Source: a bacterium
GTDB lineage: Bacteria > Arandabacterota > Arandabacteria > Arandabacterales > JALGWA01
Direction of reading: 5' to 3'
Assembly: GCA_050125095.1 (NCBI GenBank)
Contig: JASFEA010000006.1
Coordinates: forward strand, 1-45,990
DNA length: 45,990 nucleotides
Notes under the pieces: model-generated
What the model saw: only the letters and a program-made list of their open reading frames with translations
Database searches by the model: none
What the model was told of the DNA's origin: nothing
Program-made: the position numbers and the translations under genes
Shown here: piece after piece, positions 1 through 45,990 of the stretch
Layout of the letters: every line of letters begins with the position of its first letter
Position numbering within the stretch: the stretch's first letter is position 1

Positions 1-50
1 GCCGCTAGCGGCAGGCATCGCCGCCTGCCGTCATTCGCGGGGGGAAGTAA

Positions 51-623
51 TTGGAGACCATAAGGACATTCATCGCGGTACCGGTGGGGGAGGAAGTCGA
101 GCGTGCGGTCGAGACGGTTGAAAGCGCGCTCAAGCGCTCGGCCGCCGACGTCAAGTGGGTGAGGCCGGGCAATGTCCATATCACGCTCAAGTTCCTGGGA
201 AGCGTGGAGAGCGGCCGTATAGGCGACATAGCGCGCGGGCTCGCGGCGGCGCTGGACGGGGCGCGCGGCTTCGACGCCACGGTGTCGGGTGTGGGCACGT
301 TTCCTCCAAACCCGCGGCGCGCGCGCGTCGTGTACATGGGGCTTAAGGAAGGCGCCGCCGGGATGGCCGGACTCGCCGAGCGGGTCGAGGACGCCATGGC
401 CGGGCTCGGCTTTGAAAAAGAGAAGCGCCCATTCAAATCCCACCTCACCATAGGCCGCGTCCGGCGCGGCGCCAGGAGACTCGAAGACCTCGGAAAGGCC
501 ATCGCGGGGGCGGAATATAAGCCCTTGAAACTCAGTGTGGATCGGGTTAATCTCGTTAAGAGTGAACTCACCCCTTCTGGGGCGATTTATACGATTATCG
601 AAACATTCGGCCTGGAACGATGA
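51..623 (+). CDS. thpR: RNA 2',3'-cyclic phosphodiesterase (2H phosphoesterase, LigT/ThpR)
   Basis: Two HxT motifs (HITLKFLG, HLTIGR), N-terminal RTFIAV, C-terminal SELTPSGAIY; usual position upstream of recA; TTG start. Confidence 0.92.
   Translation: METIRTFIAVPVGEEVERAVETVESALKRSAADVKWVRPGNVHITLKFLGSVESGRIGDIARGLAAALDGARGFDATVSGVGTFPPNPRRARVVYMGLKEGAAGMAGLAERVEDAMAGLGFEKEKRPFKSHLTIGRVRRGARRLEDLGKAIAGAEYKPLKLSVDRVNLVKSELTPSGAIYTIIETFGLER
525..553 (+). promoter_or_regulatory. Candidate sigma70 promoter for recA, inside thpR
   Basis: TTGAAA(525-530)-17 nt-TAATCT(548-553) in a locally AT-rich patch. Confidence 0.45.
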
Positions 624-641
624 CGAAAGGGAGGTCGGGGT

Positions 642-1700
642 ATGGCACCTAAAGCCAAATCGAAGGGCCCTGTCGAGAGGGTGGAAAAATCCGAAGACAG
701 AGAAAAGACACTCAATGTCACCATTACGCAGATAGAAAGACAATTCGGCAAGGGCTCGATCATGAAGCTGGGTGAAGGTGTTTCCCTGGGCGACATCGGC
801 ACGATCTCCACGGGCTCTATAGGCCTCGATCACGCTCTCGGCGTCGGCGGCGTGCCCCGGGGCAGGGTAATCGAGGTCTACGGTCCCGAGTCATCGGGCA
901 AGACCACGCTTGTTCTTCACATTATCGCCAATGCCCAGAGAGAGGGCGGGCTGGCGGCCTTCGTGGACGCCGAGCACGCGCTCGACCCCGACTATGCGAG
1001 GAAACTCGGGGTGGACGTGGACAACCTCCTCGTGTCCCAGCCCGATACTGGCGAGCAGGCCCTGGAGATTGCCGAGATGCTGGTTCGTTCAGGGGCCGTG
1101 GACGTCGTCGCCATAGACTCGGTGGCCGCGCTGGTGCCCAGGGCCGAGATAGAGGGAGAAATGGGCGAGGCCCAGGTCGGGCTCCAGGCGAGGCTGATGT
1201 CGCAGGCGCTTCGCAAGCTGACGGGCAGCATATCCAAATCGAGGACCTGCGTGATCTTCGTAAACCAGATCCGCATGAAGATCGGCGTCATGTTCGGGAA
1301 TCCCGAAACGACTTCAGGAGGCCGCGCGCTCAAGTTCTACTCGTCGGTCAGGATGGACATAAGGCGTATCGGCTCTATCAAGGAGCACGATACCGTGGTC
1401 GGCAACCGGACCAGGGTCAAGGTGGTCAAGAACAAAGTGGCCCCTCCGTTCAGGGATGCCGAGTTCGATCTTCTCTACGGAGAGGGCATTTCCAAGGAAG
1501 GCGAGCTTCTCGACCTCGGCGTGAACTACGATGTCGTCGAGAAGACGGGGACCTGGTATTCCTTCGAAAAGGAAAGACTGGGCCAGGGACGGGACAACTC
1601 CCGCAAGTACCTCAAGGAAAATCCCGACATCGCCCGGAAGCTCGAGGAGAGGATCAGGGAAACGCTGGAGATGCCCACACCCCAGGCAAATGAAGCGTGA
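642..1700 (+). CDS. recA: Recombinase RecA
   Basis: GPESSGKTT Walker [41 protein letters not shown]. Confidence 0.99.
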
Positions 1701-2376
1701 TAGCTCGGCCCGGGGACGCAGACTCTCGATTGTAAAGCTCTCCAAGGTGCCGCGGAAGGGCGAGTATACTGTCGCCCTCTCCGACGGCTACCGCTTCAGA
1801 GTAACCGCCGAGCAGCTCTCCCGCGCAGGTCTTGAAGAGGGGAGAGACCTGGACCCGGATGAGATTCCCGTAATGGAGAGGGCGTACGAGACCGCGGCGG
1901 CAAGGCGTGCGGCTTTAAGGCTTCTCAAGGTGAGGCCAAGGGCCTCGGGCGAGCTCCGGCGCGAGCTCGTCAGGCGCAAGCACCGGGCGGAGACCATCGG
2001 CGCCGTGATTGCCGACCTTGAGGAGACGGGGGCGGTGGACGACCGGCTGTTCGCGCGCCTGTGGATCAAAGAGAGAGTGGAGAAGAAAGGCTACGGGAAG
2101 CGGCGTATCGCCTCGGAGCTCTTCTCCAAAGGTGTCGACAGGGATATTGTCGAGAACGAGCTCAGGACCGGCTTTGATCGGGACAGCGAGCTGGCGGTCG
2201 CGGTGCGGTCCGCTCGCGGTCGCCTCAGGAGGCTGGGGTCGGTTCCTCTTGAAACCAGGAAGCGACGCATATATACATATTTATTAAGGAGTGGATTCAC
2301 ATCCGACATCGCAGGCGAGGCCACGAAGTCGGTACTGGAGCCATACATCGGAGATGAAAGTGATGACAACGGATGA
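1690..2376 (+). CDS. recX: Regulatory protein RecX (long form)
   Basis: [39 protein letters not shown]; overlaps the recA stop. Start moved from 1531 to ATG 1690. Confidence 0.88.
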
Positions 2377-4984
2377 GCTGAGGAGACTTTTTCTCGATTA
2401 CTTCCGCGAGAAGGGGCACACCGTCGTGCCCAGCGCTTCGCTTGTTCCCGAAGGCGACCCGACCCTGCTTTTTAACGTCGCGGGCATGGTGCAGTTCAAG
2501 CAGTTCTATGCCTGCAAGGGCGAGATTCCGTTTACGCGGGCCGCCTCGGTGCAGAAGTGCCTCAGGGCGACGGATCTCGAAGAGGTGGGACGCACCATCA
2601 AGCACCATACTTTCTTCGAGATGCTGGGCAATTTCTCATTCGGCGATTACTTCAAGCGTGAGGCCATCGAGTGGGCGTGGGATTTCCTCACCAATGTCGT
2701 GAAGCTCCCGGTAGGCCGCCTTGTGGTCTCGGTGCATGTGGATGACGGCGAGAGCGAGAAGATCTGGGTTGACTCCATGGGGGTGGACAAGGACAGGGTC
2801 TACAGGCTCGGGGATGAAGAGAACTTCTGGGGCCCGGCCGGCGCTAGCGGCCCGTGCGGGCCGTGCTCGGAGATCCACTACGACTTCGGTCCCGAGGCCG
2901 GCTGCGGCAAGGTGGAATGCGACCCGGCCTGCGACTGCGGAAGGTTCATTGAAGTGTGGAACCTGGTGTTTCCCCAGTTCTACCAGGACACGGACGGCAG
3001 CCGCGGCCCGCTCGAGCGCAAGGGCGTCGATACCGGCATGGGTCTCGAGAGGCTCGCGGTCGTCTGCCAGGGGGCGGATTCGCTGTTCGACACGGATGTC
3101 TTCAAACCCATAATCGAGTTCATCAAGGACGAGGTCGACTTCGGCGACCGCGGGGAGGCCGATGAGGTCAACGTCCGCGTGATCGCAGATCACGCGCGGG
3201 CGCTGTGCTTCGCCATCTCCGAAGGCGCGCTTCCATCCAATGAGGGAAGGGGCTATGTCATAAGGAGGATCTTAAGGCGCGCCGTGGTCAAGGCCCTTAA
3301 CCTCGGGCAGGACAAGCCGTTTCTATACAGGGCCGCCGGCAGGGTCATAGACGTGATGAGGGGCGCGTACCCCGAGCTCGACGACAGGCGCGAACAGATA
3401 GCCATAATAATCAAGTCGGACGAGGAGCGATTCCAGGGGACGCTTCAGCGGGGCATGTCCATACTCAACGCCGCCCTGGAAGAGATCGGATCGAAGGGGG
3501 GAAAAGAGGTTCCCGGAGCGACGGTGTTCAAGCTCTACGACACCTATGGTTTCCCGGTCGAGATCACGCATGAGCTGGCGTCGAATGCCGGGCTGGGTAT
3601 CGACGCCGAGGGATTCGAGCGCGAGATGGAGGAGCAGCGCGAGCGCGCGAGGCAGGCGAGCAAGATCGGCCGGGAGCTGGAACCCGGTGAAGGCGCCACT
3701 GAGGTTTCCGAAGCATTCGTGGGTTACGACCTCTTTGAAGTTCCCACGGTGATAAAGTCGCTGGGCTCGGAGCCCGGCCGGGTAACAAGCGCGTCGGCGG
3801 ATGAAGAGGTCGACATAGAGCTCGACAGGACCCCGTTCTATCCCGAGTGCGGCGGGCAGGTGGCCGATGTGGGAACCATAGTCGGGCCGTCGGGGAAGGG
3901 ACTGGTCGTGGACGTCAGGTGGTTCGGCGGCACCAGGATAATGCACAGGGTGCTCGTCGAACACGGCACGCTCTCGGCGGGCGACGGCGTTGTCGCCAAG
4001 ATCGACCTCGAGAGGAGAAAGGACGTCGAGAGAAACCACACTGCGACGCATCTTCTTCACGCCGCCCTGAGGTCGGTTCTCGGCGGCCACGTCAGGCAGG
4101 CGGGGTCGCTTGTGGCCCCGGACCGGTTGAGATTCGACTTCACTCATTACGAGCCGGTGGGAGAGGATGAGCTCCGCAAGGTCGAGTCGATTGTGAACGA
4201 AAAAGTGCTCAGCAACGTCCCGGTGGGCTGGTCGGTGATGGCTTATGAAGATGCCAGGGCCAGGGGAGCCGTCGCGCTCTTCGGCGAGAAGTACGGCCAG
4301 CAGGTGCGCATGGTGGAGATAGAGAACTCCAGCTGCGAGCTGTGCGGCGGGACGCATGTGACGAACACCGGGGAGATAGGGCTTTTCAGGATCGCCTCGG
4401 AGTCGGGCATCGCCGCCGGCGTCAGGAGAATCGAAGCCCTTACCGGGCATGCCGCACTGGAGGACGCGCGCGCCGCGTCGCGCGAGCTGCAGAATGTGTC
4501 GGCAGCCCTCAAGGTGCCCGCCAGGGAGCTCGAAGACGCCGCGCGCAGGTTGTCAGAGAGGGTCAGGGCGCTTGAGAAGGAGCTCTCCGAAGTCAGGCAG
4601 GAGATGGCCTCGGGCCAGGTCGACGACCTTATCGGCAGAGCAGAAGATGTTGACGGCATGGCCGTCGTAAGCGCCGAAGTCGCGGGCGCCAATATGGATC
4701 TCTTGAAGCATCTCGTGGACCGGGTGCGCGACAAGCTCCCGAGCGGGGTAATCTGTCTGGGCAGCGGCGCCGGCGGGCGGGCAGTGGTCGTTGTCAGCGT
4801 AGACCAGGAGCTAGTTGACAGCCGCGGCGTGAAGGCCTCATTCATAGCCAAGAAGATCGGCGAGATGGTCGGGGGCAAGGGTGGCGGCAAAGACACTTTC
4901 GCCCAGGCCGGCGGCAAGGACCCCGGCGCGCTCGGCGATGCGCTCAAGGCCTGTCGTGAGGTAGTTGCCGATATTGCTGGATAA
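2363..4984 (+). CDS. alaS: Alanine--tRNA ligase
   Basis: DPTLLFNVAGM, HHTFFEMLGNFSFGDYFK, DTGMGLER, NHTATHLLH, ELCGGTH, GGKGGG; start is ATG 2363 or 2354. Confidence 0.98.
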   Translation: MTTDELRRLFLDYFREKGHTVVPSASLVPEGDPTLLFNVAGMVQFKQFYACKGEIPFTRAASVQKCLRATDLEEVGRTIKHHTFFEMLGNFSFGDYFKREAIEWAWDFLTNVVKLPVGRLVVSVHVDDGESEKIWVDSMGVDKDRVYRLGDEENFWGPAGASGPCGPCSEIHYDFGPEAGCGKVECDPACDCGRFIEVWNLVFPQFYQDTDGSRGPLERKGVDTGMGLERLAVVCQGADSLFDTDVFKPIIEFIKDEVDFGDRGEADEVNVRVIADHARALCFAISEGALPSNEGRGYVIRRILRRAVVKALNLGQDKPFLYRAAGRVIDVMRGAYPELDDRREQIAIIIKSDEERFQGTLQRGMSILNAALEEIGSKGGKEVPGATVFKLYDTYGFPVEITHELASNAGLGIDAEGFEREMEEQRERARQASKIGRELEPGEGATEVSEAFVGYDLFEVPTVIKSLGSEPGRVTSASADEEVDIELDRTPFYPECGGQVADVGTIVGPSGKGLVVDVRWFGGTRIMHRVLVEHGTLSAGDGVVAKIDLERRKDVERNHTATHLLHAALRSVLGGHVRQAGSLVAPDRLRFDFTHYEPVGEDELRKVESIVNEKVLSNVPVGWSVMAYEDARARGAVALFGEKYGQQVRMVEIENSSCELCGGTHVTNTGEIGLFRIASESGIAAGVRRIEALTGHAALEDARAASRELQNVSAALKVPARELEDAARRLSERVRALEKELSEVRQEMASGQVDDLIGRAEDVDGMAVVSAEVAGANMDLLKHLVDRVRDKLPSGVICLGSGAGGRAVVVVSVDQELVDSRGVKASFIAKKIGEMVGGKGGGKDTFAQAGGKDPGALGDALKACREVVADIAG

Positions 4985-5180
4985 AACAGAAGAAAGACGC
5001 CTGGCCGAGTTCCCCTGTGAGTGGGCCTGCGGAGTATGCGCCGCGGTGTGCGCGGCACAGGCGATAGACTACGTCCCCGGGGCGGTGATTGTGCAGAGCG
5101 GTCGATGCACCGGCTGCGGCGACTGTGTCAGGGTCTGTCCCCACGGTATTCTCAAGGAGGAGCACCTTGCGCGACTATGA
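4965..5180 (+). CDS. Small 2x[4Fe-4S] ferredoxin-like protein
   Basis: CEWACGVCAAVC and CTGCGDCVRVCP motifs; overlaps the alaS end and the reductase start; TTG start. Confidence 0.8.
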   Translation: MPILLDKTEERRLAEFPCEWACGVCAAVCAAQAIDYVPGAVIVQSGRCTGCGDCVRVCPHGILKEEHLARL

Positions 5181-6345
5181 CGTCATTGTCGCCGGCGGAG
5201 GCTGCGCCGGCCTCTGGGCGGCGATCGTCGCCGCGCGCCGAGGAGCAAGGACGCTCCTGCTCGAGAAGGAGGGCGATATCGGCGAGAAGATAAGGTGCGC
5301 CGAGGGCGTGGGGACCAGAGGTATATCGCAGTTTGTCGACATCGATGCCGGCTGGATCGCGAGCGAGGTTCATGGCGGCAGGTTTTTCTCGCCGGACGGC
5401 AACTGCGTGAGCGCCGATGAGCCCGGCTGCGGCTTCATTCTTCATAAGGACCTGTTCCTCAAGGGGCTGGCGGACATGGCGAGAGAAGCCGGGGCGGAGA
5501 TCAGGACCTCAAGCAGGGTGGCGGGGCTGAAGCCGCTTGACGGCGGAGGATTCGAAGTGTGCCTTGGGGACGGCCGGGGGACCTCGGGGGACAAGCTGGC
5601 CTGCGGGGCCGTGGTCGCCGCCGATGGCATTCAGTCGGGCGTCGCGCGCCTTGGGGGCCTCGATACGCATATCCCTACCGATGAGGTCTTCATCTGCGCG
5701 CAGAACACGGTGTCTTCGGTGGACGTCGACCGGCATATGGTCGAGTTTCATTTCGGCAGCCGGATCGCCCCCGGCGGCTACGCCTGGGTGTTTCCCAAGG
5801 GTGATTCCATGGCCAATGTGGGGGTAGGCATAAGGTCCGGAGCCGCGCACGGCCGCGCATATGATTATCTCGGGGAGTTCATGAAAAGCCGCTGCCCGGG
5901 CGCGCACATCGAGAGGTCGATAGTGGGCGGCGTGCCGGCTGTAAGGAAGGCGCCGAGGGGTCTTTACAGAGGCCTTTTTCTGGCCGGCGACGCGGCGCGC
6001 GCCGCCGACCCGGTTTCGGGAGCCGGAATAGTGCCCGCGTTGGAGTCCGCCGCCGTGAGCGGCGAATACGCGGCAGTCCTGGCGCTGGGCGAGATGCCCT
6101 ACAGAGATGTGGAGCGCGAGTTCAAGAAGAAATACGAAGGCGTGCTCAAGTGGAGAAAGCTCCGCTATGCTCTCAAGAAGGTGTTGACCGCCCTTACCGA
6201 CGCGGAGTACTCAAGACTGGTCGGCCTGATAGACGAATACTGCTCCTCAGGAGCCAGCCTTCAGGAGTCCGGCAAGCTCGTTAAGTTCTTCATCAAATCC
6301 ATGCCGCGCAACTTCGGCATGGTCAGGCACCTTGCGGGGATCTAA
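5167..6345 (+). CDS. Geranylgeranyl reductase family FAD oxidoreductase (digeranylgeranylglycerophospholipid reductase-like)
   Basis: YDVIVAGGGCAG FAD motif, IRCAEG, PGGYAWVFPKG, GDAA..DPVSGAGI; TTG 5167 after AAGGAGG RBS. Confidence 0.85.
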   Translation: MRDYDVIVAGGGCAGLWAAIVAARRGARTLLLEKEGDIGEKIRCAEGVGTRGISQFVDIDAGWIASEVHGGRFFSPDGNCVSADEPGCGFILHKDLFLKGLADMAREAGAEIRTSSRVAGLKPLDGGGFEVCLGDGRGTSGDKLACGAVVAADGIQSGVARLGGLDTHIPTDEVFICAQNTVSSVDVDRHMVEFHFGSRIAPGGYAWVFPKGDSMANVGVGIRSGAAHGRAYDYLGEFMKSRCPGAHIERSIVGGVPAVRKAPRGLYRGLFLAGDAARAADPVSGAGIVPALESAAVSGEYAAVLALGEMPYRDVEREFKKKYEGVLKWRKLRYALKKVLTALTDAEYSRLVGLIDEYCSSGASLQESGKLVKFFIKSMPRNFGMVRHLAGI

Positions 6346-6346
6346 A

Positions 6347-7105
6347 ATGGCCGGCGTATACGAGCACATGCTGAGTTTCAAGACTTCGGACAGGGCGGGG
6401 TACGTCGTGCTGATCGATCCTGACCGCATCCCGATGGACGACATCGAGGAAAGGGTCGCGCTCATCAGCCGGTATGCCGACCTCGTCTTCATAGGAGGCA
6501 GCATAGTAACACGCGGGAGCTTCGATGAAGCCATAAGGCGCGTCAAGAGAGCTTCCGAAGTTCCGGTGGTGATTTTCCCGGGCGACGCCACGCAGGTATC
6601 CGGCGGGGCCGACGCCATCATGTTCCTGTCGCTCGTAAGCGGGCGGAACGCCGACCTTCTCATCGGCGAGCACGTCAAGGCCGCCCCATTGGTGCGGAAC
6701 CTGGGGCTAGAGGCCATTCCAGTGGCGTACATTCTTGTTGAATCGGGCCGGACCACATCAGTACAATTCATGAGCCAGACGCTGGCGATACCCGGGGACA
6801 AGCCTGAGATAGCTATGGCTCATGCCCTGGCCGGGGAGTACCTGGGCATGAAGGCGGTATTCCTCGAGGCCGGGAGCGGCGCGGAGAATCACGTGCCCGC
6901 GGGCATGGTGAAGGCAGTCTCGGATTACGTGTCAGTCCCGGTCATGGTCGGCGGAGGCATCAGGACGCCTGACATGGCGGGGGAACTCGTGAAGTCAGGT
7001 GCGACTTTCATAGTCACCGGCGACATAATAGAAAAACACGCAAGCGAAAGCATGCTGGAGGACTTCAGCAGGGCCGTACGCGAGACCTGCCGCGAAAGGG
7101 GTTGA
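6347..7105 (+). CDS. Geranylgeranylglyceryl phosphate synthase (GGGPS/PcrB family, group II-like)
   Basis: LIDPD, IGGS, FPG, DA..FLSLVSGRN, YILVESG, FLEAGSGA, VGGGIR, IVTG motifs. Confidence 0.9.
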   Translation: MAGVYEHMLSFKTSDRAGYVVLIDPDRIPMDDIEERVALISRYADLVFIGGSIVTRGSFDEAIRRVKRASEVPVVIFPGDATQVSGGADAIMFLSLVSGRNADLLIGEHVKAAPLVRNLGLEAIPVAYILVESGRTTSVQFMSQTLAIPGDKPEIAMAHALAGEYLGMKAVFLEAGSGAENHVPAGMVKAVSDYVSVPVMVGGGIRTPDMAGELVKSGATFIVTGDIIEKHASESMLEDFSRAVRETCRERG

Positions 7106-8175
7106 TCGATACGAAAGCCGTTATCTTGAGTGGAGGAAAGGGAACAAGGCTCAGACCGATAACCCATACGGGTGCCAAGCAGCTGGTCCCGGTGGCCAAC
7201 AAACCCATTCTCTTTTACGGAATCGAAGCGATCAGAGACGCGGGCATAACCGACATAGGAATAGTCGTCGGCGACACGGCTGCGGAGATCGAGGCGGCGG
7301 TGGGAGACGGGTCGGAGTTCGGAGTCAAGGCGACGTATATCAGGCAGGAGGCCCCGCTCGGCCTTGCGCATGCGGTGAAGATAGCCAGGGACTTCGTCGG
7401 CACTGACAGGTTCATTGTCTATCTGGGGGACAACCTCATTATCGAGGGCATCAAGCAGTTCGTAGAGCAGTTCGAATCGCTGTCGCCGAACTCCCAGATA
7501 CTGCTCGCCCACGTGCCGAATCCGCAGGACTTCGGCGTCGCCGAGCTTCGGGGAGAAAGGGTGGCGCGCCTTGTGGAGAAGCCCAAAGAGCCCAAGACGG
7601 ATCTCGCGCTCGTAGGCGTCTACATGTTCGATGAGAGCATATTCGAGGCGGCGGACAGGATAAAGCCCTCCTGGAGGGACGAGCTCGAGATAACAGACGC
7701 CATACAGTACCTGATAGAGCATGATTTCGACGTCAGGTTCCGCATCATAGATGGGTGGTGGAAAGATACGGGCAAGCTGGAGGACATGCTGGAGGCCAAC
7801 CGGATGATTCTCGAGCGGATCGAACCGTCGGTCGACGGCGATATAGACTCGAAGTCCAAGACCGACGGCAAGGTGGTGGTCGGCAAGGGCGCCAGAATAG
7901 AGAACTCCATTCTCCGGGGGCCGCTCATAATCGGTGAAAACACGCGGATCGTCAATTCGTATATAGGGCCGTTCACATCCATCTATTATGACTGCGAGAT
8001 AACGGGCAGCGAAATAGAGCACAGCATAATCTTAGAGCGCAGTAAGATAGTGGATGTGGGGGCGCGAATCGAAAGCAGCCTTGTCGGCAAGAACGTAGTG
8101 ATAGAGAAGCATGCTCAGCGCCCGAAGGCATGCAGCTTCATGGTGGGCGACTACAGCCACATCGTGCTGGACTGA
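7102..8175 (+). CDS. rfbA: Glucose-1-phosphate thymidylyltransferase, long form
   Basis: ILSGGKGTRLRPITHTGAKQLVPVANKP, LVEKP, ELEITDA, WWKDTG; C-terminal hexapeptide repeats. Confidence 0.92.
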   Translation: MIDTKAVILSGGKGTRLRPITHTGAKQLVPVANKPILFYGIEAIRDAGITDIGIVVGDTAAEIEAAVGDGSEFGVKATYIRQEAPLGLAHAVKIARDFVGTDRFIVYLGDNLIIEGIKQFVEQFESLSPNSQILLAHVPNPQDFGVAELRGERVARLVEKPKEPKTDLALVGVYMFDESIFEAADRIKPSWRDELEITDAIQYLIEHDFDVRFRIIDGWWKDTGKLEDMLEANRMILERIEPSVDGDIDSKSKTDGKVVVGKGARIENSILRGPLIIGENTRIVNSYIGPFTSIYYDCEITGSEIEHSIILERSKIVDVGARIESSLVGKNVVIEKHAQRPKACSFMVGDYSHIVLD

Positions 8176-8195
8176 AGAACGGGGGGAGGTCGCTC

Positions 8196-9044
8196 TTGAA
8201 AATACTGGTCACCGGCGCCCGGGGCATGATGGGAACCGACATGTGTGACGTCCTCGCTCAAGGTCATGACGTGGCCGGCGTGGACATAGAGGATTTCGAT
8301 ATTCTTAACGGCGAGGCGGTGCTCGAGGCCATTGAAGCGCTGGCCCCCGAGATTGTGGTGCATCTCGCGGGCTTTACCAGGGTTGAGGACGCCGAGGACC
8401 AGAAGGACGAGGCCTTCAACACCAACGCGGTGGGCACGATGAATATGGCCAAGGCGTCGAGGGACGCGGGCGCCCGCCTTATATACGTGAGCACCGACTA
8501 TGTCTTCGACGGATCGAAAGATTCTCCCTATGTCGAGACCGACATTCCGGCCCCTATAAATTTCTACGGACTCACAAAGCTCTTCGGGGAGAGATACGCC
8601 TCCTCTCTGAACCCGCGCCATCTCATCGTCAGGACATCCTGGCTATACGGGCCAAACGGCAAGAACTTCGTTGATACGATACTCGCGAGGGCGAGAGAGG
8701 GCGCACCCTTGAGGGTGGTGGACGACCAGCGGGGCAGCCCGACATACACGTGTCACCTGGCGCGGGGAATCAGGGCGGCCCTGGAGAAGGGAGTCGAGGG
8801 GACGCTTCACATGGCCAACTCGGGAGAGACCACCTGGTATGAATTCGCCAGGACCGCCCTCGAACTGGCGGGCCTGGAGGCCGAGATCAAGCCCGTGTCC
8901 AGCAGCGAGTATGTTACCAAAGCGGCCCGCCCCAAGAACTCGGTGCTCGGGAGTCTGGTCATCGGACACGCCGGCCTCGAGCCGCTTCCCGACTGGAAGC
9001 ACGGTCTACGTGAGCACCTCGCGAGGCGAGAGGCGGCCCAATAA
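8196..9044 (+). CDS. rfbD: dTDP-4-dehydrorhamnose reductase
   Basis: ILVTGARGMMG, STDYVFDG, YGLTK, RTSWLYG, DDQRGSPT, ARPKNS; TTG 8196 after GGAGG. Confidence 0.92.
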   Translation: MKILVTGARGMMGTDMCDVLAQGHDVAGVDIEDFDILNGEAVLEAIEALAPEIVVHLAGFTRVEDAEDQKDEAFNTNAVGTMNMAKASRDAGARLIYVSTDYVFDGSKDSPYVETDIPAPINFYGLTKLFGERYASSLNPRHLIVRTSWLYGPNGKNFVDTILARAREGAPLRVVDDQRGSPTYTCHLARGIRAALEKGVEGTLHMANSGETTWYEFARTALELAGLEAEIKPVSSSEYVTKAARPKNSVLGSLVIGHAGLEPLPDWKHGLREHLARREAAQ

Positions 9045-9072
9045 TCAGGTTAGCAAGTGAGGTGAGCGCAGA

Positions 9073-9648
9073 ATGCCATGCGAATGGGTTAAGCAGACTC
9101 TGAAATCGGGAAGTGACCTTTATCTCCGGACTTCGGATACATGTTGCGACGACATCGCGGCCGCGGCGAGGGCTGTCCTCGAGACGCTCAAGGGCGGCGG
9201 CAAGGTACTTCTCTGCGGGAACGGGGGTAGCGCGGCCGACGCGCAGCACATCGCCACCGAGATGACGGTCAAGATGGGGAAGGTGCGCGAGCCCATGGCG
9301 GCCGTAGCGCTAACCACCAATCCGTCGCTGCTGACGGCCCAGGCCAACGACCTGGGTTTCGACACGGTGTTCTCCAGGCAGGTGGCGTCCCTCGGAAGCG
9401 CGAAGGACATACTCATCGCCATAAGTACGAGCGGCAACTCGCCCAACGTACTCGAGGCGGTGAACGCAGCGCGCGACATGAAGATGAAGACAATAGGCCT
9501 GACAGGGTGCGGGGGCGGTAAACTCGCTCCTCTCTGCGATATTCCCATTATCGTGCCGTCGGATGAGGTTCAGCGCATTCAGGAGGCGCATATCGCCATA
9601 GGCCACATGATATGCGAACACGCCGAGACGGGGCTGTACGGGGAGTAG
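9073..9648 (+). CDS. gmhA: D-sedoheptulose-7-phosphate isomerase
   Basis: CGNGGSAADAQH, ANDLGF..VFSRQ, ISTSGNSPN, RIQEAH. Confidence 0.93.
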   Translation: MPCEWVKQTLKSGSDLYLRTSDTCCDDIAAAARAVLETLKGGGKVLLCGNGGSAADAQHIATEMTVKMGKVREPMAAVALTTNPSLLTAQANDLGFDTVFSRQVASLGSAKDILIAISTSGNSPNVLEAVNAARDMKMKTIGLTGCGGGKLAPLCDIPIIVPSDEVQRIQEAHIAIGHMICEHAETGLYGE

Positions 9649-9708
9649 ACTTCAGAAACAAGCTCAGCGGTCTGAGAGCTTCCGCACAATTCCGGACAGG
9701 ATTCGGGT

Positions 9709-10350
9709 ATGGCACATCTTAAGAGCGTTTTCCTGGGGCTCCTGGGACTCAAGAAAGACAGGCGGCCTCAGCCGGTATCCAAGCAAGTCGTGGTGGAGAA
9801 CCTGCTCGATGCGCGATCAATCCTCGACTCGCTGGGAATAAGTTTCTGGCTCACCGACGGCACGCTCCTCGGTTATTTCCGCGAGGGGGACTTCATCGAA
9901 CATGACAGGGACGTCGATCTCGGCCTCATGATAGAATCCTACTCCGAAGACATCGTGCCGGCATTCCGGGAGAGAGGATTCGAGGTGAAGTACGTGTTGG
10001 GCGAGAAGAAGCGGGGGCTCGAGCTGTCTTTTGTCAGGAACCGGGTGAATGTCGACCTCTTCTTTTTCTACCGCGAGGGCGACCGCATCTGGCACGCGGG
10101 CTGGGAGGGGATTGACAAGGGAAGAAAGCGCAATCTGATCAAGTACTACTATGAGCCCTTCGACCTGAGGGAAATCGAATTCTACGGTGCGCGTTTCAAT
10201 GTCCCTGCGGACACTCTGAAGTATGTGGAGACGAAATACGGCGAGAGCTGGCGGACGCCCATCAGGGATTGGGACTGGGCCATGGGGCCGGCGAACGCCT
10301 TCCGGACCGACGTCATCCTGAAGAGGAACAGGAAGAAGATAGTCAGGTAG
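9709..10350 (+). CDS. LicD/fukutin-family phospho-ligand transferase
   Basis: FWLTDGTLLGYFREGDFIEHDRDVDLG, VDLFFFY, YVETKYGESWRTP. Confidence 0.85.
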   Translation: MAHLKSVFLGLLGLKKDRRPQPVSKQVVVENLLDARSILDSLGISFWLTDGTLLGYFREGDFIEHDRDVDLGLMIESYSEDIVPAFRERGFEVKYVLGEKKRGLELSFVRNRVNVDLFFFYREGDRIWHAGWEGIDKGRKRNLIKYYYEPFDLREIEFYGARFNVPADTLKYVETKYGESWRTPIRDWDWAMGPANAFRTDVILKRNRKKIVR

Positions 10351-10368
10351 ACGAACGGCACTGCGACA

Positions 10369-11220
10369 ATGAAGATCTCGGTGATCCTGAGCACATATGA
10401 ACGCCCCGACCTGCTTCGATTGGCGCTTCTATGCCTGAACCACCAGAGCCGCCTTCCGGATGAAGTCCTGATAATCGACGACGGCTCGGAAACCGACGTG
10501 GCATCGTCGGTGAGGGAGTATGCAGCGAATCTGGAATTCGGTTCAATCAAGTACATCCGCCAGGAAAACCGGGGATTCAGGCTGGCGAGGAGCAGGAATA
10601 ACGGCATACGCGAGGCTGAGGGGGACTATATCGTCTTCTGGGATCAGGATGTTCTCGCTACCAGGGGTTATCTGAATCTGTATTCGGAGTTCGGGCGCCC
10701 TGGGGAATTCCTGGTGGCTTTCCCCGTGCTTCTGAGTGAGGAGCAATCGGCGCTTGTAACACTTGATGAGGTCGTCCGATGTGATTACCTGAGCCTTCTG
10801 TCGACGGCCCAGCTCAAAGTGGTGCGCCGGCAATACTACAAAGACAGCTTCTATTACCATATGGGCAAGTTATTGCCATGCAGGCGATACAGACCCAAGG
10901 TGCGTGGCGGGTATTTCGGTCTTGCGCGCGACGACCTCCTCAGGGTTGACGGGTTCGACGAGAACTACAGGGGCTGGGGAGCGGAGGACGACGACCTGGG
11001 GCGCAGGCTCTATCGCGCCGGGGTAGTGGGCAGGACGGTGTTCCGCCACGAGTTTCCTTTACATCTCTGGCACCCTCATGAGACCGCTGCTCAGGACAGC
11101 CCGAACCTCCCATACTACACCCGCAGGCTCGGAGAAATCGCCCGTGGCGACTACAGGGCCGTGAACGGCATCTCGAATCCTCTGGATAACGACGCGCCCA
11201 CCGTGGAGCGGATCAAGTAA
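10369..11220 (+). CDS. Glycosyltransferase family 2 with galactosyltransferase-like C-terminal domain
   Basis: ISVILSTYERP, IIDDGS, ARSRNNG, FWDQD, GFDENYRGWGAEDDDL, HLWH. Confidence 0.9.
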   Translation: MKISVILSTYERPDLLRLALLCLNHQSRLPDEVLIIDDGSETDVASSVREYAANLEFGSIKYIRQENRGFRLARSRNNGIREAEGDYIVFWDQDVLATRGYLNLYSEFGRPGEFLVAFPVLLSEEQSALVTLDEVVRCDYLSLLSTAQLKVVRRQYYKDSFYYHMGKLLPCRRYRPKVRGGYFGLARDDLLRVDGFDENYRGWGAEDDDLGRRLYRAGVVGRTVFRHEFPLHLWHPHETAAQDSPNLPYYTRRLGEIARGDYRAVNGISNPLDNDAPTVERIK

Positions 11221-11236
11221 GAGATTGAGAATCCCG

Positions 11237-12370
11237 TCATGCTATTCGGTTAAGCATGTCCGTGAGGGACTCCCGGGTTAGCAGTCTGGGATTGTTCTTC
11301 ACCCGGTCCGGATTGAACCCGTTCTCGACGATCACCGATATGTCCTCCTTATTGATTCCGAGGTCGCGAAGGCGAGTCTCGAGATGGATTCGCCCCATCA
11401 GGCCGGTCAATGTCTCCGCGGCTTCCCCGGGGTCGGAGACCCCTATCAGCGAGACCAGTTTATCAAGGGTTTTCTTGACGTATGCCAGACCTCTCTTGTC
11501 CAATACGTCATCCTCGGTTGCGCGTGAATTATAAACGAGCATGGACGGCAGCGTAAGGCCCACCGCGTGTCCGTGCGCAACCCCGAAATATGAAGTTATG
11601 GGATATGATACGGCGTGGCTTGCCGATGTCTTGGAGATGTTAATGGCCTTGCCTGCGAGATGAGCTGCCCGCGCCATGGCTTCCCTTGCCATTTCAGATG
11701 GGGCGTTCACCGCTTCCTCAAGGTTGTCCATGGCGAGTCGAATACCCTCCGCGGCGTAGTATGTCGATTCCTCGGTGGAGTTTACACTCCAGTATGACTC
11801 AATGGCCTGGCACAGCGCATCCATGCCCGTCACCGAAGTTACGGCGGGAGGGAGGCTCATTGTAAGCACCGGGTCTACTATGGCGGATGCCGGGAGCATT
11901 GACTCATGCTCCAGTGAGTACTTGGTCTTCTCCATGTAAACCACGGCGAAACACGTGGCTTCGCTTCCGGAACCCGCTGTCGTCGGTATCGCGATTAGGG
12001 GCTTGCCGGCCTTTCGCATCTCCTCGCGCTTAAGCACGTATGACCGAGGCTCTCCCTGTTGGGCTGCGAGTACGTTGACGGACTTGGCCATGTCGATTAC
12101 GCTTCCCCCGCCTACCGCGAGGACAAGATCGCAACCCGAGTCCATGAGACGGACAACGCCTCTTTCGATGTCCCCAATCTCCGGGTTCGTTGAGAAGTCG
12201 GAGAACGCGGTGTGTTCAATCCGTCCAAGGAGTGGCTCCAGCAAGCCTCTGGCGCCTGAGGTATCATAGGAATCCCCGCCCCTAACCAGGAAGATGCGGG
12301 AAGGTGAATGAACCCGCAGAACGTCGGGCAGAGCCTCAATCGCGCCTTTACCGACGTATTCGGTCTGCAC
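11237..12370 (-). CDS. Iron-containing alcohol dehydrogenase, putative phosphonoacetaldehyde reductase (makes 2-HEP)
   Basis: AVGGGSVIDMAK, AIPTTAGSGSE, DALCQAIESYWS, HAVSYPIT...HGHA, RVKNNP; directly downstream of ppd. Likely GTG start 12370 (alternative 12391). Confidence 0.85.
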   Translation of the reverse strand: MQTEYVGKGAIEALPDVLRVHSPSRIFLVRGGDSYDTSGARGLLEPLLGRIEHTAFSDFSTNPEIGDIERGVVRLMDSGCDLVLAVGGGSVIDMAKSVNVLAAQQGEPRSYVLKREEMRKAGKPLIAIPTTAGSGSEATCFAVVYMEKTKYSLEHESMLPASAIVDPVLTMSLPPAVTSVTGMDALCQAIESYWSVNSTEESTYYAAEGIRLAMDNLEEAVNAPSEMAREAMARAAHLAGKAINISKTSASHAVSYPITSYFGVAHGHAVGLTLPSMLVYNSRATEDDVLDKRGLAYVKKTLDKLVSLIGVSDPGEAAETLTGLMGRIHLETRLRDLGINKEDISVIVENGFNPDRVKNNPRLLTRESLTDMLNRIA

Positions 12371-13502
12371 CGTCGCCCCCCTGGAGGTCACTCATGAAAG
12401 CCTCTTTGTTCTCGATCGGGGTGGTTGTCGGCCTGCCGAGGTCTTTCCGGGCGCCTTTCTTGACCCTGACAATCAGCATGCGCGGCCCGTCGGCTGAGAG
12501 CATCTCTCTACAGGCCCGATCCAAATCCTCTCGATTTTCCACGGTTGCCGCGCCCCTGTAGTTGTTCGCAAGGGCGAGGCGCTCGAAGCTGACAGTCGGC
12601 GAGGTTGTCGGCTGTCCGCCCGTTGAGTCGTAAGAATGATTATCGAATACCACATGATAGAGGTTCGGCGGCAGGTAATGCCCGATGGTCGACAGGGCCC
12701 CTTCCTGCATTATGACCGCTCCGTCGCCGTCCAGCACGACGGCTCTTCTGTTCTCTTTCCCGAGCGCCAGTCCAAGCGCTATCGACGCCGAGCAGCCCAT
12801 GGAGCCCACCGTGAGAAAATCCGATTGATGGCCCTGGCCCCTCGACTCGCGGTATTCGAATACCTCTCTCGACGTCTTCCCGGTGGTCGATACTATGAGT
12901 TCATCGCCGCGCAGGTTGTCGAGGAGCACCGTGATAGCCTCCTCTCTCGTCATCGTGCACTTGCGCTTATCGATTGTGGTCGAATCGTAATGCTCAAACG
13001 TGTCCCTCTTTACTATGAGCGCGTATGGTGTCTTTCGCTCGAGGGCGCATGACACGGCTTCCTTAATCAGCCCGGCCGCTTCTCCCGAGTCTCGGGGTAG
13101 GTGGGCATACGGGACTTCCAGCACTTCGAGCAGGGGAAGCGTTATCCTGCCCATCTTCCTGTGCTGGGGCTCGTCCTTCTTCCCGGGCTCGCCTCTCCAA
13201 CCGATCATCAGCACCATGGGGATTGAGTAGACTTCGGGGTCGGCGAGCGATGTCAGAGGATTCACGGCCTTTCCAAGGCCGGCGTTCTGCATGTAGACCA
13301 CGGCGAGGCTGCCGGTGGCGAGATAACGGCCCGCGGCTATTGCCACGGCCTCGCATTCATTGCAGGCGATGATGTTGTGTAGACCCCTGCCGTGGTTGTC
13401 GGCCAGAAACCTCATCCAGTCATTGAAAGTGCTGTCGGGCACGCCCGTGAAGAAGGTCAGGCCCTTCTTTTTCAGTATACCCCAGAGGTCTTCGCATTTC
13501 AT
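12348..13502 (-). CDS. aepY: Phosphonopyruvate decarboxylase (ThDP-dependent)
   Basis: [52 protein letters not shown] ThDP motif, [12 protein letters not shown] overlap with the pepM stop. Confidence 0.93.
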
Positions 13503-14800
13503 TCGCCCGCTCCAGGTATGAGTGTGAGTATGTCGGCAATGGGCAGACACTCCTGGCCGGCCTCCAGACATCGGTGGTGCTTGAGTATGCTCTCGGCAGT
13601 TCTCACCATGGCCGGGTAGGCGCTTCTAAGGAGGTGATTGGCGTAGATGACTATGTTCACGCCGGCCTCCATGAGCTCCTCCTCGGTTATTGCGCAATAG
13701 GTCGAAGGAACCGCCACAAGGGGGACTCGGAGAGCCAGCTTGCGGTATTCTGCCGCGAACTCGAGAATCTCCCCTGGATCCTTCTCTCTGCTGTGTATCA
13801 TGATTCCGTCAGCGCCGGCATCAATGTATGAGCGCGCCCGCATGAGCGCGTCATCCAGGCCCTTCTTGAGTATAAAACTCTCGATTCTGGCGATGATCAT
13901 GAAGTCCTCGGTGACCTGTGCTCTCTTGCCGCTCAGGACTTTCTCACTGAACGCATCTACATCGTCTTGTGTCTGCCTGACATCGGTCCCGAAAAGGGAG
14001 TTCCGCTTGGGGCCGGTCTTGTCCTCGATGATAACGGCCGAGACTCCGTGACGCTCGAGCGACTTGACCAGGAAAACGAAATTCTCCGTAAGCCCGCCAT
14101 TGTCTGCGTCAACCACTATGGGCTTGGTGGAGATGTCGACGATCTGCTCTATCGTCGCAAGCCGGGACGTGAAGTCCACCGCCCCGGTATCCGGTTTGCC
14201 TTTCGCAGCCGAGTCCGTGAGGCTGCTCACCCACATGCCGTCGAACTCCCTCGCCGTATCGCCCTCGACAATCCTGGTCTTTTCCACTATGCGGGCTGTC
14301 AGACCGTTGTGCACTTCGAGTATCCGCACTATGGGCTTCAGTTCCAGCAGCCTGCGGAGCTTCTTGCGCCTCAGGTCGGGCGTGGTTCCTATTTGCAAAG
14401 CGTCTCTGATGAGCTGCGTTGACGACACCCCTTCGGTATACTCGGGCTCGACGAGCTTGCCGCCCCATCTCTTGAGGGCCTCTATTACGCGGGCGCGCGT
14501 CTGCTGCTGGACACCCGTCTTCCAGTCGCTGCCATGGACAACGTAGTCGGGCTTGACCTTGAGGAGATTGGGCACATAGTCCAGCGTATCCTGGGGTATC
14601 ACGCTTGAGACGCCTTTCATACCCTCGATTATGGCCTTCCTGTGCTCGTAGGACAGCAGGGGGACCCGCTTGTAGCTCGCTATGGCCTCATCGGTCAGCA
14701 GACCTACGGTTACGTCCCCCAGCTTGCTTGCCTCTCTGATTATGTTGATGTGGCCGTGATGTACGAGATCTGCGCACATGCCGACGTATACTCTGGCCAC
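13499..14800 (-). CDS. pepM: Phosphoenolpyruvate mutase with N-terminal cytidylyltransferase domain
   Basis: PepM signature [31 protein letters not shown]-terminal DLVHHGH (HxGH) domain; AAAGGAGG RBS, GTG start. Confidence 0.95.
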
Positions 14801-15344
14801 TCTCGTTCCCTCCTTTCGTATATATCCTGCGGATCTTGCCTACTATGTTTTCCGTCGACAGCTTCTCATAGAAGGGGGGTTGTACTATCTCGCCGCCTAT
14901 TTTCTTTACATAGGCCTCTCCCGGTACCCTCTTCCAGTTGGAACCGTAGACCAGTATCACCTTGACGTTGCCGAACTGCTTTCTGATGCGCCTGAGGTTA
15001 GCCGTCGGGTCAAGCTCCTTCTGCGTGATTACCATGTCGACACATCTCAGGGCCGACACTATTGCCATCCTCTCCCTGAATCCACAGACGGGCTCCTCCT
15101 TATAGGATTTGATTGCGTCATCCGTCAGAACGCCGCAGATATGAAAGTCACCCAGCTCGTTGGCGCTCTCAAGCAGCCTGAGGTACCCGTAATGGAAAAG
15201 ATCCGCGGTGACCGCAGTATATACGACCGTTTTGGTCTTCTCCTTCTCAATGCTGACTATGTCGCCTTCTCTGATACCTGAGTTCTTGGGAATTGTCACG
15301 CACAACTGGCCGTTTGACTTGTTGGCCCATACCACCTTTTTCAT
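14688..15344 (-). CDS. Cytidylyltransferase-like protein with N-terminal AbrB/MazE-like segment
   Basis: Residues ~1-35 [23 protein letters not shown]; then [38 protein letters not shown]; low-complexity tail overlaps pepM by 113 nt. Confidence 0.8.
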
Positions 15345-15358
15345 CGTATTCCCCCCCG

Positions 15359-15391
15359 TTGATATTTACTAGTATTACTAGTAAATGTCAA
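15359..15391 (-). promoter_or_regulatory. Phosphonate operon promoter overlapped by a 33-bp palindrome (putative operator)
   Basis: Minus strand reads TTGACATTTACTAGTA-A-TACTAGTAAATATCAA: 16-1-16 inverted repeat with one mismatch, beginning with a perfect TTGACA; ends 14 nt upstream of the ATG. Confidence 0.7.
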
Positions 15392-15475
15392 GAACCTCCT
15401 GGCGCCGAGTTCCGGAGGCTCTTGATGGCCGTATGGGGCCTATGGGAAACCTCGCCGAGATCGACTTCGATGGAC

Positions 15476-15511
15476 TGTGCATTCCGAGACCTGACCCCAT
15501 GACCTGACCCC
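15476..15511. repeat. GACCTGACCCC repeat, two tandem copies; part of a dispersed 24-nt repeat
   Basis: Copies at 15488-15498 and 15501-15511; 15476-15499 matches 35205-35228 at 22/24 nt. Confidence 0.7.
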
Positions 15512-15545
15512 AAGCGGCTTTTTGTTTTGTGTGGCGGGAATTTCC

Positions 15546-15554
15546 TGTTATACT
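15546..15554 (+). promoter_or_regulatory. Extended -10 promoter candidate for the SMR-udk-ubiA-ispE unit
   Basis: TGtTATACT upstream of a GGAGG RBS and ATG 15591. Confidence 0.5.
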
Positions 15555-15590
15555 ACCCCGAAATCGAAACGGCCAGAGGAGGCTTATCGT

Positions 15591-15992
15591 ATGCTGAAGA
15601 ACTTCGCGCTGCTTCTTTTCAGCGTAGTGCTCGGGGTGCTGGGGCAGCTCTCGCTCAAACGCGGGGTAATGATGGTCTCCTCGGGTGCGTCATCGGGCAT
15701 CACGCGTTCCCTGGGCATCAAGTCCATCACGAGCTTTCTGGGAAGCGCCGTCGGCAATTACTACGTGCTGCTCGGCTTCCTGCTCTACTTCATAAGCGCC
15801 ATGTCGTGGTTAATCATTCTCTCCAGGGTCAACCTGAGCATAGCGTATCCCATGATCAGCGTCGGATACATAGTCATCGTGCTGGTATCCAAGTACTTCC
15901 TCCATGAGGAGGTCACGGCGCTCGCCATACTGGGGACGCTGCTCATATGTTTCGGCGTTTTCCTTATCCTGAGGTCAATGCCCAGTGGCTAG
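15591..15992 (+). CDS. SMR/EamA-like small membrane transporter (ArnE/F flippase-like)
   Basis: Four hydrophobic helices, [28 protein letters not shown]. Confidence 0.8.
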
Positions 15993-15993
15993 G

Positions 15994-16644
15994 ATGGAAC
16001 CTGTCATAATCGGCCTGGCCGGGGGAACGGGATCGGGCAAGACGACGGTCGCGGTCAACGTCAAGTCGCGCTTCAGCGCGAAGAACGTGCTTATACTGCC
16101 GCACGACTCCTATTACCGTGACCGCTCGGACCTGCCATTCGAAGAGCGCGAGAAGCTCAATTACGACCACCCGTCGGCTTTCGAGAACGAGCTCCTCATC
16201 GATCATCTCAGGAAGCTCCGGAACTGGGAGACCATCAGGCGGCCCAAGTACGATTACAAGACCCACTCCCGATGCGAGGAGACGCTGAGGGTGGAGCCCG
16301 CTGAGATAGTGCTCCTCGAGGGCATTCTGGTTCTTGAGGACGAGGAGCTCCGGTCGCTCATGGACATCAAGATATACATAGACGCGGATTCCGACGAGAG
16401 GTTCATCAGGCGGCTCCTCCGGGACATGAAGGAGCGCAAGCGCTCCGCGGACTCGGTCATAGAGCAGTACGTCGCCACGGTCAGGCCCATGCACCTTCAG
16501 TTCGTGGAACCGAGCAAGCGCTACGCCGATATAATAGTCCCGGAGGGCGGGCACAACGCGGTGGCCATAGATCTCCTGGTAAGCAAGATACGGGACGTCC
16601 TCAGGAACTCGGACGGCGGCCATGAGGGAGTCGTGAATGGGTAA
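15994..16644 (+). CDS. udk: Uridine kinase
   Basis: [43 protein letters not shown]. Confidence 0.95.
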
Positions 16645-17530
16645 AGCCGGCTATTACATAAGATCCATGAGGCCGCTCCAGTGGAGCAAGAACCTGGTCG
16701 TGCTTGCAGCCCTCATGTTTTCCCGCAATCTCTTCAACCCGGAGATGGCGTTGAGGAGCCTTGAGGCCTTCGGCGTCTTCTGCCTGCTCTCGGCGTCGAT
16801 TTATATCTTCAACGATGTCCGTGACTACGAGAGGGACCGCGTGCACCCGGTGAAATCCGGTCGGCCCATTGCCAGCGGCAGCATCCCGCGGTCGGGCGCG
16901 CTCATCTTCGGCGTCCTCCTGGGGCTGGGCGGGCTGGTGCTTGCGAGCCTGCTGGGAACGGGCTTCTTCAGGGCGGGCCTGGTCTATTACTTCCTCATGA
17001 TTGTCTACTCGCTGGGTCTTAAGAATGCCGTCGTTCTGGACGTGCTTATAATATCGATAGGCTTCGTGCTGCGGGCGATTGCGGGCGTGGAGGTTCTCAA
17101 GGCCATCCAGCCCGGCGTGCTGATTTCGCCGTGGCTGCTCGTATGCACGCTTTTCCTCGCGCTTTTCTTAGGCTTCAACAAGCGCCGGCACGAGGTCACG
17201 CTGCTTTCGGAGGAGGCCGCCAGGCACAGGAAGAGCCTCGACGATTACACGGTCGAGTTTCTGGACGCCGTGATCGCGGTCGTGACGGCCGCGACGGTCA
17301 TCGCCTACTCCATATACACCATCTGGCCGGCAACGGTCGCCAAGTTCAATACGGCCGGCCTGATCTACACGGTGCCGTTCGTAGTCTACGGTCTCTTCAG
17401 ATATATGCACCTCGTAATAGTGAAGCACAGGGGAGGAAGCCCCTCCGAGATACTGGCCTCGGACGTACCGCTGGTCGTGGACATCATTCTCTGGCTCGTC
17501 GTCGCGGGCCTGGTCCTTTACACTTCTTGA
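16637..17530 (+). CDS. UbiA-family prenyltransferase, decaprenyl-phosphate phosphoribosyltransferase-like
   Basis: [50 protein letters not shown]; multiple TM helices. Confidence 0.85.
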
Positions 17531-17538
17531 CTCCGGCC

Positions 17539-18414
17539 ATGAGCGATCAAGACTGCCTCAAGCTTCGCTGTAACGCCAAGGTGAACCTGTACCTCGACGT
17601 TCTGGGGCGGCGGCCGGATGGTTACCACGACATAGAGACGGTGTTCCACACCATCTCGATATCCGACTCCCTGACAGTGACCCGGCGCGAGAGCGGTTTC
17701 ACGCTTTCCGCCGGGAGCGCCGATGTCCCGCGGGACGAGTCCAATCTGGCCCTGCTGGCGGCGAAGCGGTTGCTGGGAGAGGGCCGCGGGGGAGTGCATA
17801 TCGACCTTGAGAAGCGCATACCGGTAAGCGCGGGTCTCGGGGGCGGCAGCGCAGACGCCGCGGCGAGCATGGTGGCGGTCAACCGCATATTCGGGCTCGG
17901 GCTTACCGATGAGGACCTTCTCGAAGCCGCCTCGGAGATTGGCTCCGACGTACCCTTCCTTCTCAAGGGAGGATGCGCCCTGGGGAGGGGGCGGGGGGAG
18001 AACCTGACTGAAATGAACTGCCTGCCGCCGCTTTGTGTGGTTGTGGTGGCGCCCCCTCTGGAAGTGAGCACGAGGTGGGCTTACGAGTCTCTTAGAACGG
18101 GGTTGACAAGCCGGGGCGGTCGGAGTAGAATCAACACGAATGCTCTAGATAGGGCTGTGAAGTCGCTTAATTTATTATTGTACAACAGGTTCGAAGAGCT
18201 TGTTTTTGAAAGGTATCCCCTGGTCGGTAGGATCAAGGAGGGTCTTTTGGAGGCGGGAGCCGCAGGGGCCCTCATGACGGGTTCCGGGCCCGCCGTCTTC
18301 GGGATCTTTGAAAAGGAAGGTGATGCGGCGGAGATTATCGCGCGTTTTAAGGACGAGGGCTTGAGCGTGTACTGCTCGAGTTTCGAAGAATCTGGCGTGA
18401 GCACCTGTTCGTGA
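17539..18414 (+). CDS. ispE: 4-diphosphocytidyl-2-C-methyl-D-erythritol kinase
   Basis: AKVNLYL..GRRPDGYH, KRIPVSAGLGGGSADAA, IGSDVPF, MTGSGPAVF; start ATG 17539. Confidence 0.95.
   Translation: MSDQDCLKLRCNAKVNLYLDVLGRRPDGYHDIETVFHTISISDSLTVTRRESGFTLSAGSADVPRDESNLALLAAKRLLGEGRGGVHIDLEKRIPVSAGLGGGSADAAASMVAVNRIFGLGLTDEDLLEAASEIGSDVPFLLKGGCALGRGRGENLTEMNCLPPLCVVVVAPPLEVSTRWAYESLRTGLTSRGGRSRINTNALDRAVKSLNLLLYNRFEELVFERYPLVGRIKEGLLEAGAAGALMTGSGPAVFGIFEKEGDAAEIIARFKDEGLSVYCSSFEESGVSTCS
18103..18131 (+). promoter_or_regulatory. Near-consensus sigma70 promoter inside ispE
   Basis: TTGACA(18103-18108)-17 nt-TAGAAT(18126-18131). Confidence 0.7.
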
Positions 18415-18482
18415 GGCGGGACTTAACCCGATGCTAATGTGTCTTTGGAGTTGATTTTCGGGGAGAGGAGGCCTGAGGCAGC

Positions 18483-19067
18483 ATGGTCATCACCAATGTC
18501 AGGGTCTCGCCCGTGGAGAGACAGCGTGTACTTGGCTTTGCGAGCGTAACGCTCTGTGATTGCTTCGTGTTGCGCGCCATGCGCATTGTCGAAGGCAATA
18601 AGCGCAGGTACGTGGCCATGCCCCGTAGGTATTCGAAAGAGGGGCAGGTCTTTGAGGTGTTTCATCCAATCGGCAAGGAGGCAAGGGATACTCTCGAGCG
18701 CGTGGTATTCGACGAGTATACCCGGCAGATTCGCGGCGAGGCAGGCGTTCCCGAGAAGGCCGTGATCGGATCCAACTGTCCGGACTTCCGGATCACATCG
18801 GTGAAGGTGCGCCCTTTTGAGGAAGTGAAACTGCGGGGATTCGCGTCTCTGGTTATTGACGACTGCATCGCGATAACCGGCATCAAGATAATAGAAGGGC
18901 GGAAACGCGCTTTTCTTCAGATGCCCAACGCCCGAAAGAAGTCAGGCAAGTTTTTTGACCTTGCATTTCCGATAAGTTCAGATATAAGAGATATGATCGA
19001 GAAGGCCGTTCTTTCGGAATTCAGCGATCAGGCCGAGGGCGTAGGTCTGGAGCGAAGTGCCGGCTAG
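18483..19067 (+). CDS. spoVG: SpoVG-family protein with two tandem SpoVG domains
   Basis: Two copies of IT.V.V..GFAS..DDC/CDC..I.EG..MP..G.F..PI; between ispE and tRNA-Gln/prs. Confidence 0.85.
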   Translation: MVITNVRVSPVERQRVLGFASVTLCDCFVLRAMRIVEGNKRRYVAMPRRYSKEGQVFEVFHPIGKEARDTLERVVFDEYTRQIRGEAGVPEKAVIGSNCPDFRITSVKVRPFEEVKLRGFASLVIDDCIAITGIKIIEGRKRAFLQMPNARKKSGKFFDLAFPISSDIRDMIEKAVLSEFSDQAEGVGLERSAG

Positions 19068-19070
19068 CGG

Positions 19071-19145
19071 TGGGGCGTCGTCAAGTGGTTAAGACACAGG
19101 GTTTTGGTCCCTGCATCGGGGGTTCGAATCCTCCCGCCCCAGCCA
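19071..19145 (+). tRNA. tRNA-Gln (anticodon TTG)
   Basis: Acceptor TGGGGCG/CGCCCCA, anticodon arm CAGGG-TTTTGGT-CCCTG, GGTTCGAATCC T-arm, encoded CCA. Confidence 0.95.
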
Positions 19146-19226
19146 GTTTATGCCAGCCGACCAGCCTGGTACCGATTCCCGCAGGACAACGGAGGATGCG
19201 ACAAACGGAGAAAGGACTCAACCCAG

Positions 19227-20150
19227 ATGAAGATCTTTGCCGGACGGGCTAACAGAGCTCTAGCGGAAGAAATGGCTCAGTTCCTGGAAACAGAACTCGG
19301 CGACTGCGAGATAACGCAGTTCTCGGACGGGGAAATCTTCGTAAAGATCAACGAGAACGTAAGGGGCGTGGACGTGTTCATCGTCCAGCCCACTTTCCCG
19401 CCCGCGGAGAACCTCCTGGAGCTTCTCATAATGATCGACGCGGCGAGCAGGGCGTCGGCTTCGCGCATCACCGCGGTGCTGCCCTATTACGGCTATGCCA
19501 GGCAGGACAGGAAAGACCAGCCGCGGGTCGCCATCAGCGCCAAACTCGTGGCGAACCTGATCACCGTGGCGGGCGCCAACAGGGTCCTGACCGTGGATCT
19601 CCATGCGGGCCAGATACAGGGATTTTTCGACATTCCGCTTGATCATCTGTTTGCGTCACCGGTTATTATTGATTACTTTAAAGGACTCGAAATCAAGGAC
19701 CTGACTGTGGTATCCCCGGACATGGGCAGCGTGCAGATGGCGAGGGCCGTAGCGAAGAGGCTGGAGGCCCCCCTGGCGCTGGTCGACAAGAGGCGACCCA
19801 AGCCAAATGTCTCGGAGGTCATGAACGTGATTGGTGAGGTCGAAGGCAGGAACCTTATAATCCTGGACGACCTTGTTGATACAGGCGGCACGATTGTCGA
19901 GGCCGCCGCCGCGCTCAGAGCAAAGGGCGCAAAGGAAATATACGTAGGTTGCACTCACGGCATTCTCTCGGGGAATGCGCTTGAGAGGATACAGAAATCC
20001 CCGATAACGGAGCTTGTCATCACGAATACCGTCCCTCTGGCGGACGGCAAAAAGGCTGACAAGGTCAGGATTCTGTCGGTGGCGCCGCTCCTGGGCGAAG
20101 CCATCAGGAGAATCCACAACGGCGAGTCCGTGAGTTCTCTATTCAATTAG
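19227..20150 (+). CDS. prs: Ribose-phosphate pyrophosphokinase
   Basis: FSDGE, PYYGYARQDRK, DLHAGQIQGFF, VVSPD, DDLVDTGGT. Confidence 0.97.
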   Translation: MKIFAGRANRALAEEMAQFLETELGDCEITQFSDGEIFVKINENVRGVDVFIVQPTFPPAENLLELLIMIDAASRASASRITAVLPYYGYARQDRKDQPRVAISAKLVANLITVAGANRVLTVDLHAGQIQGFFDIPLDHLFASPVIIDYFKGLEIKDLTVVSPDMGSVQMARAVAKRLEAPLALVDKRRPKPNVSEVMNVIGEVEGRNLIILDDLVDTGGTIVEAAAALRAKGAKEIYVGCTHGILSGNALERIQKSPITELVITNTVPLADGKKADKVRILSVAPLLGEAIRRIHNGESVSSLFN

Positions 20151-20178
20151 ACTCGGATGTCAAGAACGGGAGCATGTC

Positions 20179-20871
20179 ATGGCAACAGCGGAGCTTAAAG
20201 CAAAACTGAGGGAAGAGACCGGCAAGGGCGTGGCCCGCAGAATAAGGCAGGGCGGCAATGTCCCGGGTGTGCTTTACGGAGAAGGGCATGACCCGGTTGT
20301 GCTTGAGGTCAGCTTCAAAGACTTCTATCACGTGACCCATACCAGAGCCGGCGGCAATGTCATACTGGACCTGACGATCGACGGTACGAAGAGACCCGGT
20401 TGCAAGGCCATCATTCGCGAGATACAGTATCATCCCGTCAGAAGGGACGTGCTGCATGTCGATTTCCAGGAGATATCCATGTCCAAGAAGGTCCACGTCA
20501 ACGTCCCCATAAAGATTCTGGGCGAGGCGATCGGCGTCAGGACCAAGGGCGGAGTGCTGGAGGTTCTCCACAGGGAAGTGGAGGTCAGGTGCCTTCCGGC
20601 CGATATCCCGGAGAACCTGCCCATAGAAATAACCGATCTCGATGTCGGCGATTCCCTGCAGGTCAGAGACCTCACGTTTGCGGACGGTGAGATCATCGAC
20701 GAGCCCGAGACGACCGTCATCACCATCGTCGCCCCGACCGTAGTGGAAGAGAAGCCCAAGGCGGAAGAGGAAGAGGCCGTTGAGGGCGAAGAGGCCGAGG
20801 AGGCGAAGGAAGGCGAAAAGAAGGAAGGGGACAAGAGGGAATCGGAGGCAGAGGCCCCTTCGTCGGAGTAA
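20179..20871 (+). CDS. rplY: 50S ribosomal protein L25 (Ctc long form)
   Basis: GKGVARRIR..VPGVLYG, QYHPV..LHVDF, acidic tail. Confidence 0.95.
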   Translation: MATAELKAKLREETGKGVARRIRQGGNVPGVLYGEGHDPVVLEVSFKDFYHVTHTRAGGNVILDLTIDGTKRPGCKAIIREIQYHPVRRDVLHVDFQEISMSKKVHVNVPIKILGEAIGVRTKGGVLEVLHREVEVRCLPADIPENLPIEITDLDVGDSLQVRDLTFADGEIIDEPETTVITIVAPTVVEEKPKAEEEEAVEGEEAEEAKEGEKKEGDKRESEAEAPSSE

Positions 20872-20877
20872 CCTGAC

Positions 20878-21444
20878 TTGGCTGCTGTGCTCGGGCTTGG
20901 CAATCCCGGCGATCAGTATTCGGGTACGAGACATAACATCGGCAAGAATACCGTCATCGGTCTTATCGAGAGGCTCGGTCTCGGGCTCGAGGCGGGACGC
21001 GGCGAGTTCGTCTTCGCAAGGGATCCCAACAGCGATCTCATTCTTGCCCACAATACCACCTATATGAACCTGAGCGGCATCAGCGCGGTCGACATCGTGG
21101 ATGGATTCGAGCTCCGGCCCGACGAACTCCTCGTGGTTTGCGACGACTTCAATCTGCCGTTCGGGAGCTTGAGAATCCGGCGGAGCGGCAGTGACGGCGG
21201 CCACAACGGGCTCAATTCCATTATCGCCCAGCTCGGCACGGAGGAGTTCCCGCGGCTCAGGATAGGCATAGGCCCCGTTCCCGAGGGAGTCGACGCCGCC
21301 GATTTCGTGCTGTCCGAATTCCCGGCGCGCGAGCGCGAGCACCTTAAGGAGATGGCGGCGGCCGCCGGTGAGGCCCTGCTGGCCGTCTTCCGGGACGGTC
21401 TGGACCGGGCGATGAGCGTGCACAACAGGAGGCTTCTGGAGTAA
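20878..21444 (+). CDS. pth: Peptidyl-tRNA hydrolase
   Basis: GLGNPG..TRHNIG, TYMNLSG, GGHNGL, RLRIGIG; TTG start. Confidence 0.95.
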   Translation: MAAVLGLGNPGDQYSGTRHNIGKNTVIGLIERLGLGLEAGRGEFVFARDPNSDLILAHNTTYMNLSGISAVDIVDGFELRPDELLVVCDDFNLPFGSLRIRRSGSDGGHNGLNSIIAQLGTEEFPRLRIGIGPVPEGVDAADFVLSEFPAREREHLKEMAAAAGEALLAVFRDGLDRAMSVHNRRLLE

Positions 21445-22538
21445 TGGAGATTGGCCTGGTGGGACTTCCCAACGTGGGCAAATCCACGCTCTTCAACGCG
21501 CTGGCCAGAGCCAGCGCCGACGCCAGCAACTATCCGTATTGCACCATCGACCCCAATATAGCGGTCGTGGAGGTTCCCGACGAGCGGCTGGACAGGCTGG
21601 GCGGGCTTCTCAACCCGGAGAAGCTCACGCACCCGCTTCTCAAGTTCGTAGACATCGCCGGCCTCGCGCGCGGAGCCAGCAAGGGCGAGGGTCTGGGCAA
21701 TATGTTTCTTTCACATATTCGCGATGTGGATGCGGTGGCGCATGTGGTGAGGTGTTTCGAGGACCCCAGCGTGGTCCATGTAGAAGGCGAGATCGACCCC
21801 GTTCGGGACGTGGAAGCCGTCGAGACCGAGCTCTTCCTTTCGGATCTGGAGGTCGTGGACAGGAGGCTCTCGAAGATATCCAAGATCGCCAGGTCGGGCG
21901 ACGCGAAGGCCCGCAAGGAGGCGGAGTTTCTCGAGGGCGTCAGGGCGAGCCTGGATGAGGGAAAGGTCTTTGACGCCGGGCACCTGGAAGACCCGGACCT
22001 TGAGCATGAGCTGGGCGGGCTGAGACTCCTGACCTCGAAGCCTTCGCTTTTCGTGGCCAATGTCGGGGAGGACGCGGCCTCGGCCGCTACCGCCGAATGG
22101 GTGGCCCGGCTGGAAGCGCTGGCCGGGAAGCGCCGGGCGGCGGTTCTTCCGGTGAGCGCCAAGCTCGAGGCCGAGTTCGCTGAACTCCCGCCGGAAGAGG
22201 CGGCCCCGCTCCTCAGGGCCTTCAACTTCGACCAGTGCGCCCTGGACCGCTTCGTTAGAGCTTGCTATGGTTTGCTTGAGGTGATAACATTCTTTACTAT
22301 CAAGGGTGAGGAAACCAAGGGGTGGACTGTAAGTAAGGGTACGGGCGTGAGGAAGGCGGCGGGGAAGATCCACACCGACATGTACGATAAGTTCGTCTGT
22401 GCGGAAGTGGTGGCATTTGATGAACTTATGTCCTCCGGAAGCATGCAGAAGGCGCGGGAAAATGGGCTTGCCCGAACCGAGGGCAAGGAATATATAGTAA
22501 GAGACGGAGATGTCATACTGATCAAGTTCGGAAGGTGA
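21444..22538 (+). CDS. ychF: Redox-regulated ATPase YchF
   Basis: GLPNVGKSTLFN, CTIDPN, DIAGL..GASKGEGLGN, AAGKIHTD, EGKEYIVRDGD. Confidence 0.96.
   Translation: MEIGLVGLPNVGKSTLFNALARASADASNYPYCTIDPNIAVVEVPDERLDRLGGLLNPEKLTHPLLKFVDIAGLARGASKGEGLGNMFLSHIRDVDAVAHVVRCFEDPSVVHVEGEIDPVRDVEAVETELFLSDLEVVDRRLSKISKIARSGDAKARKEAEFLEGVRASLDEGKVFDAGHLEDPDLEHELGGLRLLTSKPSLFVANVGEDAASAATAEWVARLEALAGKRRAAVLPVSAKLEAEFAELPPEEAAPLLRAFNFDQCALDRFVRACYGLLEVITFFTIKGEETKGWTVSKGTGVRKAAGKIHTDMYDKFVCAEVVAFDELMSSGSMQKARENGLARTEGKEYIVRDGDVILIKFGR
22262..22300 (+). promoter_or_regulatory. Two staggered sigma70 promoter candidates inside ychF, upstream of rpsF
   Basis: TTGCTA(22262)-17-TAACAT(22285) and TTGCTT(22272)-17-TACTAT(22295). 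Confidence 0.55.
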
Positions 22539-22550
22539 AAGGGGTGGATT

Positions 22551-22886
22551 ATGAGAGAGTACGAGACCATCTTCATTCTGGATCCCAACCTGGGAGAGAA
22601 CGAGGTAAAAGAAGAAGTCGAAAAGGTCCAGAGCGTCATTACGGGGCTTGACGGAGAGATTCTGGATGTGGAGGCCTCAAGCAAACGCAAGCTGGCTTAT
22701 GAGATACAGGGTAAGACCGAGGGCATTTATACTCACATCAAGTTCAAGTCGAAGCCTGCGAGCATCGGCGAGATAGAGCGGGTTTACAGGCTCAATGAGA
22801 GAGTGCTCAGGCATATCGTTGTAACCTGCCCTGAGCGCGGCAAAGGAACGGACTCCCCGGAAGAGCAGGAAGCTGTCGGTCAATAG
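22551..22886 (+). CDS. rpsF: 30S ribosomal protein S6
   Basis: MREYETIFILDP, KRKLAYEI, VLRH. Confidence 0.95.
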   Translation: MREYETIFILDPNLGENEVKEEVEKVQSVITGLDGEILDVEASSKRKLAYEIQGKTEGIYTHIKFKSKPASIGEIERVYRLNERVLRHIVVTCPERGKGTDSPEEQEAVGQ

Positions 22887-22922
22887 TCTGTCGGGGGTTT
22901 AAGAGTGACAGGGGGGCGAAAG

Positions 22923-23354
22923 ATGGCGGACATTAGGTTGCCTGAAGTTAACAAGGTCATAATGACCGGAAGACTCACGCGCGACCCGGAGCTGCGGCGC
23001 ACGGCCAGCGACAGGGCTGTGACGCAAATGGGTATCGCCTCGAGCCGGAGGTATAAGGCCCGGGACGGCGAGTGGAAGGAGATGACCGCCTTCGTGAACG
23101 TGGTGGCATGGGGCAGACAGGCGGAGACCTGCGCGGAGTTCCTTCGCAAGGGAAGCGCTGTGTTCGTGGAGGGAAGACTCTCAAGCAGGAGCTGGGAAAC
23201 TCAGGACGGTCAGAAGAGAAGCACCATAGAGGTCCAGGCTGACAGGATCCAGTTCCTTGACCGGATCGCCAAGCCCCAGGTCCCGGAAGACGAGTTCGTG
23301 GAGACCGGCGGCATGGCCGGGATGTCTGATAGCGATGATGATGTGCCTTTCTAG
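22923..23354 (+). CDS. ssb: Single-stranded DNA-binding protein
   Basis: NKVIMTGRLTRDPELR, VVAWGRQAE, VEGRL, C-terminal DDDVPF. Confidence 0.97.
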   Translation: MADIRLPEVNKVIMTGRLTRDPELRRTASDRAVTQMGIASSRRYKARDGEWKEMTAFVNVVAWGRQAETCAEFLRKGSAVFVEGRLSSRSWETQDGQKRSTIEVQADRIQFLDRIAKPQVPEDEFVETGGMAGMSDSDDDVPF

Positions 23355-23378
23355 CATGAATCCGAGGAGGTAAGCAAA

Positions 23379-23609
23379 GTGGCTAGAGATTACAGACGGA
23401 GGAAGGTCTGCTTGTTCTGCGTCGATAAGATACCCTACATCGACTGGCGGGACGAGCGCAGGGTTTCCCGGTACATTACCGACCGGGGCAAGATCGTGCC
23501 GAGGAGGATCTCCGGGGTGTGCGCAAAGCACCAGCGCCAGCTGACGACGGCGATCAAGCGGGCGAGGCACCTTGCACTTCTGCCTTTCACCTCAGAGCAG
23601 TTCAAGTAA
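23379..23609 (+). CDS. rpsR: 30S ribosomal protein S18 (Zn-binding form)
   Basis: [31 protein letters not shown]. Confidence 0.97.
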
Positions 23610-23624
23610 GAGGAAGGGAACAGA

Positions 23625-24074
23625 ATGGAAGTCATTCTAATCGAGGACGTTAAGAACCTGGGTAAGGGCGGCGAGAAAGTCCAGGTAAAGGACGGCTACG
23701 CCAGGAACTACCTGCTGCCCAGGAGACTCGCCCTGCCGGCGACCGCCAGCGGCCTTAAGATGCTCAAGGAAGAAGAGAGAAGGAAGGCCGTTAGGGAAGT
23801 CAAGATGCAGCGTGAGGCCGAGGAGGTCGCCAAGGCGCTGAACCAGATTTCCTGCACGGCGGAGGTTGAGGCCGGAGAGGATGACCGCGTTTTCGGGGCC
23901 GTGACCAGCGGCGACATCGCGGAGCTTCTCAAGAAGCAGGGCTACGACATTGACAAAAAGAAGATAATCCTTGAAGAGCCGCTCAAGGCCCTGGGCGTTT
24001 ACACGATTCCGATCAAGCTGCATACGGACGTGGAGGCCCGCGTGAAGGTCTGGGTCGTCAAGAAAGCGAGCTGA
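23625..24074 (+). CDS. rplI: 50S ribosomal protein L9
   Basis: MEVILIEDV..LG, VKDGYARNYLLP, FGAVT, KLHTDV. Confidence 0.97.
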   Translation: MEVILIEDVKNLGKGGEKVQVKDGYARNYLLPRRLALPATASGLKMLKEEERRKAVREVKMQREAEEVAKALNQISCTAEVEAGEDDRVFGAVTSGDIAELLKKQGYDIDKKKIILEEPLKALGVYTIPIKLHTDVEARVKVWVVKKAS

Positions 24075-24090
24075 GGAAGGGGGGCTAGCC

Positions 24091-25743
24091 TTGCAGAGGA
24101 GTGGCGTAACGCTACTGATTGTTATCGCGATAGCCTGTGTTTGGCTCGGTTGCGCGAAGGAGCCCGAAGAGGGAGTCCTGGCAAAGGTCGATGGCACCGC
24201 AATAACCGAGGCCCAGCTGGAGGAGAGGGTGGAGGGAATGCCGGCCTATATGCGCCAGCAGTTCGATTCACCCGACGGCAAGAAGCGCCTGCTCGATGGC
24301 CTTATCGAGGAAGAGCTGTTCTACAAGGACGCTAAGGCCACCGGTCTTGATAAGAGGGAGGACCTCAGGGCCGAGGTGGACAGGATAAAGCGGAACGTGC
24401 TCCTAAGGCATTACTATGACAAGGTCATAGAGATCCGGAGCGCCGTCGCCGATTCCGAGCTCGTGTACTACTACGAACAGCACCCTGAGGACTTCAGAGT
24501 GGGCCAGGGGGATTCGATCCGCCCCTTCGCGGAATGCAGAGAGGACATACACTCCCGGCTGTCCTATATGAAGCGCAGGCAGGTGCATGATGACCTTCTG
24601 GACGAATTCAAGGCCAAGTACGGGGTTTCAATGGCTGCCGACAGCGTCATCATGGCCGAGGTGATTGACCCTGACACCGAGCTCGCGAGGGTTGAAGGTC
24701 AGGCCATCAAACAGGCGGACCTGGACGAAAGACTCAATGCCATGCCGCCGTACATGCGCGAGCAGTTTAAGACTCCGCAGGGCAGGATGCGATTGCTTGA
24801 AGGCGTCGTGGAAGAGGAAATCTTCTATAGAGAGGCCAGGGCTACGGGCCTTCACAAGCAGGCGGACTACGAGAAGGAAATCGAGAGAGTCAGGAGAAAC
24901 ATACTCGTCAAGAACTACTTCGACAAGGTAGTTCAGGAGCGCAGCGAGCCCACAGAGGAAGAGATAGTCCAGTACTACGAGGACCACAAGAACGAATTCA
25001 GCTACAACGAATACGTAAGGGCGAGCCACATACTGGTCCCAACCGAGGAAGACGCCCGGAGAATCGGGCGGGAGCTTGACGCCGGGGGGGACTTCGGTGA
25101 GCTGGCGGCGACCTACTCAATCGACCCCATGAGCAGGGGCGACGGCGGACGCATACCCCATGTGATACTCCCGCAGCAGGGAATCCAGGGCCTCGGCCAG
25201 CTCCCCGAGTTCACCAAGGCCTGCTTCAGCATGGAGGCGGGAGAAATCAGCGCGCCCGTCAAGACGGCCAAGGGTTACCATATCATACGCGTGGACGAGC
25301 GCGGCGCCGACTACCTGCTGCCCCTCGATGAGGCGAAGCAGGACGTCATTTCGAGGCTGAGGATGGAGAAGCGACAGAACGTCCAGGGCACGCTCGTGGC
25401 CGAGCTGAAAACCAAGTACAATGTAGTCTACGTCACCGACCTCGGGACGCTTTCGCCGGAGGACCTCTTCAGGCTCGCCAGCGAGGCGAGCAACCCGCGG
25501 GAGAAGATCCGCTACTACGAGCAGTTCCTCCAGGATTATCCGGACAATGAACGTGCTTATGAAGCCAAGTTCATGATTGGCTTTACCTACGCCGAAGACC
25601 TCAGGAATCACGCCGAAGCCGAGAAGGTGTTCAGGGAGTTCCTCGAGCAGTATTCGGACAGCGACCTCGGCGACGATGCGAGGTGGATGCTTGAAAACAT
25701 GACGTCCGGTGAGCATCCCGAGTTCGAATCGGAGGAGAGTTGA
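24091..25743 (+). CDS. PrsA/SurA-like lipoprotein foldase: duplicated chaperone module, one parvulin domain, C-terminal TPR-like region
   Basis: Lipobox WLGC, VRASHILV, FGELAATYS, PVKTAKGYHII; internal ~85-aa duplication; FLEQYSDSDLGDDARWM. Confidence 0.82.
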   Translation: MQRSGVTLLIVIAIACVWLGCAKEPEEGVLAKVDGTAITEAQLEERVEGMPAYMRQQFDSPDGKKRLLDGLIEEELFYKDAKATGLDKREDLRAEVDRIKRNVLLRHYYDKVIEIRSAVADSELVYYYEQHPEDFRVGQGDSIRPFAECREDIHSRLSYMKRRQVHDDLLDEFKAKYGVSMAADSVIMAEVIDPDTELARVEGQAIKQADLDERLNAMPPYMREQFKTPQGRMRLLEGVVEEEIFYREARATGLHKQADYEKEIERVRRNILVKNYFDKVVQERSEPTEEEIVQYYEDHKNEFSYNEYVRASHILVPTEEDARRIGRELDAGGDFGELAATYSIDPMSRGDGGRIPHVILPQQGIQGLGQLPEFTKACFSMEAGEISAPVKTAKGYHIIRVDERGADYLLPLDEAKQDVISRLRMEKRQNVQGTLVAELKTKYNVVYVTDLGTLSPEDLFRLASEASNPREKIRYYEQFLQDYPDNERAYEAKFMIGFTYAEDLRNHAEAEKVFREFLEQYSDSDLGDDARWMLENMTSGEHPEFESEES

Positions 25744-25769
25744 GCCCCGGAGCCCCCAGAGCGGTCGAG

Positions 25770-26243
25770 ATGAAGGTCTGGCGACTGGCCCTCGACGAGA
25801 GAACAGACACCCCGGTGGTCATGCTTCAGGAAGCCGACGGGGAAAGGCTGCTGCCCATATGGATAGGACGCGCCGAGGCCAGGGCCATAGCCATGGAGCT
25901 TGCGGGCAGGAAATTCCAGCGCCCGCTTACTCATGATCTAATCAAGACCATCATCGACGGCCTGGACGGCGCGGTGGCCAAAATCACCATAGTGGAATTG
26001 AAGGACAGTACCTTCTACGCCAAGATCTTCATTCAGAAAGCCGACGAGATCGTCGGAATAGACGCAAGGCCGAGCGATTCTATCGCCATAGCTCTGCGCA
26101 CGCGCTCGCCGATATTCGCGGCCGAGGAGCTCCTTCAGCCGCAGCCCACTCCCGACAACCTGTCGGAGGACGAGAGGGCGGAGGCTCTGCGCAAATACCT
26201 GGAGGAGATGGACCCGGAGGACTTCGGCAAGTCTGCGTTTTAG
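25770..26243 (+). CDS. Bifunctional nuclease family protein (DUF151)
   Basis: LPIWIG..EA.AI, RPLTHDL, FYAKI, DARPSDSIAIALR. Confidence 0.9.
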   Translation: MKVWRLALDERTDTPVVMLQEADGERLLPIWIGRAEARAIAMELAGRKFQRPLTHDLIKTIIDGLDGAVAKITIVELKDSTFYAKIFIQKADEIVGIDARPSDSIAIALRTRSPIFAAEELLQPQPTPDNLSEDERAEALRKYLEEMDPEDFGKSAF

Positions 26244-26268
26244 GGAGAGGCAGTGTAAGGGAATTAGA

Positions 26269-26781
26269 ATGGACTGGAAGAAGAACCTCCGCGAAAAACC
26301 GGTGCTCGGCGAAAGCGTCTATATCTCGCCAACGGCCTGTCTAATCGGGAAGATAAGCATCGGTGACCACTCGAGCGTCTGGCCGAACGTATCGGCGCGC
26401 GGTGACGTGAACTTCATCGAGATCGGGCGGCGGACGAACGTACAGGACAACACCGTTCTCCACGTGGACGCAAACCCGCTCATTATGGGCGACGACATAA
26501 CCGTGGGCCACGGATGCATACTTCACGGATGCACGATCAGGGAAAGGTGCCTCATAGGCATGGGCAGCATCGTACTGGACGGGGCCGTGATCGGACCCGA
26601 CGCATTGGTGGGCGCCGGTTCACTGGTCAAACAGGGAGAAGTCGTCCCGCCGGGGACGCTCTACCTCGGGATCCCGGCCAGGCGTATACGCGATCTCACC
26701 GATGAGGAAATCAAGTCCATACGGGCCTCGGCCGAGCACTACTCGGAGTATGCGCTTGAGTATCTCAAGCAGTCACTCTAG
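26269..26781 (+). CDS. Gamma-carbonic anhydrase family hexapeptide-repeat protein
   Basis: RGDVN.I.IG..TNVQDNTVLH, TVGHGCILHGC, LIGMGS. Confidence 0.9.
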   Translation: MDWKKNLREKPVLGESVYISPTACLIGKISIGDHSSVWPNVSARGDVNFIEIGRRTNVQDNTVLHVDANPLIMGDDITVGHGCILHGCTIRERCLIGMGSIVLDGAVIGPDALVGAGSLVKQGEVVPPGTLYLGIPARRIRDLTDEEIKSIRASAEHYSEYALEYLKQSL

Positions 26782-26786
26782 GCGCG

Positions 26787-29066
26787 TCACTCCAGCTCTA
26801 TCCTGATGATGCCGCTTTCCTCGTTCAGGACGATGGGCGCCGACCGTCCCGTCGTTGAGTAGGCCTCTACGGTGTGGTCGGTCTTCTCCATCATCATAAG
26901 CGAGAGACTGCCTGAATCGTCCGTCATGACTTCGAGCGCGCCGTCTACGATGACCAGGGCATCAGCCGCGGGTTCGCCCCCCTCGGTCACCTCCAGGTCC
27001 GCGGAGAAAGTGCTCCGGGCGTCGACCCCGCGAAAGGCGATCACCGCAAGGAACAGCGCATATGCTCTCCTCCATATCTTGGCTATGTCTGTCAGTTCCT
27101 CTTCGCCTTGCATGGTCCGGGGGGCGGTGTATATCACCTGAATCGCAGGGCAGCTCGTCTGCTGCACCAGGTAGTTGGCAGTTGCGCCCGTCATCGCGGT
27201 GTCGCCGGTCAGGCTCTCGAAATAGGTCTTTGTTAAGCCCGCCATCTCGATCCCGCGCTGGCTGTTGTGATAATGGCCTATCCTCGCCGCGTTCTCGGGG
27301 CCGGGCGCGTGGCCGATGGTTATGAAAAGGTCCGAACCGGCTGCTTCGTTCGCGCGCACGCGTTCTTCGGGAGTCATCCGCACGTCGTCCCGCCGCGTGA
27401 GGCGGGCTTCGATCCCGGCGCCCGTCAGGAGATGCGCGGTCTTCAACGCAACTGCAAGATTGAGGTCGGAGGCCTTGTTGCCGGCCGGTCCTATATATCC
27501 CGACTCTCCGCCTCCGCCCGCCGGGTCTATGGTCACGACCGTAGCCGGGGGCAGACCCGCGTAGAGGCGCTCAATCTCCGCCACGGGCGCCTCGTCCGGG
27601 CGCACCCAGAAGTAGGTCTTCTTGTAGCCCCTCCTGGTGATTTCCAGGCCGGTCGCGCCATCGGGCGCGCCCACCGCGAAGAACCCGTGCTTGTCGGTAA
27701 CGGCAGACTCTCCGGAGTCGGGCTCGATGACCATCGCGCCCTCGACCGGTTTGCCTTCGGCGTCCGTCACGAAGCCCGAGACCATGTCCGGCCCCGCCCC
27801 GTCGTTGAGCTTGAGGTCACCCGGCACTCCGCCGCATACCGCGGCGATATAAGTCCTGTCGTAACTCAACTCCCTTCCCACGAAGACCGAGGCTCTTCCG
27901 CCCGACGTCAGCCTGTCGGCCGTGCCGCCGTCCCAGATGAACTCCACCGTGGTCGAATCCGCCACCGGGTTGGCGTTCGCGTCGAGGACTATGGCGCTGA
28001 CTTTCTGCGGGTAGGGCGGATTCGGCCTCGCGGGCTCTCTGGTGACCGTAACGATCGCCGGCTTGAGCGACACATGGAACGATGTCCGCGCTTCCCGTGA
28101 TGAATTGCCTCCGATACCTCTTGCAGAGGCCGTGGCGACATGCCAGCCCCCGGCAAGATGCGTTGCCGGAAAGGCTATGAACTTCCCGGGTTCGAGGCTC
28201 GATACGTCGAGGTCTTCACCGTCAAGGGCGATCCTCACTGTCGACGCGTCAACGGCTGTCCCGGTTCCGAATGCGACTTCGATCCGCGGCCTGCTTTCAC
28301 TTGTTTCAGCCTGCGGCCTGAATTCGGCGACCCGGGGAACGCCCCGCGAGAAGTAGTCGAGCAGACCCAGGAAGTAAGACTCGGCCTCCAGCCTCTGCTT
28401 CTCGGCGAGCTTCAGCTTGTTCTCGACAACGGGGTTGGTGAGGTAGGAGGGTTCGCAGAGGATTGAAGGGGAAGGCGAGTTCCTCAGGACGTAGTAGTTG
28501 CCGGGAAGCACCCTGCAGTCGGGTTCTCCGAGGTTGAGCAGAAGATGCTTCGCCATTATGCGCGCCACGTCAAGCGACGGACCGCTGTCGTCGAGTTTGT
28601 GATATATCTGAATCTGGTTAAACGTCGAGTCGCCGCCCGGCTCCGCATTGTGATGCAGGGAGATGAAAATGTCGGGGTCGACCTGTTCGGCCGTGTCCAC
28701 GCGCGCCTTGAGATCCCGGCGCAGCGCGAGCGAATCGCCTTCTACGAAATCCCGGTCGGTGGTCCTGGTAAGCGTGACGTCGGCGCCCGCCTCGTCGAGC
28801 AGGCCCCAGAGATAGAGGGCCACCCCGAGATTGACGTCGGATTCCTTCAGCCCGCCGATTCCGACGGCGCCCGGGAATACCCCGCCGTGCCCGGGATCGA
28901 TCACTATCCTCCGGCCCTCGAGGGCGGACATGTCAACGCCCTCGATGGGCTCCCCGCGGCGCTCGTAGAGTTTCTTCAGACTTGGTTCGGGCGGCTTTCG
29001 CGCGCAGCTGAGCGCGACTGCCGCCAGCAGGAATGCGCATAAGAAGCACAAGCGAGTTGATCTCAC
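26787..29066 (-). CDS. Lipoprotein N-acetylmuramoyl-L-alanine amidase with a second, degenerate amidase_3 domain
   Basis: Lipobox ALSC; IDPGHGG..ESDVNL..SLHHNA..LCEPSY; second domain IDPAGGG..ASDLNL; GTG 29066 after AAAGGAGA. Confidence 0.85.
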   Translation of the reverse strand: MRSTRLCFLCAFLLAAVALSCARKPPEPSLKKLYERRGEPIEGVDMSALEGRRIVIDPGHGGVFPGAVGIGGLKESDVNLGVALYLWGLLDEAGADVTLTRTTDRDFVEGDSLALRRDLKARVDTAEQVDPDIFISLHHNAEPGGDSTFNQIQIYHKLDDSGPSLDVARIMAKHLLLNLGEPDCRVLPGNYYVLRNSPSPSILCEPSYLTNPVVENKLKLAEKQRLEAESYFLGLLDYFSRGVPRVAEFRPQAETSESRPRIEVAFGTGTAVDASTVRIALDGEDLDVSSLEPGKFIAFPATHLAGGWHVATASARGIGGNSSREARTSFHVSLKPAIVTVTREPARPNPPYPQKVSAIVLDANANPVADSTTVEFIWDGGTADRLTSGGRASVFVGRELSYDRTYIAAVCGGVPGDLKLNDGAGPDMVSGFVTDAEGKPVEGAMVIEPDSGESAVTDKHGFFAVGAPDGATGLEITRRGYKKTYFWVRPDEAPVAEIERLYAGLPPATVVTIDPAGGGGESGYIGPAGNKASDLNLAVALKTAHLLTGAGIEARLTRRDDVRMTPEERVRANEAAGSDLFITIGHAPGPENAARIGHYHNSQRGIEMAGLTKTYFESLTGDTAMTGATANYLVQQTSCPAIQVIYTAPRTMQGEEELTDIAKIWRRAYALFLAVIAFRGVDARSTFSADLEVTEGGEPAADALVIVDGALEVMTDDSGSLSLMMMEKTDHTVEAYSTTGRSAPIVLNEESGIIRIELE

Positions 29067-29104
29067 GGCACGTTCTCCTTTTCGGGCCATAAGCTTACCT
29101 GCTT

Positions 29105-29185
29105 ATTATCAGAAGCACGTCTATATATTCAACACAATTTATTGTCCTGTATTGACTTGACTGATATGCCCCGTTTTGCTATTTT
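29105..29185. promoter_or_regulatory. Divergent promoter region between amidase and selA
   Basis: Plus strand TTGACT(29157)-17-TATTTT(29180) with a TG extension; minus strand TTGAAT-16-GATAAT; AT-rich. Confidence 0.55.
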
Positions 29186-29202
29186 GGCCTAAACTATAGG
29201 AG

Positions 29203-30630
29203 ATGTTGGTGGAAGATAGGCAGGAATTACTGCGTAGCTTGCCATCTGTCGAAGTCGTGGTCGAGAAGCTCGAGAGGAGTCCCGATGCCTCCAGCCATCC
29301 GAGACAGGTCATGGTGAACGCCGCGCGTGAAGTCGTTTCCGAACTCAGGCGGGGCATTCTCGACGGCTCAGTAAGAGAGGCGCCCGGAGAGAAAGGCGTT
29401 CTCGAGAGAGTCCGCATCAGGCTGGAAGAGTCTAGTCTCAAGGGAATACGCAGGATCATCAACGCGACGGGCGTGATCGTTCACACCAATCTGGGCCGGT
29501 CGCTGCTCGCGGAAGAGGCGCGGGTTGCGGTCGATGAGGTCATATCCTCATACGCCAGCCTCGAGATGGACCTGTTGACCGGCAAGCGCACTTCGCGAAC
29601 GGCATATGTCTGCCGCCTGCTGGCTGATCTCATCGGGTGCGGGGGCGCGCTCGTGGTGAACAACAATGCCGCGGCCGTCATGCTTGTCCTCAACACGCTT
29701 TGCAGCGGAAGAGACGTCATCGTATCGAGAGGTGAGCTCGTGGAGATCGGCGGGTCCTTCCGTCTTCCCGAAATCATAGAGAGAAGCGGCGCGACACTCG
29801 TCGAGGTGGGCACCACCAACAGGACAAGGATCGAGGACTATGAGCGCGCTGTCACCGGGCGCACGGGCGCGATCCTCAAGGTGCACCAGTCGAACTTCAT
29901 GATGTCGGGTTTCGTCGAGTCGGTTCCATGCGCCGACCTTGCGAAACTCGCCGGCGGTAAAGGACTGCTGCTCATCGACGACCTGGGGAGCGGCGCGCTT
30001 TACGACTTCTCCGACCTGGGGATAGGGAGAGAACCTCTTCCGCAGGACTCCTTGAGGAGCGGCGCGCAGCTTGTGACTTTCAGCGGCGACAAACTCATGG
30101 GCGGCCCGCAGGCCGGTATAGTGGCGGGAGAGGGCGACCTGGTTGAGAAGTGCAGGCAAAACCCGATGGCGCGCGCCTTAAGGGTGGACAAAGTGACTCT
30201 CGCCGCGCTGCAGGCCACACTGATGCTGTATCTGGATCCGGAGCGCCTCATCGAGCGCCTGCCGACCCTCAAAATGATAGCGATGCCCGCGGAGGAGATA
30301 AAGAAGCGGGCTGAAAGGGTCGCGGCAGCTATTTCGCGCGAAGCGGGGGATACAGCGGCGATAAGCGTCGCCGAGGACGAGTCGCGCATCGGAGGGGGAG
30401 CGCTCCCCGGAAGCGCGATCCCGACATACGTTGTGGTGATATCCCCGCGGCAGATCTCCGCGGACGACTTCGTTTTCAGGCTGAGAAAATGCCAAGTGCA
30501 CGTCATCGGAAGGATCTCCGAAGACAGGGCACTCCTGGACCTAAGAACGGTAGATCCGTCGGAAGACGATTTGATAATAGAGTCTATTAACGGCATATTC
30601 GCTCGTATCAGAGACGACGAGAGGAGCTGA
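29203..30630 (+). CDS. selA: L-seryl-tRNA(Sec) selenium transferase
   Basis: INATGVIVHTNLGRS, VNNNAAAV, SRGELVEIGGSFR, EVGTTNRT, FSGDKLMGGPQAG (PLP lysine). Confidence 0.96.
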   Translation: MLVEDRQELLRSLPSVEVVVEKLERSPDASSHPRQVMVNAAREVVSELRRGILDGSVREAPGEKGVLERVRIRLEESSLKGIRRIINATGVIVHTNLGRSLLAEEARVAVDEVISSYASLEMDLLTGKRTSRTAYVCRLLADLIGCGGALVVNNNAAAVMLVLNTLCSGRDVIVSRGELVEIGGSFRLPEIIERSGATLVEVGTTNRTRIEDYERAVTGRTGAILKVHQSNFMMSGFVESVPCADLAKLAGGKGLLLIDDLGSGALYDFSDLGIGREPLPQDSLRSGAQLVTFSGDKLMGGPQAGIVAGEGDLVEKCRQNPMARALRVDKVTLAALQATLMLYLDPERLIERLPTLKMIAMPAEEIKKRAERVAAAISREAGDTAAISVAEDESRIGGGALPGSAIPTYVVVISPRQISADDFVFRLRKCQVHVIGRISEDRALLDLRTVDPSEDDLIIESINGIFARIRDDERS

Positions 30631-30636
30631 TTCTAA

Positions 30637-33600
30637 TTGTATGTAAGCAAGATCGAGATGACCGGCTTCAAATCATTCGCCGACAAGATCGTTCTCGACC
30701 TGGAGCCTTGCATCACCGCAGTAATAGGGCCCAACGGATGCGGCAAGACGAATGTCTGCGACGCCATTCGCTGGGTTATGGGTGAAGACAACGTCAGGCT
30801 CCTGAGGGGAACGAGGGTTGAAGACGTCATCTTTGCGGGGACGGAGCTGCGCAAACCCACGGGGATGGCAGAGGTCACCCTGACGCTGTCGGATGTCCAG
30901 GGAGTGCTTCCAGTGGAGTACGACGAGGTGACCGTGGCCAGAAGGGCTTTCAGGTCGGGCGAGAGCCAGTTCTTCATAAACAAGGTACCTTGCAGACTCA
31001 AGGACATAGTCACGCTCTTCCTGGGAACCGGCATGGGCCGCCGGGCTTATTCGGTCATGGAAAGGGAGATGATCGACTGGATCCTCGAGGACACCGGCGG
31101 GCAGAGGAGAAAGATCATCGAGGAGGCGGCCGGCATAAGCAAGTACAAGATGCGCCGCAAGGAGACCCGGAACAAGCTGGATCTCACGCAGCGGGATCTC
31201 AACCGTGTCGAGGACCTGATAAGCGAAGTGGCCAGGAGAGTAAGGCATCTTTCCAGGCAGGCAGCCAAGGCCAGGCGTTATGATCGCCTGTCGAAGCGCA
31301 TAAGGGAAGTGGGCGTTTACGCGGCGGCCAGGGAATATGACGGTATGGAAAAGAAGCTGTCCGAGCTCAAGAGGCAGACGGTCAACGCCGAGACGGAGAT
31401 CTCGTCCAGGGCCGGGAGCATCGACCTCCTCGAGTCGGAGATCGAGAGCAAGCGGCTTGAGATAATCGAGTCCGAGAAGGAAGTCAATGAGGTTGGCAAA
31501 AGAGTCGCGGCGGTCAACGGCAAGCTCCAGGAGGCTGAGAACGAGAAGATAGTCATCAGGGAGAGAATGCGCGCCCTCAAGGACAAGTTGGAAGAGATAG
31601 AAGCGCAGAAGTCCCAGAAGCGGCAGGCCGTCGAGTCGAGGAGCATGGAGCTCAATGCGGCCTCGGAGGAGATCAAGGCGGGCTCAGAGGCGATCCAGGC
31701 GAAGACCGCCGAACTCTCGGCCCTTGAGGGTGAGTTTACGGAAGCCGGCGGTAGGCTCGAAGCCCTTCGCGAGAAGTCCATGGCTTTCGCGCGGGAGAAG
31801 CTCCAGAACATCCAGGCCGAGATCGACGCGGCGTCCAGCCTTACCGAGGTTCGTTCGAAGCAGGCCCATGTCTCGGAGCTCATCGCGAAGCTCGAGGCCA
31901 AGGAGTCGGGGATAGCGGGCGACCTGGAAGCGCTGAGTGCCGACGTGGCCTCCATTGAATCTGAGGCTTCCGCTCTCAGGTCGGAGTGCGAGTCCGGCAG
32001 GGAGGAAGTATCGGACATCGCGAACCTTGTCACGGAGCTCAGCTCCCGGGTGGGCTCGATAAGGGAGGAGCGTGCGAGACTCGCGGAGGAAGCTGCGAAG
32101 GCCTCCTCGAGAAGCGACCTCTTCAAAGAACTCGTCGAACGTTATGAAGGATACGAAGGCGGCGTGAAGACCCTGATGGAGACCGGCAAGAACTCGGCGG
32201 CGGTTCACGGCGTCGTGGGCGACCTGGTAAAATGCCGCGATGAGAAGTACGAGCCAGCGGTCGTTGCCGCGCTGTCCAACGCGCTTCAGTATGTAGTAGT
32301 CGAGGGCAAGAGCCATGCCATCGAGTCTGTGAACCTTCTCAAGAACGCGGGCCGCGGGTCTGCAACCATGGTAATGCTTGACAGCGTGCCCGGGAGAACC
32401 GGGAGAACCGTTGTCGAATCCGGAAGGCCGGGAGTTCTGGGCCGGGTCTCCGACTACGTTGAGTGCGAGGAGAAGTATCGGTCTCTGATAGACTATCTGC
32501 TGGGTAACGTCGTCATAGTGGATGATCTGGACAGCGCCTTTTCTCTGTCGGAGGGCGACGGCGACGGCATCGCCGGTTTTGTAACGCCCGAGGGCGACGC
32601 TCTTTTCGGGCGCCATATAGTCAGAGCCGGGTCGGACGGTCATTCCCCCAATGTTCTCATCGGGAGGCAGGACAAAGTCCGCCAGTTCTCAGAAGAGGCG
32701 ACATCGCTTATCAGGCTCGCAGAGGAACAGCGGAAGGCCTTTGAGGAGCTCAGCGCGAGCCTTGAGGACCTCAGGACGAAACAGGTCGAGAAGCAGGAGT
32801 CCTGCGATAGACTCGAGAAGGCGCTGACGGAGAAGGAGAAACTGCTGGGCGGCAGAATATCGGAGCTGAATTCGCGCCGGACAGCGAGGTCGGAGGTGGC
32901 CAGGGAGATAAATGACCTGCGCGAGACGCTTGCGGACGTCGAGAAGCAGGTGGCGCATTTCACCGGCCCCGGCGGGCAGATACGGGAGACACAGCCCGGC
33001 CTGTTCGATTCCTCTGCAGAGGAATCCGAGCTGAGCGCGAAGGTCACGGGCCTGAGGGCAAATGTCAAGCAGACCGGCGAGGAGTTGCACGGCCTCAAGT
33101 CCAGGAAGGCGCTTCTCGAGGCCAAGGTCGAGAGACTGAACCTCGAGATAGAGGCGCTCGAGCGGGAGATAGAGGAGCTCGAGGGTGCGGCTGGCGAGCT
33201 CGTCGGGGACCTGGAGGAGTTCGACCGGAAAGACAGGGTAGTGGGAAGCAGGATAAACGAACTCATGACGGACGCGGAAGGCGTGGACAGGGAACGTCAT
33301 GACGTCGTGGAGAAGAAGCGCGGCATAGAGAATGAGATAGACGAATCGCGCAGGAAGATCAAGGAACTCTCTCATGAGAGGGAAGCGCTTTTTGAGAAGA
33401 AGCAGGCTGTGGAGACCGAAGCCAATCTGGTTCAGGTGAAGAGGGAAACCCTGAGGGAGAGGACTCTGGAGGAGTATGACACGGATATCTCCACGGTGGA
33501 TTTCGCCATTCTCGATGAGATAGAGAACTACCGGCAAGAGCTTGAGGATCTCAAGCGACACATCAAGGGACTCGGGCCGGTCAACCTTATTGCGCTCGAG

Positions 33601-34203
33601 GAGTTCGACACCGAGAAGGATAGACTGGACTTTCTCGAGTCGCAGCGGGACGACCTGGTCAAGGCGCGCCAGAGCCTTGATGAGGCCATAATACAGATAA
33701 ACAGGAAGGCGCGAGCCGAGTTCGTCGAGATATTCGAGATAGTGCGCAAGGACTTCCGCAAGAACTTCCAGACGCTTTTCGAGGGCGGCGATGCGGACCT
33801 GAGGCTCGCCGACGACAACGATCCCCTGGAGTCGCCGGTGGAGATACTCGCGCGGCCGGGGGGCAAGAAGCTCGAGCATATATCGCTTCTGTCGGGAGGC
33901 GAGCGCGCGCTGACGGCGATAGCCTTCCTGTTCGCGGTCTACCACACCAGGCCGAGCCCGTTCTGTCTCCTCGATGAGGTCGATGCCCCGCTGGATGACG
34001 CGAACATCCTCAGGTTCAGGAGGATGCTGATCGACCTGTCCCGGAACACTCAGTTCATCATCGTCACACACAACAAGAAGACCATGGAGATGGCCTCCTG
34101 CCTGTATGGTGTGACTATGGAGGAGCCGGGCGTTTCCAAGCTCGTTTCGGTGAGGATTGACCGCGAGCGCGAGGAATCGGAAGAGCCGGCTCCGGTGGGA
34201 TGA
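30637..34203 (+). CDS. smc: Chromosome partition protein Smc
   Basis: GFKSF, GPNGCGKTN, coiled coils, hinge, LSGGE, LDEVDAPLD, IIVTH. Confidence 0.97.
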   Translation: MYVSKIEMTGFKSFADKIVLDLEPCITAVIGPNGCGKTNVCDAIRWVMGEDNVRLLRGTRVEDVIFAGTELRKPTGMAEVTLTLSDVQGVLPVEYDEVTVARRAFRSGESQFFINKVPCRLKDIVTLFLGTGMGRRAYSVMEREMIDWILEDTGGQRRKIIEEAAGISKYKMRRKETRNKLDLTQRDLNRVEDLISEVARRVRHLSRQAAKARRYDRLSKRIREVGVYAAAREYDGMEKKLSELKRQTVNAETEISSRAGSIDLLESEIESKRLEIIESEKEVNEVGKRVAAVNGKLQEAENEKIVIRERMRALKDKLEEIEAQKSQKRQAVESRSMELNAASEEIKAGSEAIQAKTAELSALEGEFTEAGGRLEALREKSMAFAREKLQNIQAEIDAASSLTEVRSKQAHVSELIAKLEAKESGIAGDLEALSADVASIESEASALRSECESGREEVSDIANLVTELSSRVGSIREERARLAEEAAKASSRSDLFKELVERYEGYEGGVKTLMETGKNSAAVHGVVGDLVKCRDEKYEPAVVAALSNALQYVVVEGKSHAIESVNLLKNAGRGSATMVMLDSVPGRTGRTVVESGRPGVLGRVSDYVECEEKYRSLIDYLLGNVVIVDDLDSAFSLSEGDGDGIAGFVTPEGDALFGRHIVRAGSDGHSPNVLIGRQDKVRQFSEEATSLIRLAEEQRKAFEELSASLEDLRTKQVEKQESCDRLEKALTEKEKLLGGRISELNSRRTARSEVAREINDLRETLADVEKQVAHFTGPGGQIRETQPGLFDSSAEESELSAKVTGLRANVKQTGEELHGLKSRKALLEAKVERLNLEIEALEREIEELEGAAGELVGDLEEFDRKDRVVGSRINELMTDAEGVDRERHDVVEKKRGIENEIDESRRKIKELSHEREALFEKKQAVETEANLVQVKRETLRERTLEEYDTDISTVDFAILDEIENYRQELEDLKRHIKGLGPVNLIALEEFDTEKDRLDFLESQRDDLVKARQSLDEAIIQINRKARAEFVEIFEIVRKDFRKNFQTLFEGGDADLRLADDNDPLESPVEILARPGGKKLEHISLLSGGERALTAIAFLFAVYHTRPSPFCLLDEVDAPLDDANILRFRRMLIDLSRNTQFIIVTHNKKTMEMASCLYGVTMEEPGVSKLVSVRIDREREESEEPAPVG

Positions 34204-34215
34204 GGGAAGTGGCAG

Positions 34216-35154
34216 GTGGGCAATCTCTTTTCGCGCAGGATCGAGTCCCTCAAGAAGGGCCTCAGGCGGAGCCGGGAGGCATTCTCCGGCGGCATCTCCA
34301 GGATTGTCGGCGGCGGAAGTGATCGCGAAGAAACGCTGGATGAAATCGAGGAGCTGCTTATTGGCGCCGACCTCGGCGTCAGGACGGCGACCGGTATTGT
34401 CGACGGCGTCAGGGAGTCCGGGGAGAGCCTGACCGCGGACCTCGTGAGGTCGGCGATCCGCCAGGAGCTCATCAGCGTTCTCACGGCGGTACCCAGACCG
34501 GATATCCATATCACCCGCAAGCCTCATGTCATCATGATGGTCGGTGTCAACGGCACCGGCAAGACCACTACAATCGCAAAGCTCGCGCACAGGTACGGGG
34601 CCGAGGGCAAGTCGGTACTGCTGGCCGCGGCCGATACCTTCAGGGCGGCGGCGATAGAACAGCTCGAGGTATGGGCCGGCCGGCTGGGCGTCAATGTGGT
34701 TAAGCACAAGCCGGGTGCGGATGCGGCCTCGGTGGCCTATGACGCATGCGAGGCGGCCAGGGCCCGGGGAGTCGACGTGCTCATCATAGACACGGCCGGC
34801 AGGCTACAGACCAAGCGCAACCTCATGGCGGAAGTTCAGAAGATCGTGCGCGTGGTAGGTAAGGTCGTAGACGGAGCGCCACATGAGGTGCTCCTGGTGC
34901 TGGACGCGACGACGGGACAGAACGCGCTATCGCAGGCGGGCTCTTTCGCGGAAGCCTGCGGGGTCACCGGTATTGTCATGGCCAAGATAGACGGCACTGC
35001 CAAGGGCGGCATAGTGGTCGCCATCGCCAAGGAGCACAATATCCCCATCCTCTATGTCGGGACGGGAGAGAAGCCGGAGGATCTGGCCGATTTCGAGCCC
35101 GGGCCCTTCGTCGACGCGCTCATGGGGGTCGAGGCGGACGGAGTAGGGGATTGA
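34216..35154 (+). CDS. ftsY: Signal recognition particle receptor FtsY
   Basis: GVNGTGKTTTIAKLA, DTFRAAA, DTAGR, DATTGQNA, KIDGTAKGG. Confidence 0.97.
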   Translation: MGNLFSRRIESLKKGLRRSREAFSGGISRIVGGGSDREETLDEIEELLIGADLGVRTATGIVDGVRESGESLTADLVRSAIRQELISVLTAVPRPDIHITRKPHVIMMVGVNGTGKTTTIAKLAHRYGAEGKSVLLAAADTFRAAAIEQLEVWAGRLGVNVVKHKPGADAASVAYDACEAARARGVDVLIIDTAGRLQTKRNLMAEVQKIVRVVGKVVDGAPHEVLLVLDATTGQNALSQAGSFAEACGVTGIVMAKIDGTAKGGIVVAIAKEHNIPILYVGTGEKPEDLADFEPGPFVDALMGVEADGVGD

Positions 35155-35204
35155 GTCGGCGGTCGGAGTCGGCGGTTGGAGGGGATGAGCCCGGTTGAGT
35201 TGAA

Positions 35205-35228
35205 TGTGCATTTCAAGACCTGACCCCA
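35205..35228. repeat. Second copy of the dispersed intergenic repeat TGTGCATT.C.AGACCTGACCCCA
   Basis: 22/24 identity to 15476-15499. Confidence 0.65.
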
Positions 35229-35234
35229 ATGAGC

Positions 35235-35263
35235 TTGACCGGGGTCCCGGTTTTTGCTAAATT
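35235..35263 (+). promoter_or_regulatory. Promoter of the rib operon
   Basis: TTGACC-17-TAAATT with TG extension, just upstream of the riboswitch. Confidence 0.6.
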
Positions 35264-35280
35264 CCATTCGAAGGAAATAA

Positions 35281-35394
35281 GAGCCTTCGGGGCGGGGTGA
35301 GATTCCCCACCGGCGGTAAAAGCCCGCGAGCGGCGTAAGCCGCAGATCCGGTGGAAATCCGGAGCCGACGGTAGAGTCCGGATGAGAGAAGGTT
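35281..35394 (+). ncRNA. FMN riboswitch (RFN element)
   Basis: CTTCGGGGCGGGGTGAGATTCCCCACCGGCGGT..AGCCCGCGA..GCAGATCCGGTGGAAATCCGGAGCCGACGGT.AGTCCGGATGAGAGAAGG, upstream of ribD. Confidence 0.96.
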
Positions 35395-35413
35395 TTGATA
35401 TTGTGCTTGTTTG

Positions 35414-35443
35414 ACCCGAAGGCGTGCTTCGGGTTTTTGTTTT
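35414..35443 (+). terminator. Intrinsic terminator of the FMN riboswitch expression platform
   Basis: ACCCGAAG-GCGTG-CTTCGGGT hairpin followed by TTTTGTTT. Confidence 0.85.
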
Positions 35444-35455
35444 TGAGGGTGCGAT

Positions 35456-36583
35456 ATGGCGAAAGCCCGGGAAGAGGCGCTGATGGCCGAGGCGCTGCGG
35501 CTGGCTGAAAAGGCGCGGGGCCTGACATACCCCAATCCGGCTGTGGGCGCGGTCGTCGTGAAGGGCAACGGCGTGATCGGGCGGGGTTATCACCGGCGCT
35601 GGGGCGCGCCTCACGCAGAGGTAGTCGCCCTCAGGCAGGCGGGGAAGCGCGCCAGGGGCGGCGATCTCTTCGTCACGCTGGAGCCCTGCTGCCATTATGG
35701 GCGGACCCCGCCGTGCACGGACGCCATACTCGAGAGGGGCATCAGGCGCGTTTACGTGGCGACGCTTGACCCGAATCCTCTTGTTCGCGGGAAGGGGGTC
35801 AGGATCCTGAGGCGGGCCGGCATAGAGGTCCGCACGGGGCTCATGGGCCGGGCCGCGAGGAAACTCAACGAGTCCTACATGAAGGTCATGAAGACGGGCA
35901 GACCCTTCGTCACCGTAAAGGTGGCGGAGACCCTGGACGGCAGAATAGCCAACGCGGGCGGCGACTCCAAGTGGATCACCTCGGCGGCTTCCCGCGCCGA
36001 GGTCAAAGAGATGAGGAAGAGGAGCCAGGCGATTCTGGTCGGTGTGGGCACGGTGCTACGCGACGACCCCACGCTGCTCCCGGCTGCCGGGACCGGGGGC
36101 CGCTACATAAGATGCGTGCTGGACACAGGCCTCAGCATACCGCTGGACTCCAGGCTGGTCAGAACCGCCGCGAGCACCAGGACTGTTGTGTACTTCAACC
36201 ATGATAGGAATAAACGCTTACAACAGCTTGAAAAATATAATGTTATAGGTGTAAAGATTGGGTCCGATTCATCGCGTGCGGTGCGCATCGACCGCGTGCT
36301 CGAGCACCTGGGCCGCCTGGGCGTGCAGGACCTCATCGTGGAGGGGGGCGCCCGCGTCTTCACGTCATTCGTGCGTGAGGGCCTTGCGGACAAGCTGGTG
36401 ATTTTCGTGGCTCCGAGCATAATGGGAGGTGAGGGCACGCTGAGCTCGTTCCTTGACGTGGGCACAAGAGATGTCGGTGGTATCCGGTTCGAAGTCGACG
36501 AGGTGTCGCGGATATCGCGCGACGTCGCAATCACTCTCTATCCCGGGCGCAGGGCGAGGAGAGTGTCTGGAAAGGCGAGGTAG
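35456..36583 (+). CDS. ribD: Bifunctional pyrimidine deaminase/reductase RibD
   Basis: PNPAVGAV, HAE, TLEPCCHYGRTPPC, SKWIT, VEGGA. Confidence 0.96.
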   Translation: MAKAREEALMAEALRLAEKARGLTYPNPAVGAVVVKGNGVIGRGYHRRWGAPHAEVVALRQAGKRARGGDLFVTLEPCCHYGRTPPCTDAILERGIRRVYVATLDPNPLVRGKGVRILRRAGIEVRTGLMGRAARKLNESYMKVMKTGRPFVTVKVAETLDGRIANAGGDSKWITSAASRAEVKEMRKRSQAILVGVGTVLRDDPTLLPAAGTGGRYIRCVLDTGLSIPLDSRLVRTAASTRTVVYFNHDRNKRLQQLEKYNVIGVKIGSDSSRAVRIDRVLEHLGRLGVQDLIVEGGARVFTSFVREGLADKLVIFVAPSIMGGEGTLSSFLDVGTRDVGGIRFEVDEVSRISRDVAITLYPGRRARRVSGKAR

Positions 36584-36585
36584 GT

Positions 36586-37164
36586 TTGTTCACTGGTATC
36601 GTGGCAGAGGTTGGCAGAGTCAAGTCCGTGGCGAGGACAGGTGGGTACGTGACGCTTACCGTGACCGCACCCGGGGTATCGGGCGAGATGGCGGTGGGGG
36701 ACAGCGTTTCCGTCAACGGCGTCTGCCAGACCGTAACGGCCCGGCGGGAGGGGGAGTTCTCTTTTGACGCCGTCACCGAGACTCTCTCCAGAACCAATCT
36801 CGGCCACCTCCGCCCGGGCTCGGAAGTCAACCTGGAGCTCGCTCTTCGTCTGGGTGACCGGATAGGCGGGCACCTGGTTTCGGGTCACATAGACTCGACG
36901 GGCACGATCCGCCGGCGAAGAGTCGTCGGCTCCGGGAACCTGGACTTCGCCGTGCAGCTCAAGGACGGCCTGGAGCGCTATGTTAAGACCAAGGGCTCGG
37001 TCTCGCTTGACGGCGTGAGCCTCACGGTGAGAGCCGTGAGTGGAGATGTTGTCGAGGTGACGGTCATTCCGTTTACCATCGAGAATACGATCATAAGAAA
37101 CTGGCGGGTCGGCACGATTGTCAATGTCGAGGCCGACCAGCTGGCCAAGTATATTTCGCCGTAG
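36586..37164 (+). CDS. ribE: Riboflavin synthase
   Basis: MFTGIV, GDSVSVNGVCQTV, GGHLVSGH, DGVSLTV; TTG start. Confidence 0.95.
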   Translation: MFTGIVAEVGRVKSVARTGGYVTLTVTAPGVSGEMAVGDSVSVNGVCQTVTARREGEFSFDAVTETLSRTNLGHLRPGSEVNLELALRLGDRIGGHLVSGHIDSTGTIRRRRVVGSGNLDFAVQLKDGLERYVKTKGSVSLDGVSLTVRAVSGDVVEVTVIPFTIENTIIRNWRVGTIVNVEADQLAKYISP

Positions 37165-37191
37165 GGGCGATATGCCGGGAGGTAGAATGGC

Positions 37192-38430
37192 GTGAAAGGG
37201 TTCGACAAGATAGAGGATGCGATTGAGGACATCCGGAAAGGCAAAATGGTCATCGTCGCCGATGACGAGGACCGGGAGAATGAAGGCGACTTCATAATGG
37301 CCGCGGAGAAAGTCACGGCAGAAGACATAAACTTCATGGCGAAATACGGGCGGGGCCTGATATGCGTGCCCGTCGTCGGGAGCCGCCTGGATGAGCTCCA
37401 ACTCGGCGACATGGTAAGCGACAATACGGCCAAGCACGGGACGCCGTTTACCGTATCCATAGACGGCAAGAACGTGACTACGACGGGGAGCTCGGCGCAT
37501 GACAGGGCGGAGACCATCAAACTGATCGTCTCCCCGGACGCCACCGCCGAGGATTTCGCGCGACCGGGGCATGTCTTTCCGCTGCGGGCCATGGACGGGG
37601 GCGTACTGCGCAGGGCCGGGCACACTGAGGCTACGGTGGACCTGGCCCGGCTGGCCGGGCTCTTCCCGGCCGGCATACTCTGCGAGATCATGGACGAGGA
37701 CGGCACGATGGCCCGGGTGCCCAGGCTCATGGAGCTGGCAGAGGAATACGACATGAGGATAATCACTATCGCCGATCTCATACAGCACAGGTACGAGCGG
37801 GAGAAGCTTGTCAGAATGAAGGTTAAGACCTGCCTTCCGAGCCGATTCGGCGATTTCGACCTATACCTCTACGAAAGCGTGCTCACCGGTGACCACCATA
37901 TCGCGCTTGTTAAGGGCGATCCGGCGGGCATGGTGGAGCCCCTGGTCAGGGTACACTCCCAGTGCCTGACGGGAGACATTTTCGGTTCGAGGCGCTGCGA
38001 TTGCGGCGAGCAGCTTGCGAGAGCACTCGAGATAATCGAGGAAGAGGGCGAGGGCGTCTTTCTCTACATGAGGCAGGAAGGGCGCGGCATCGGGCTGGCG
38101 AGCAAGATAAAAGCCTATGCCCTGCAGGATCAGGGCAGGGACACCGTGGAGGCCAATGAGGAATTGGGTTTCGCGGCGGACCCGCGCGACTACGGCATCG
38201 GCGCCCAGATTCTAGCCGACCTCGGGCTCAACAGGATAAGACTCCTGACCAATAACCCGAGGAAAATAGTCGGCCTTGAGGCCTTCGGTCTTGAGGTCGT
38301 AGAGCGCGTTCCCATAGAGGTGGCGCCCAATCCGGACAACGTGAGATACCTATCCACCAAACGTGCCAAGCTCGGACATATTCTACAGGGTTTCTGCGAT
38401 ACGGACAGAGAGGAGGTTGAGAATGCCTAG
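37192..38430 (+). CDS. ribBA: Bifunctional DHBP synthase / GTP cyclohydrolase II
   Basis: [46 protein letters not shown]. Confidence 0.97.
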
Positions 38431-38902
38431 AGTCATGGAGGGTCTACTCGACGGGAGGAAGAAACGTTTCGGCATAGTGGTGAGCAGGTTCAATGAGGCG
38501 GTTTCGGCGCGGCTGCTCGACGGGGCGCTCGATTGCCTTAAGCGCCATAACACGGACGACAAGGCCATCGATGTAGCCTGGGTGCCCGGCTCATTCGAGA
38601 TACCGTTCGCCGCGAGGAAACTGGCCGCCGGCCGGTATGATGCTGTTATCGCGCTGGGGGCGCTGATTCGAGGAGCGACGCCGCATTTCGATTTCATCGC
38701 CGCGGAGGTTTCGAAGGGGGTTGCCAGGGCGTCGGAGCAACATGATGTGCCCGTCATCTTCGGGGTGATCACAGCCGATTCGATGGATCAGGCCATGGAG
38801 CGTTCAGGCGGAAAGGGCGGAAACAAGGGCTGGGACGCCGCCATCTCCGCGCTTGAAATGGCGGACCTGGCCGGCAAGTTCAAGGGCGGAAGCCGCAGGT
38901 GA
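38423..38902 (+). CDS. ribH: 6,7-dimethyl-8-ribityllumazine synthase
   Basis: [27 protein letters not shown]; start ATG 38423. Confidence 0.96.
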
Positions 38903-39342
38903 GCAAGCGCCAGTCGACAGCCTCGCTCAAGCGCACGGCCCGGGGAGTGGTGGTCAAGGCCCTGTACCAGATGGAGGTGGGCGGCCTCACCGAGGATGAA
39001 GTGCGCCAGCAGGTGGCCAGGAAGTGCAGCCGCTCGGGGGAGGTAAAGGACTTCGCCGTTCGCCTGGCCGATGAGACGCTGGCCAACAGGGACGCGGTTG
39101 ACCGCGTCATCGAGCGTGTCGCCGAGAACTGGGGCCTGTCGAGGATGGCGGCGATAGACAGAAACATTTTGAGGGTGGGGGCGGTTGAGATATTGCTTTT
39201 TGACGACATTCCTGACAAAGTGACTATGAACGAGGCAATAGAGATAGCCAAGAGGTTCTCTACGGAGTCGTCCGGCCGTTTCGTGAACGGATTGCTGGAC
39301 AAGATAGCAAGGATGAAGAGTGAACTGCGTAATAATCTCTGA
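38899..39342 (+). CDS. nusB: Transcription antitermination factor NusB
   Basis: [35 protein letters not shown]. Confidence 0.95.
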
Positions 39343-40048
39343 CGTGCATGGCAACCTGGAGGCTCTGCTCGCGGTCAAGAAGAAGATAGAGGAAATCGCC
39401 CCCGACGAGGTCATGTTCCTGGGCGACGCCGTAGGCTATGGGGCCGCGCCCAACGAGTGCATAGAAGCGCTCAGGGATTTGACCGGGATCATGATCGCGG
39501 GGAATCACGATTTCGGTGCGGTCAACCTGACCGATACACGGCTCTTTAACCCCATCGCCCGGGAGGCCATTGACTGGACTTCCGAGGCGCTCACGGCGGC
39601 GAACAGGGATTTCCTCAAGAACCTGCCCCTGAGCCACGTGGAGGGCGCCGATATGAGGGCCGTGCACGCCACGCCGTTCGAGCCGGAGAGCTGGCACTAC
39701 ATACTTTCCCCGAACCACGCGCTCGCCGAGTTCGAGCATTTTGAAGAGACGCTGTGCTTCATAGGGCATTCCCACCAGCCCGTGATCTTCGAGCTCAAGG
39801 ACTCCGAGACAATCGTCACCAGGACCGACGCCATGAGGATCGAGCGCGGCCGGAGGTACATCGTGAACGTGGGAAGCGTGGGGCAGCCTCGGGACCACGA
39901 CCCGCGGGCATGTCTCTGCGTCTGCAATCTCGAGAGTGGGGACCTCCACATAGAGAGAGTCGAGTACGACATCGACGCCGCCAAGAAGCGCATACTGGAC
40001 GCAGGTCTCCCGCCTGTGCTGGCGAACCGCCTTTCATGGGGCGAGTAG
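39320..40048 (+). CDS. Metallophosphoesterase (calcineurin-like)
   Basis: [33 protein letters not shown]. Confidence 0.9.
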   Translation: MNCVIISDVHGNLEALLAVKKKIEEIAPDEVMFLGDAVGYGAAPNECIEALRDLTGIMIAGNHDFGAVNLTDTRLFNPIAREAIDWTSEALTAANRDFLKNLPLSHVEGADMRAVHATPFEPESWHYILSPNHALAEFEHFEETLCFIGHSHQPVIFELKDSETIVTRTDAMRIERGRRYIVNVGSVGQPRDHDPRACLCVCNLESGDLHIERVEYDIDAAKKRILDAGLPPVLANRLSWGE

Positions 40049-40050
40049 GA

Positions 40051-41160
40051 ATGCTCAATATCCTTGTCGTCAACTGGAGAGACATCAGGAATCCCGAGGC
40101 CGGCGGGGCGGAGGTCCACCTTCACGAAATCTTCAAGCGCATAGCCGGCATGGGCCATCGGGTCACGCTGCTCGCGTCGGGCTTCGACGGTTCGGTTCCG
40201 GAGGAAACCGTCGACGGGATCAGGGTTGTCCGCCGCGGCGGCAAATTCGGCTTCAATTTCCATGTCCCGGGGGCACTGGGCGCCTTGATGAAAGAACGCG
40301 ACTTCGACGTGGTGGTAGACGACATAAACAAAATACCGTTCTACACGCCGGTCTACGTCAGAAAGCCGGTGCTGGCCCTGGCGCATCATCTGTTCGCGGA
40401 GACCATATTCCTCGAGACCTTTTTCCCTCTTGCGACCTATGTCTATCTGAGCGAGTGGCTCATACCGGTCTTTTACCGGAACACCAGATTCGTTGTCGTG
40501 TCTCAGAGTACGAGGGATGAATTCGTGAAGAGGGGGCTTGACGCGAAGAATATAGGCATAGTCCACAACGCGGTGGACCATGAAGTCTACAGGCCCGACT
40601 TTGGGGCCAAGTCAGGCGAGCCCACGATCGGCTATGTCGGGCGCATCAAGAAATACAAGTGCATCGAGCATCTGCTGGAAGCATGCGCGATCGTGTTCGA
40701 GAAGCTCCCGGACGCGAAGCTGGTGGTGGCGGGCTCGGGGGACCACCTCGACGCACTCGTGAAGACCGCGGCCTCGATCGGCATCGCCGGGCGGACGGAC
40801 TTCATCGGGCACGTGGGCGAGAAGGAAAAGGTGGACATGCTTCAGAAGGTGCATGTGGTCGCGAATCCATCCAGCAAGGAAGGATGGGGCGTCACCGTGA
40901 TCGAGTCGAACGCCTGCGGCACGCCGGTGGTGGCGAGCAATGTTCCCGGACTTCGGGACGCCGTGGTCGATGGTGAAACGGGCTTCCTGGTGCCTCACGG
41001 CGATATCGAAGCGCTGGCCGGGAAGATGCTGGAGGTGCTTGAGGACGATGTGCTTCGCCGCAGCATGAGCGAGAAGGCCGTGGAATGGTCGCAGAGATTC
41101 GACTGGGAAGAATCCGCCAGGGCCATAGTAGGCGAAATCGAGGAGCTCATCGGGCAATAG
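40051..41160 (+). CDS. Glycosyltransferase family 4
   Basis: NWRDIRNPEAGGAE, VGRIKKYK, EGWGVTVIESNACGTPVV; start ATG 40051. Confidence 0.92.
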   Translation: MLNILVVNWRDIRNPEAGGAEVHLHEIFKRIAGMGHRVTLLASGFDGSVPEETVDGIRVVRRGGKFGFNFHVPGALGALMKERDFDVVVDDINKIPFYTPVYVRKPVLALAHHLFAETIFLETFFPLATYVYLSEWLIPVFYRNTRFVVVSQSTRDEFVKRGLDAKNIGIVHNAVDHEVYRPDFGAKSGEPTIGYVGRIKKYKCIEHLLEACAIVFEKLPDAKLVVAGSGDHLDALVKTAASIGIAGRTDFIGHVGEKEKVDMLQKVHVVANPSSKEGWGVTVIESNACGTPVVASNVPGLRDAVVDGETGFLVPHGDIEALAGKMLEVLEDDVLRRSMSEKAVEWSQRFDWEESARAIVGEIEELIGQ

Positions 41161-41212
41161 CCGGCGAAGGGCTTCGACGCCGGGCGCCATTTGACGGAGG
41201 CTCATACTGGAC

Positions 41213-42262
41213 GTGAAAGGGCTGCTTCAGAGCCTGAGCAGAGTGGTGAGGCAGAGGTACTTCCGCATATGCGTGAGCCTTGCCCTTATCGCGGTGCTTC
41301 TGGTCAGGATGGATCTGGCCCGGACCGCCGGAATACTGGGCTCTGTGCGGGCCGACTACTTCGGGCTCGCGCTCATCACCTTTGCCGCCTCGCTTGTCCT
41401 GGGCAGCGTCCAGTGGAGAAAGCTGCTGGCGGTGCAGGACATACGACTATCGCTGGGCAAAGCCGTATCATTCTATTATGTCGGGGCCTTCTTCAATGTA
41501 ATCCTGCCGTCCAATATCGGCGGTGACGTCGTGAGGGTCTATGACGTCTACAAGGATTCCGGCAAGTCCGACGAGACCATAGCCGCCACGGTCACCGACA
41601 GGATGCTCGGCCTCGTCGGGCTAGGCCTGCTCGCCATGCCCGCGGGCGTCTATATCGCCTCGTCCAGGGGGACGCTGGGCCCTGAGAACGGTTTCGGCAC
41701 GACGAGCATACTGATGGTGCTGGCTTTCGTCATGCTGCTCGTATTCGCCTTTCTGGTTCTCATGAACCGCGGTCTCGCGCGCAATATGGCCAGGCTCCTG
41801 AGGCCCCTGTTCATAGGGGGGACACGCGAGCGCGCAAGGAGCATATACGAGTCGTTTTACCAGTACAGGAACAACATGGGAGCCCTCATGGGCGCGCTCG
41901 GAATAGCCATGGTCGTCCAGGTTCTGAGGGTGCTCGTCCATTACGAGGTGTCCCTTGCGCTGGGGCTGGAAATCCCGCCAATCTACTTCTTTCTTTTCAT
42001 CCCCGTAATTGCTATTTTCATTGCACTGCCCATATCCATAGGGGGACTCGGCATAAGAGAGGGGCTGGGCGTCGTTCTCTTCTGCGGGGTCGTTAAGGGG
42101 CTTACCCGGGAGCAGGCCTTCTCGATGGAGCTGCTCGCGGGAATAGTGGGAGTGCTTGTAAGCCTCATCGGAGGTGTGATATACCTGAGACGGGGCTTTG
42201 CGCCCTATCGCGTCGACCGGGATCTGACAGACGGGAGGCTGGCTGATGCAAATGGTGATTAA
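41213..42262 (+). CDS. UPF0104 / lysylphosphatidylglycerol-synthase-TM (flippase-like) membrane protein
   Basis: W..LL, FFNVILPSNIGGDVVR, DRMLG, LPISIGGLGIRE; multiple TM helices. Confidence 0.85.
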   Translation: MKGLLQSLSRVVRQRYFRICVSLALIAVLLVRMDLARTAGILGSVRADYFGLALITFAASLVLGSVQWRKLLAVQDIRLSLGKAVSFYYVGAFFNVILPSNIGGDVVRVYDVYKDSGKSDETIAATVTDRMLGLVGLGLLAMPAGVYIASSRGTLGPENGFGTTSILMVLAFVMLLVFAFLVLMNRGLARNMARLLRPLFIGGTRERARSIYESFYQYRNNMGALMGALGIAMVVQVLRVLVHYEVSLALGLEIPPIYFFLFIPVIAIFIALPISIGGLGIREGLGVVLFCGVVKGLTREQAFSMELLAGIVGVLVSLIGGVIYLRRGFAPYRVDRDLTDGRLADANGD

Positions 42263-44597
42263 ATCGGACAGGCTGAACGCTTATATGGCTGCGGCCGTGT
42301 TCCTTCTCATACTGATAATCTATCTCATCACCATTTCCCCTACTGTGTCCTTCTGGGACAGCGGGGAGTTCATAGCCACTTCTCACATACTCGGCGTTCC
42401 GCATCCTCCCGGTACCCCTTTCTATGTAATACTGGGCCGCCTCTTCGCCATGTTCCCCGGCGTGGAATCCGCCCTGATGGTCAACTTCATGTCGGCCCTT
42501 ACGGGGGCCCTGGCATGTATGCTGCTCTATCTCATCACCGTCAAGATACTGGTGCTCTGGAGGGGAAAGCCCGAGACGGTGCTGGAGAAGGCGACTATAT
42601 ATGTCTCGGCCGCCTGCGCCGCCATCGCCGCCGGCTTCGCGGGGAGCTACTGGACAAACTCCATAGAAGCGGAGGTGTATTCGCCTGCGGCCTTCATAAT
42701 GGCATTCACGGTGTGGCTCATGTTCAAGTGGAGCGAGACCTACCGCCAACCGGGGAGCAGAAACTACCTGTTGCTCATCTGTTACCTGCTCGCGCTAAGC
42801 GTGGGTCTTCATCTCGGCACCGTGCTCGTGCTGCCGGCCTTCATACTGTTCGCCCTTCTCATAGACCACCGCATCTTCCTGGACGTCAAGTTCATCACGC
42901 TGGTTGTCTTCGTGGGGCTGCTGGGGCTGAGCAACCACCTCTTTCTGCCGATTCGTTCGTCGCTCAATCCCGCCATCGATGAGGCCAATCCCGAACGCTG
43001 GATCGCGTTCAAGAACTGCCTGCTGAGGAAGCAGTACAAACCCATGAATCCCTTTCTCAGGCAGGCGCCCTGGTCCTTCCAGTTCGGGATGTTCTGGCGC
43101 TATTTCAAAGAGCAGTGGACTTTCGGGGGCATGACGTGGGGCGCCCTGCTGGTAGCGCTGGGCGGGCTGGGCGCGTTCGTCCACTTCCTGAAGCACAGAA
43201 GGACTTTTGTGCTCGTCGGCACGCTGTTTTTGATAATGAGTCTCGGCCTTATCGTCTATATGAACTTCACAGACCATGAGGTGAGGGAGAGGGACTACTT
43301 CTACTCCCACGGTTTCTTCTTCTTCTGTATCTGGATAGGCGTGGCTTACGCCTTCCTGATAGACAAGATCCGCGCGTGGCTGGAGTCGGACCGGTTGACT
43401 TATGTGGGCATGGGGGTGCTGGTGGCCCTGGTCATCTCGACCATAGCGGTGAACTTCGATTCCCACGACAGGAGCGGAGATTACAACGCCTACGACTACG
43501 CCTACAACCTGCTTTCGACCGTGGACCGGGAGGGCATGATTTTCACGAACGGCGACAATGACACTTTTCCCCTCTGGTTCATGCAGGAGGTGAAAGGCTA
43601 CAGGAAGGACGTCCGCGTTCTGAACCTGAGTCTTCTCAATACGCCGTGGTACATCTGGCAGCTCAAACATCTCGAGCCCAAGGTTCCCATGCGCTTCTCG
43701 GATCAGACCATAGGGAGCCTCCAGCCATACAGGGACGCGGAGACCGGGAAGATCGTGCTCGTCAAAGACATCGCCTCCAGAGAGATCATAGAGGCCAATA
43801 ACCAGAGGAAGCCCGTTTACTTCGCAGTTACTGTGGCCGACTACATGGGATATGAGAGGAATCTGCTCCTCGAGGGCCTCGCCTTCCGCATGGTCACCGA
43901 CCAGGGGAGCAGGCTTATGGACGTGGAGCGGACGCTGCACAACCTCTACAACCTCTATTCCTATCGCGGTCTTCTGATACCCGCCGACGCCGACGGGATC
44001 GTACCCCCTCCGGACCTTGCCAACACGGAGATCCGCGGCGACATCGAGCCCATGGACACGCTGCCGAACTATGTTTACAACGACAAGGTGTACAAAGACG
44101 TAAACACGCAGCGGCTCATCACGAACTACGCCGCCGCCCATCTCAGACTCTGCATTCATTACCTCGAGAACGCCGAGTATGACCATGCGCTGAGAGAGCT
44201 CGAGATGGCTGGCATGATCTCCCCCGATTACGCCGGCTACAGGGACCTGGCCATTGTCACCTACGGCTTCGCCGGCGATATCGCCAAGGCGGAGAGCCTC
44301 GCAAACACCTATATAGCAAAGGACCCGGGATCTCAGAACGTCTACATACAGCTCTTCCGCGTTTACCGCAAGCAGGGCCTCGACAACAAGTCGGAGGAGA
44401 TCCTGATAAGACTGATCAACGCCTTCCCCGATTTCGCGGACGGTTATTCGCTGCTCACGTCTTTCTACCAGGAACGCGGCAGGCCGGAGGAAGCCATGGG
44501 TGTCGTAAGTAAGTGGCTCTCCCTGCACCCGAAGGATCAGGCTGCCGCCAGACTGCTCAGGCAGATGGAACAGGAACTCAATGAGGGCACCCAGTGA
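42246..44597 (+). CDS. DUF2723 membrane protein (TMEM260-like GT-C glycosyltransferase) with C-terminal TPR
   Basis: PTVSFWDSGEF..LGVPHPPG.P, EAEVY, EVRERDYF, FTNGDNDTFPLW..QEV. Confidence 0.85.
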   Translation: MQMVIKSDRLNAYMAAAVFLLILIIYLITISPTVSFWDSGEFIATSHILGVPHPPGTPFYVILGRLFAMFPGVESALMVNFMSALTGALACMLLYLITVKILVLWRGKPETVLEKATIYVSAACAAIAAGFAGSYWTNSIEAEVYSPAAFIMAFTVWLMFKWSETYRQPGSRNYLLLICYLLALSVGLHLGTVLVLPAFILFALLIDHRIFLDVKFITLVVFVGLLGLSNHLFLPIRSSLNPAIDEANPERWIAFKNCLLRKQYKPMNPFLRQAPWSFQFGMFWRYFKEQWTFGGMTWGALLVALGGLGAFVHFLKHRRTFVLVGTLFLIMSLGLIVYMNFTDHEVRERDYFYSHGFFFFCIWIGVAYAFLIDKIRAWLESDRLTYVGMGVLVALVISTIAVNFDSHDRSGDYNAYDYAYNLLSTVDREGMIFTNGDNDTFPLWFMQEVKGYRKDVRVLNLSLLNTPWYIWQLKHLEPKVPMRFSDQTIGSLQPYRDAETGKIVLVKDIASREIIEANNQRKPVYFAVTVADYMGYERNLLLEGLAFRMVTDQGSRLMDVERTLHNLYNLYSYRGLLIPADADGIVPPPDLANTEIRGDIEPMDTLPNYVYNDKVYKDVNTQRLITNYAAAHLRLCIHYLENAEYDHALRELEMAGMISPDYAGYRDLAIVTYGFAGDIAKAESLANTYIAKDPGSQNVYIQLFRVYRKQGLDNKSEEILIRLINAFPDFADGYSLLTSFYQERGRPEEAMGVVSKWLSLHPKDQAAARLLRQMEQELNEGTQ

Positions 44598-45990
44598 GCG
44601 CCGAAGGAAATCGGCTTGTGGTGCTGGGATTGGACGGCGCCACATTCGATGTCCTGCTCCCGCTGGCCGAGAAGGGCGAGCTTCCAGCCATCAAGAAGCT
44701 GATGGACGGGGGAGCCTGGGGAAGGATGCGCACGGTTATCCCGCCCGGGACGGGACCCGCCTGGTCGAGCATAGTGACGGGGCTGGACCCGAGCAATCAC
44801 GGCATTTTCGATATCATCGTCAGGGCCGAGGAGTCCTACAACCTGGCTTTCCTGAACGGGGCGTCGCTGAGGGCCCCGACCGTATGGGACATCGTCGGCA
44901 GGTTCGGCGGCAAGGTTGTCGTCGTCAATGTGCCGATGACCTATCCGCCGCGACAGGTTAACGGCTACCTTGTAACGGGGCTGCTGACGCCCCTGGGGAG
45001 CAAGCGGTACACTTACCCCACTGAGCTGGCCGGCGAGATCGAGTCGCTGGCTCCGTCCTACAGCATAGTCCCGCGCAAGGTCTACTCGGCCGGCAGGGCC
45101 GGCGACTTCCTCGCGGAACTGCGGGAAGTGCTGGAGAATAAGCGCGTCGTGCTCAGGGAACTTCTCGGCCGCGCCGATTGGAAATTCGCCATGGAGGTCT
45201 TCAGCGAGACGGATTTCCTCCAGCATGCCCTCTGGCATGTCATGGACGAGAAGCATCCCCGTCACGATCCCGGGGAGGCCGGCCGCTTCGCCGACGAGGT
45301 CACGGGCATTTACCGCCGGCTGGATTCCATAATCGGGGAGGTCGTGGACGGGCTGGACGAGAACGACTCGGTGATGCTGGTCTCCGACCACGGCGCCGGC
45401 CCGCTGTACCGCTTCATTCACGCCAATAACTACCTGATCCAGCAGGGGGCCATGAAGGTCAAGGACGGGCTGGCCTCGATGCTCAAGTACAGGCTGTTCA
45501 GGGCCGGCCTCACACCCATGAACGTCTATCGCCTTGTCTCCAGGCTGCGCCTCGGCAGGGTGAAGATGGGCCTCCGGTGGACCTCGGGCGGGTATGATCT
45601 CCTGAGGAAGTTCTTCTTTTCCTTCTCCGATGTCGACTGGGAGAACACAAGAGCCTATGCGCTGAGCGGCGGGGTTTACGGGGGGCTCTTCGTCAACCTC
45701 AAGGGCAGGGAGCCCAGGGGATCAGTCGAGCCCGATGATTATGAGAAGACGCGTGATGAGCTTGCCGCGCTGCTGCGCTCCTTCAAGGACCCTAGAACCG
45801 ACAGGCCCCTCATCAGCGAAGTGATAAAGCGAGAAGACATTTACAGCGGGAAGTTCCTCGGCGAAGCTCCCGACCTGTACTTCCTGCCGTATGTTCCCAC
45901 GGTGGGGGTGTTCGGCGACTTCGAGTTCTCATCAAGCAGGCTTATCGAAGAAGTCTCGGATGCCATCTCTGCCCAGCACCGGATGGAAGG
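44594..45990 (+). CDS. Alkaline phosphatase superfamily / type I phosphodiesterase protein (partial, runs off the window)
   Basis: GTG 44594: VSAEGNRLVVLGLDGATFD..TVIPPGTGPAWSSIVTG..HGIFD; SDHG; ends ..AQHRME; absent from the ORF track because it has no stop in the window. Confidence 0.85.
   Translation, partial: MSAEGNRLVVLGLDGATFDVLLPLAEKGELPAIKKLMDGGAWGRMRTVIPPGTGPAWSSIVTGLDPSNHGIFDIIVRAEESYNLAFLNGASLRAPTVWDIVGRFGGKVVVVNVPMTYPPRQVNGYLVTGLLTPLGSKRYTYPTELAGEIESLAPSYSIVPRKVYSAGRAGDFLAELREVLENKRVVLRELLGRADWKFAMEVFSETDFLQHALWHVMDEKHPRHDPGEAGRFADEVTGIYRRLDSIIGEVVDGLDENDSVMLVSDHGAGPLYRFIHANNYLIQQGAMKVKDGLASMLKYRLFRAGLTPMNVYRLVSRLRLGRVKMGLRWTSGGYDLLRKFFFSFSDVDWENTRAYALSGGVYGGLFVNLKGREPRGSVEPDDYEKTRDELAALLRSFKDPRTDRPLISEVIKREDIYSGKFLGEAPDLYFLPYVPTVGVFGDFEFSSSRLIEEVSDAISAQHRME

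What the first reader, a model, noticed from the sequence alone, without database searches (positions are those of the whole stretch)
4965..7105. Archaeal-type ether-lipid module (ferredoxin, GGR, GGGPS) inside a bacterial recA-alaS operon
Seen: three overlapping or abutting genes encode a ferredoxin, a geranylgeranyl reductase with the IRCAEG and PGGYAWVFP motifs of archaeal lipid reductases, and a GGGP synthase. Established: GGGPS makes the first ether bond on glycerol-1-phosphate, and GGR saturates the isoprenoid chains. The Methanosarcina GGR depends on an adjacent ferredoxin. Some FCB-group bacteria are already known to carry GGGPS. Inference: this bacterium may make saturated phytanyl-type ether lipids from a housekeeping-coupled unit. 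G1P dehydrogenase and DGGGPS are not in this window.
Basis: partly seen in the sequence, partly recalled or inferred. Interest (0 to 1): 0.8.

Follow-up and report, generated by a model that had tools for sequence, protein, structure and literature searches.

The report
Ferredoxin-GGR-GGGPS ether-lipid operon in Eisenbacteria
A wetland bacterium of the FCB group carries, right behind its alanyl-tRNA synthetase gene, three coupled genes that most likely make and saturate archaeal-style isoprenoid ether lipids, which adds a new lineage to a phenomenon already described in related bacteria.

Summary
On the + strand, alaS (to 4984) is followed by a 71-aa 2x[4Fe-4S]-type ferredoxin (4965-5180), a geranylgeranyl reductase (GGR; start corrected to 5167, ends 6345), a group II GGGP synthase (6347 or 6332 to 7105), then rmlA and rmlD. 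The junctions overlap or abut.

The genome is a 91%-complete MAG whose closest named relatives are Candidatus Eisenbacteria. GGR sits directly upstream of GGGPS in 15 of 16 genomes of its order. The 2 sister-order genomes have alaS-GGGPS-rmlA-rmlD without ferredoxin or GGR. GGGPS is therefore old at this site, and the ferredoxin-GGR pair is a lineage-specific insertion.

A DGGGPS-like UbiA lies on another contig and co-occurs with GGGPS across relatives. No G1P dehydrogenase or CarS was found. CdsA, PlsY and GpsA are present.

The GGR resembles euryarchaeal lipid reductases far more than ChlP or MenJ. Natural ferredoxin-GGR fusions and repeated ferredoxin-GGR adjacency support a dedicated redox pair.

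The concept is already published for FCB bacteria (Villanueva 2020), so I file this as a new member of a known kind. No lipid or expression data exist, and no dedicated GGPP synthase is evident.

The parts
642..1700 (+). recA, first gene of the co-directional run
   Evidence: TIGR02012 scores 564 against a cut-off of 325.3. recA lies upstream of alaS in most related loci.
2354..4984 (+). alaS (alanine--tRNA ligase). The start is ATG 2354 or ATG 2363 within the ORF listed from 2291. The stop overlaps the ferredoxin start by 20 nt.
   Evidence: TIGR00344 scores 890.6 against 457.05. ORF, translation.
4965..5180 (+). Small ferredoxin of 71 aa with 8 Cys: Cx3Cx2Cx3C, then Cx2Cx2Cx3CP. Inferred electron donor to the GGR.
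   Evidence: Fer4 family hits. All eight Cys are invariant in 14 orthologues. It lies upstream of GGR in 10 of 11 order-level loci; the 11th locus ends before that point. Natural Fdx-GGR fusions exist.
5167..6345 (+). Geranylgeranyl reductase family flavoprotein (392 aa). It is the only GGR-family gene over the cut-off in this genome.
   Evidence: TIGR02032 scores 169.2 against 158.8 and NF041160 scores 173.5. PDB 3oz2 matches at 6e-51. C44, PGGYAWVFP and LAGD are conserved. It is the only hit over the cut-off in the genome.
6347..7105 (+). Group II GGGP synthase (PcrB family). The alternative start TTG 6332 would overlap GGR by 14 nt.
   Evidence: NF003198 scores 269.6 against 247 and TIGR01769 scores 188.2 against 161.55. 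PDB 4jej matches at 1e-49 and 4mm1 at 1e-43, against group I 2f6u at 2e-9. Start position.
7102..8175 (+). rmlA (long form). It overlaps the GGGPS stop by 4 nt and is conserved downstream of GGGPS in this order, its sister order and TA06.
   Evidence: TIGR01208 scores 485.6 against 320.25. Synteny.
8130..9044 (+). rmlD, conserved downstream neighbour.
   Evidence: TIGR01214 scores 293.6 against 224.05. Synteny.

Best explanation
The three genes are the window's share of an FCB-type pathway for isoprenoid glycerol ether lipids. They are expressed as part of the recA-recX-alaS...rmlAD run.

Proposed steps:
1. GGGPS joins a polyprenyl diphosphate, most likely C20 GGPP, to glycerol phosphate by the first ether bond.
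2. The DGGGPS-like UbiA on contig C92 adds the second chain.
3. The bacterial CdsA probably activates the product in place of the missing CarS.
4. The FAD enzyme GGR hydrogenates the chain double bonds. Its electrons come from the small 2x[4Fe-4S]-type ferredoxin encoded just upstream.

The product would be a saturated or partly saturated archaeol-like lipid, sitting beside ordinary acyl-G3P phospholipids.

What is shown: the gene identities, their coupling and conservation, the co-occurrence of GGGPS with the DGGGPS-like gene, the ferredoxin-GGR partnership at the genomic level, and the failure to find G1PDH and CarS.

What is inferred: co-transcription, all enzyme activities, the chain length, the degree of saturation, the glycerol-phosphate stereochemistry, and whether the lipid is abundant.

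History: GGGPS behind alaS is the old FCB arrangement, and the ferredoxin-GGR pair was inserted at the base of this order.
For: Family assignments:
- All three genes exceed curated family cut-offs.
- The GGR's best solved relative is the T. acidophilum digeranylgeranylglycerophospholipid reductase (176.9 bits, 6e-51). S. acidocaldarius GGR scores 79, and no quinone or chlorophyll reductase scores above 43.
- Among NCBIfam models, DGGPL_Thplmales scores 173.5, BchP-ChlP 82.6 and MenJ 40.7.
- The nearest named clusters outside its own clade are Syntrophoarchaeum, Methanosarcinales, Delongbacteria, Cloacimonetes and Zixibacteria.
- The catalytic Cys, PxxYxWxFP, GxGxxG and LxGD are conserved.

Conservation:
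- GGR lies directly upstream of GGGPS in 15 of 16 genomes of the order. The miss is 57% complete.
- alaS-fdx-GGR-GGGPS-rmlA is seen wherever the contigs reach.
- GGR also abuts GGGPS in 3 further lineages out of the 80 loci: TA06 (L038), Poribacteria (L096, with a ferredoxin and a UbiA) and L098 (with a UbiA).

Ferredoxin-GGR partnership:
- All 9 tested family representatives of 442-491 aa with an N-terminal offset are N-terminal Fer4-GGR fusions, and one is named Zixiibacteriota. The GGR of G028 is a fusion as well.
- G019 has a UbiA-fdx-GGR cluster.
- Archaeal precedent: in T. kodakarensis, Fd2 (TK1087) co-purifies with the adjacent GGR (TK1088) (PMC12016516, passages). Euryarchaeal lipid GGRs often have a 4Fe-4S neighbour (PMC10821996, passages).

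Rest of the pathway:
- The DGGGPS-like UbiA on C92 has M. jannaschii DGGGPS (6m31) as its best PDB hit at 2e-34, with the next hit at 1e-5.
- Among 41 genomes, 20 have both GGGPS and the DGGGPS-like gene, 3 have one only (57%, 85% and 94% complete) and 18 have neither.
- GGR orthologues (E<1e-50) occur in 18 genomes, and 17 of these have GGGPS.
- CdsA, PlsY and GpsA are present.

Biochemical precedent: Cloacimonetes GGGPS and DGGGPS made unsaturated PG-archaeol in E. coli (PMC7852524, passages).
Against: - There is no lipid, enzyme or expression evidence for this organism. No RNA run holds the stretch.
- No G1P dehydrogenase was found in any of the 18 genomes of the phylum as held. The best Fe-ADH_2 hit there is 45 bits. 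The glycerol-phosphate substrate is therefore unexplained.
- No dedicated GGPP synthase is evident. 13 of 15 relatives of the order have exactly two trans-prenyl synthases.
  - One is IspB-like and lies beside menA.
  - The other is IspA-like. It exceeds the FPP-synthase model's cut-off (339.6 against 275) and carries Tyr-Ser before the first Asp-rich motif. By a rule I recall, not one I tested, that predicts FPP.
- The GGR fails every archaeal equivalog cut-off (173.5 against 780). In its clade the RxxFD flavin-switch motif is replaced by KxxFL.
- The DGGGPS-like protein is below the curated cut-offs (190.3 against 269; 170.6 against 296).
- The GGR tree is unrooted and its deep nodes are unresolved.
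- Five relatives with GGGPS and the DGGGPS-like gene lack a GGR orthologue, so saturation is optional in this pathway.
Confidence: 0.7

Rival explanations
1. GGGPS here makes a minor single-chain ether lipid, or one of another chain length (C15, or C35-40 as Bacillus PcrB does), rather than a membrane-forming C20 diether. The product could be a carrier or anchor for the neighbouring sugar pathway. GGR would tailor that product.
For: - No dedicated GGPP synthase was found, only an IspA-like and a long-chain synthase.
- No G1PDH or CarS was found.
- The biological function of bacterial GGGPS products is called unknown in PMC7888582 (passages).
- GGGPS is followed by nucleotide-sugar or glycosyltransferase genes in three lineages: the window, TA06 (L038) and L098.
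Against: - The DGGGPS-like UbiA co-occurs with GGGPS in 20 of 23 genomes that hold either gene, and it sits next to GGR and GGGPS in L096 and L098.
- The closest solved GGGPS relatives are C20 enzymes of group II (4jej, 4mm1), not PcrB (30.7 bits).
- Cloacimonetes homologues use GGPP in vitro (PMC7852524).
Confidence: 0.17
2. The GGR mainly saturates menaquinone or polyprenol side chains, as MenJ or the archaeal prenyl reductases do. Its position next to GGGPS would then say nothing about its substrate.
For: - The genome has menA beside a long-chain prenyl synthase, and only one GGR-family gene.
- Archaeal GGR paralogues with other substrates are known (PMC10821996, passages).
Against: - The MenJ model scores 40.7 against a cut-off of 700, and BchP/ChlP scores 82.6 against 343.3.
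- GGR-GGGPS adjacency arose or persists in at least four lineages.
- GGR orthologues are nested in the set of genomes that have GGGPS: 17 of 18.
- The sister-order genomes lack a GGR orthologue at E<1e-40. I did not test whether they keep the menaquinone genes.
Confidence: 0.1
3. The cluster is an inactive relic or a chance juxtaposition.
For: No expression data exist.
Against: - The frames are intact and the catalytic residues conserved across 15 genomes, at 43-69% GGR identity.
- The genes overlap.
- Composition equals that of the neighbours: GC3 is 0.68-0.79 for the trio against 0.72-0.80 for the neighbouring genes.
Confidence: 0.03

Closest known systems
Archaeal-type ether-lipid pathway of FCB-group bacteria (Ca. 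Cloacimonetes; Villanueva et al. 2020, ISME J, PMC7852524; passages read)
   Same: It has GGGPS plus a DGGGPS-type UbiA plus a GGR related to euryarchaeal enzymes. There is no G1PDH (egsA/araM) and no CarS. The bacterial acyl-G3P pathway is present, and there are two polyprenyl synthases.
   Different: - In Cloacimonetes, GGGPS is co-localised with DGGGPS. Here DGGGPS lies on another contig, and GGGPS is coupled to ferredoxin and GGR behind alaS.
- That paper's main text does not mention Eisenbacteria, a ferredoxin partner in the bacteria, or an alaS linkage (term counts of 0).
- I did not see its supplements (Fig. S15b, the GGR tree), and they may bear on this comparison.
Euryarchaeal lipid GGR with a dedicated adjacent ferredoxin. 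Examples: M. acetivorans MA1484/MA1485 (Isobe 2014, seen only as a cited title) and T. kodakarensis TK1088/TK1087 (PMC12016516, passages).
   Same: A small 4Fe-4S ferredoxin gene lies next to a GGR with the catalytic Cys and PxxYxWxFP. The nearest named GGR clusters include Methanosarcinales and Syntrophoarchaeum.
   Different: - The host is bacterial, and identity to archaeal representatives is only 35-39%.
- The clade sits on its own long stem (0.58) in the tree.
- The first Cys motif of the ferredoxin is Cx3Cx2Cx3C.
- RxxFD is replaced by KxxFL.
- I could not test orthology of the ferredoxin to MA1485 or TK1087, because no such sequence was on hand.
T. acidophilum digeranylgeranylglycerophospholipid reductase (PDB 3oz2)
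   Same: It is the best solved match, aligned over residues 1-366. The R-C-x-E-G, P-x-G-Y-x-W-V-F-P-K-G and L-x-G-D-A-A-R motifs align.
   Different: The window's protein scores 173.5 bits on the Thermoplasmatales equivalog model, whose cut-off is 780. It is a family member, not an orthologue by NCBI's criterion.
Bacteroidetes group II GGGPS (PDB 4jej; I recall this as Flavobacterium johnsoniae, which no call confirmed)
   Same: It is the best solved match for the window's GGGPS: 172.1 bits over residues 7-235.
   Different: The gene context differs. The biological role of the Bacteroidetes enzyme is called unknown (PMC7888582, passages).
Bacillus PcrB / heptaprenylglyceryl phosphate synthase (PDB 4naf, 4nae)
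   Same: The same TIM-barrel family (PF01884).
   Different: It is a distant group I relative: 30.7 bits against 172 for group II enzymes. Bacillus has AraM as a G1PDH, and none was found here.

Membership tests
GGGPS, group II (PcrB family, PF01884 / TIGR01769 / NF003198) | Scores above the curated family cut-offs | tested here: met
   NF003198 scores 269.6 against 247. TIGR01769 scores 188.2 against 161.55. TIGR01768 scores 167.9 against 113.25. PF01884 scores 142.3 against 23.9.
GGGPS, group II (PcrB family, PF01884 / TIGR01769 / NF003198) | Closer to group II than to group I or PcrB enzymes | tested here: met
   4jej scores 172.1 and 4mm1 scores 152.7 bits. 2f6u scores 40.8 and 4naf scores 30.7 bits.
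GGGPS, group II (PcrB family, PF01884 / TIGR01769 / NF003198) | Conserved barrel and phosphate-binding residues (the GSG and GGGI loops) | tested here: met
   G181 S182 G183 and G207 G208 G209 are invariant in 13 homologues. That these are the phosphate loops is recalled, not tested.
GGGPS, group II (PcrB family, PF01884 / TIGR01769 / NF003198) | Forms the ether bond between GGPP and G1P | not testable with these tools
   This needs an enzyme assay. The substrate chain length is uncertain because no dedicated GGPP synthase was seen.
Geranylgeranyl reductase family (TIGR02032) | Score above the family cut-off, with the GGR catalytic domain | tested here: met
   TIGR02032 scores 169.2 against 158.8. 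PF22578 scores 76.2 against 27.
Geranylgeranyl reductase family (TIGR02032) | GxGxxG, the catalytic Cys (Cys47 of S. acidocaldarius GGR), PxxYxWxFP and LxGD | tested here: met
   G10, G12, G15, C44, P202, Y205, W207, F209, G274 and D275 are invariant in 25 sequences. The motif list comes from PMC10821996 (passages).
Geranylgeranyl reductase family (TIGR02032) | RxxFD flavin-switch motif | tested here: not met
   The window has HKDLFL, and the Eisenbacteria clade has K/HxxFL where other sequences have RxxFD. S. acidocaldarius GGR also lacks this motif (PMC10821996), so it does not define the family.
Archaeal DGGGPL reductase equivalogs (NF041160, NF041080, NF041385) | Score above the equivalog cut-off | tested here: not met
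   173.5 against 780, 101.5 against 580, and 42.1 against 700. The protein works like these enzymes by inference but is not an orthologue by this criterion.
BchP/ChlP (TIGR02023) and MenJ (NF045655) | Score above the cut-off | tested here: not met
   82.6 against 343.3, and 40.7 against 700.
2x[4Fe-4S] ferredoxin serving as GGR partner | Two four-Cys cluster motifs | tested here: met
   The eight Cys are invariant in 14 sequences, and Fer4_7 scores 35.1 against 27. The first motif has the atypical spacing Cx3Cx2Cx3C in this order.
2x[4Fe-4S] ferredoxin serving as GGR partner | Genomic coupling to GGR (adjacency or fusion) | tested here: met
2x[4Fe-4S] ferredoxin serving as GGR partner | Physical or electron-transfer interaction with GGR | not tested
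   The complex prediction could not be run because the queue was full. A biochemical assay is needed.
DGGGPS (UbiA; NF009521 / NF009523), gene on contig C92 | Score above the curated cut-off | tested here: not met
   190.3 against 269, and 170.6 against 296. It is still the best-scoring family, and the best PDB hit is DGGGPS 6m31 at 2e-34.
FCB-type mixed pathway (Villanueva 2020) | GGGPS, DGGGPS-like and GGR present; no G1PDH; no CarS; bacterial acyl-G3P pathway present | tested here: met
   The absences are 'not found' in a 91%-complete MAG. G1PDH was also not found in the other 17 genomes of the phylum as held.

The most novel reading that the evidence does not exclude
GGGPS is an ancestral gene of the FCB superphylum, tied to a housekeeping operon and linked to alaS in at least eight named phylum-level lineages. 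One order of Eisenbacteria added a ferredoxin:GGR pair to it. These bacteria would then constitutively build fully saturated archaeol-type diethers into an otherwise bacterial membrane, without any G1P dehydrogenase. That would be a natural, stable mixed membrane. Its glycerol-phosphate stereochemistry would be either G3P or supplied by an unknown route, and its C20 chains would come from an enzyme that looks like an FPP synthase.
Probability: 0.3. Interest if true: 0.75.

Novelty: new member of a known kind. Interest (0 to 1): 0.5.

Why it matters
The lipid divide between Archaea and Bacteria is a long-standing question. FCB bacteria are the main natural candidates for mixed membranes, but the evidence rests mostly on Cloacimonetes genes expressed in E. 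coli.

This locus adds a second lineage, conserved across its order, in which first-ether-bond formation and chain saturation are physically coupled and sit in a housekeeping operon. That argues for routine use of these genes.

It also supplies a compact construct to test: fdx-GGR-GGGPS plus one UbiA. The natural ferredoxin-GGR fusions could solve the known problem that heterologous GGRs need a matching reductant.

The deep alaS-GGGPS synteny gives a marker for tracing how old the bacterial GGGPS is.

Tried and rejected
- **Complex prediction of GGR with the ferredoxin** (with FAD and two 4Fe-4S). It was never accepted because the queue was full, so there is no result.
- **Expression.** The look-up of sequencing runs listed no RNA holder. 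Only DNA contigs could be laid.
- **UbiA at 16637-17530 as DGGGPS.** Rejected: it is the decaprenyl-phosphate phosphoribosyltransferase type.
- **Fe-ADH at 11237-12391 as G1PDH.** Rejected: it scores 22.9 bits on the G1PDH model against a cut-off of 413. Its best model is the phosphonate-linked Fe-ADH.
- **Recent transfer from Archaea.** GC and GC3 give no signal. The tree is unrooted and unresolved at depth, so no donor can be named.
- **Internal promoters or terminators.** Matches were not above shuffled expectation: 7 promoter-like sites against 3.9 +/- 2.1, and 9 terminator-like sites against 7.3 +/- 3.0. They give no evidence either way.
- **Insertions between alaS and GGGPS in other lineages** (L047, L049, L077). 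These are restriction-modification genes or unrelated genes, not lipid genes.
- **The Atlas look-up** gave only leads: a mix of FCB and euryarchaeal clusters.
- **Literature searches.**
  - Eisenbacteria + ether lipid: 1 unrelated paper.
  - GGGPS + alaS: 1 unrelated paper.
  - Selenoprotein + GGR: 1 unrelated paper.
  - GGR + ferredoxin + fusion: 36 papers, 12 listed. No listed title concerned natural fusions, and I read passages of only one.

Full report
**What is there.**

The window is contig C6 of a metagenome-assembled genome (3.35 Mb, 268 contigs, 91% complete, 3.5% contamination). From 642 to 11220 every gene lies on the + strand:

- recA (642-1700) and recX (ends 2376)
- alaS (about 2354-4984)
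- a 71-aa ferredoxin (4965-5180)
- a geranylgeranyl reductase family protein, GGR
- a GGGP synthase, GGGPS
- rmlA (7102-8175), rmlD (8130-9044), gmhA, a LicD-family protein and a GT2 glycosyltransferase

The first-listed GGR ORF begins at 5089. The start that matches all orthologues is TTG 5167, behind AAGGAGGAG, which gives 392 aa. GGGPS most likely starts at ATG 6347, one base after the GGR stop, and TTG 6332 is the alternative. The junctions from alaS to rmlD are -20, -14, -14 (or +1), -4 and -46 nt. Promoter-like and terminator-like matches are not above shuffled expectation. The layout therefore looks like one translationally coupled unit, but co-transcription is inferred. No RNA run holds the stretch. 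The quoted motifs IRCAEG (5290-5307) and PGGYAWVFP (5770-5796) are present. Two other public runs contain single contigs that span 4500-7600 at about 99.3% identity (the two may be one data set).

**Who carries it.**

The closest named records for the GGGPS neighbourhood are Candidatus Eisenbacteria MAGs, an FCB-group lineage. The phylum as held comprises 18 genomes: 16 in the window's order and 2 in a sister order.

**Conservation.**

By the coordinates, GGR lies directly upstream of GGGPS in 15 of 16 genomes of the order. The exception, G015, is 57% complete and neither gene was found in it.

In 11 order-level loci fetched with 1.5-kb flanks:

| Feature | Loci with it |
|---|---|
| GGGPS | 11 of 11 |
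| GGR | 11 of 11 |
| rmlA | 11 of 11 |
| Ferredoxin | 10 of 11 |
| 3' end of alaS | 9 of 11 |
| rmlD | 9 of 11 |

Every miss coincides with the end of a locus. G004 shows the full run recA-alaS-fdx-GGR-GGGPS-rmlA-rmlD. Both sister-order genomes have recA-alaS-GGGPS-rmlA-rmlD with nothing between alaS and GGGPS, and no GGR orthologue at E<1e-40.

**GGGPS behind alaS is old.**

I examined the 80 best GGGPS loci from one genome per species. In 55 of them alaS lies upstream on the same strand, and in 43 of those the gap between HSP ends is 200 nt or less. Of the 25 without alaS, 2 have essentially no upstream sequence.

- Named lineages with the linkage: Eisenbacteria, Zixibacteria, Ignavibacteria, Cytophagia/Bacteroidota, KSB1, Kryptoniota, Gemmatimonadota and Latescibacterota.
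- Named lineages without it among these loci: Marinimicrobia, Cloacimonadota, Calditrichota, TA06, Poribacteria, Stahlbacteria and Lentisphaeria.

GGGPS has long been there, and only the ferredoxin-GGR pair was inserted, at the base of one order. GC and GC3 of the pair equal those of their neighbours, so nothing marks a recent transfer.

**What the GGR is.**

- It exceeds the GGR family cut-off (TIGR02032, 169.2 against 158.8).
- Its best model is the Thermoplasmatales DGGGPL reductase (173.5 bits), far ahead of BchP/ChlP (82.6) and MenJ (40.7). It is also far below every equivalog cut-off.
- Its best solved relative is T. acidophilum DGGGPL reductase, 3oz2 (6e-51), aligned over residues 1-366.
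- In the 5.8-billion-protein search, roughly the first 89 hits (41-98% identity) appear to form its own clade. I judged this from the identity values, and the few named hits are Eisenbacteria or simply 'bacterium'.
- At 35-39% identity the nearest named clusters are Ca. Syntrophoarchaeum, Methanosarcinales/Euryarchaeota, Delongbacteria, Cloacimonetes and Zixibacteria.
- I built a quick ML tree of 94 sequences. It held the window, 8 loci, 7 named proteins, 3 clade representatives, and representatives P0121-P0199 of at least 340 aa. Representatives P0200-P0265 and shorter ones were left out. All 9 Eisenbacteria-type sequences fall on one branch (SH-aLRT 99) with a long stem of 0.58. The four labelled archaeal sequences form one group (92), and the deep nodes are open. 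The tree is unrooted and contains no ChlP or MenJ outgroup.
- Invariant across 25 sequences: GxGxxG, C44 (the catalytic Cys position), P202/Y205/W207/F209, and G274/D275.
- Particular to the clade: GGGC(A/S)G in the dinucleotide fold, and K/HxxFL where other sequences have RxxFD.
- It is the only GGR-family gene over the cut-off in the genome.

**Why the ferredoxin belongs to the GGR.**

- The eight Cys are invariant in 14 orthologues. The second motif is the canonical Cx2Cx2Cx3CP. The first is Cx3Cx2Cx3C in this order but canonical in the two outgroup sequences.
- Outside the order, a ferredoxin precedes the GGR in Poribacteria (L096) and in G019, within a UbiA-fdx-GGR cluster.
- In G028 the GGR carries an N-terminal Fer4 domain.
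- Among the 150 best representatives of the family, I picked the 11 of 442-491 aa whose match starts well inside the protein. Nine are N-terminal Fer4-GGR fusions, and two (P0090, P0099) have extensions with no Fer4 hit.
- One fusion is named Ca. Zixiibacteriota and another simply 'bacterium'.
- The window's ferredoxin aligns to the fused domain of P0164 at 50% identity over 38 residues.
- The domain order in the fusions equals the gene order here.
- Archaeal precedent. T. kodakarensis Fd2 (TK1087) co-purifies with the neighbouring GGR (TK1088) (PMC12016516, passages). Euryarchaeal lipid GGRs commonly have a 4Fe-4S neighbour (PMC10821996, passages). I saw the M. acetivorans pair only as a cited title.
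- A complex prediction could not be run.

**The rest of the pathway.**

- Four UbiA genes exist: a DGGGPS-like one on C92 next to uppP, menA on C180, the DPPRT-type one in the window, and one unassigned.
- The best families for the C92 protein are NF009523 and NF009521 (190.3 and 170.6 bits, both below cut-off). Its best solved relative is M. jannaschii DGGGPS at 2e-34, with the next hit at 1e-5.
- Co-occurrence across 41 genomes:

| Gene content | Genomes |
|---|---|
| Both GGGPS and DGGGPS-like | 20 |
| One of the two only (G012 85%, G013 94%, G015 57% complete) | 3 |
| Neither | 18 |
| GGR orthologue (E<1e-50) | 18 |
| GGR orthologue together with GGGPS | 17 |

- Five genomes with both synthases lack a GGR (G016, G017, G032, G033, G036).
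- G1PDH was not found in the genome or in the other 17 genomes of the phylum. All Fe-ADH_2 hits there are 45 bits or less.
- CarS was not found.
- CdsA, PlsY and GpsA are present.
- This pattern matches what Villanueva et al. reported for Cloacimonetes. [quoted passage not shown]

**An open point: the prenyl donor.**

The genome, and 13 of 15 relatives in the order, have exactly two trans-prenyl synthases.

- One, beside menA, has the small residues before the first Asp-rich motif that I recall as typical of long-chain enzymes.
- The other, beside dxs, exceeds the FPP-synthase model's cut-off. It has Tyr-Ser at the positions I recall as the chain-length determinant of E. coli IspA.

Either this enzyme also makes GGPP or the GGGPS uses another chain length. 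This is the main reason my confidence is not higher.

**Comparison and verdict.**

The system works like the FCB-type archaeal-lipid pathway combined with the euryarchaeal ferredoxin-dependent GGR. The three proteins pass family-level membership tests and fail equivalog-level ones.

New relative to what I could read:
- the lineage;
- the compact ferredoxin-GGR-GGGPS coupling behind alaS;
- the deep alaS-GGGPS synteny;
- the natural ferredoxin-GGR fusions in bacteria.

My searches found no paper on any of these. I did not see the supplements of PMC7852524, and subscription journals are not covered by the library.

The central idea is published, and nothing here demonstrates a lipid. I therefore rate the finding a new member of a known kind, with moderate interest.

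Noticed in passing
L028-L107 (80 related loci); window 2354-7105: alaS lies directly upstream of GGGPS on the same strand in 55 of 80 loci. These come from Eisenbacteria, Zixibacteria, Ignavibacteria, Cytophagia/Bacteroidota, KSB1, Kryptoniota, Gemmatimonadota and Latescibacterota. In 43 of the 55 the gap is 200 nt or less. No paper was found with 'GGGPS' + 'alaS'. The reason for the linkage is unknown.
   Followed up: partly
L096:4867-4869 (Ca. Poribacteria MAG, G041): The GGR in a UbiA...fdx-GGR-GGGPS cluster has one in-frame TGA exactly at the catalytic Cys column (VR*AEG against IRCAEG). A perfect 7-bp hairpin lies 14 nt downstream, and the genome has SelB over its cut-off (357.8 against 242). 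The sister cluster P0127 has Cys at that column. This is a candidate selenocysteine GGR. The same MAG also shows a split UbiA gene, so an assembly error is not excluded.
   Followed up: partly
P0145, P0164, P0174, P0216, P0219, P0234, P0248, P0254, P0260; L117:10052-11470: These are natural fusions of an N-terminal dicluster ferredoxin domain to GGR. One is named Ca. Zixiibacteriota.
   Followed up: yes
window 9709-15344: A phosphonate cluster lies convergent to the operon. It holds a PEP mutase fused to a cytidylyltransferase (13499-14800, -), phosphonopyruvate decarboxylase (12348-13571, -), an Fe-ADH (11237-12391, -) and a second cytidylyltransferase-like gene (14688-15344, -). It faces LicD (9709-10350) and a GT2 (10369-11220). 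This probably decorates a glycan or lipid with a phosphonate.
   Followed up: no
window 15985-20150: A PRK/uridine-kinase family gene (15985-16644) is followed by a UbiA of the decaprenyl-phosphate phosphoribosyltransferase type (16637-17530). A GHMP kinase, SpoVG and PRPP synthetase (19104-20150) come next. This may be a polyprenyl-phosphoribose pathway, which would be unusual outside Actinobacteria.
   Followed up: no
G000 contigs C61 and C180; relatives G001-G017: The lineage has only two trans-prenyl synthases, one IspA-like and one IspB-like beside menA. No dedicated GGPP synthase is evident, although GGGPS, a DGGGPS-like gene and GGR are all present.
   Followed up: partly
window 7102-11220; L038:6801-9810; L098:6717-9447: In three separate lineages GGGPS is followed at once by nucleotide-sugar or glycosyltransferase genes: rmlA-rmlD-gmhA here and in TA06, and GT2-GT2-deacetylase in L098. 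This may hint at glycosylated head groups or a lipid-linked glycan.
   Followed up: no
window 29203-30630: SelA (PF03841, 490.8 bits) is present, so this organism has selenocysteine machinery. Its own GGR uses Cys.
   Followed up: no
L024:6827-6997 (G021): This unrelated lineage has alaS-ferredoxin-GGGPS, with the GGR orthologue elsewhere in the genome (C17). The ferredoxin can therefore sit at the alaS/GGGPS junction without the GGR.
   Followed up: partly
L047:4877-5845; L049:2811-5404: Restriction-modification genes are inserted between alaS and GGGPS in two Ignavibacteria/Bacteroidota MAGs, so the junction tolerates insertions.
   Followed up: yes

Follow-up and report, generated by a model that had tools for sequence, protein, structure and literature searches.

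The locus spanning positions 9709 to 15344 of the window (the whole 45,990-nucleotide stretch of DNA analysed here) most likely makes 2-hydroxyethylphosphonate (HEP), couples it to CMP and passes the activated compound on to a sugar chain of the cell surface. We regard the account as a whole, in which HEP is made, CMP-activated and transferred by a LicD-family enzyme to a surface glycan, as fairly probable. Other bacteria have the same arrangement, and the locus therefore adds an example to a type of system that is already known.

We searched all 82 open reading frames (ORFs) of at least 150 aa in the window with Pfam, together with some shorter ones. The two outermost ORFs of the locus begin with start codons at exactly 9709 and 15344. 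A tight minus-strand operon, encoding the cytidylyltransferase (CT) NT2, a CT-PepM fusion, Ppd and an Fe-type alcohol dehydrogenase (ADH), converges on LicD and GT2 genes on the plus strand, so placed that the two groups are not co-transcribed. Apart from NT2, this gene placement had been given in a first-pass annotation of the same DNA, and it was borne out by the ORF list and by Pfam and NCBIfam profiles. An ATGA joins the stop codon of PepM to the start codon of Ppd and the remaining junctions of the cassette overlap too, so that the cassette is predicted to be translationally coupled. Because of these overlaps, and because the gene set recurs beside a phosphotransferase in three other organisms, the arrangement is more than a product of chance.

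Predicted synthesis and activation of HEP

The bifunctional CT-PepM protein (13499-14800, minus strand) has the architecture of Fom1, with a CTP_transf_like domain (PF01467, residues 8-131, about 14411-14794) N-terminal to a PEP_mutase domain (PF13714, residues 147-405, about 13514-14362). Its ribosome-binding site, AAAGGAGGG, lies 7 nt 5' of the GTG start at 14800. The fusion reaches 388 bits on the PepM equivalog TIGR02320 (cut-off 319.55) and carries the catalytic motif EDKxxxxxNS (residues 259-268, window 13997-14026), which serves as the criterion for PEP mutases in PMC6697681. In the fused CT domain the HxGH motif is intact (HHGH in the translation), and residues 3-130 align with PDB entry 5x3d_A (E = 1.3e-54, 188.8 bits) with 85 of 128 positions identical, about 66% as counted on the printed alignment. 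The depositors label this 160-aa entry 'Phosphoenolpyruvate phosphomutase'; we take it to be the HEP cytidylyltransferase domain of Fom1, and HEP is the probable substrate of the fused domain. Glycerol-3-phosphate cytidylyltransferase (TagD) was rejected as an identity for either CT of the window, as both fall below the TIGR01518 cut-off of 165.4 bits (47.7 for the fused domain and 37.8 for NT2).

Phosphonopyruvate decarboxylase, Ppd, is encoded at 12348-13502 (minus strand). The reading frame is open from 13571, and translation probably begins with the ATG at 13502-13500, which overlaps the PepM stop at 13501-13499. Both thiamine pyrophosphate (TPP) domains (PF02775 and PF02776) are present and the protein scores 454.8 bits on the equivalog TIGR03297 (cut-off 312.5), in an alignment that begins at residue 36.

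The last gene of the operon, which overlaps ppd, encodes a PhpC-type Fe/Zn ADH (11237-12391, minus strand, with a GTG at 12370 as a possible start) that we propose to be a phosphonoacetaldehyde reductase. It belongs to the group III ADHs (PF00465, 133.6 bits; PF25137, 118.5 bits), and its best NCBIfam model is the PhpC-type TIGR03405, at 203.7 bits and below the cut-off of 423.7; the corresponding ADH of a Bacteroidales MAG (locus L015) scores 178.9 on this model. The gene shows the synteny with pepM and ppd that Lockwood et al. (PMC9381506) use as a criterion for PhpC. The NCBI name phosphonoacetaldehyde reductase is carried by 8 of the 120 listed ADH homologues (52-59% identity), and two of these, P0217 and P0228, are CT-ADH fusions whose Fom1-type CT is 56% identical to that of the window. 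Identity to RefSeq-named reductases is 44% for Fulvitalea and 38% for Segatella copri. Among solved structures, its best relative is a methanol dehydrogenase. Phosphonoacetaldehyde would be the substrate of this enzyme.

No aminotransferase was found by Pfam among the 82 ORFs of at least 150 aa, the sole PLP enzyme being SelA (29203-30630); the absence noted in the first-pass annotation thus holds within the window. The operon most likely converts PEP to phosphonopyruvate, phosphonoacetaldehyde and then HEP, and the Fom1-type CT domain fused to PepM most likely forms CMP-HEP from CTP and HEP. Good support for these two steps of the earlier proposal, synthesis and CMP activation, comes from the equivalog scores of PepM and Ppd, the match of the CT domain to 5x3d_A, the ADH family and the lack of an aminotransferase in the window. 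Homology and motifs establish the identities of PepM, Ppd and the CT domain, and likewise the fold of LicD.

The LicD-GT2 pair and its relatives

LicD (9709-10350, plus strand, 213 aa) is a short LicD-family phosphotransferase of the CDP-alcohol type and the proposed HEP (phosphonyl) transferase. It scores 39.0 bits on PF04991 (cut-off 22.6), in a match confined to residues 43-79 (37 of 213), and 49.5 on the NCBIfam Mf1 model (cut-off 225). The motif DGTLLG..R..HDxDxD, with D66, D68 and D70, is invariant in 27 and in 34 homologues, and the family profile matches FKRP (6kaj, E = 4.5e-10). An AF2 model (pLDDT 93) has the FKRP-CDP-ribitol complex 6kam_A as its top Foldseek match (E = 1.5e-7, TM 0.59), and the modelled fold is FKRP-like with a conserved DxDxD. 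Among FKRP and fukutin, which are CDP-ribitol ribitol-phosphate transferases, FKRP is the closest solved fold and has the same DxD-type nucleotidyltransferase-fold catalytic domain, yet it is eukaryotic, bears an extra stem domain, is 24% identical to LicD and uses a phosphate-ester donor.

Next to LicD lies a GT2 glycosyltransferase with a Glyco_transf_7C domain (10369-11220, plus strand; PF00535 and PF02709). Directly upstream of LicD is gmhA, for a sedoheptulose-7-phosphate isomerase (9073-9648, plus strand), with scores below the cut-offs of TIGR00441 (186.2 bits, 209.45 needed) and NF010546 (196.2, 276 needed). It is preceded by RmlA-long (7102-8175; TIGR01208, 485.6 bits, above cut-off) and RmlD (8130-9044; TIGR01214, above cut-off). 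The immediate cluster contains no flippase, polymerase or exporter gene. Apart from the CTs of the cassette, no nucleotidyltransferase recognised by Pfam or NCBIfam adjoins LicD, and there is no LicC-like PF12804 enzyme in the window, where PF12804 matches only inside RmlA-long.

We compared 28 loci of the LicD clade (L001-L027 and L034), whose orthologous LicD proteins are 40-72% identical to that of the window. The first-pass annotation had suggested looking for co-occurrence of this clade with pepM, and the outcome went against it: pepM lies within the fetched flanks of one of the 28 loci (L015) and in none of the 15 whose flanks reach 4 kb or more in each direction. The LicD clade is not phosphonate-specific. 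A small PF01467 CT is found near LicD in 17 loci, within 1 kb in 13 of these, and six of the seven small CTs tested reach the cut-off for glycerol-3-phosphate cytidylyltransferase; a PF12804 nucleotidyltransferase is present in 8/28, and the short LicD of L005 is paired with TagF-like enzymes. A GT2 homologue (35-68% identity) accompanies LicD in ten loci, the copy in L014 being cut by the contig end. The closest relative, L001 (LicD 72% identical, sister in the tree with 99/98 support), is syntenic with the window, including the gmhA, RmlA-long and RmlD arrangement, and has LicD and GT2, but it lacks the HEP cassette and has a PF12804 nucleotidyltransferase of its own instead. No convergent substitutions common to the two pepM-linked LicD proteins of the clade were found. 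A relative with a 79%-identical LicD (P0003) seems also to carry the ADH (P0205, 71% identical), since the longest contig recorded for both proteins has one and the same length, 37422.

It is adjacency to the cassette that suggests LicD as the enzyme moving HEP onto a glycan built by the GT2. In the mechanism that we propose, a sugar hydroxyl would attack the phosphonate phosphorus of CMP-HEP, the presumptive donor, releasing CMP and leaving HEP as a phosphonoester on the glycan. The acceptor would be built with the help of the GT2 that travels with the LicD clade. Given that gmhA is adjacent, and that the clusters of clade relatives hold heptosyltransferases and MsbA-like transporters, this glycan is probably LPS-core-like or another lipid-linked surface oligosaccharide. 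The cassette behaves like a plug-in head-group module, its place being taken by a LicC-like nucleotidyltransferase in the syntenic relative and by a glycerol-3-phosphate cytidylyltransferase in other clade members.

Comparable loci and competing explanations

Three other bacteria, including two with RefSeq annotation, have an HEP cassette abutting a LicD or TagF-type transferase. In L015, CT-PepM, Ppd, ADH and LicD form a single same-strand run. On plasmid pFA2 of Fulvitalea axinellae, aepX, aepY and a phosphonoacetaldehyde reductase gene converge on a LicD family protein gene, as in the window, although the LicD there is full-length and canonical for PF04991, and is 34% identical to ours over just 53 residues. 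In Segatella copri DSM 18205, aepX, aepY and the reductase gene are followed by that of a TagF-type glycerophosphotransferase inside an O-antigen-like cluster; here the transferase type differs from the window, as does a PF12804-PF01467-PepM triple fusion. NT2 is absent from the Fulvitalea and S. copri loci. Comparable neighbourhoods of pepM and LicD-type genes already figure in two surveys (PMC9381506 and PMC6697681), and Lockwood et al. (2022; PMC9381506) describe a pepM-aepY-phpC set with a 'lipopolysaccharide choline phosphotransferase', the gene set of the window.

Among better known systems, the Fom1/FomC route to fosfomycin in Streptomyces wedmorensis shares with the window an N-terminal PF01467 CT fused to PepM. 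It also shares a PhpC-type reductase that makes HEP, with CMP-HEP as the activated species (PMC6697681), which the N-terminal CyTase domain of Fom1 produces according to Rice et al. (PMC6697681). In fosfomycin synthesis CMP serves transiently as a handle for C-methylation, to be removed later, whereas the window has no Fom3, Fom4 or FomD and its LicD/GT2 pair suggests a role for CMP-HEP as the donor in glycan decoration. The Pnt clusters of Rice et al. (2019; PMC6697681) resemble the window in combining a nucleotidyl-activated phosphonate with LicD-like and glycosyltransferase genes and cell-surface glycans. The PntCs characterised there are AEP-specific PF12804 enzymes encoded with an AEP transaminase, while the window has a Fom1-type PF01467 CT, a class whose fusions account for 23.6% of the PepM proteins in the same survey, and an ADH in place of the transaminase. 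With neither an aminotransferase nor a LicC-like PF12804 enzyme in the window, we rejected membership of the PntC system. Polysaccharide-bound HEP is described as an isolated case in the exopolysaccharide of Stackebrandtia nassauensis, which has a PhpC-encoding cluster (PMC8942020) but, unlike the host of the window, is an actinomycete. The TagD-LicD and LicC-LicD modules of the short-LicD clade share the orthologous LicD, often the same GT2, and a setting in surface-glycan clusters; their donor gene is a glycerol-3-phosphate CT or a PF12804 enzyme, where the window has the HEP cassette.

Another explanation, which we judge unlikely, is that LicD and GT2 move an ordinary phospho-alcohol (glycerol phosphate, from CDP-glycerol made elsewhere, or the product of NT2), and that the cassette was inserted beside them at a variable locus, its CMP-HEP passing to a lipid, protein or small molecule through an unlinked transferase. 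The adjacency could reflect such an insertion, since L001 is syntenic without the cassette and has a PF12804 enzyme of its own. The frequency of small CTs near the LicD of relatives, with six of the seven tested being TagD-grade, the TagF-like enzymes of L005 and the convergent orientation of LicD-GT2 and cassette are in keeping with it. Yet no TagD-grade or LicC-like nucleotidyltransferase lies near the LicD of the window, three other organisms have a phosphotransferase directly beside an HEP cassette, and the relative with a 79%-identical LicD seems to carry the ADH as well.

Two further possibilities concern the phosphonate itself. HEP could be an intermediate that an unlinked MpnS, HEPD, hydroxylase or methyltransferase converts, as HEP or CMP-HEP, to methylphosphonate, hydroxymethylphosphonate or another phosphonate before transfer. 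Several pathways do use HEP as a precursor, and Nitrosopumilus likewise combines pepM, ppd and phpC with nucleotidyltransferase genes in its methylphosphonate cluster (PMC8942020; PMC9381506), while a second CT, NT2, stands in the window without an assigned role. We nonetheless consider this conversion improbable to a marked degree: Pfam scans of the window found no cupin/MpnS/HEPD-like, radical-SAM or methyltransferase gene, and the Fulvitalea and L015 loci are just as minimal. Even harder to credit is that the product is AEP, made from phosphonoacetaldehyde by an unlinked transaminase while the ADH serves some other or salvage role. AEP is the prediction for 56% of pepM neighbourhoods in PMC8942020, which also places PF01467-PepM fusions in AEPT-encoding clusters, and the ADH scores below the TIGR03405 cut-off; but this ADH closes the pepM-ppd operon with an overlap, its family is found fused to a CT domain in P0217 and P0228, and no aminotransferase lies within the 46 kb, SelA aside. 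The CT domain, moreover, is 66% identical to 5x3d, presumably the HEP-specific domain of Fom1.

NT2 and an upstream palindrome

One correction concerns the stretch 14688-15344 (minus strand), which does not belong to the CT-PepM fusion. It forms an ORF apart, in a different reading frame, and encodes a second CTP_transf_like domain (PF01467, E = 1.1e-9). This stand-alone cytidylyltransferase paralogue, NT2, was missing from the earlier account of the genes. NT2 shares 33% identity with the CT domain of the fusion and has a conserved N-terminal extension of 38 residues. The best 120 of its 408 homologues are 67-89% identical and mostly about 180 aa long; they end near residue 183, so that the last 35 or so residues of NT2 form a lineage-specific tail overlapping the next gene. 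The HxGH motif of NT2 reads HYGY, without the second His, and is HYGH in 102 of the same best 120 homologues.

Just upstream of NT2, a perfect palindrome of 23 nt (15364-15386; 11-nt arms around a 1-nt centre) is unique in the window, with none expected from 100 shuffles. A consensus promoter scan made no call at this site. The palindrome sits within a promoter-like TTGACA-17 nt-TAAATA, and is a candidate operator.

Layout of the cassette and predicted product

The locus consists of two convergent gene groups, and the feature borders drawn in the first-pass annotation are true ORF ends. The plus strand carries a LicD-like gene of 213 aa (9709-10350) and a GT2 gene (10369-11220). The minus-strand cassette contains a group III (Fe-type) alcohol dehydrogenase (ADH; 11237-12391), a phosphonopyruvate decarboxylase (Ppd; 12348-13571, with a likely start at 13502), a fusion of a cytidylyltransferase (CT) domain to PEP mutase (PepM; 13499-14800) and a separate CT-like gene, NT2 (14688-15344), which that annotation had not set apart and which is a gene of its own. 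The cassette converges on LicD and GT2 with 16 nt separating the two stop codons. PepM and Ppd score above their NCBIfam equivalog cut-offs (388 vs 319.55 and 454.8 vs 312.5, respectively), and the 10-residue signature motif of PepM is found at 13997-14026. An ATGA overlap joins the stop codon of PepM to the start of Ppd, and the end of Ppd contains the start of ADH; the ribosome-binding site of the fusion gene (AAAGGAGGG) is located in the tail of NT2, 7 nt ahead of the GTG start.

This last overlap could also be read as a single frameshifted gene spanning 14688-15344 and 13499-14800. We rejected this reading: a strong ribosome-binding site precedes the GTG at 14800, each ORF holds a whole CT domain, and the homologues of NT2 are free-standing proteins of ~180 aa. 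Compared to these, the 218-aa ORF of the window has a lineage-specific tail of ~35 residues, and is not half of a broken fusion. Mobile-element marks were sought at the cassette borders: there are no flanking repeats, and a 13-nt tandem duplication is present on one side only. It lies beside the right border (GACCTGACCCCA plus one base, at 15488-15512), and the corresponding site of L001, the closest syntenic relative, has a single copy. The GC content of the cassette is about the same as that of its flanks. Terminator and promoter scans gave counts not above those of shuffled sequence.

The evidence favours 2-hydroxyethylphosphonate (HEP) over its amino counterpart (AEP) as the product. The claim that no aminotransferase is present held within the 46-kb window: in a Pfam scan that took in every ORF of 150 aa or longer (82 in total) and some shorter ones, the sole PLP enzyme was a selenocysteine synthase distant from the cluster. 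The presence of this SelA gene (29203-30630) means that the organism probably uses selenocysteine. The best NCBIfam match of the ADH is the PhpC-type model TIGR03405, at 203.7 bits and under the 423.7 cut-off; among solved structures, a methanol dehydrogenase is its best relative. PhpC-type enzymes are described as divergent, and as recognised in surveys by synteny (PMC13576164, PMC9381506). The assignment is strengthened by the position of the ADH as closing gene of the pepM-ppd operon, by the NCBI name phosphonoacetaldehyde reductase of 8 of its 120 best listed homologues (these eight are 52-59% identical, the 120 53-99%), and by two homologues, P0217 and P0228, in which the ADH is fused to a CT domain 56% identical to the PepM-fused CT of the window. 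Such fusions link the presumed HEP-making enzyme to the presumed HEP-activating one.

Residues 3-130 of the CT-PepM fusion match PDB chain 5x3d_A (E 1.3e-54; 85 of 128 positions identical, counted from the alignment), a 160-aa chain labelled 'Phosphoenolpyruvate phosphomutase' by its depositors and which we take to be the Fom1 cytidylyltransferase domain. Neither CT of the window is a glycerol-3-phosphate CT, as judged by the model TIGR01518 (scores of 47.7 and 37.8, cut-off 165.4). According to Rice et al. (PMC6697681), the N-terminal CT domain of Fom1 makes CMP-HEP, and 23.6% of PepM proteins are PF01467 fusions.

In the pathway that we propose, PepM would convert PEP to phosphonopyruvate, Ppd would turn this into phosphonoacetaldehyde, the ADH would reduce the aldehyde to HEP, and the fused CT would join HEP and CTP into CMP-HEP. 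The PepM and Ppd steps are predicted from strong homology, and those of the ADH and CT from homology plus context. LicD would then move the 2-hydroxyethylphosphonyl group onto a sugar hydroxyl, releasing CMP; we infer both this transfer and its acceptor, which would be a lipid-linked oligosaccharide partly built by GT2, on the cytoplasmic side.

The LicD clade and its activation genes

Only 37 residues of the LicD-like protein are covered by a Pfam match. Its DGTLLG..R..HDxDxD motif is invariant across homologues, the family profile finds the catalytic domain of FKRP (E 4.5e-10), and the best structural match of the AlphaFold model (pLDDT 93) is FKRP with CDP-ribitol bound (E 1.5e-7, TM 0.59). 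Motif, profile and modelled fold identify the protein as a predicted LicD/FKRP-type transferase for CDP-activated donors. No transmembrane segment is predicted in its 213 aa.

Scanning species-representative genomes with LicD gave 34 loci. We counted 28 as members of the clade (L001-L027 and L034) and dropped the other six (L028-L033), where the match was limited to the LicD N-terminus (E 2e-8 to 1e-7); one of those dropped, L033, includes a fragment of Ppd at a distance of 9 kb. Co-occurrence of this clade with pepM had been suggested as a check on the first reading. It does occur, in one of the 28 loci (L015, from a Bacteroidales MAG), but the clade did not prove to be dedicated to phosphonates. 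The activation gene is a small PF01467 CT in 17 loci (within 1 kb in 13 of them), a PF12804 nucleotidyltransferase alone in three and a PF12804 nucleotidyltransferase-aminotransferase fusion in five, while none was found in two; one of the two loci lacking a nucleotidyltransferase has two TagF-like genes. The glycerol-3-phosphate CT cut-off was reached by six of seven small PF01467 CTs tested from clade loci. A homologue of the GT2 partner is present in 10/28 loci, and MsbA-like transporters and GT9 heptosyltransferases occur in several. The 15 loci with at least 4 kb on both sides contain no pepM; the other 13 have a short flank on one side or both. These counts show that the clade is a general head-group transferase of surface-glycan clusters, not a phosphonate-dedicated one.

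In loci from Nostoc and Iningainema MAGs (L020, L021, L024-L026), the LicD-clade gene is longer (~311-328 aa) and the gene after it encodes a PF12804 nucleotidyltransferase fused to a class I/II aminotransferase, which suggests yet another activated head group for the clade. Within L022 10001-14480, a distance of ~1.4 kb separates the LicD-clade homologue from a gene for a phage minor tail protein, so this copy may sit in a prophage.

The LicD of L001 is 72% identical to that of the window, and both loci have the gene order GGR, GGGPS, RmlA, RmlD, GmhA, LicD, GT2, EamA-like, Udk and UbiA-like. L001 has none of the four cassette genes. Instead, a PF12804 nucleotidyltransferase separates GmhA from LicD in this locus, and an additional Caps_synth-like gene lies ahead of GT2, after LicD. 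The stretch of the window that borders the cassette on its right aligns with the spacer that separates GT2 from the EamA-like gene in L001. A maximum-likelihood tree places the window LicD as sister to that of L001 (99/98 support) and L015 on another branch, so that linkage to pepM arose at least twice within the clade. A search for substitutions common to the two pepM-linked members gave only two weak columns, which is no signal.

Similar cassettes are found beside other phosphotransferases. In L015, CT-PepM, Ppd, ADH and LicD form a tight same-strand run. On plasmid pFA2 of Fulvitalea axinellae (PLSDB), genes annotated as aepX, aepY and phosphonoacetaldehyde reductase converge on a canonical 'LicD family protein'. 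The Segatella copri DSM 18205 plasmid record (L036 8278-13752) contains aepX, aepY and the reductase, with aepX as a PF12804-PF01467-PepM triple fusion, and then a TagF-type CDP-glycerol glycerophosphotransferase, an O-antigen polymerase and a flippase, as in an O-antigen-like cluster. HEP cassettes hence adjoin three unrelated or distantly related CDP-alcohol phosphotransferases, and these independent pairings are the best argument for CMP-HEP as a donor for such enzymes. In S. copri, a human gut bacterium, the phosphonate donor may also serve TagF-type enzymes.

NT2, a second cytidylyltransferase-like protein

NT2 has 408 homologues. The best 120 are 67-89% identical to it and many come from Woesearchaeota and Nanoarchaeota, with ~70% identity between the window bacterium and DPANN archaea in a family of ~180 aa. 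NT2 is a paralogue of the Fom1-type CT domain (33% identical), and 5x3d is its closest solved relative too. This uncharacterised and very conserved paralogue carries a unique N-terminal domain of 38 residues: residues 1-38 are almost invariant among homologues, have no significant family match in Pfam or in a PDB sequence search, and are modelled by AF2 at low confidence, with a pLDDT of 42-66 (residues 1-40). An AbrB/MazE-like N-terminus was considered and dropped (Pfam E 0.14, no significant PDB sequence match). The HxGH motif, whose second His is important for catalysis in this family, reads HYGY in the window and in P0083-P0085 and P0087, the four nearest relatives, versus HYGH in 102 of the 120 best-listed matches. 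In some family members (P0086, P0089) a further CT domain follows in tandem.

NT2 was also considered as HldC, a heptose-1-phosphate adenylyltransferase acting with GmhA. We did not adopt this assignment: the TIGR02199 score of 78.5 is far from the 181.5 cut-off, and the reading is further weakened by 5x3d being the nearest solved relative and by the apparent co-occurrence of NT2 and ADH homologues. Five NT2 and five ADH matches share identical longest-contig sizes (8892, 13970, 21441, 25330 and 36571), which suggests that the two genes travel together and connects NT2 with the phosphonate cassette. The presence of two nucleotidyltransferases in a phosphonate cluster is described as a recurring pattern (PMC8942020).

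A perfect AT-rich palindrome of 23 nt (15364-15386) lies directly upstream of NT2, between TTGACA and TAAATA hexamers. It occurs once in the window, in a genome of ~60% GC, and looks like a candidate operator.

One could combine these elements into a joint reading, although as a whole we consider it unlikely. The short LicD clade would transfer head groups from a flexible range of donors, and the HEP cassette would be a mobile plug-in: present at one and the same chromosomal slot (window versus L001), it would swap a glycerophosphate- or LicC-type glycan decoration for a phosphonate that resists phosphatases. NT2 would not be a second activating enzyme but a partner without catalytic activity, or a sensor, for the Fom1-type domain, or else it would regulate its own expression through the palindrome in its promoter.

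Known systems and neighbouring genes

Gene neighbourhoods of this kind have been published. Those of pepM/aepY/phpC are listed by Lockwood et al. (PMC9381506) with a glycosyltransferase, a 'lipopolysaccharide choline phosphotransferase' and an adenylyltransferase, Rice et al. (PMC6697681) mention LicD-like phosphotransferases in AEP clusters, and HEP-type neighbourhoods amount to 8.5% in Li and Horsman (PMC8942020). Two RefSeq genomes are also already annotated with the same gene set. The arrangement is therefore already described and annotated, and our locus is a further example of it. A HEP conjugate was isolated from Stackebrandtia exopolysaccharide, as cited by Li and Horsman (PMC8942020); we found no biochemical proof of phosphonate attachment to glycans in the literature searched. 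The 213-aa LicD, its near-orthologue in L001 with another activation gene and the TagD-paired members of the clade make up a compact natural series in which to examine the acceptance of C-P donors by LicD-type enzymes and the basis of donor choice. HEP esters on polysaccharides are reported to account for much of the high-molecular-weight organic phosphorus in the sea (PMC9381506, PMC8942020), so that the transferase step matters for the phosphorus and methane cycles.

Other genes of the window deserve mention. At 5089-7105 (L001 4794-6768) there are a geranylgeranyl reductase-family gene (GGR) and a geranylgeranylglyceryl phosphate synthase (GGGPS; TIGR01769, 188 bits vs a cut-off of 161.55), predicted to serve archaeal-type ether lipids, in clearly bacterial surroundings (RecA, SpoVG, SMC, FtsY). 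Archaeal-type ether-lipid genes are reported for FCB-group bacteria (PMC7852524). The group at 15522-20150 comprises an ArnE/F-like small EamA protein, a uridine kinase, a UbiA-family decaprenyl-phosphate phosphoribosyltransferase-like protein (NF008977, 261 bits vs a cut-off of 234), IspE, SpoVG and PRPP synthetase; its first three genes are syntenic in L001, and the group hints at a polyprenyl-phosphate pentose donor pathway. A second envelope-glycan group at 39754-45988 contains a GT4, an LPG_synthase_TM protein, a TMEM260-like O-mannosyltransferase with TPR repeats, and a type I phosphodiesterase/nucleotide pyrophosphatase cut by the window end.
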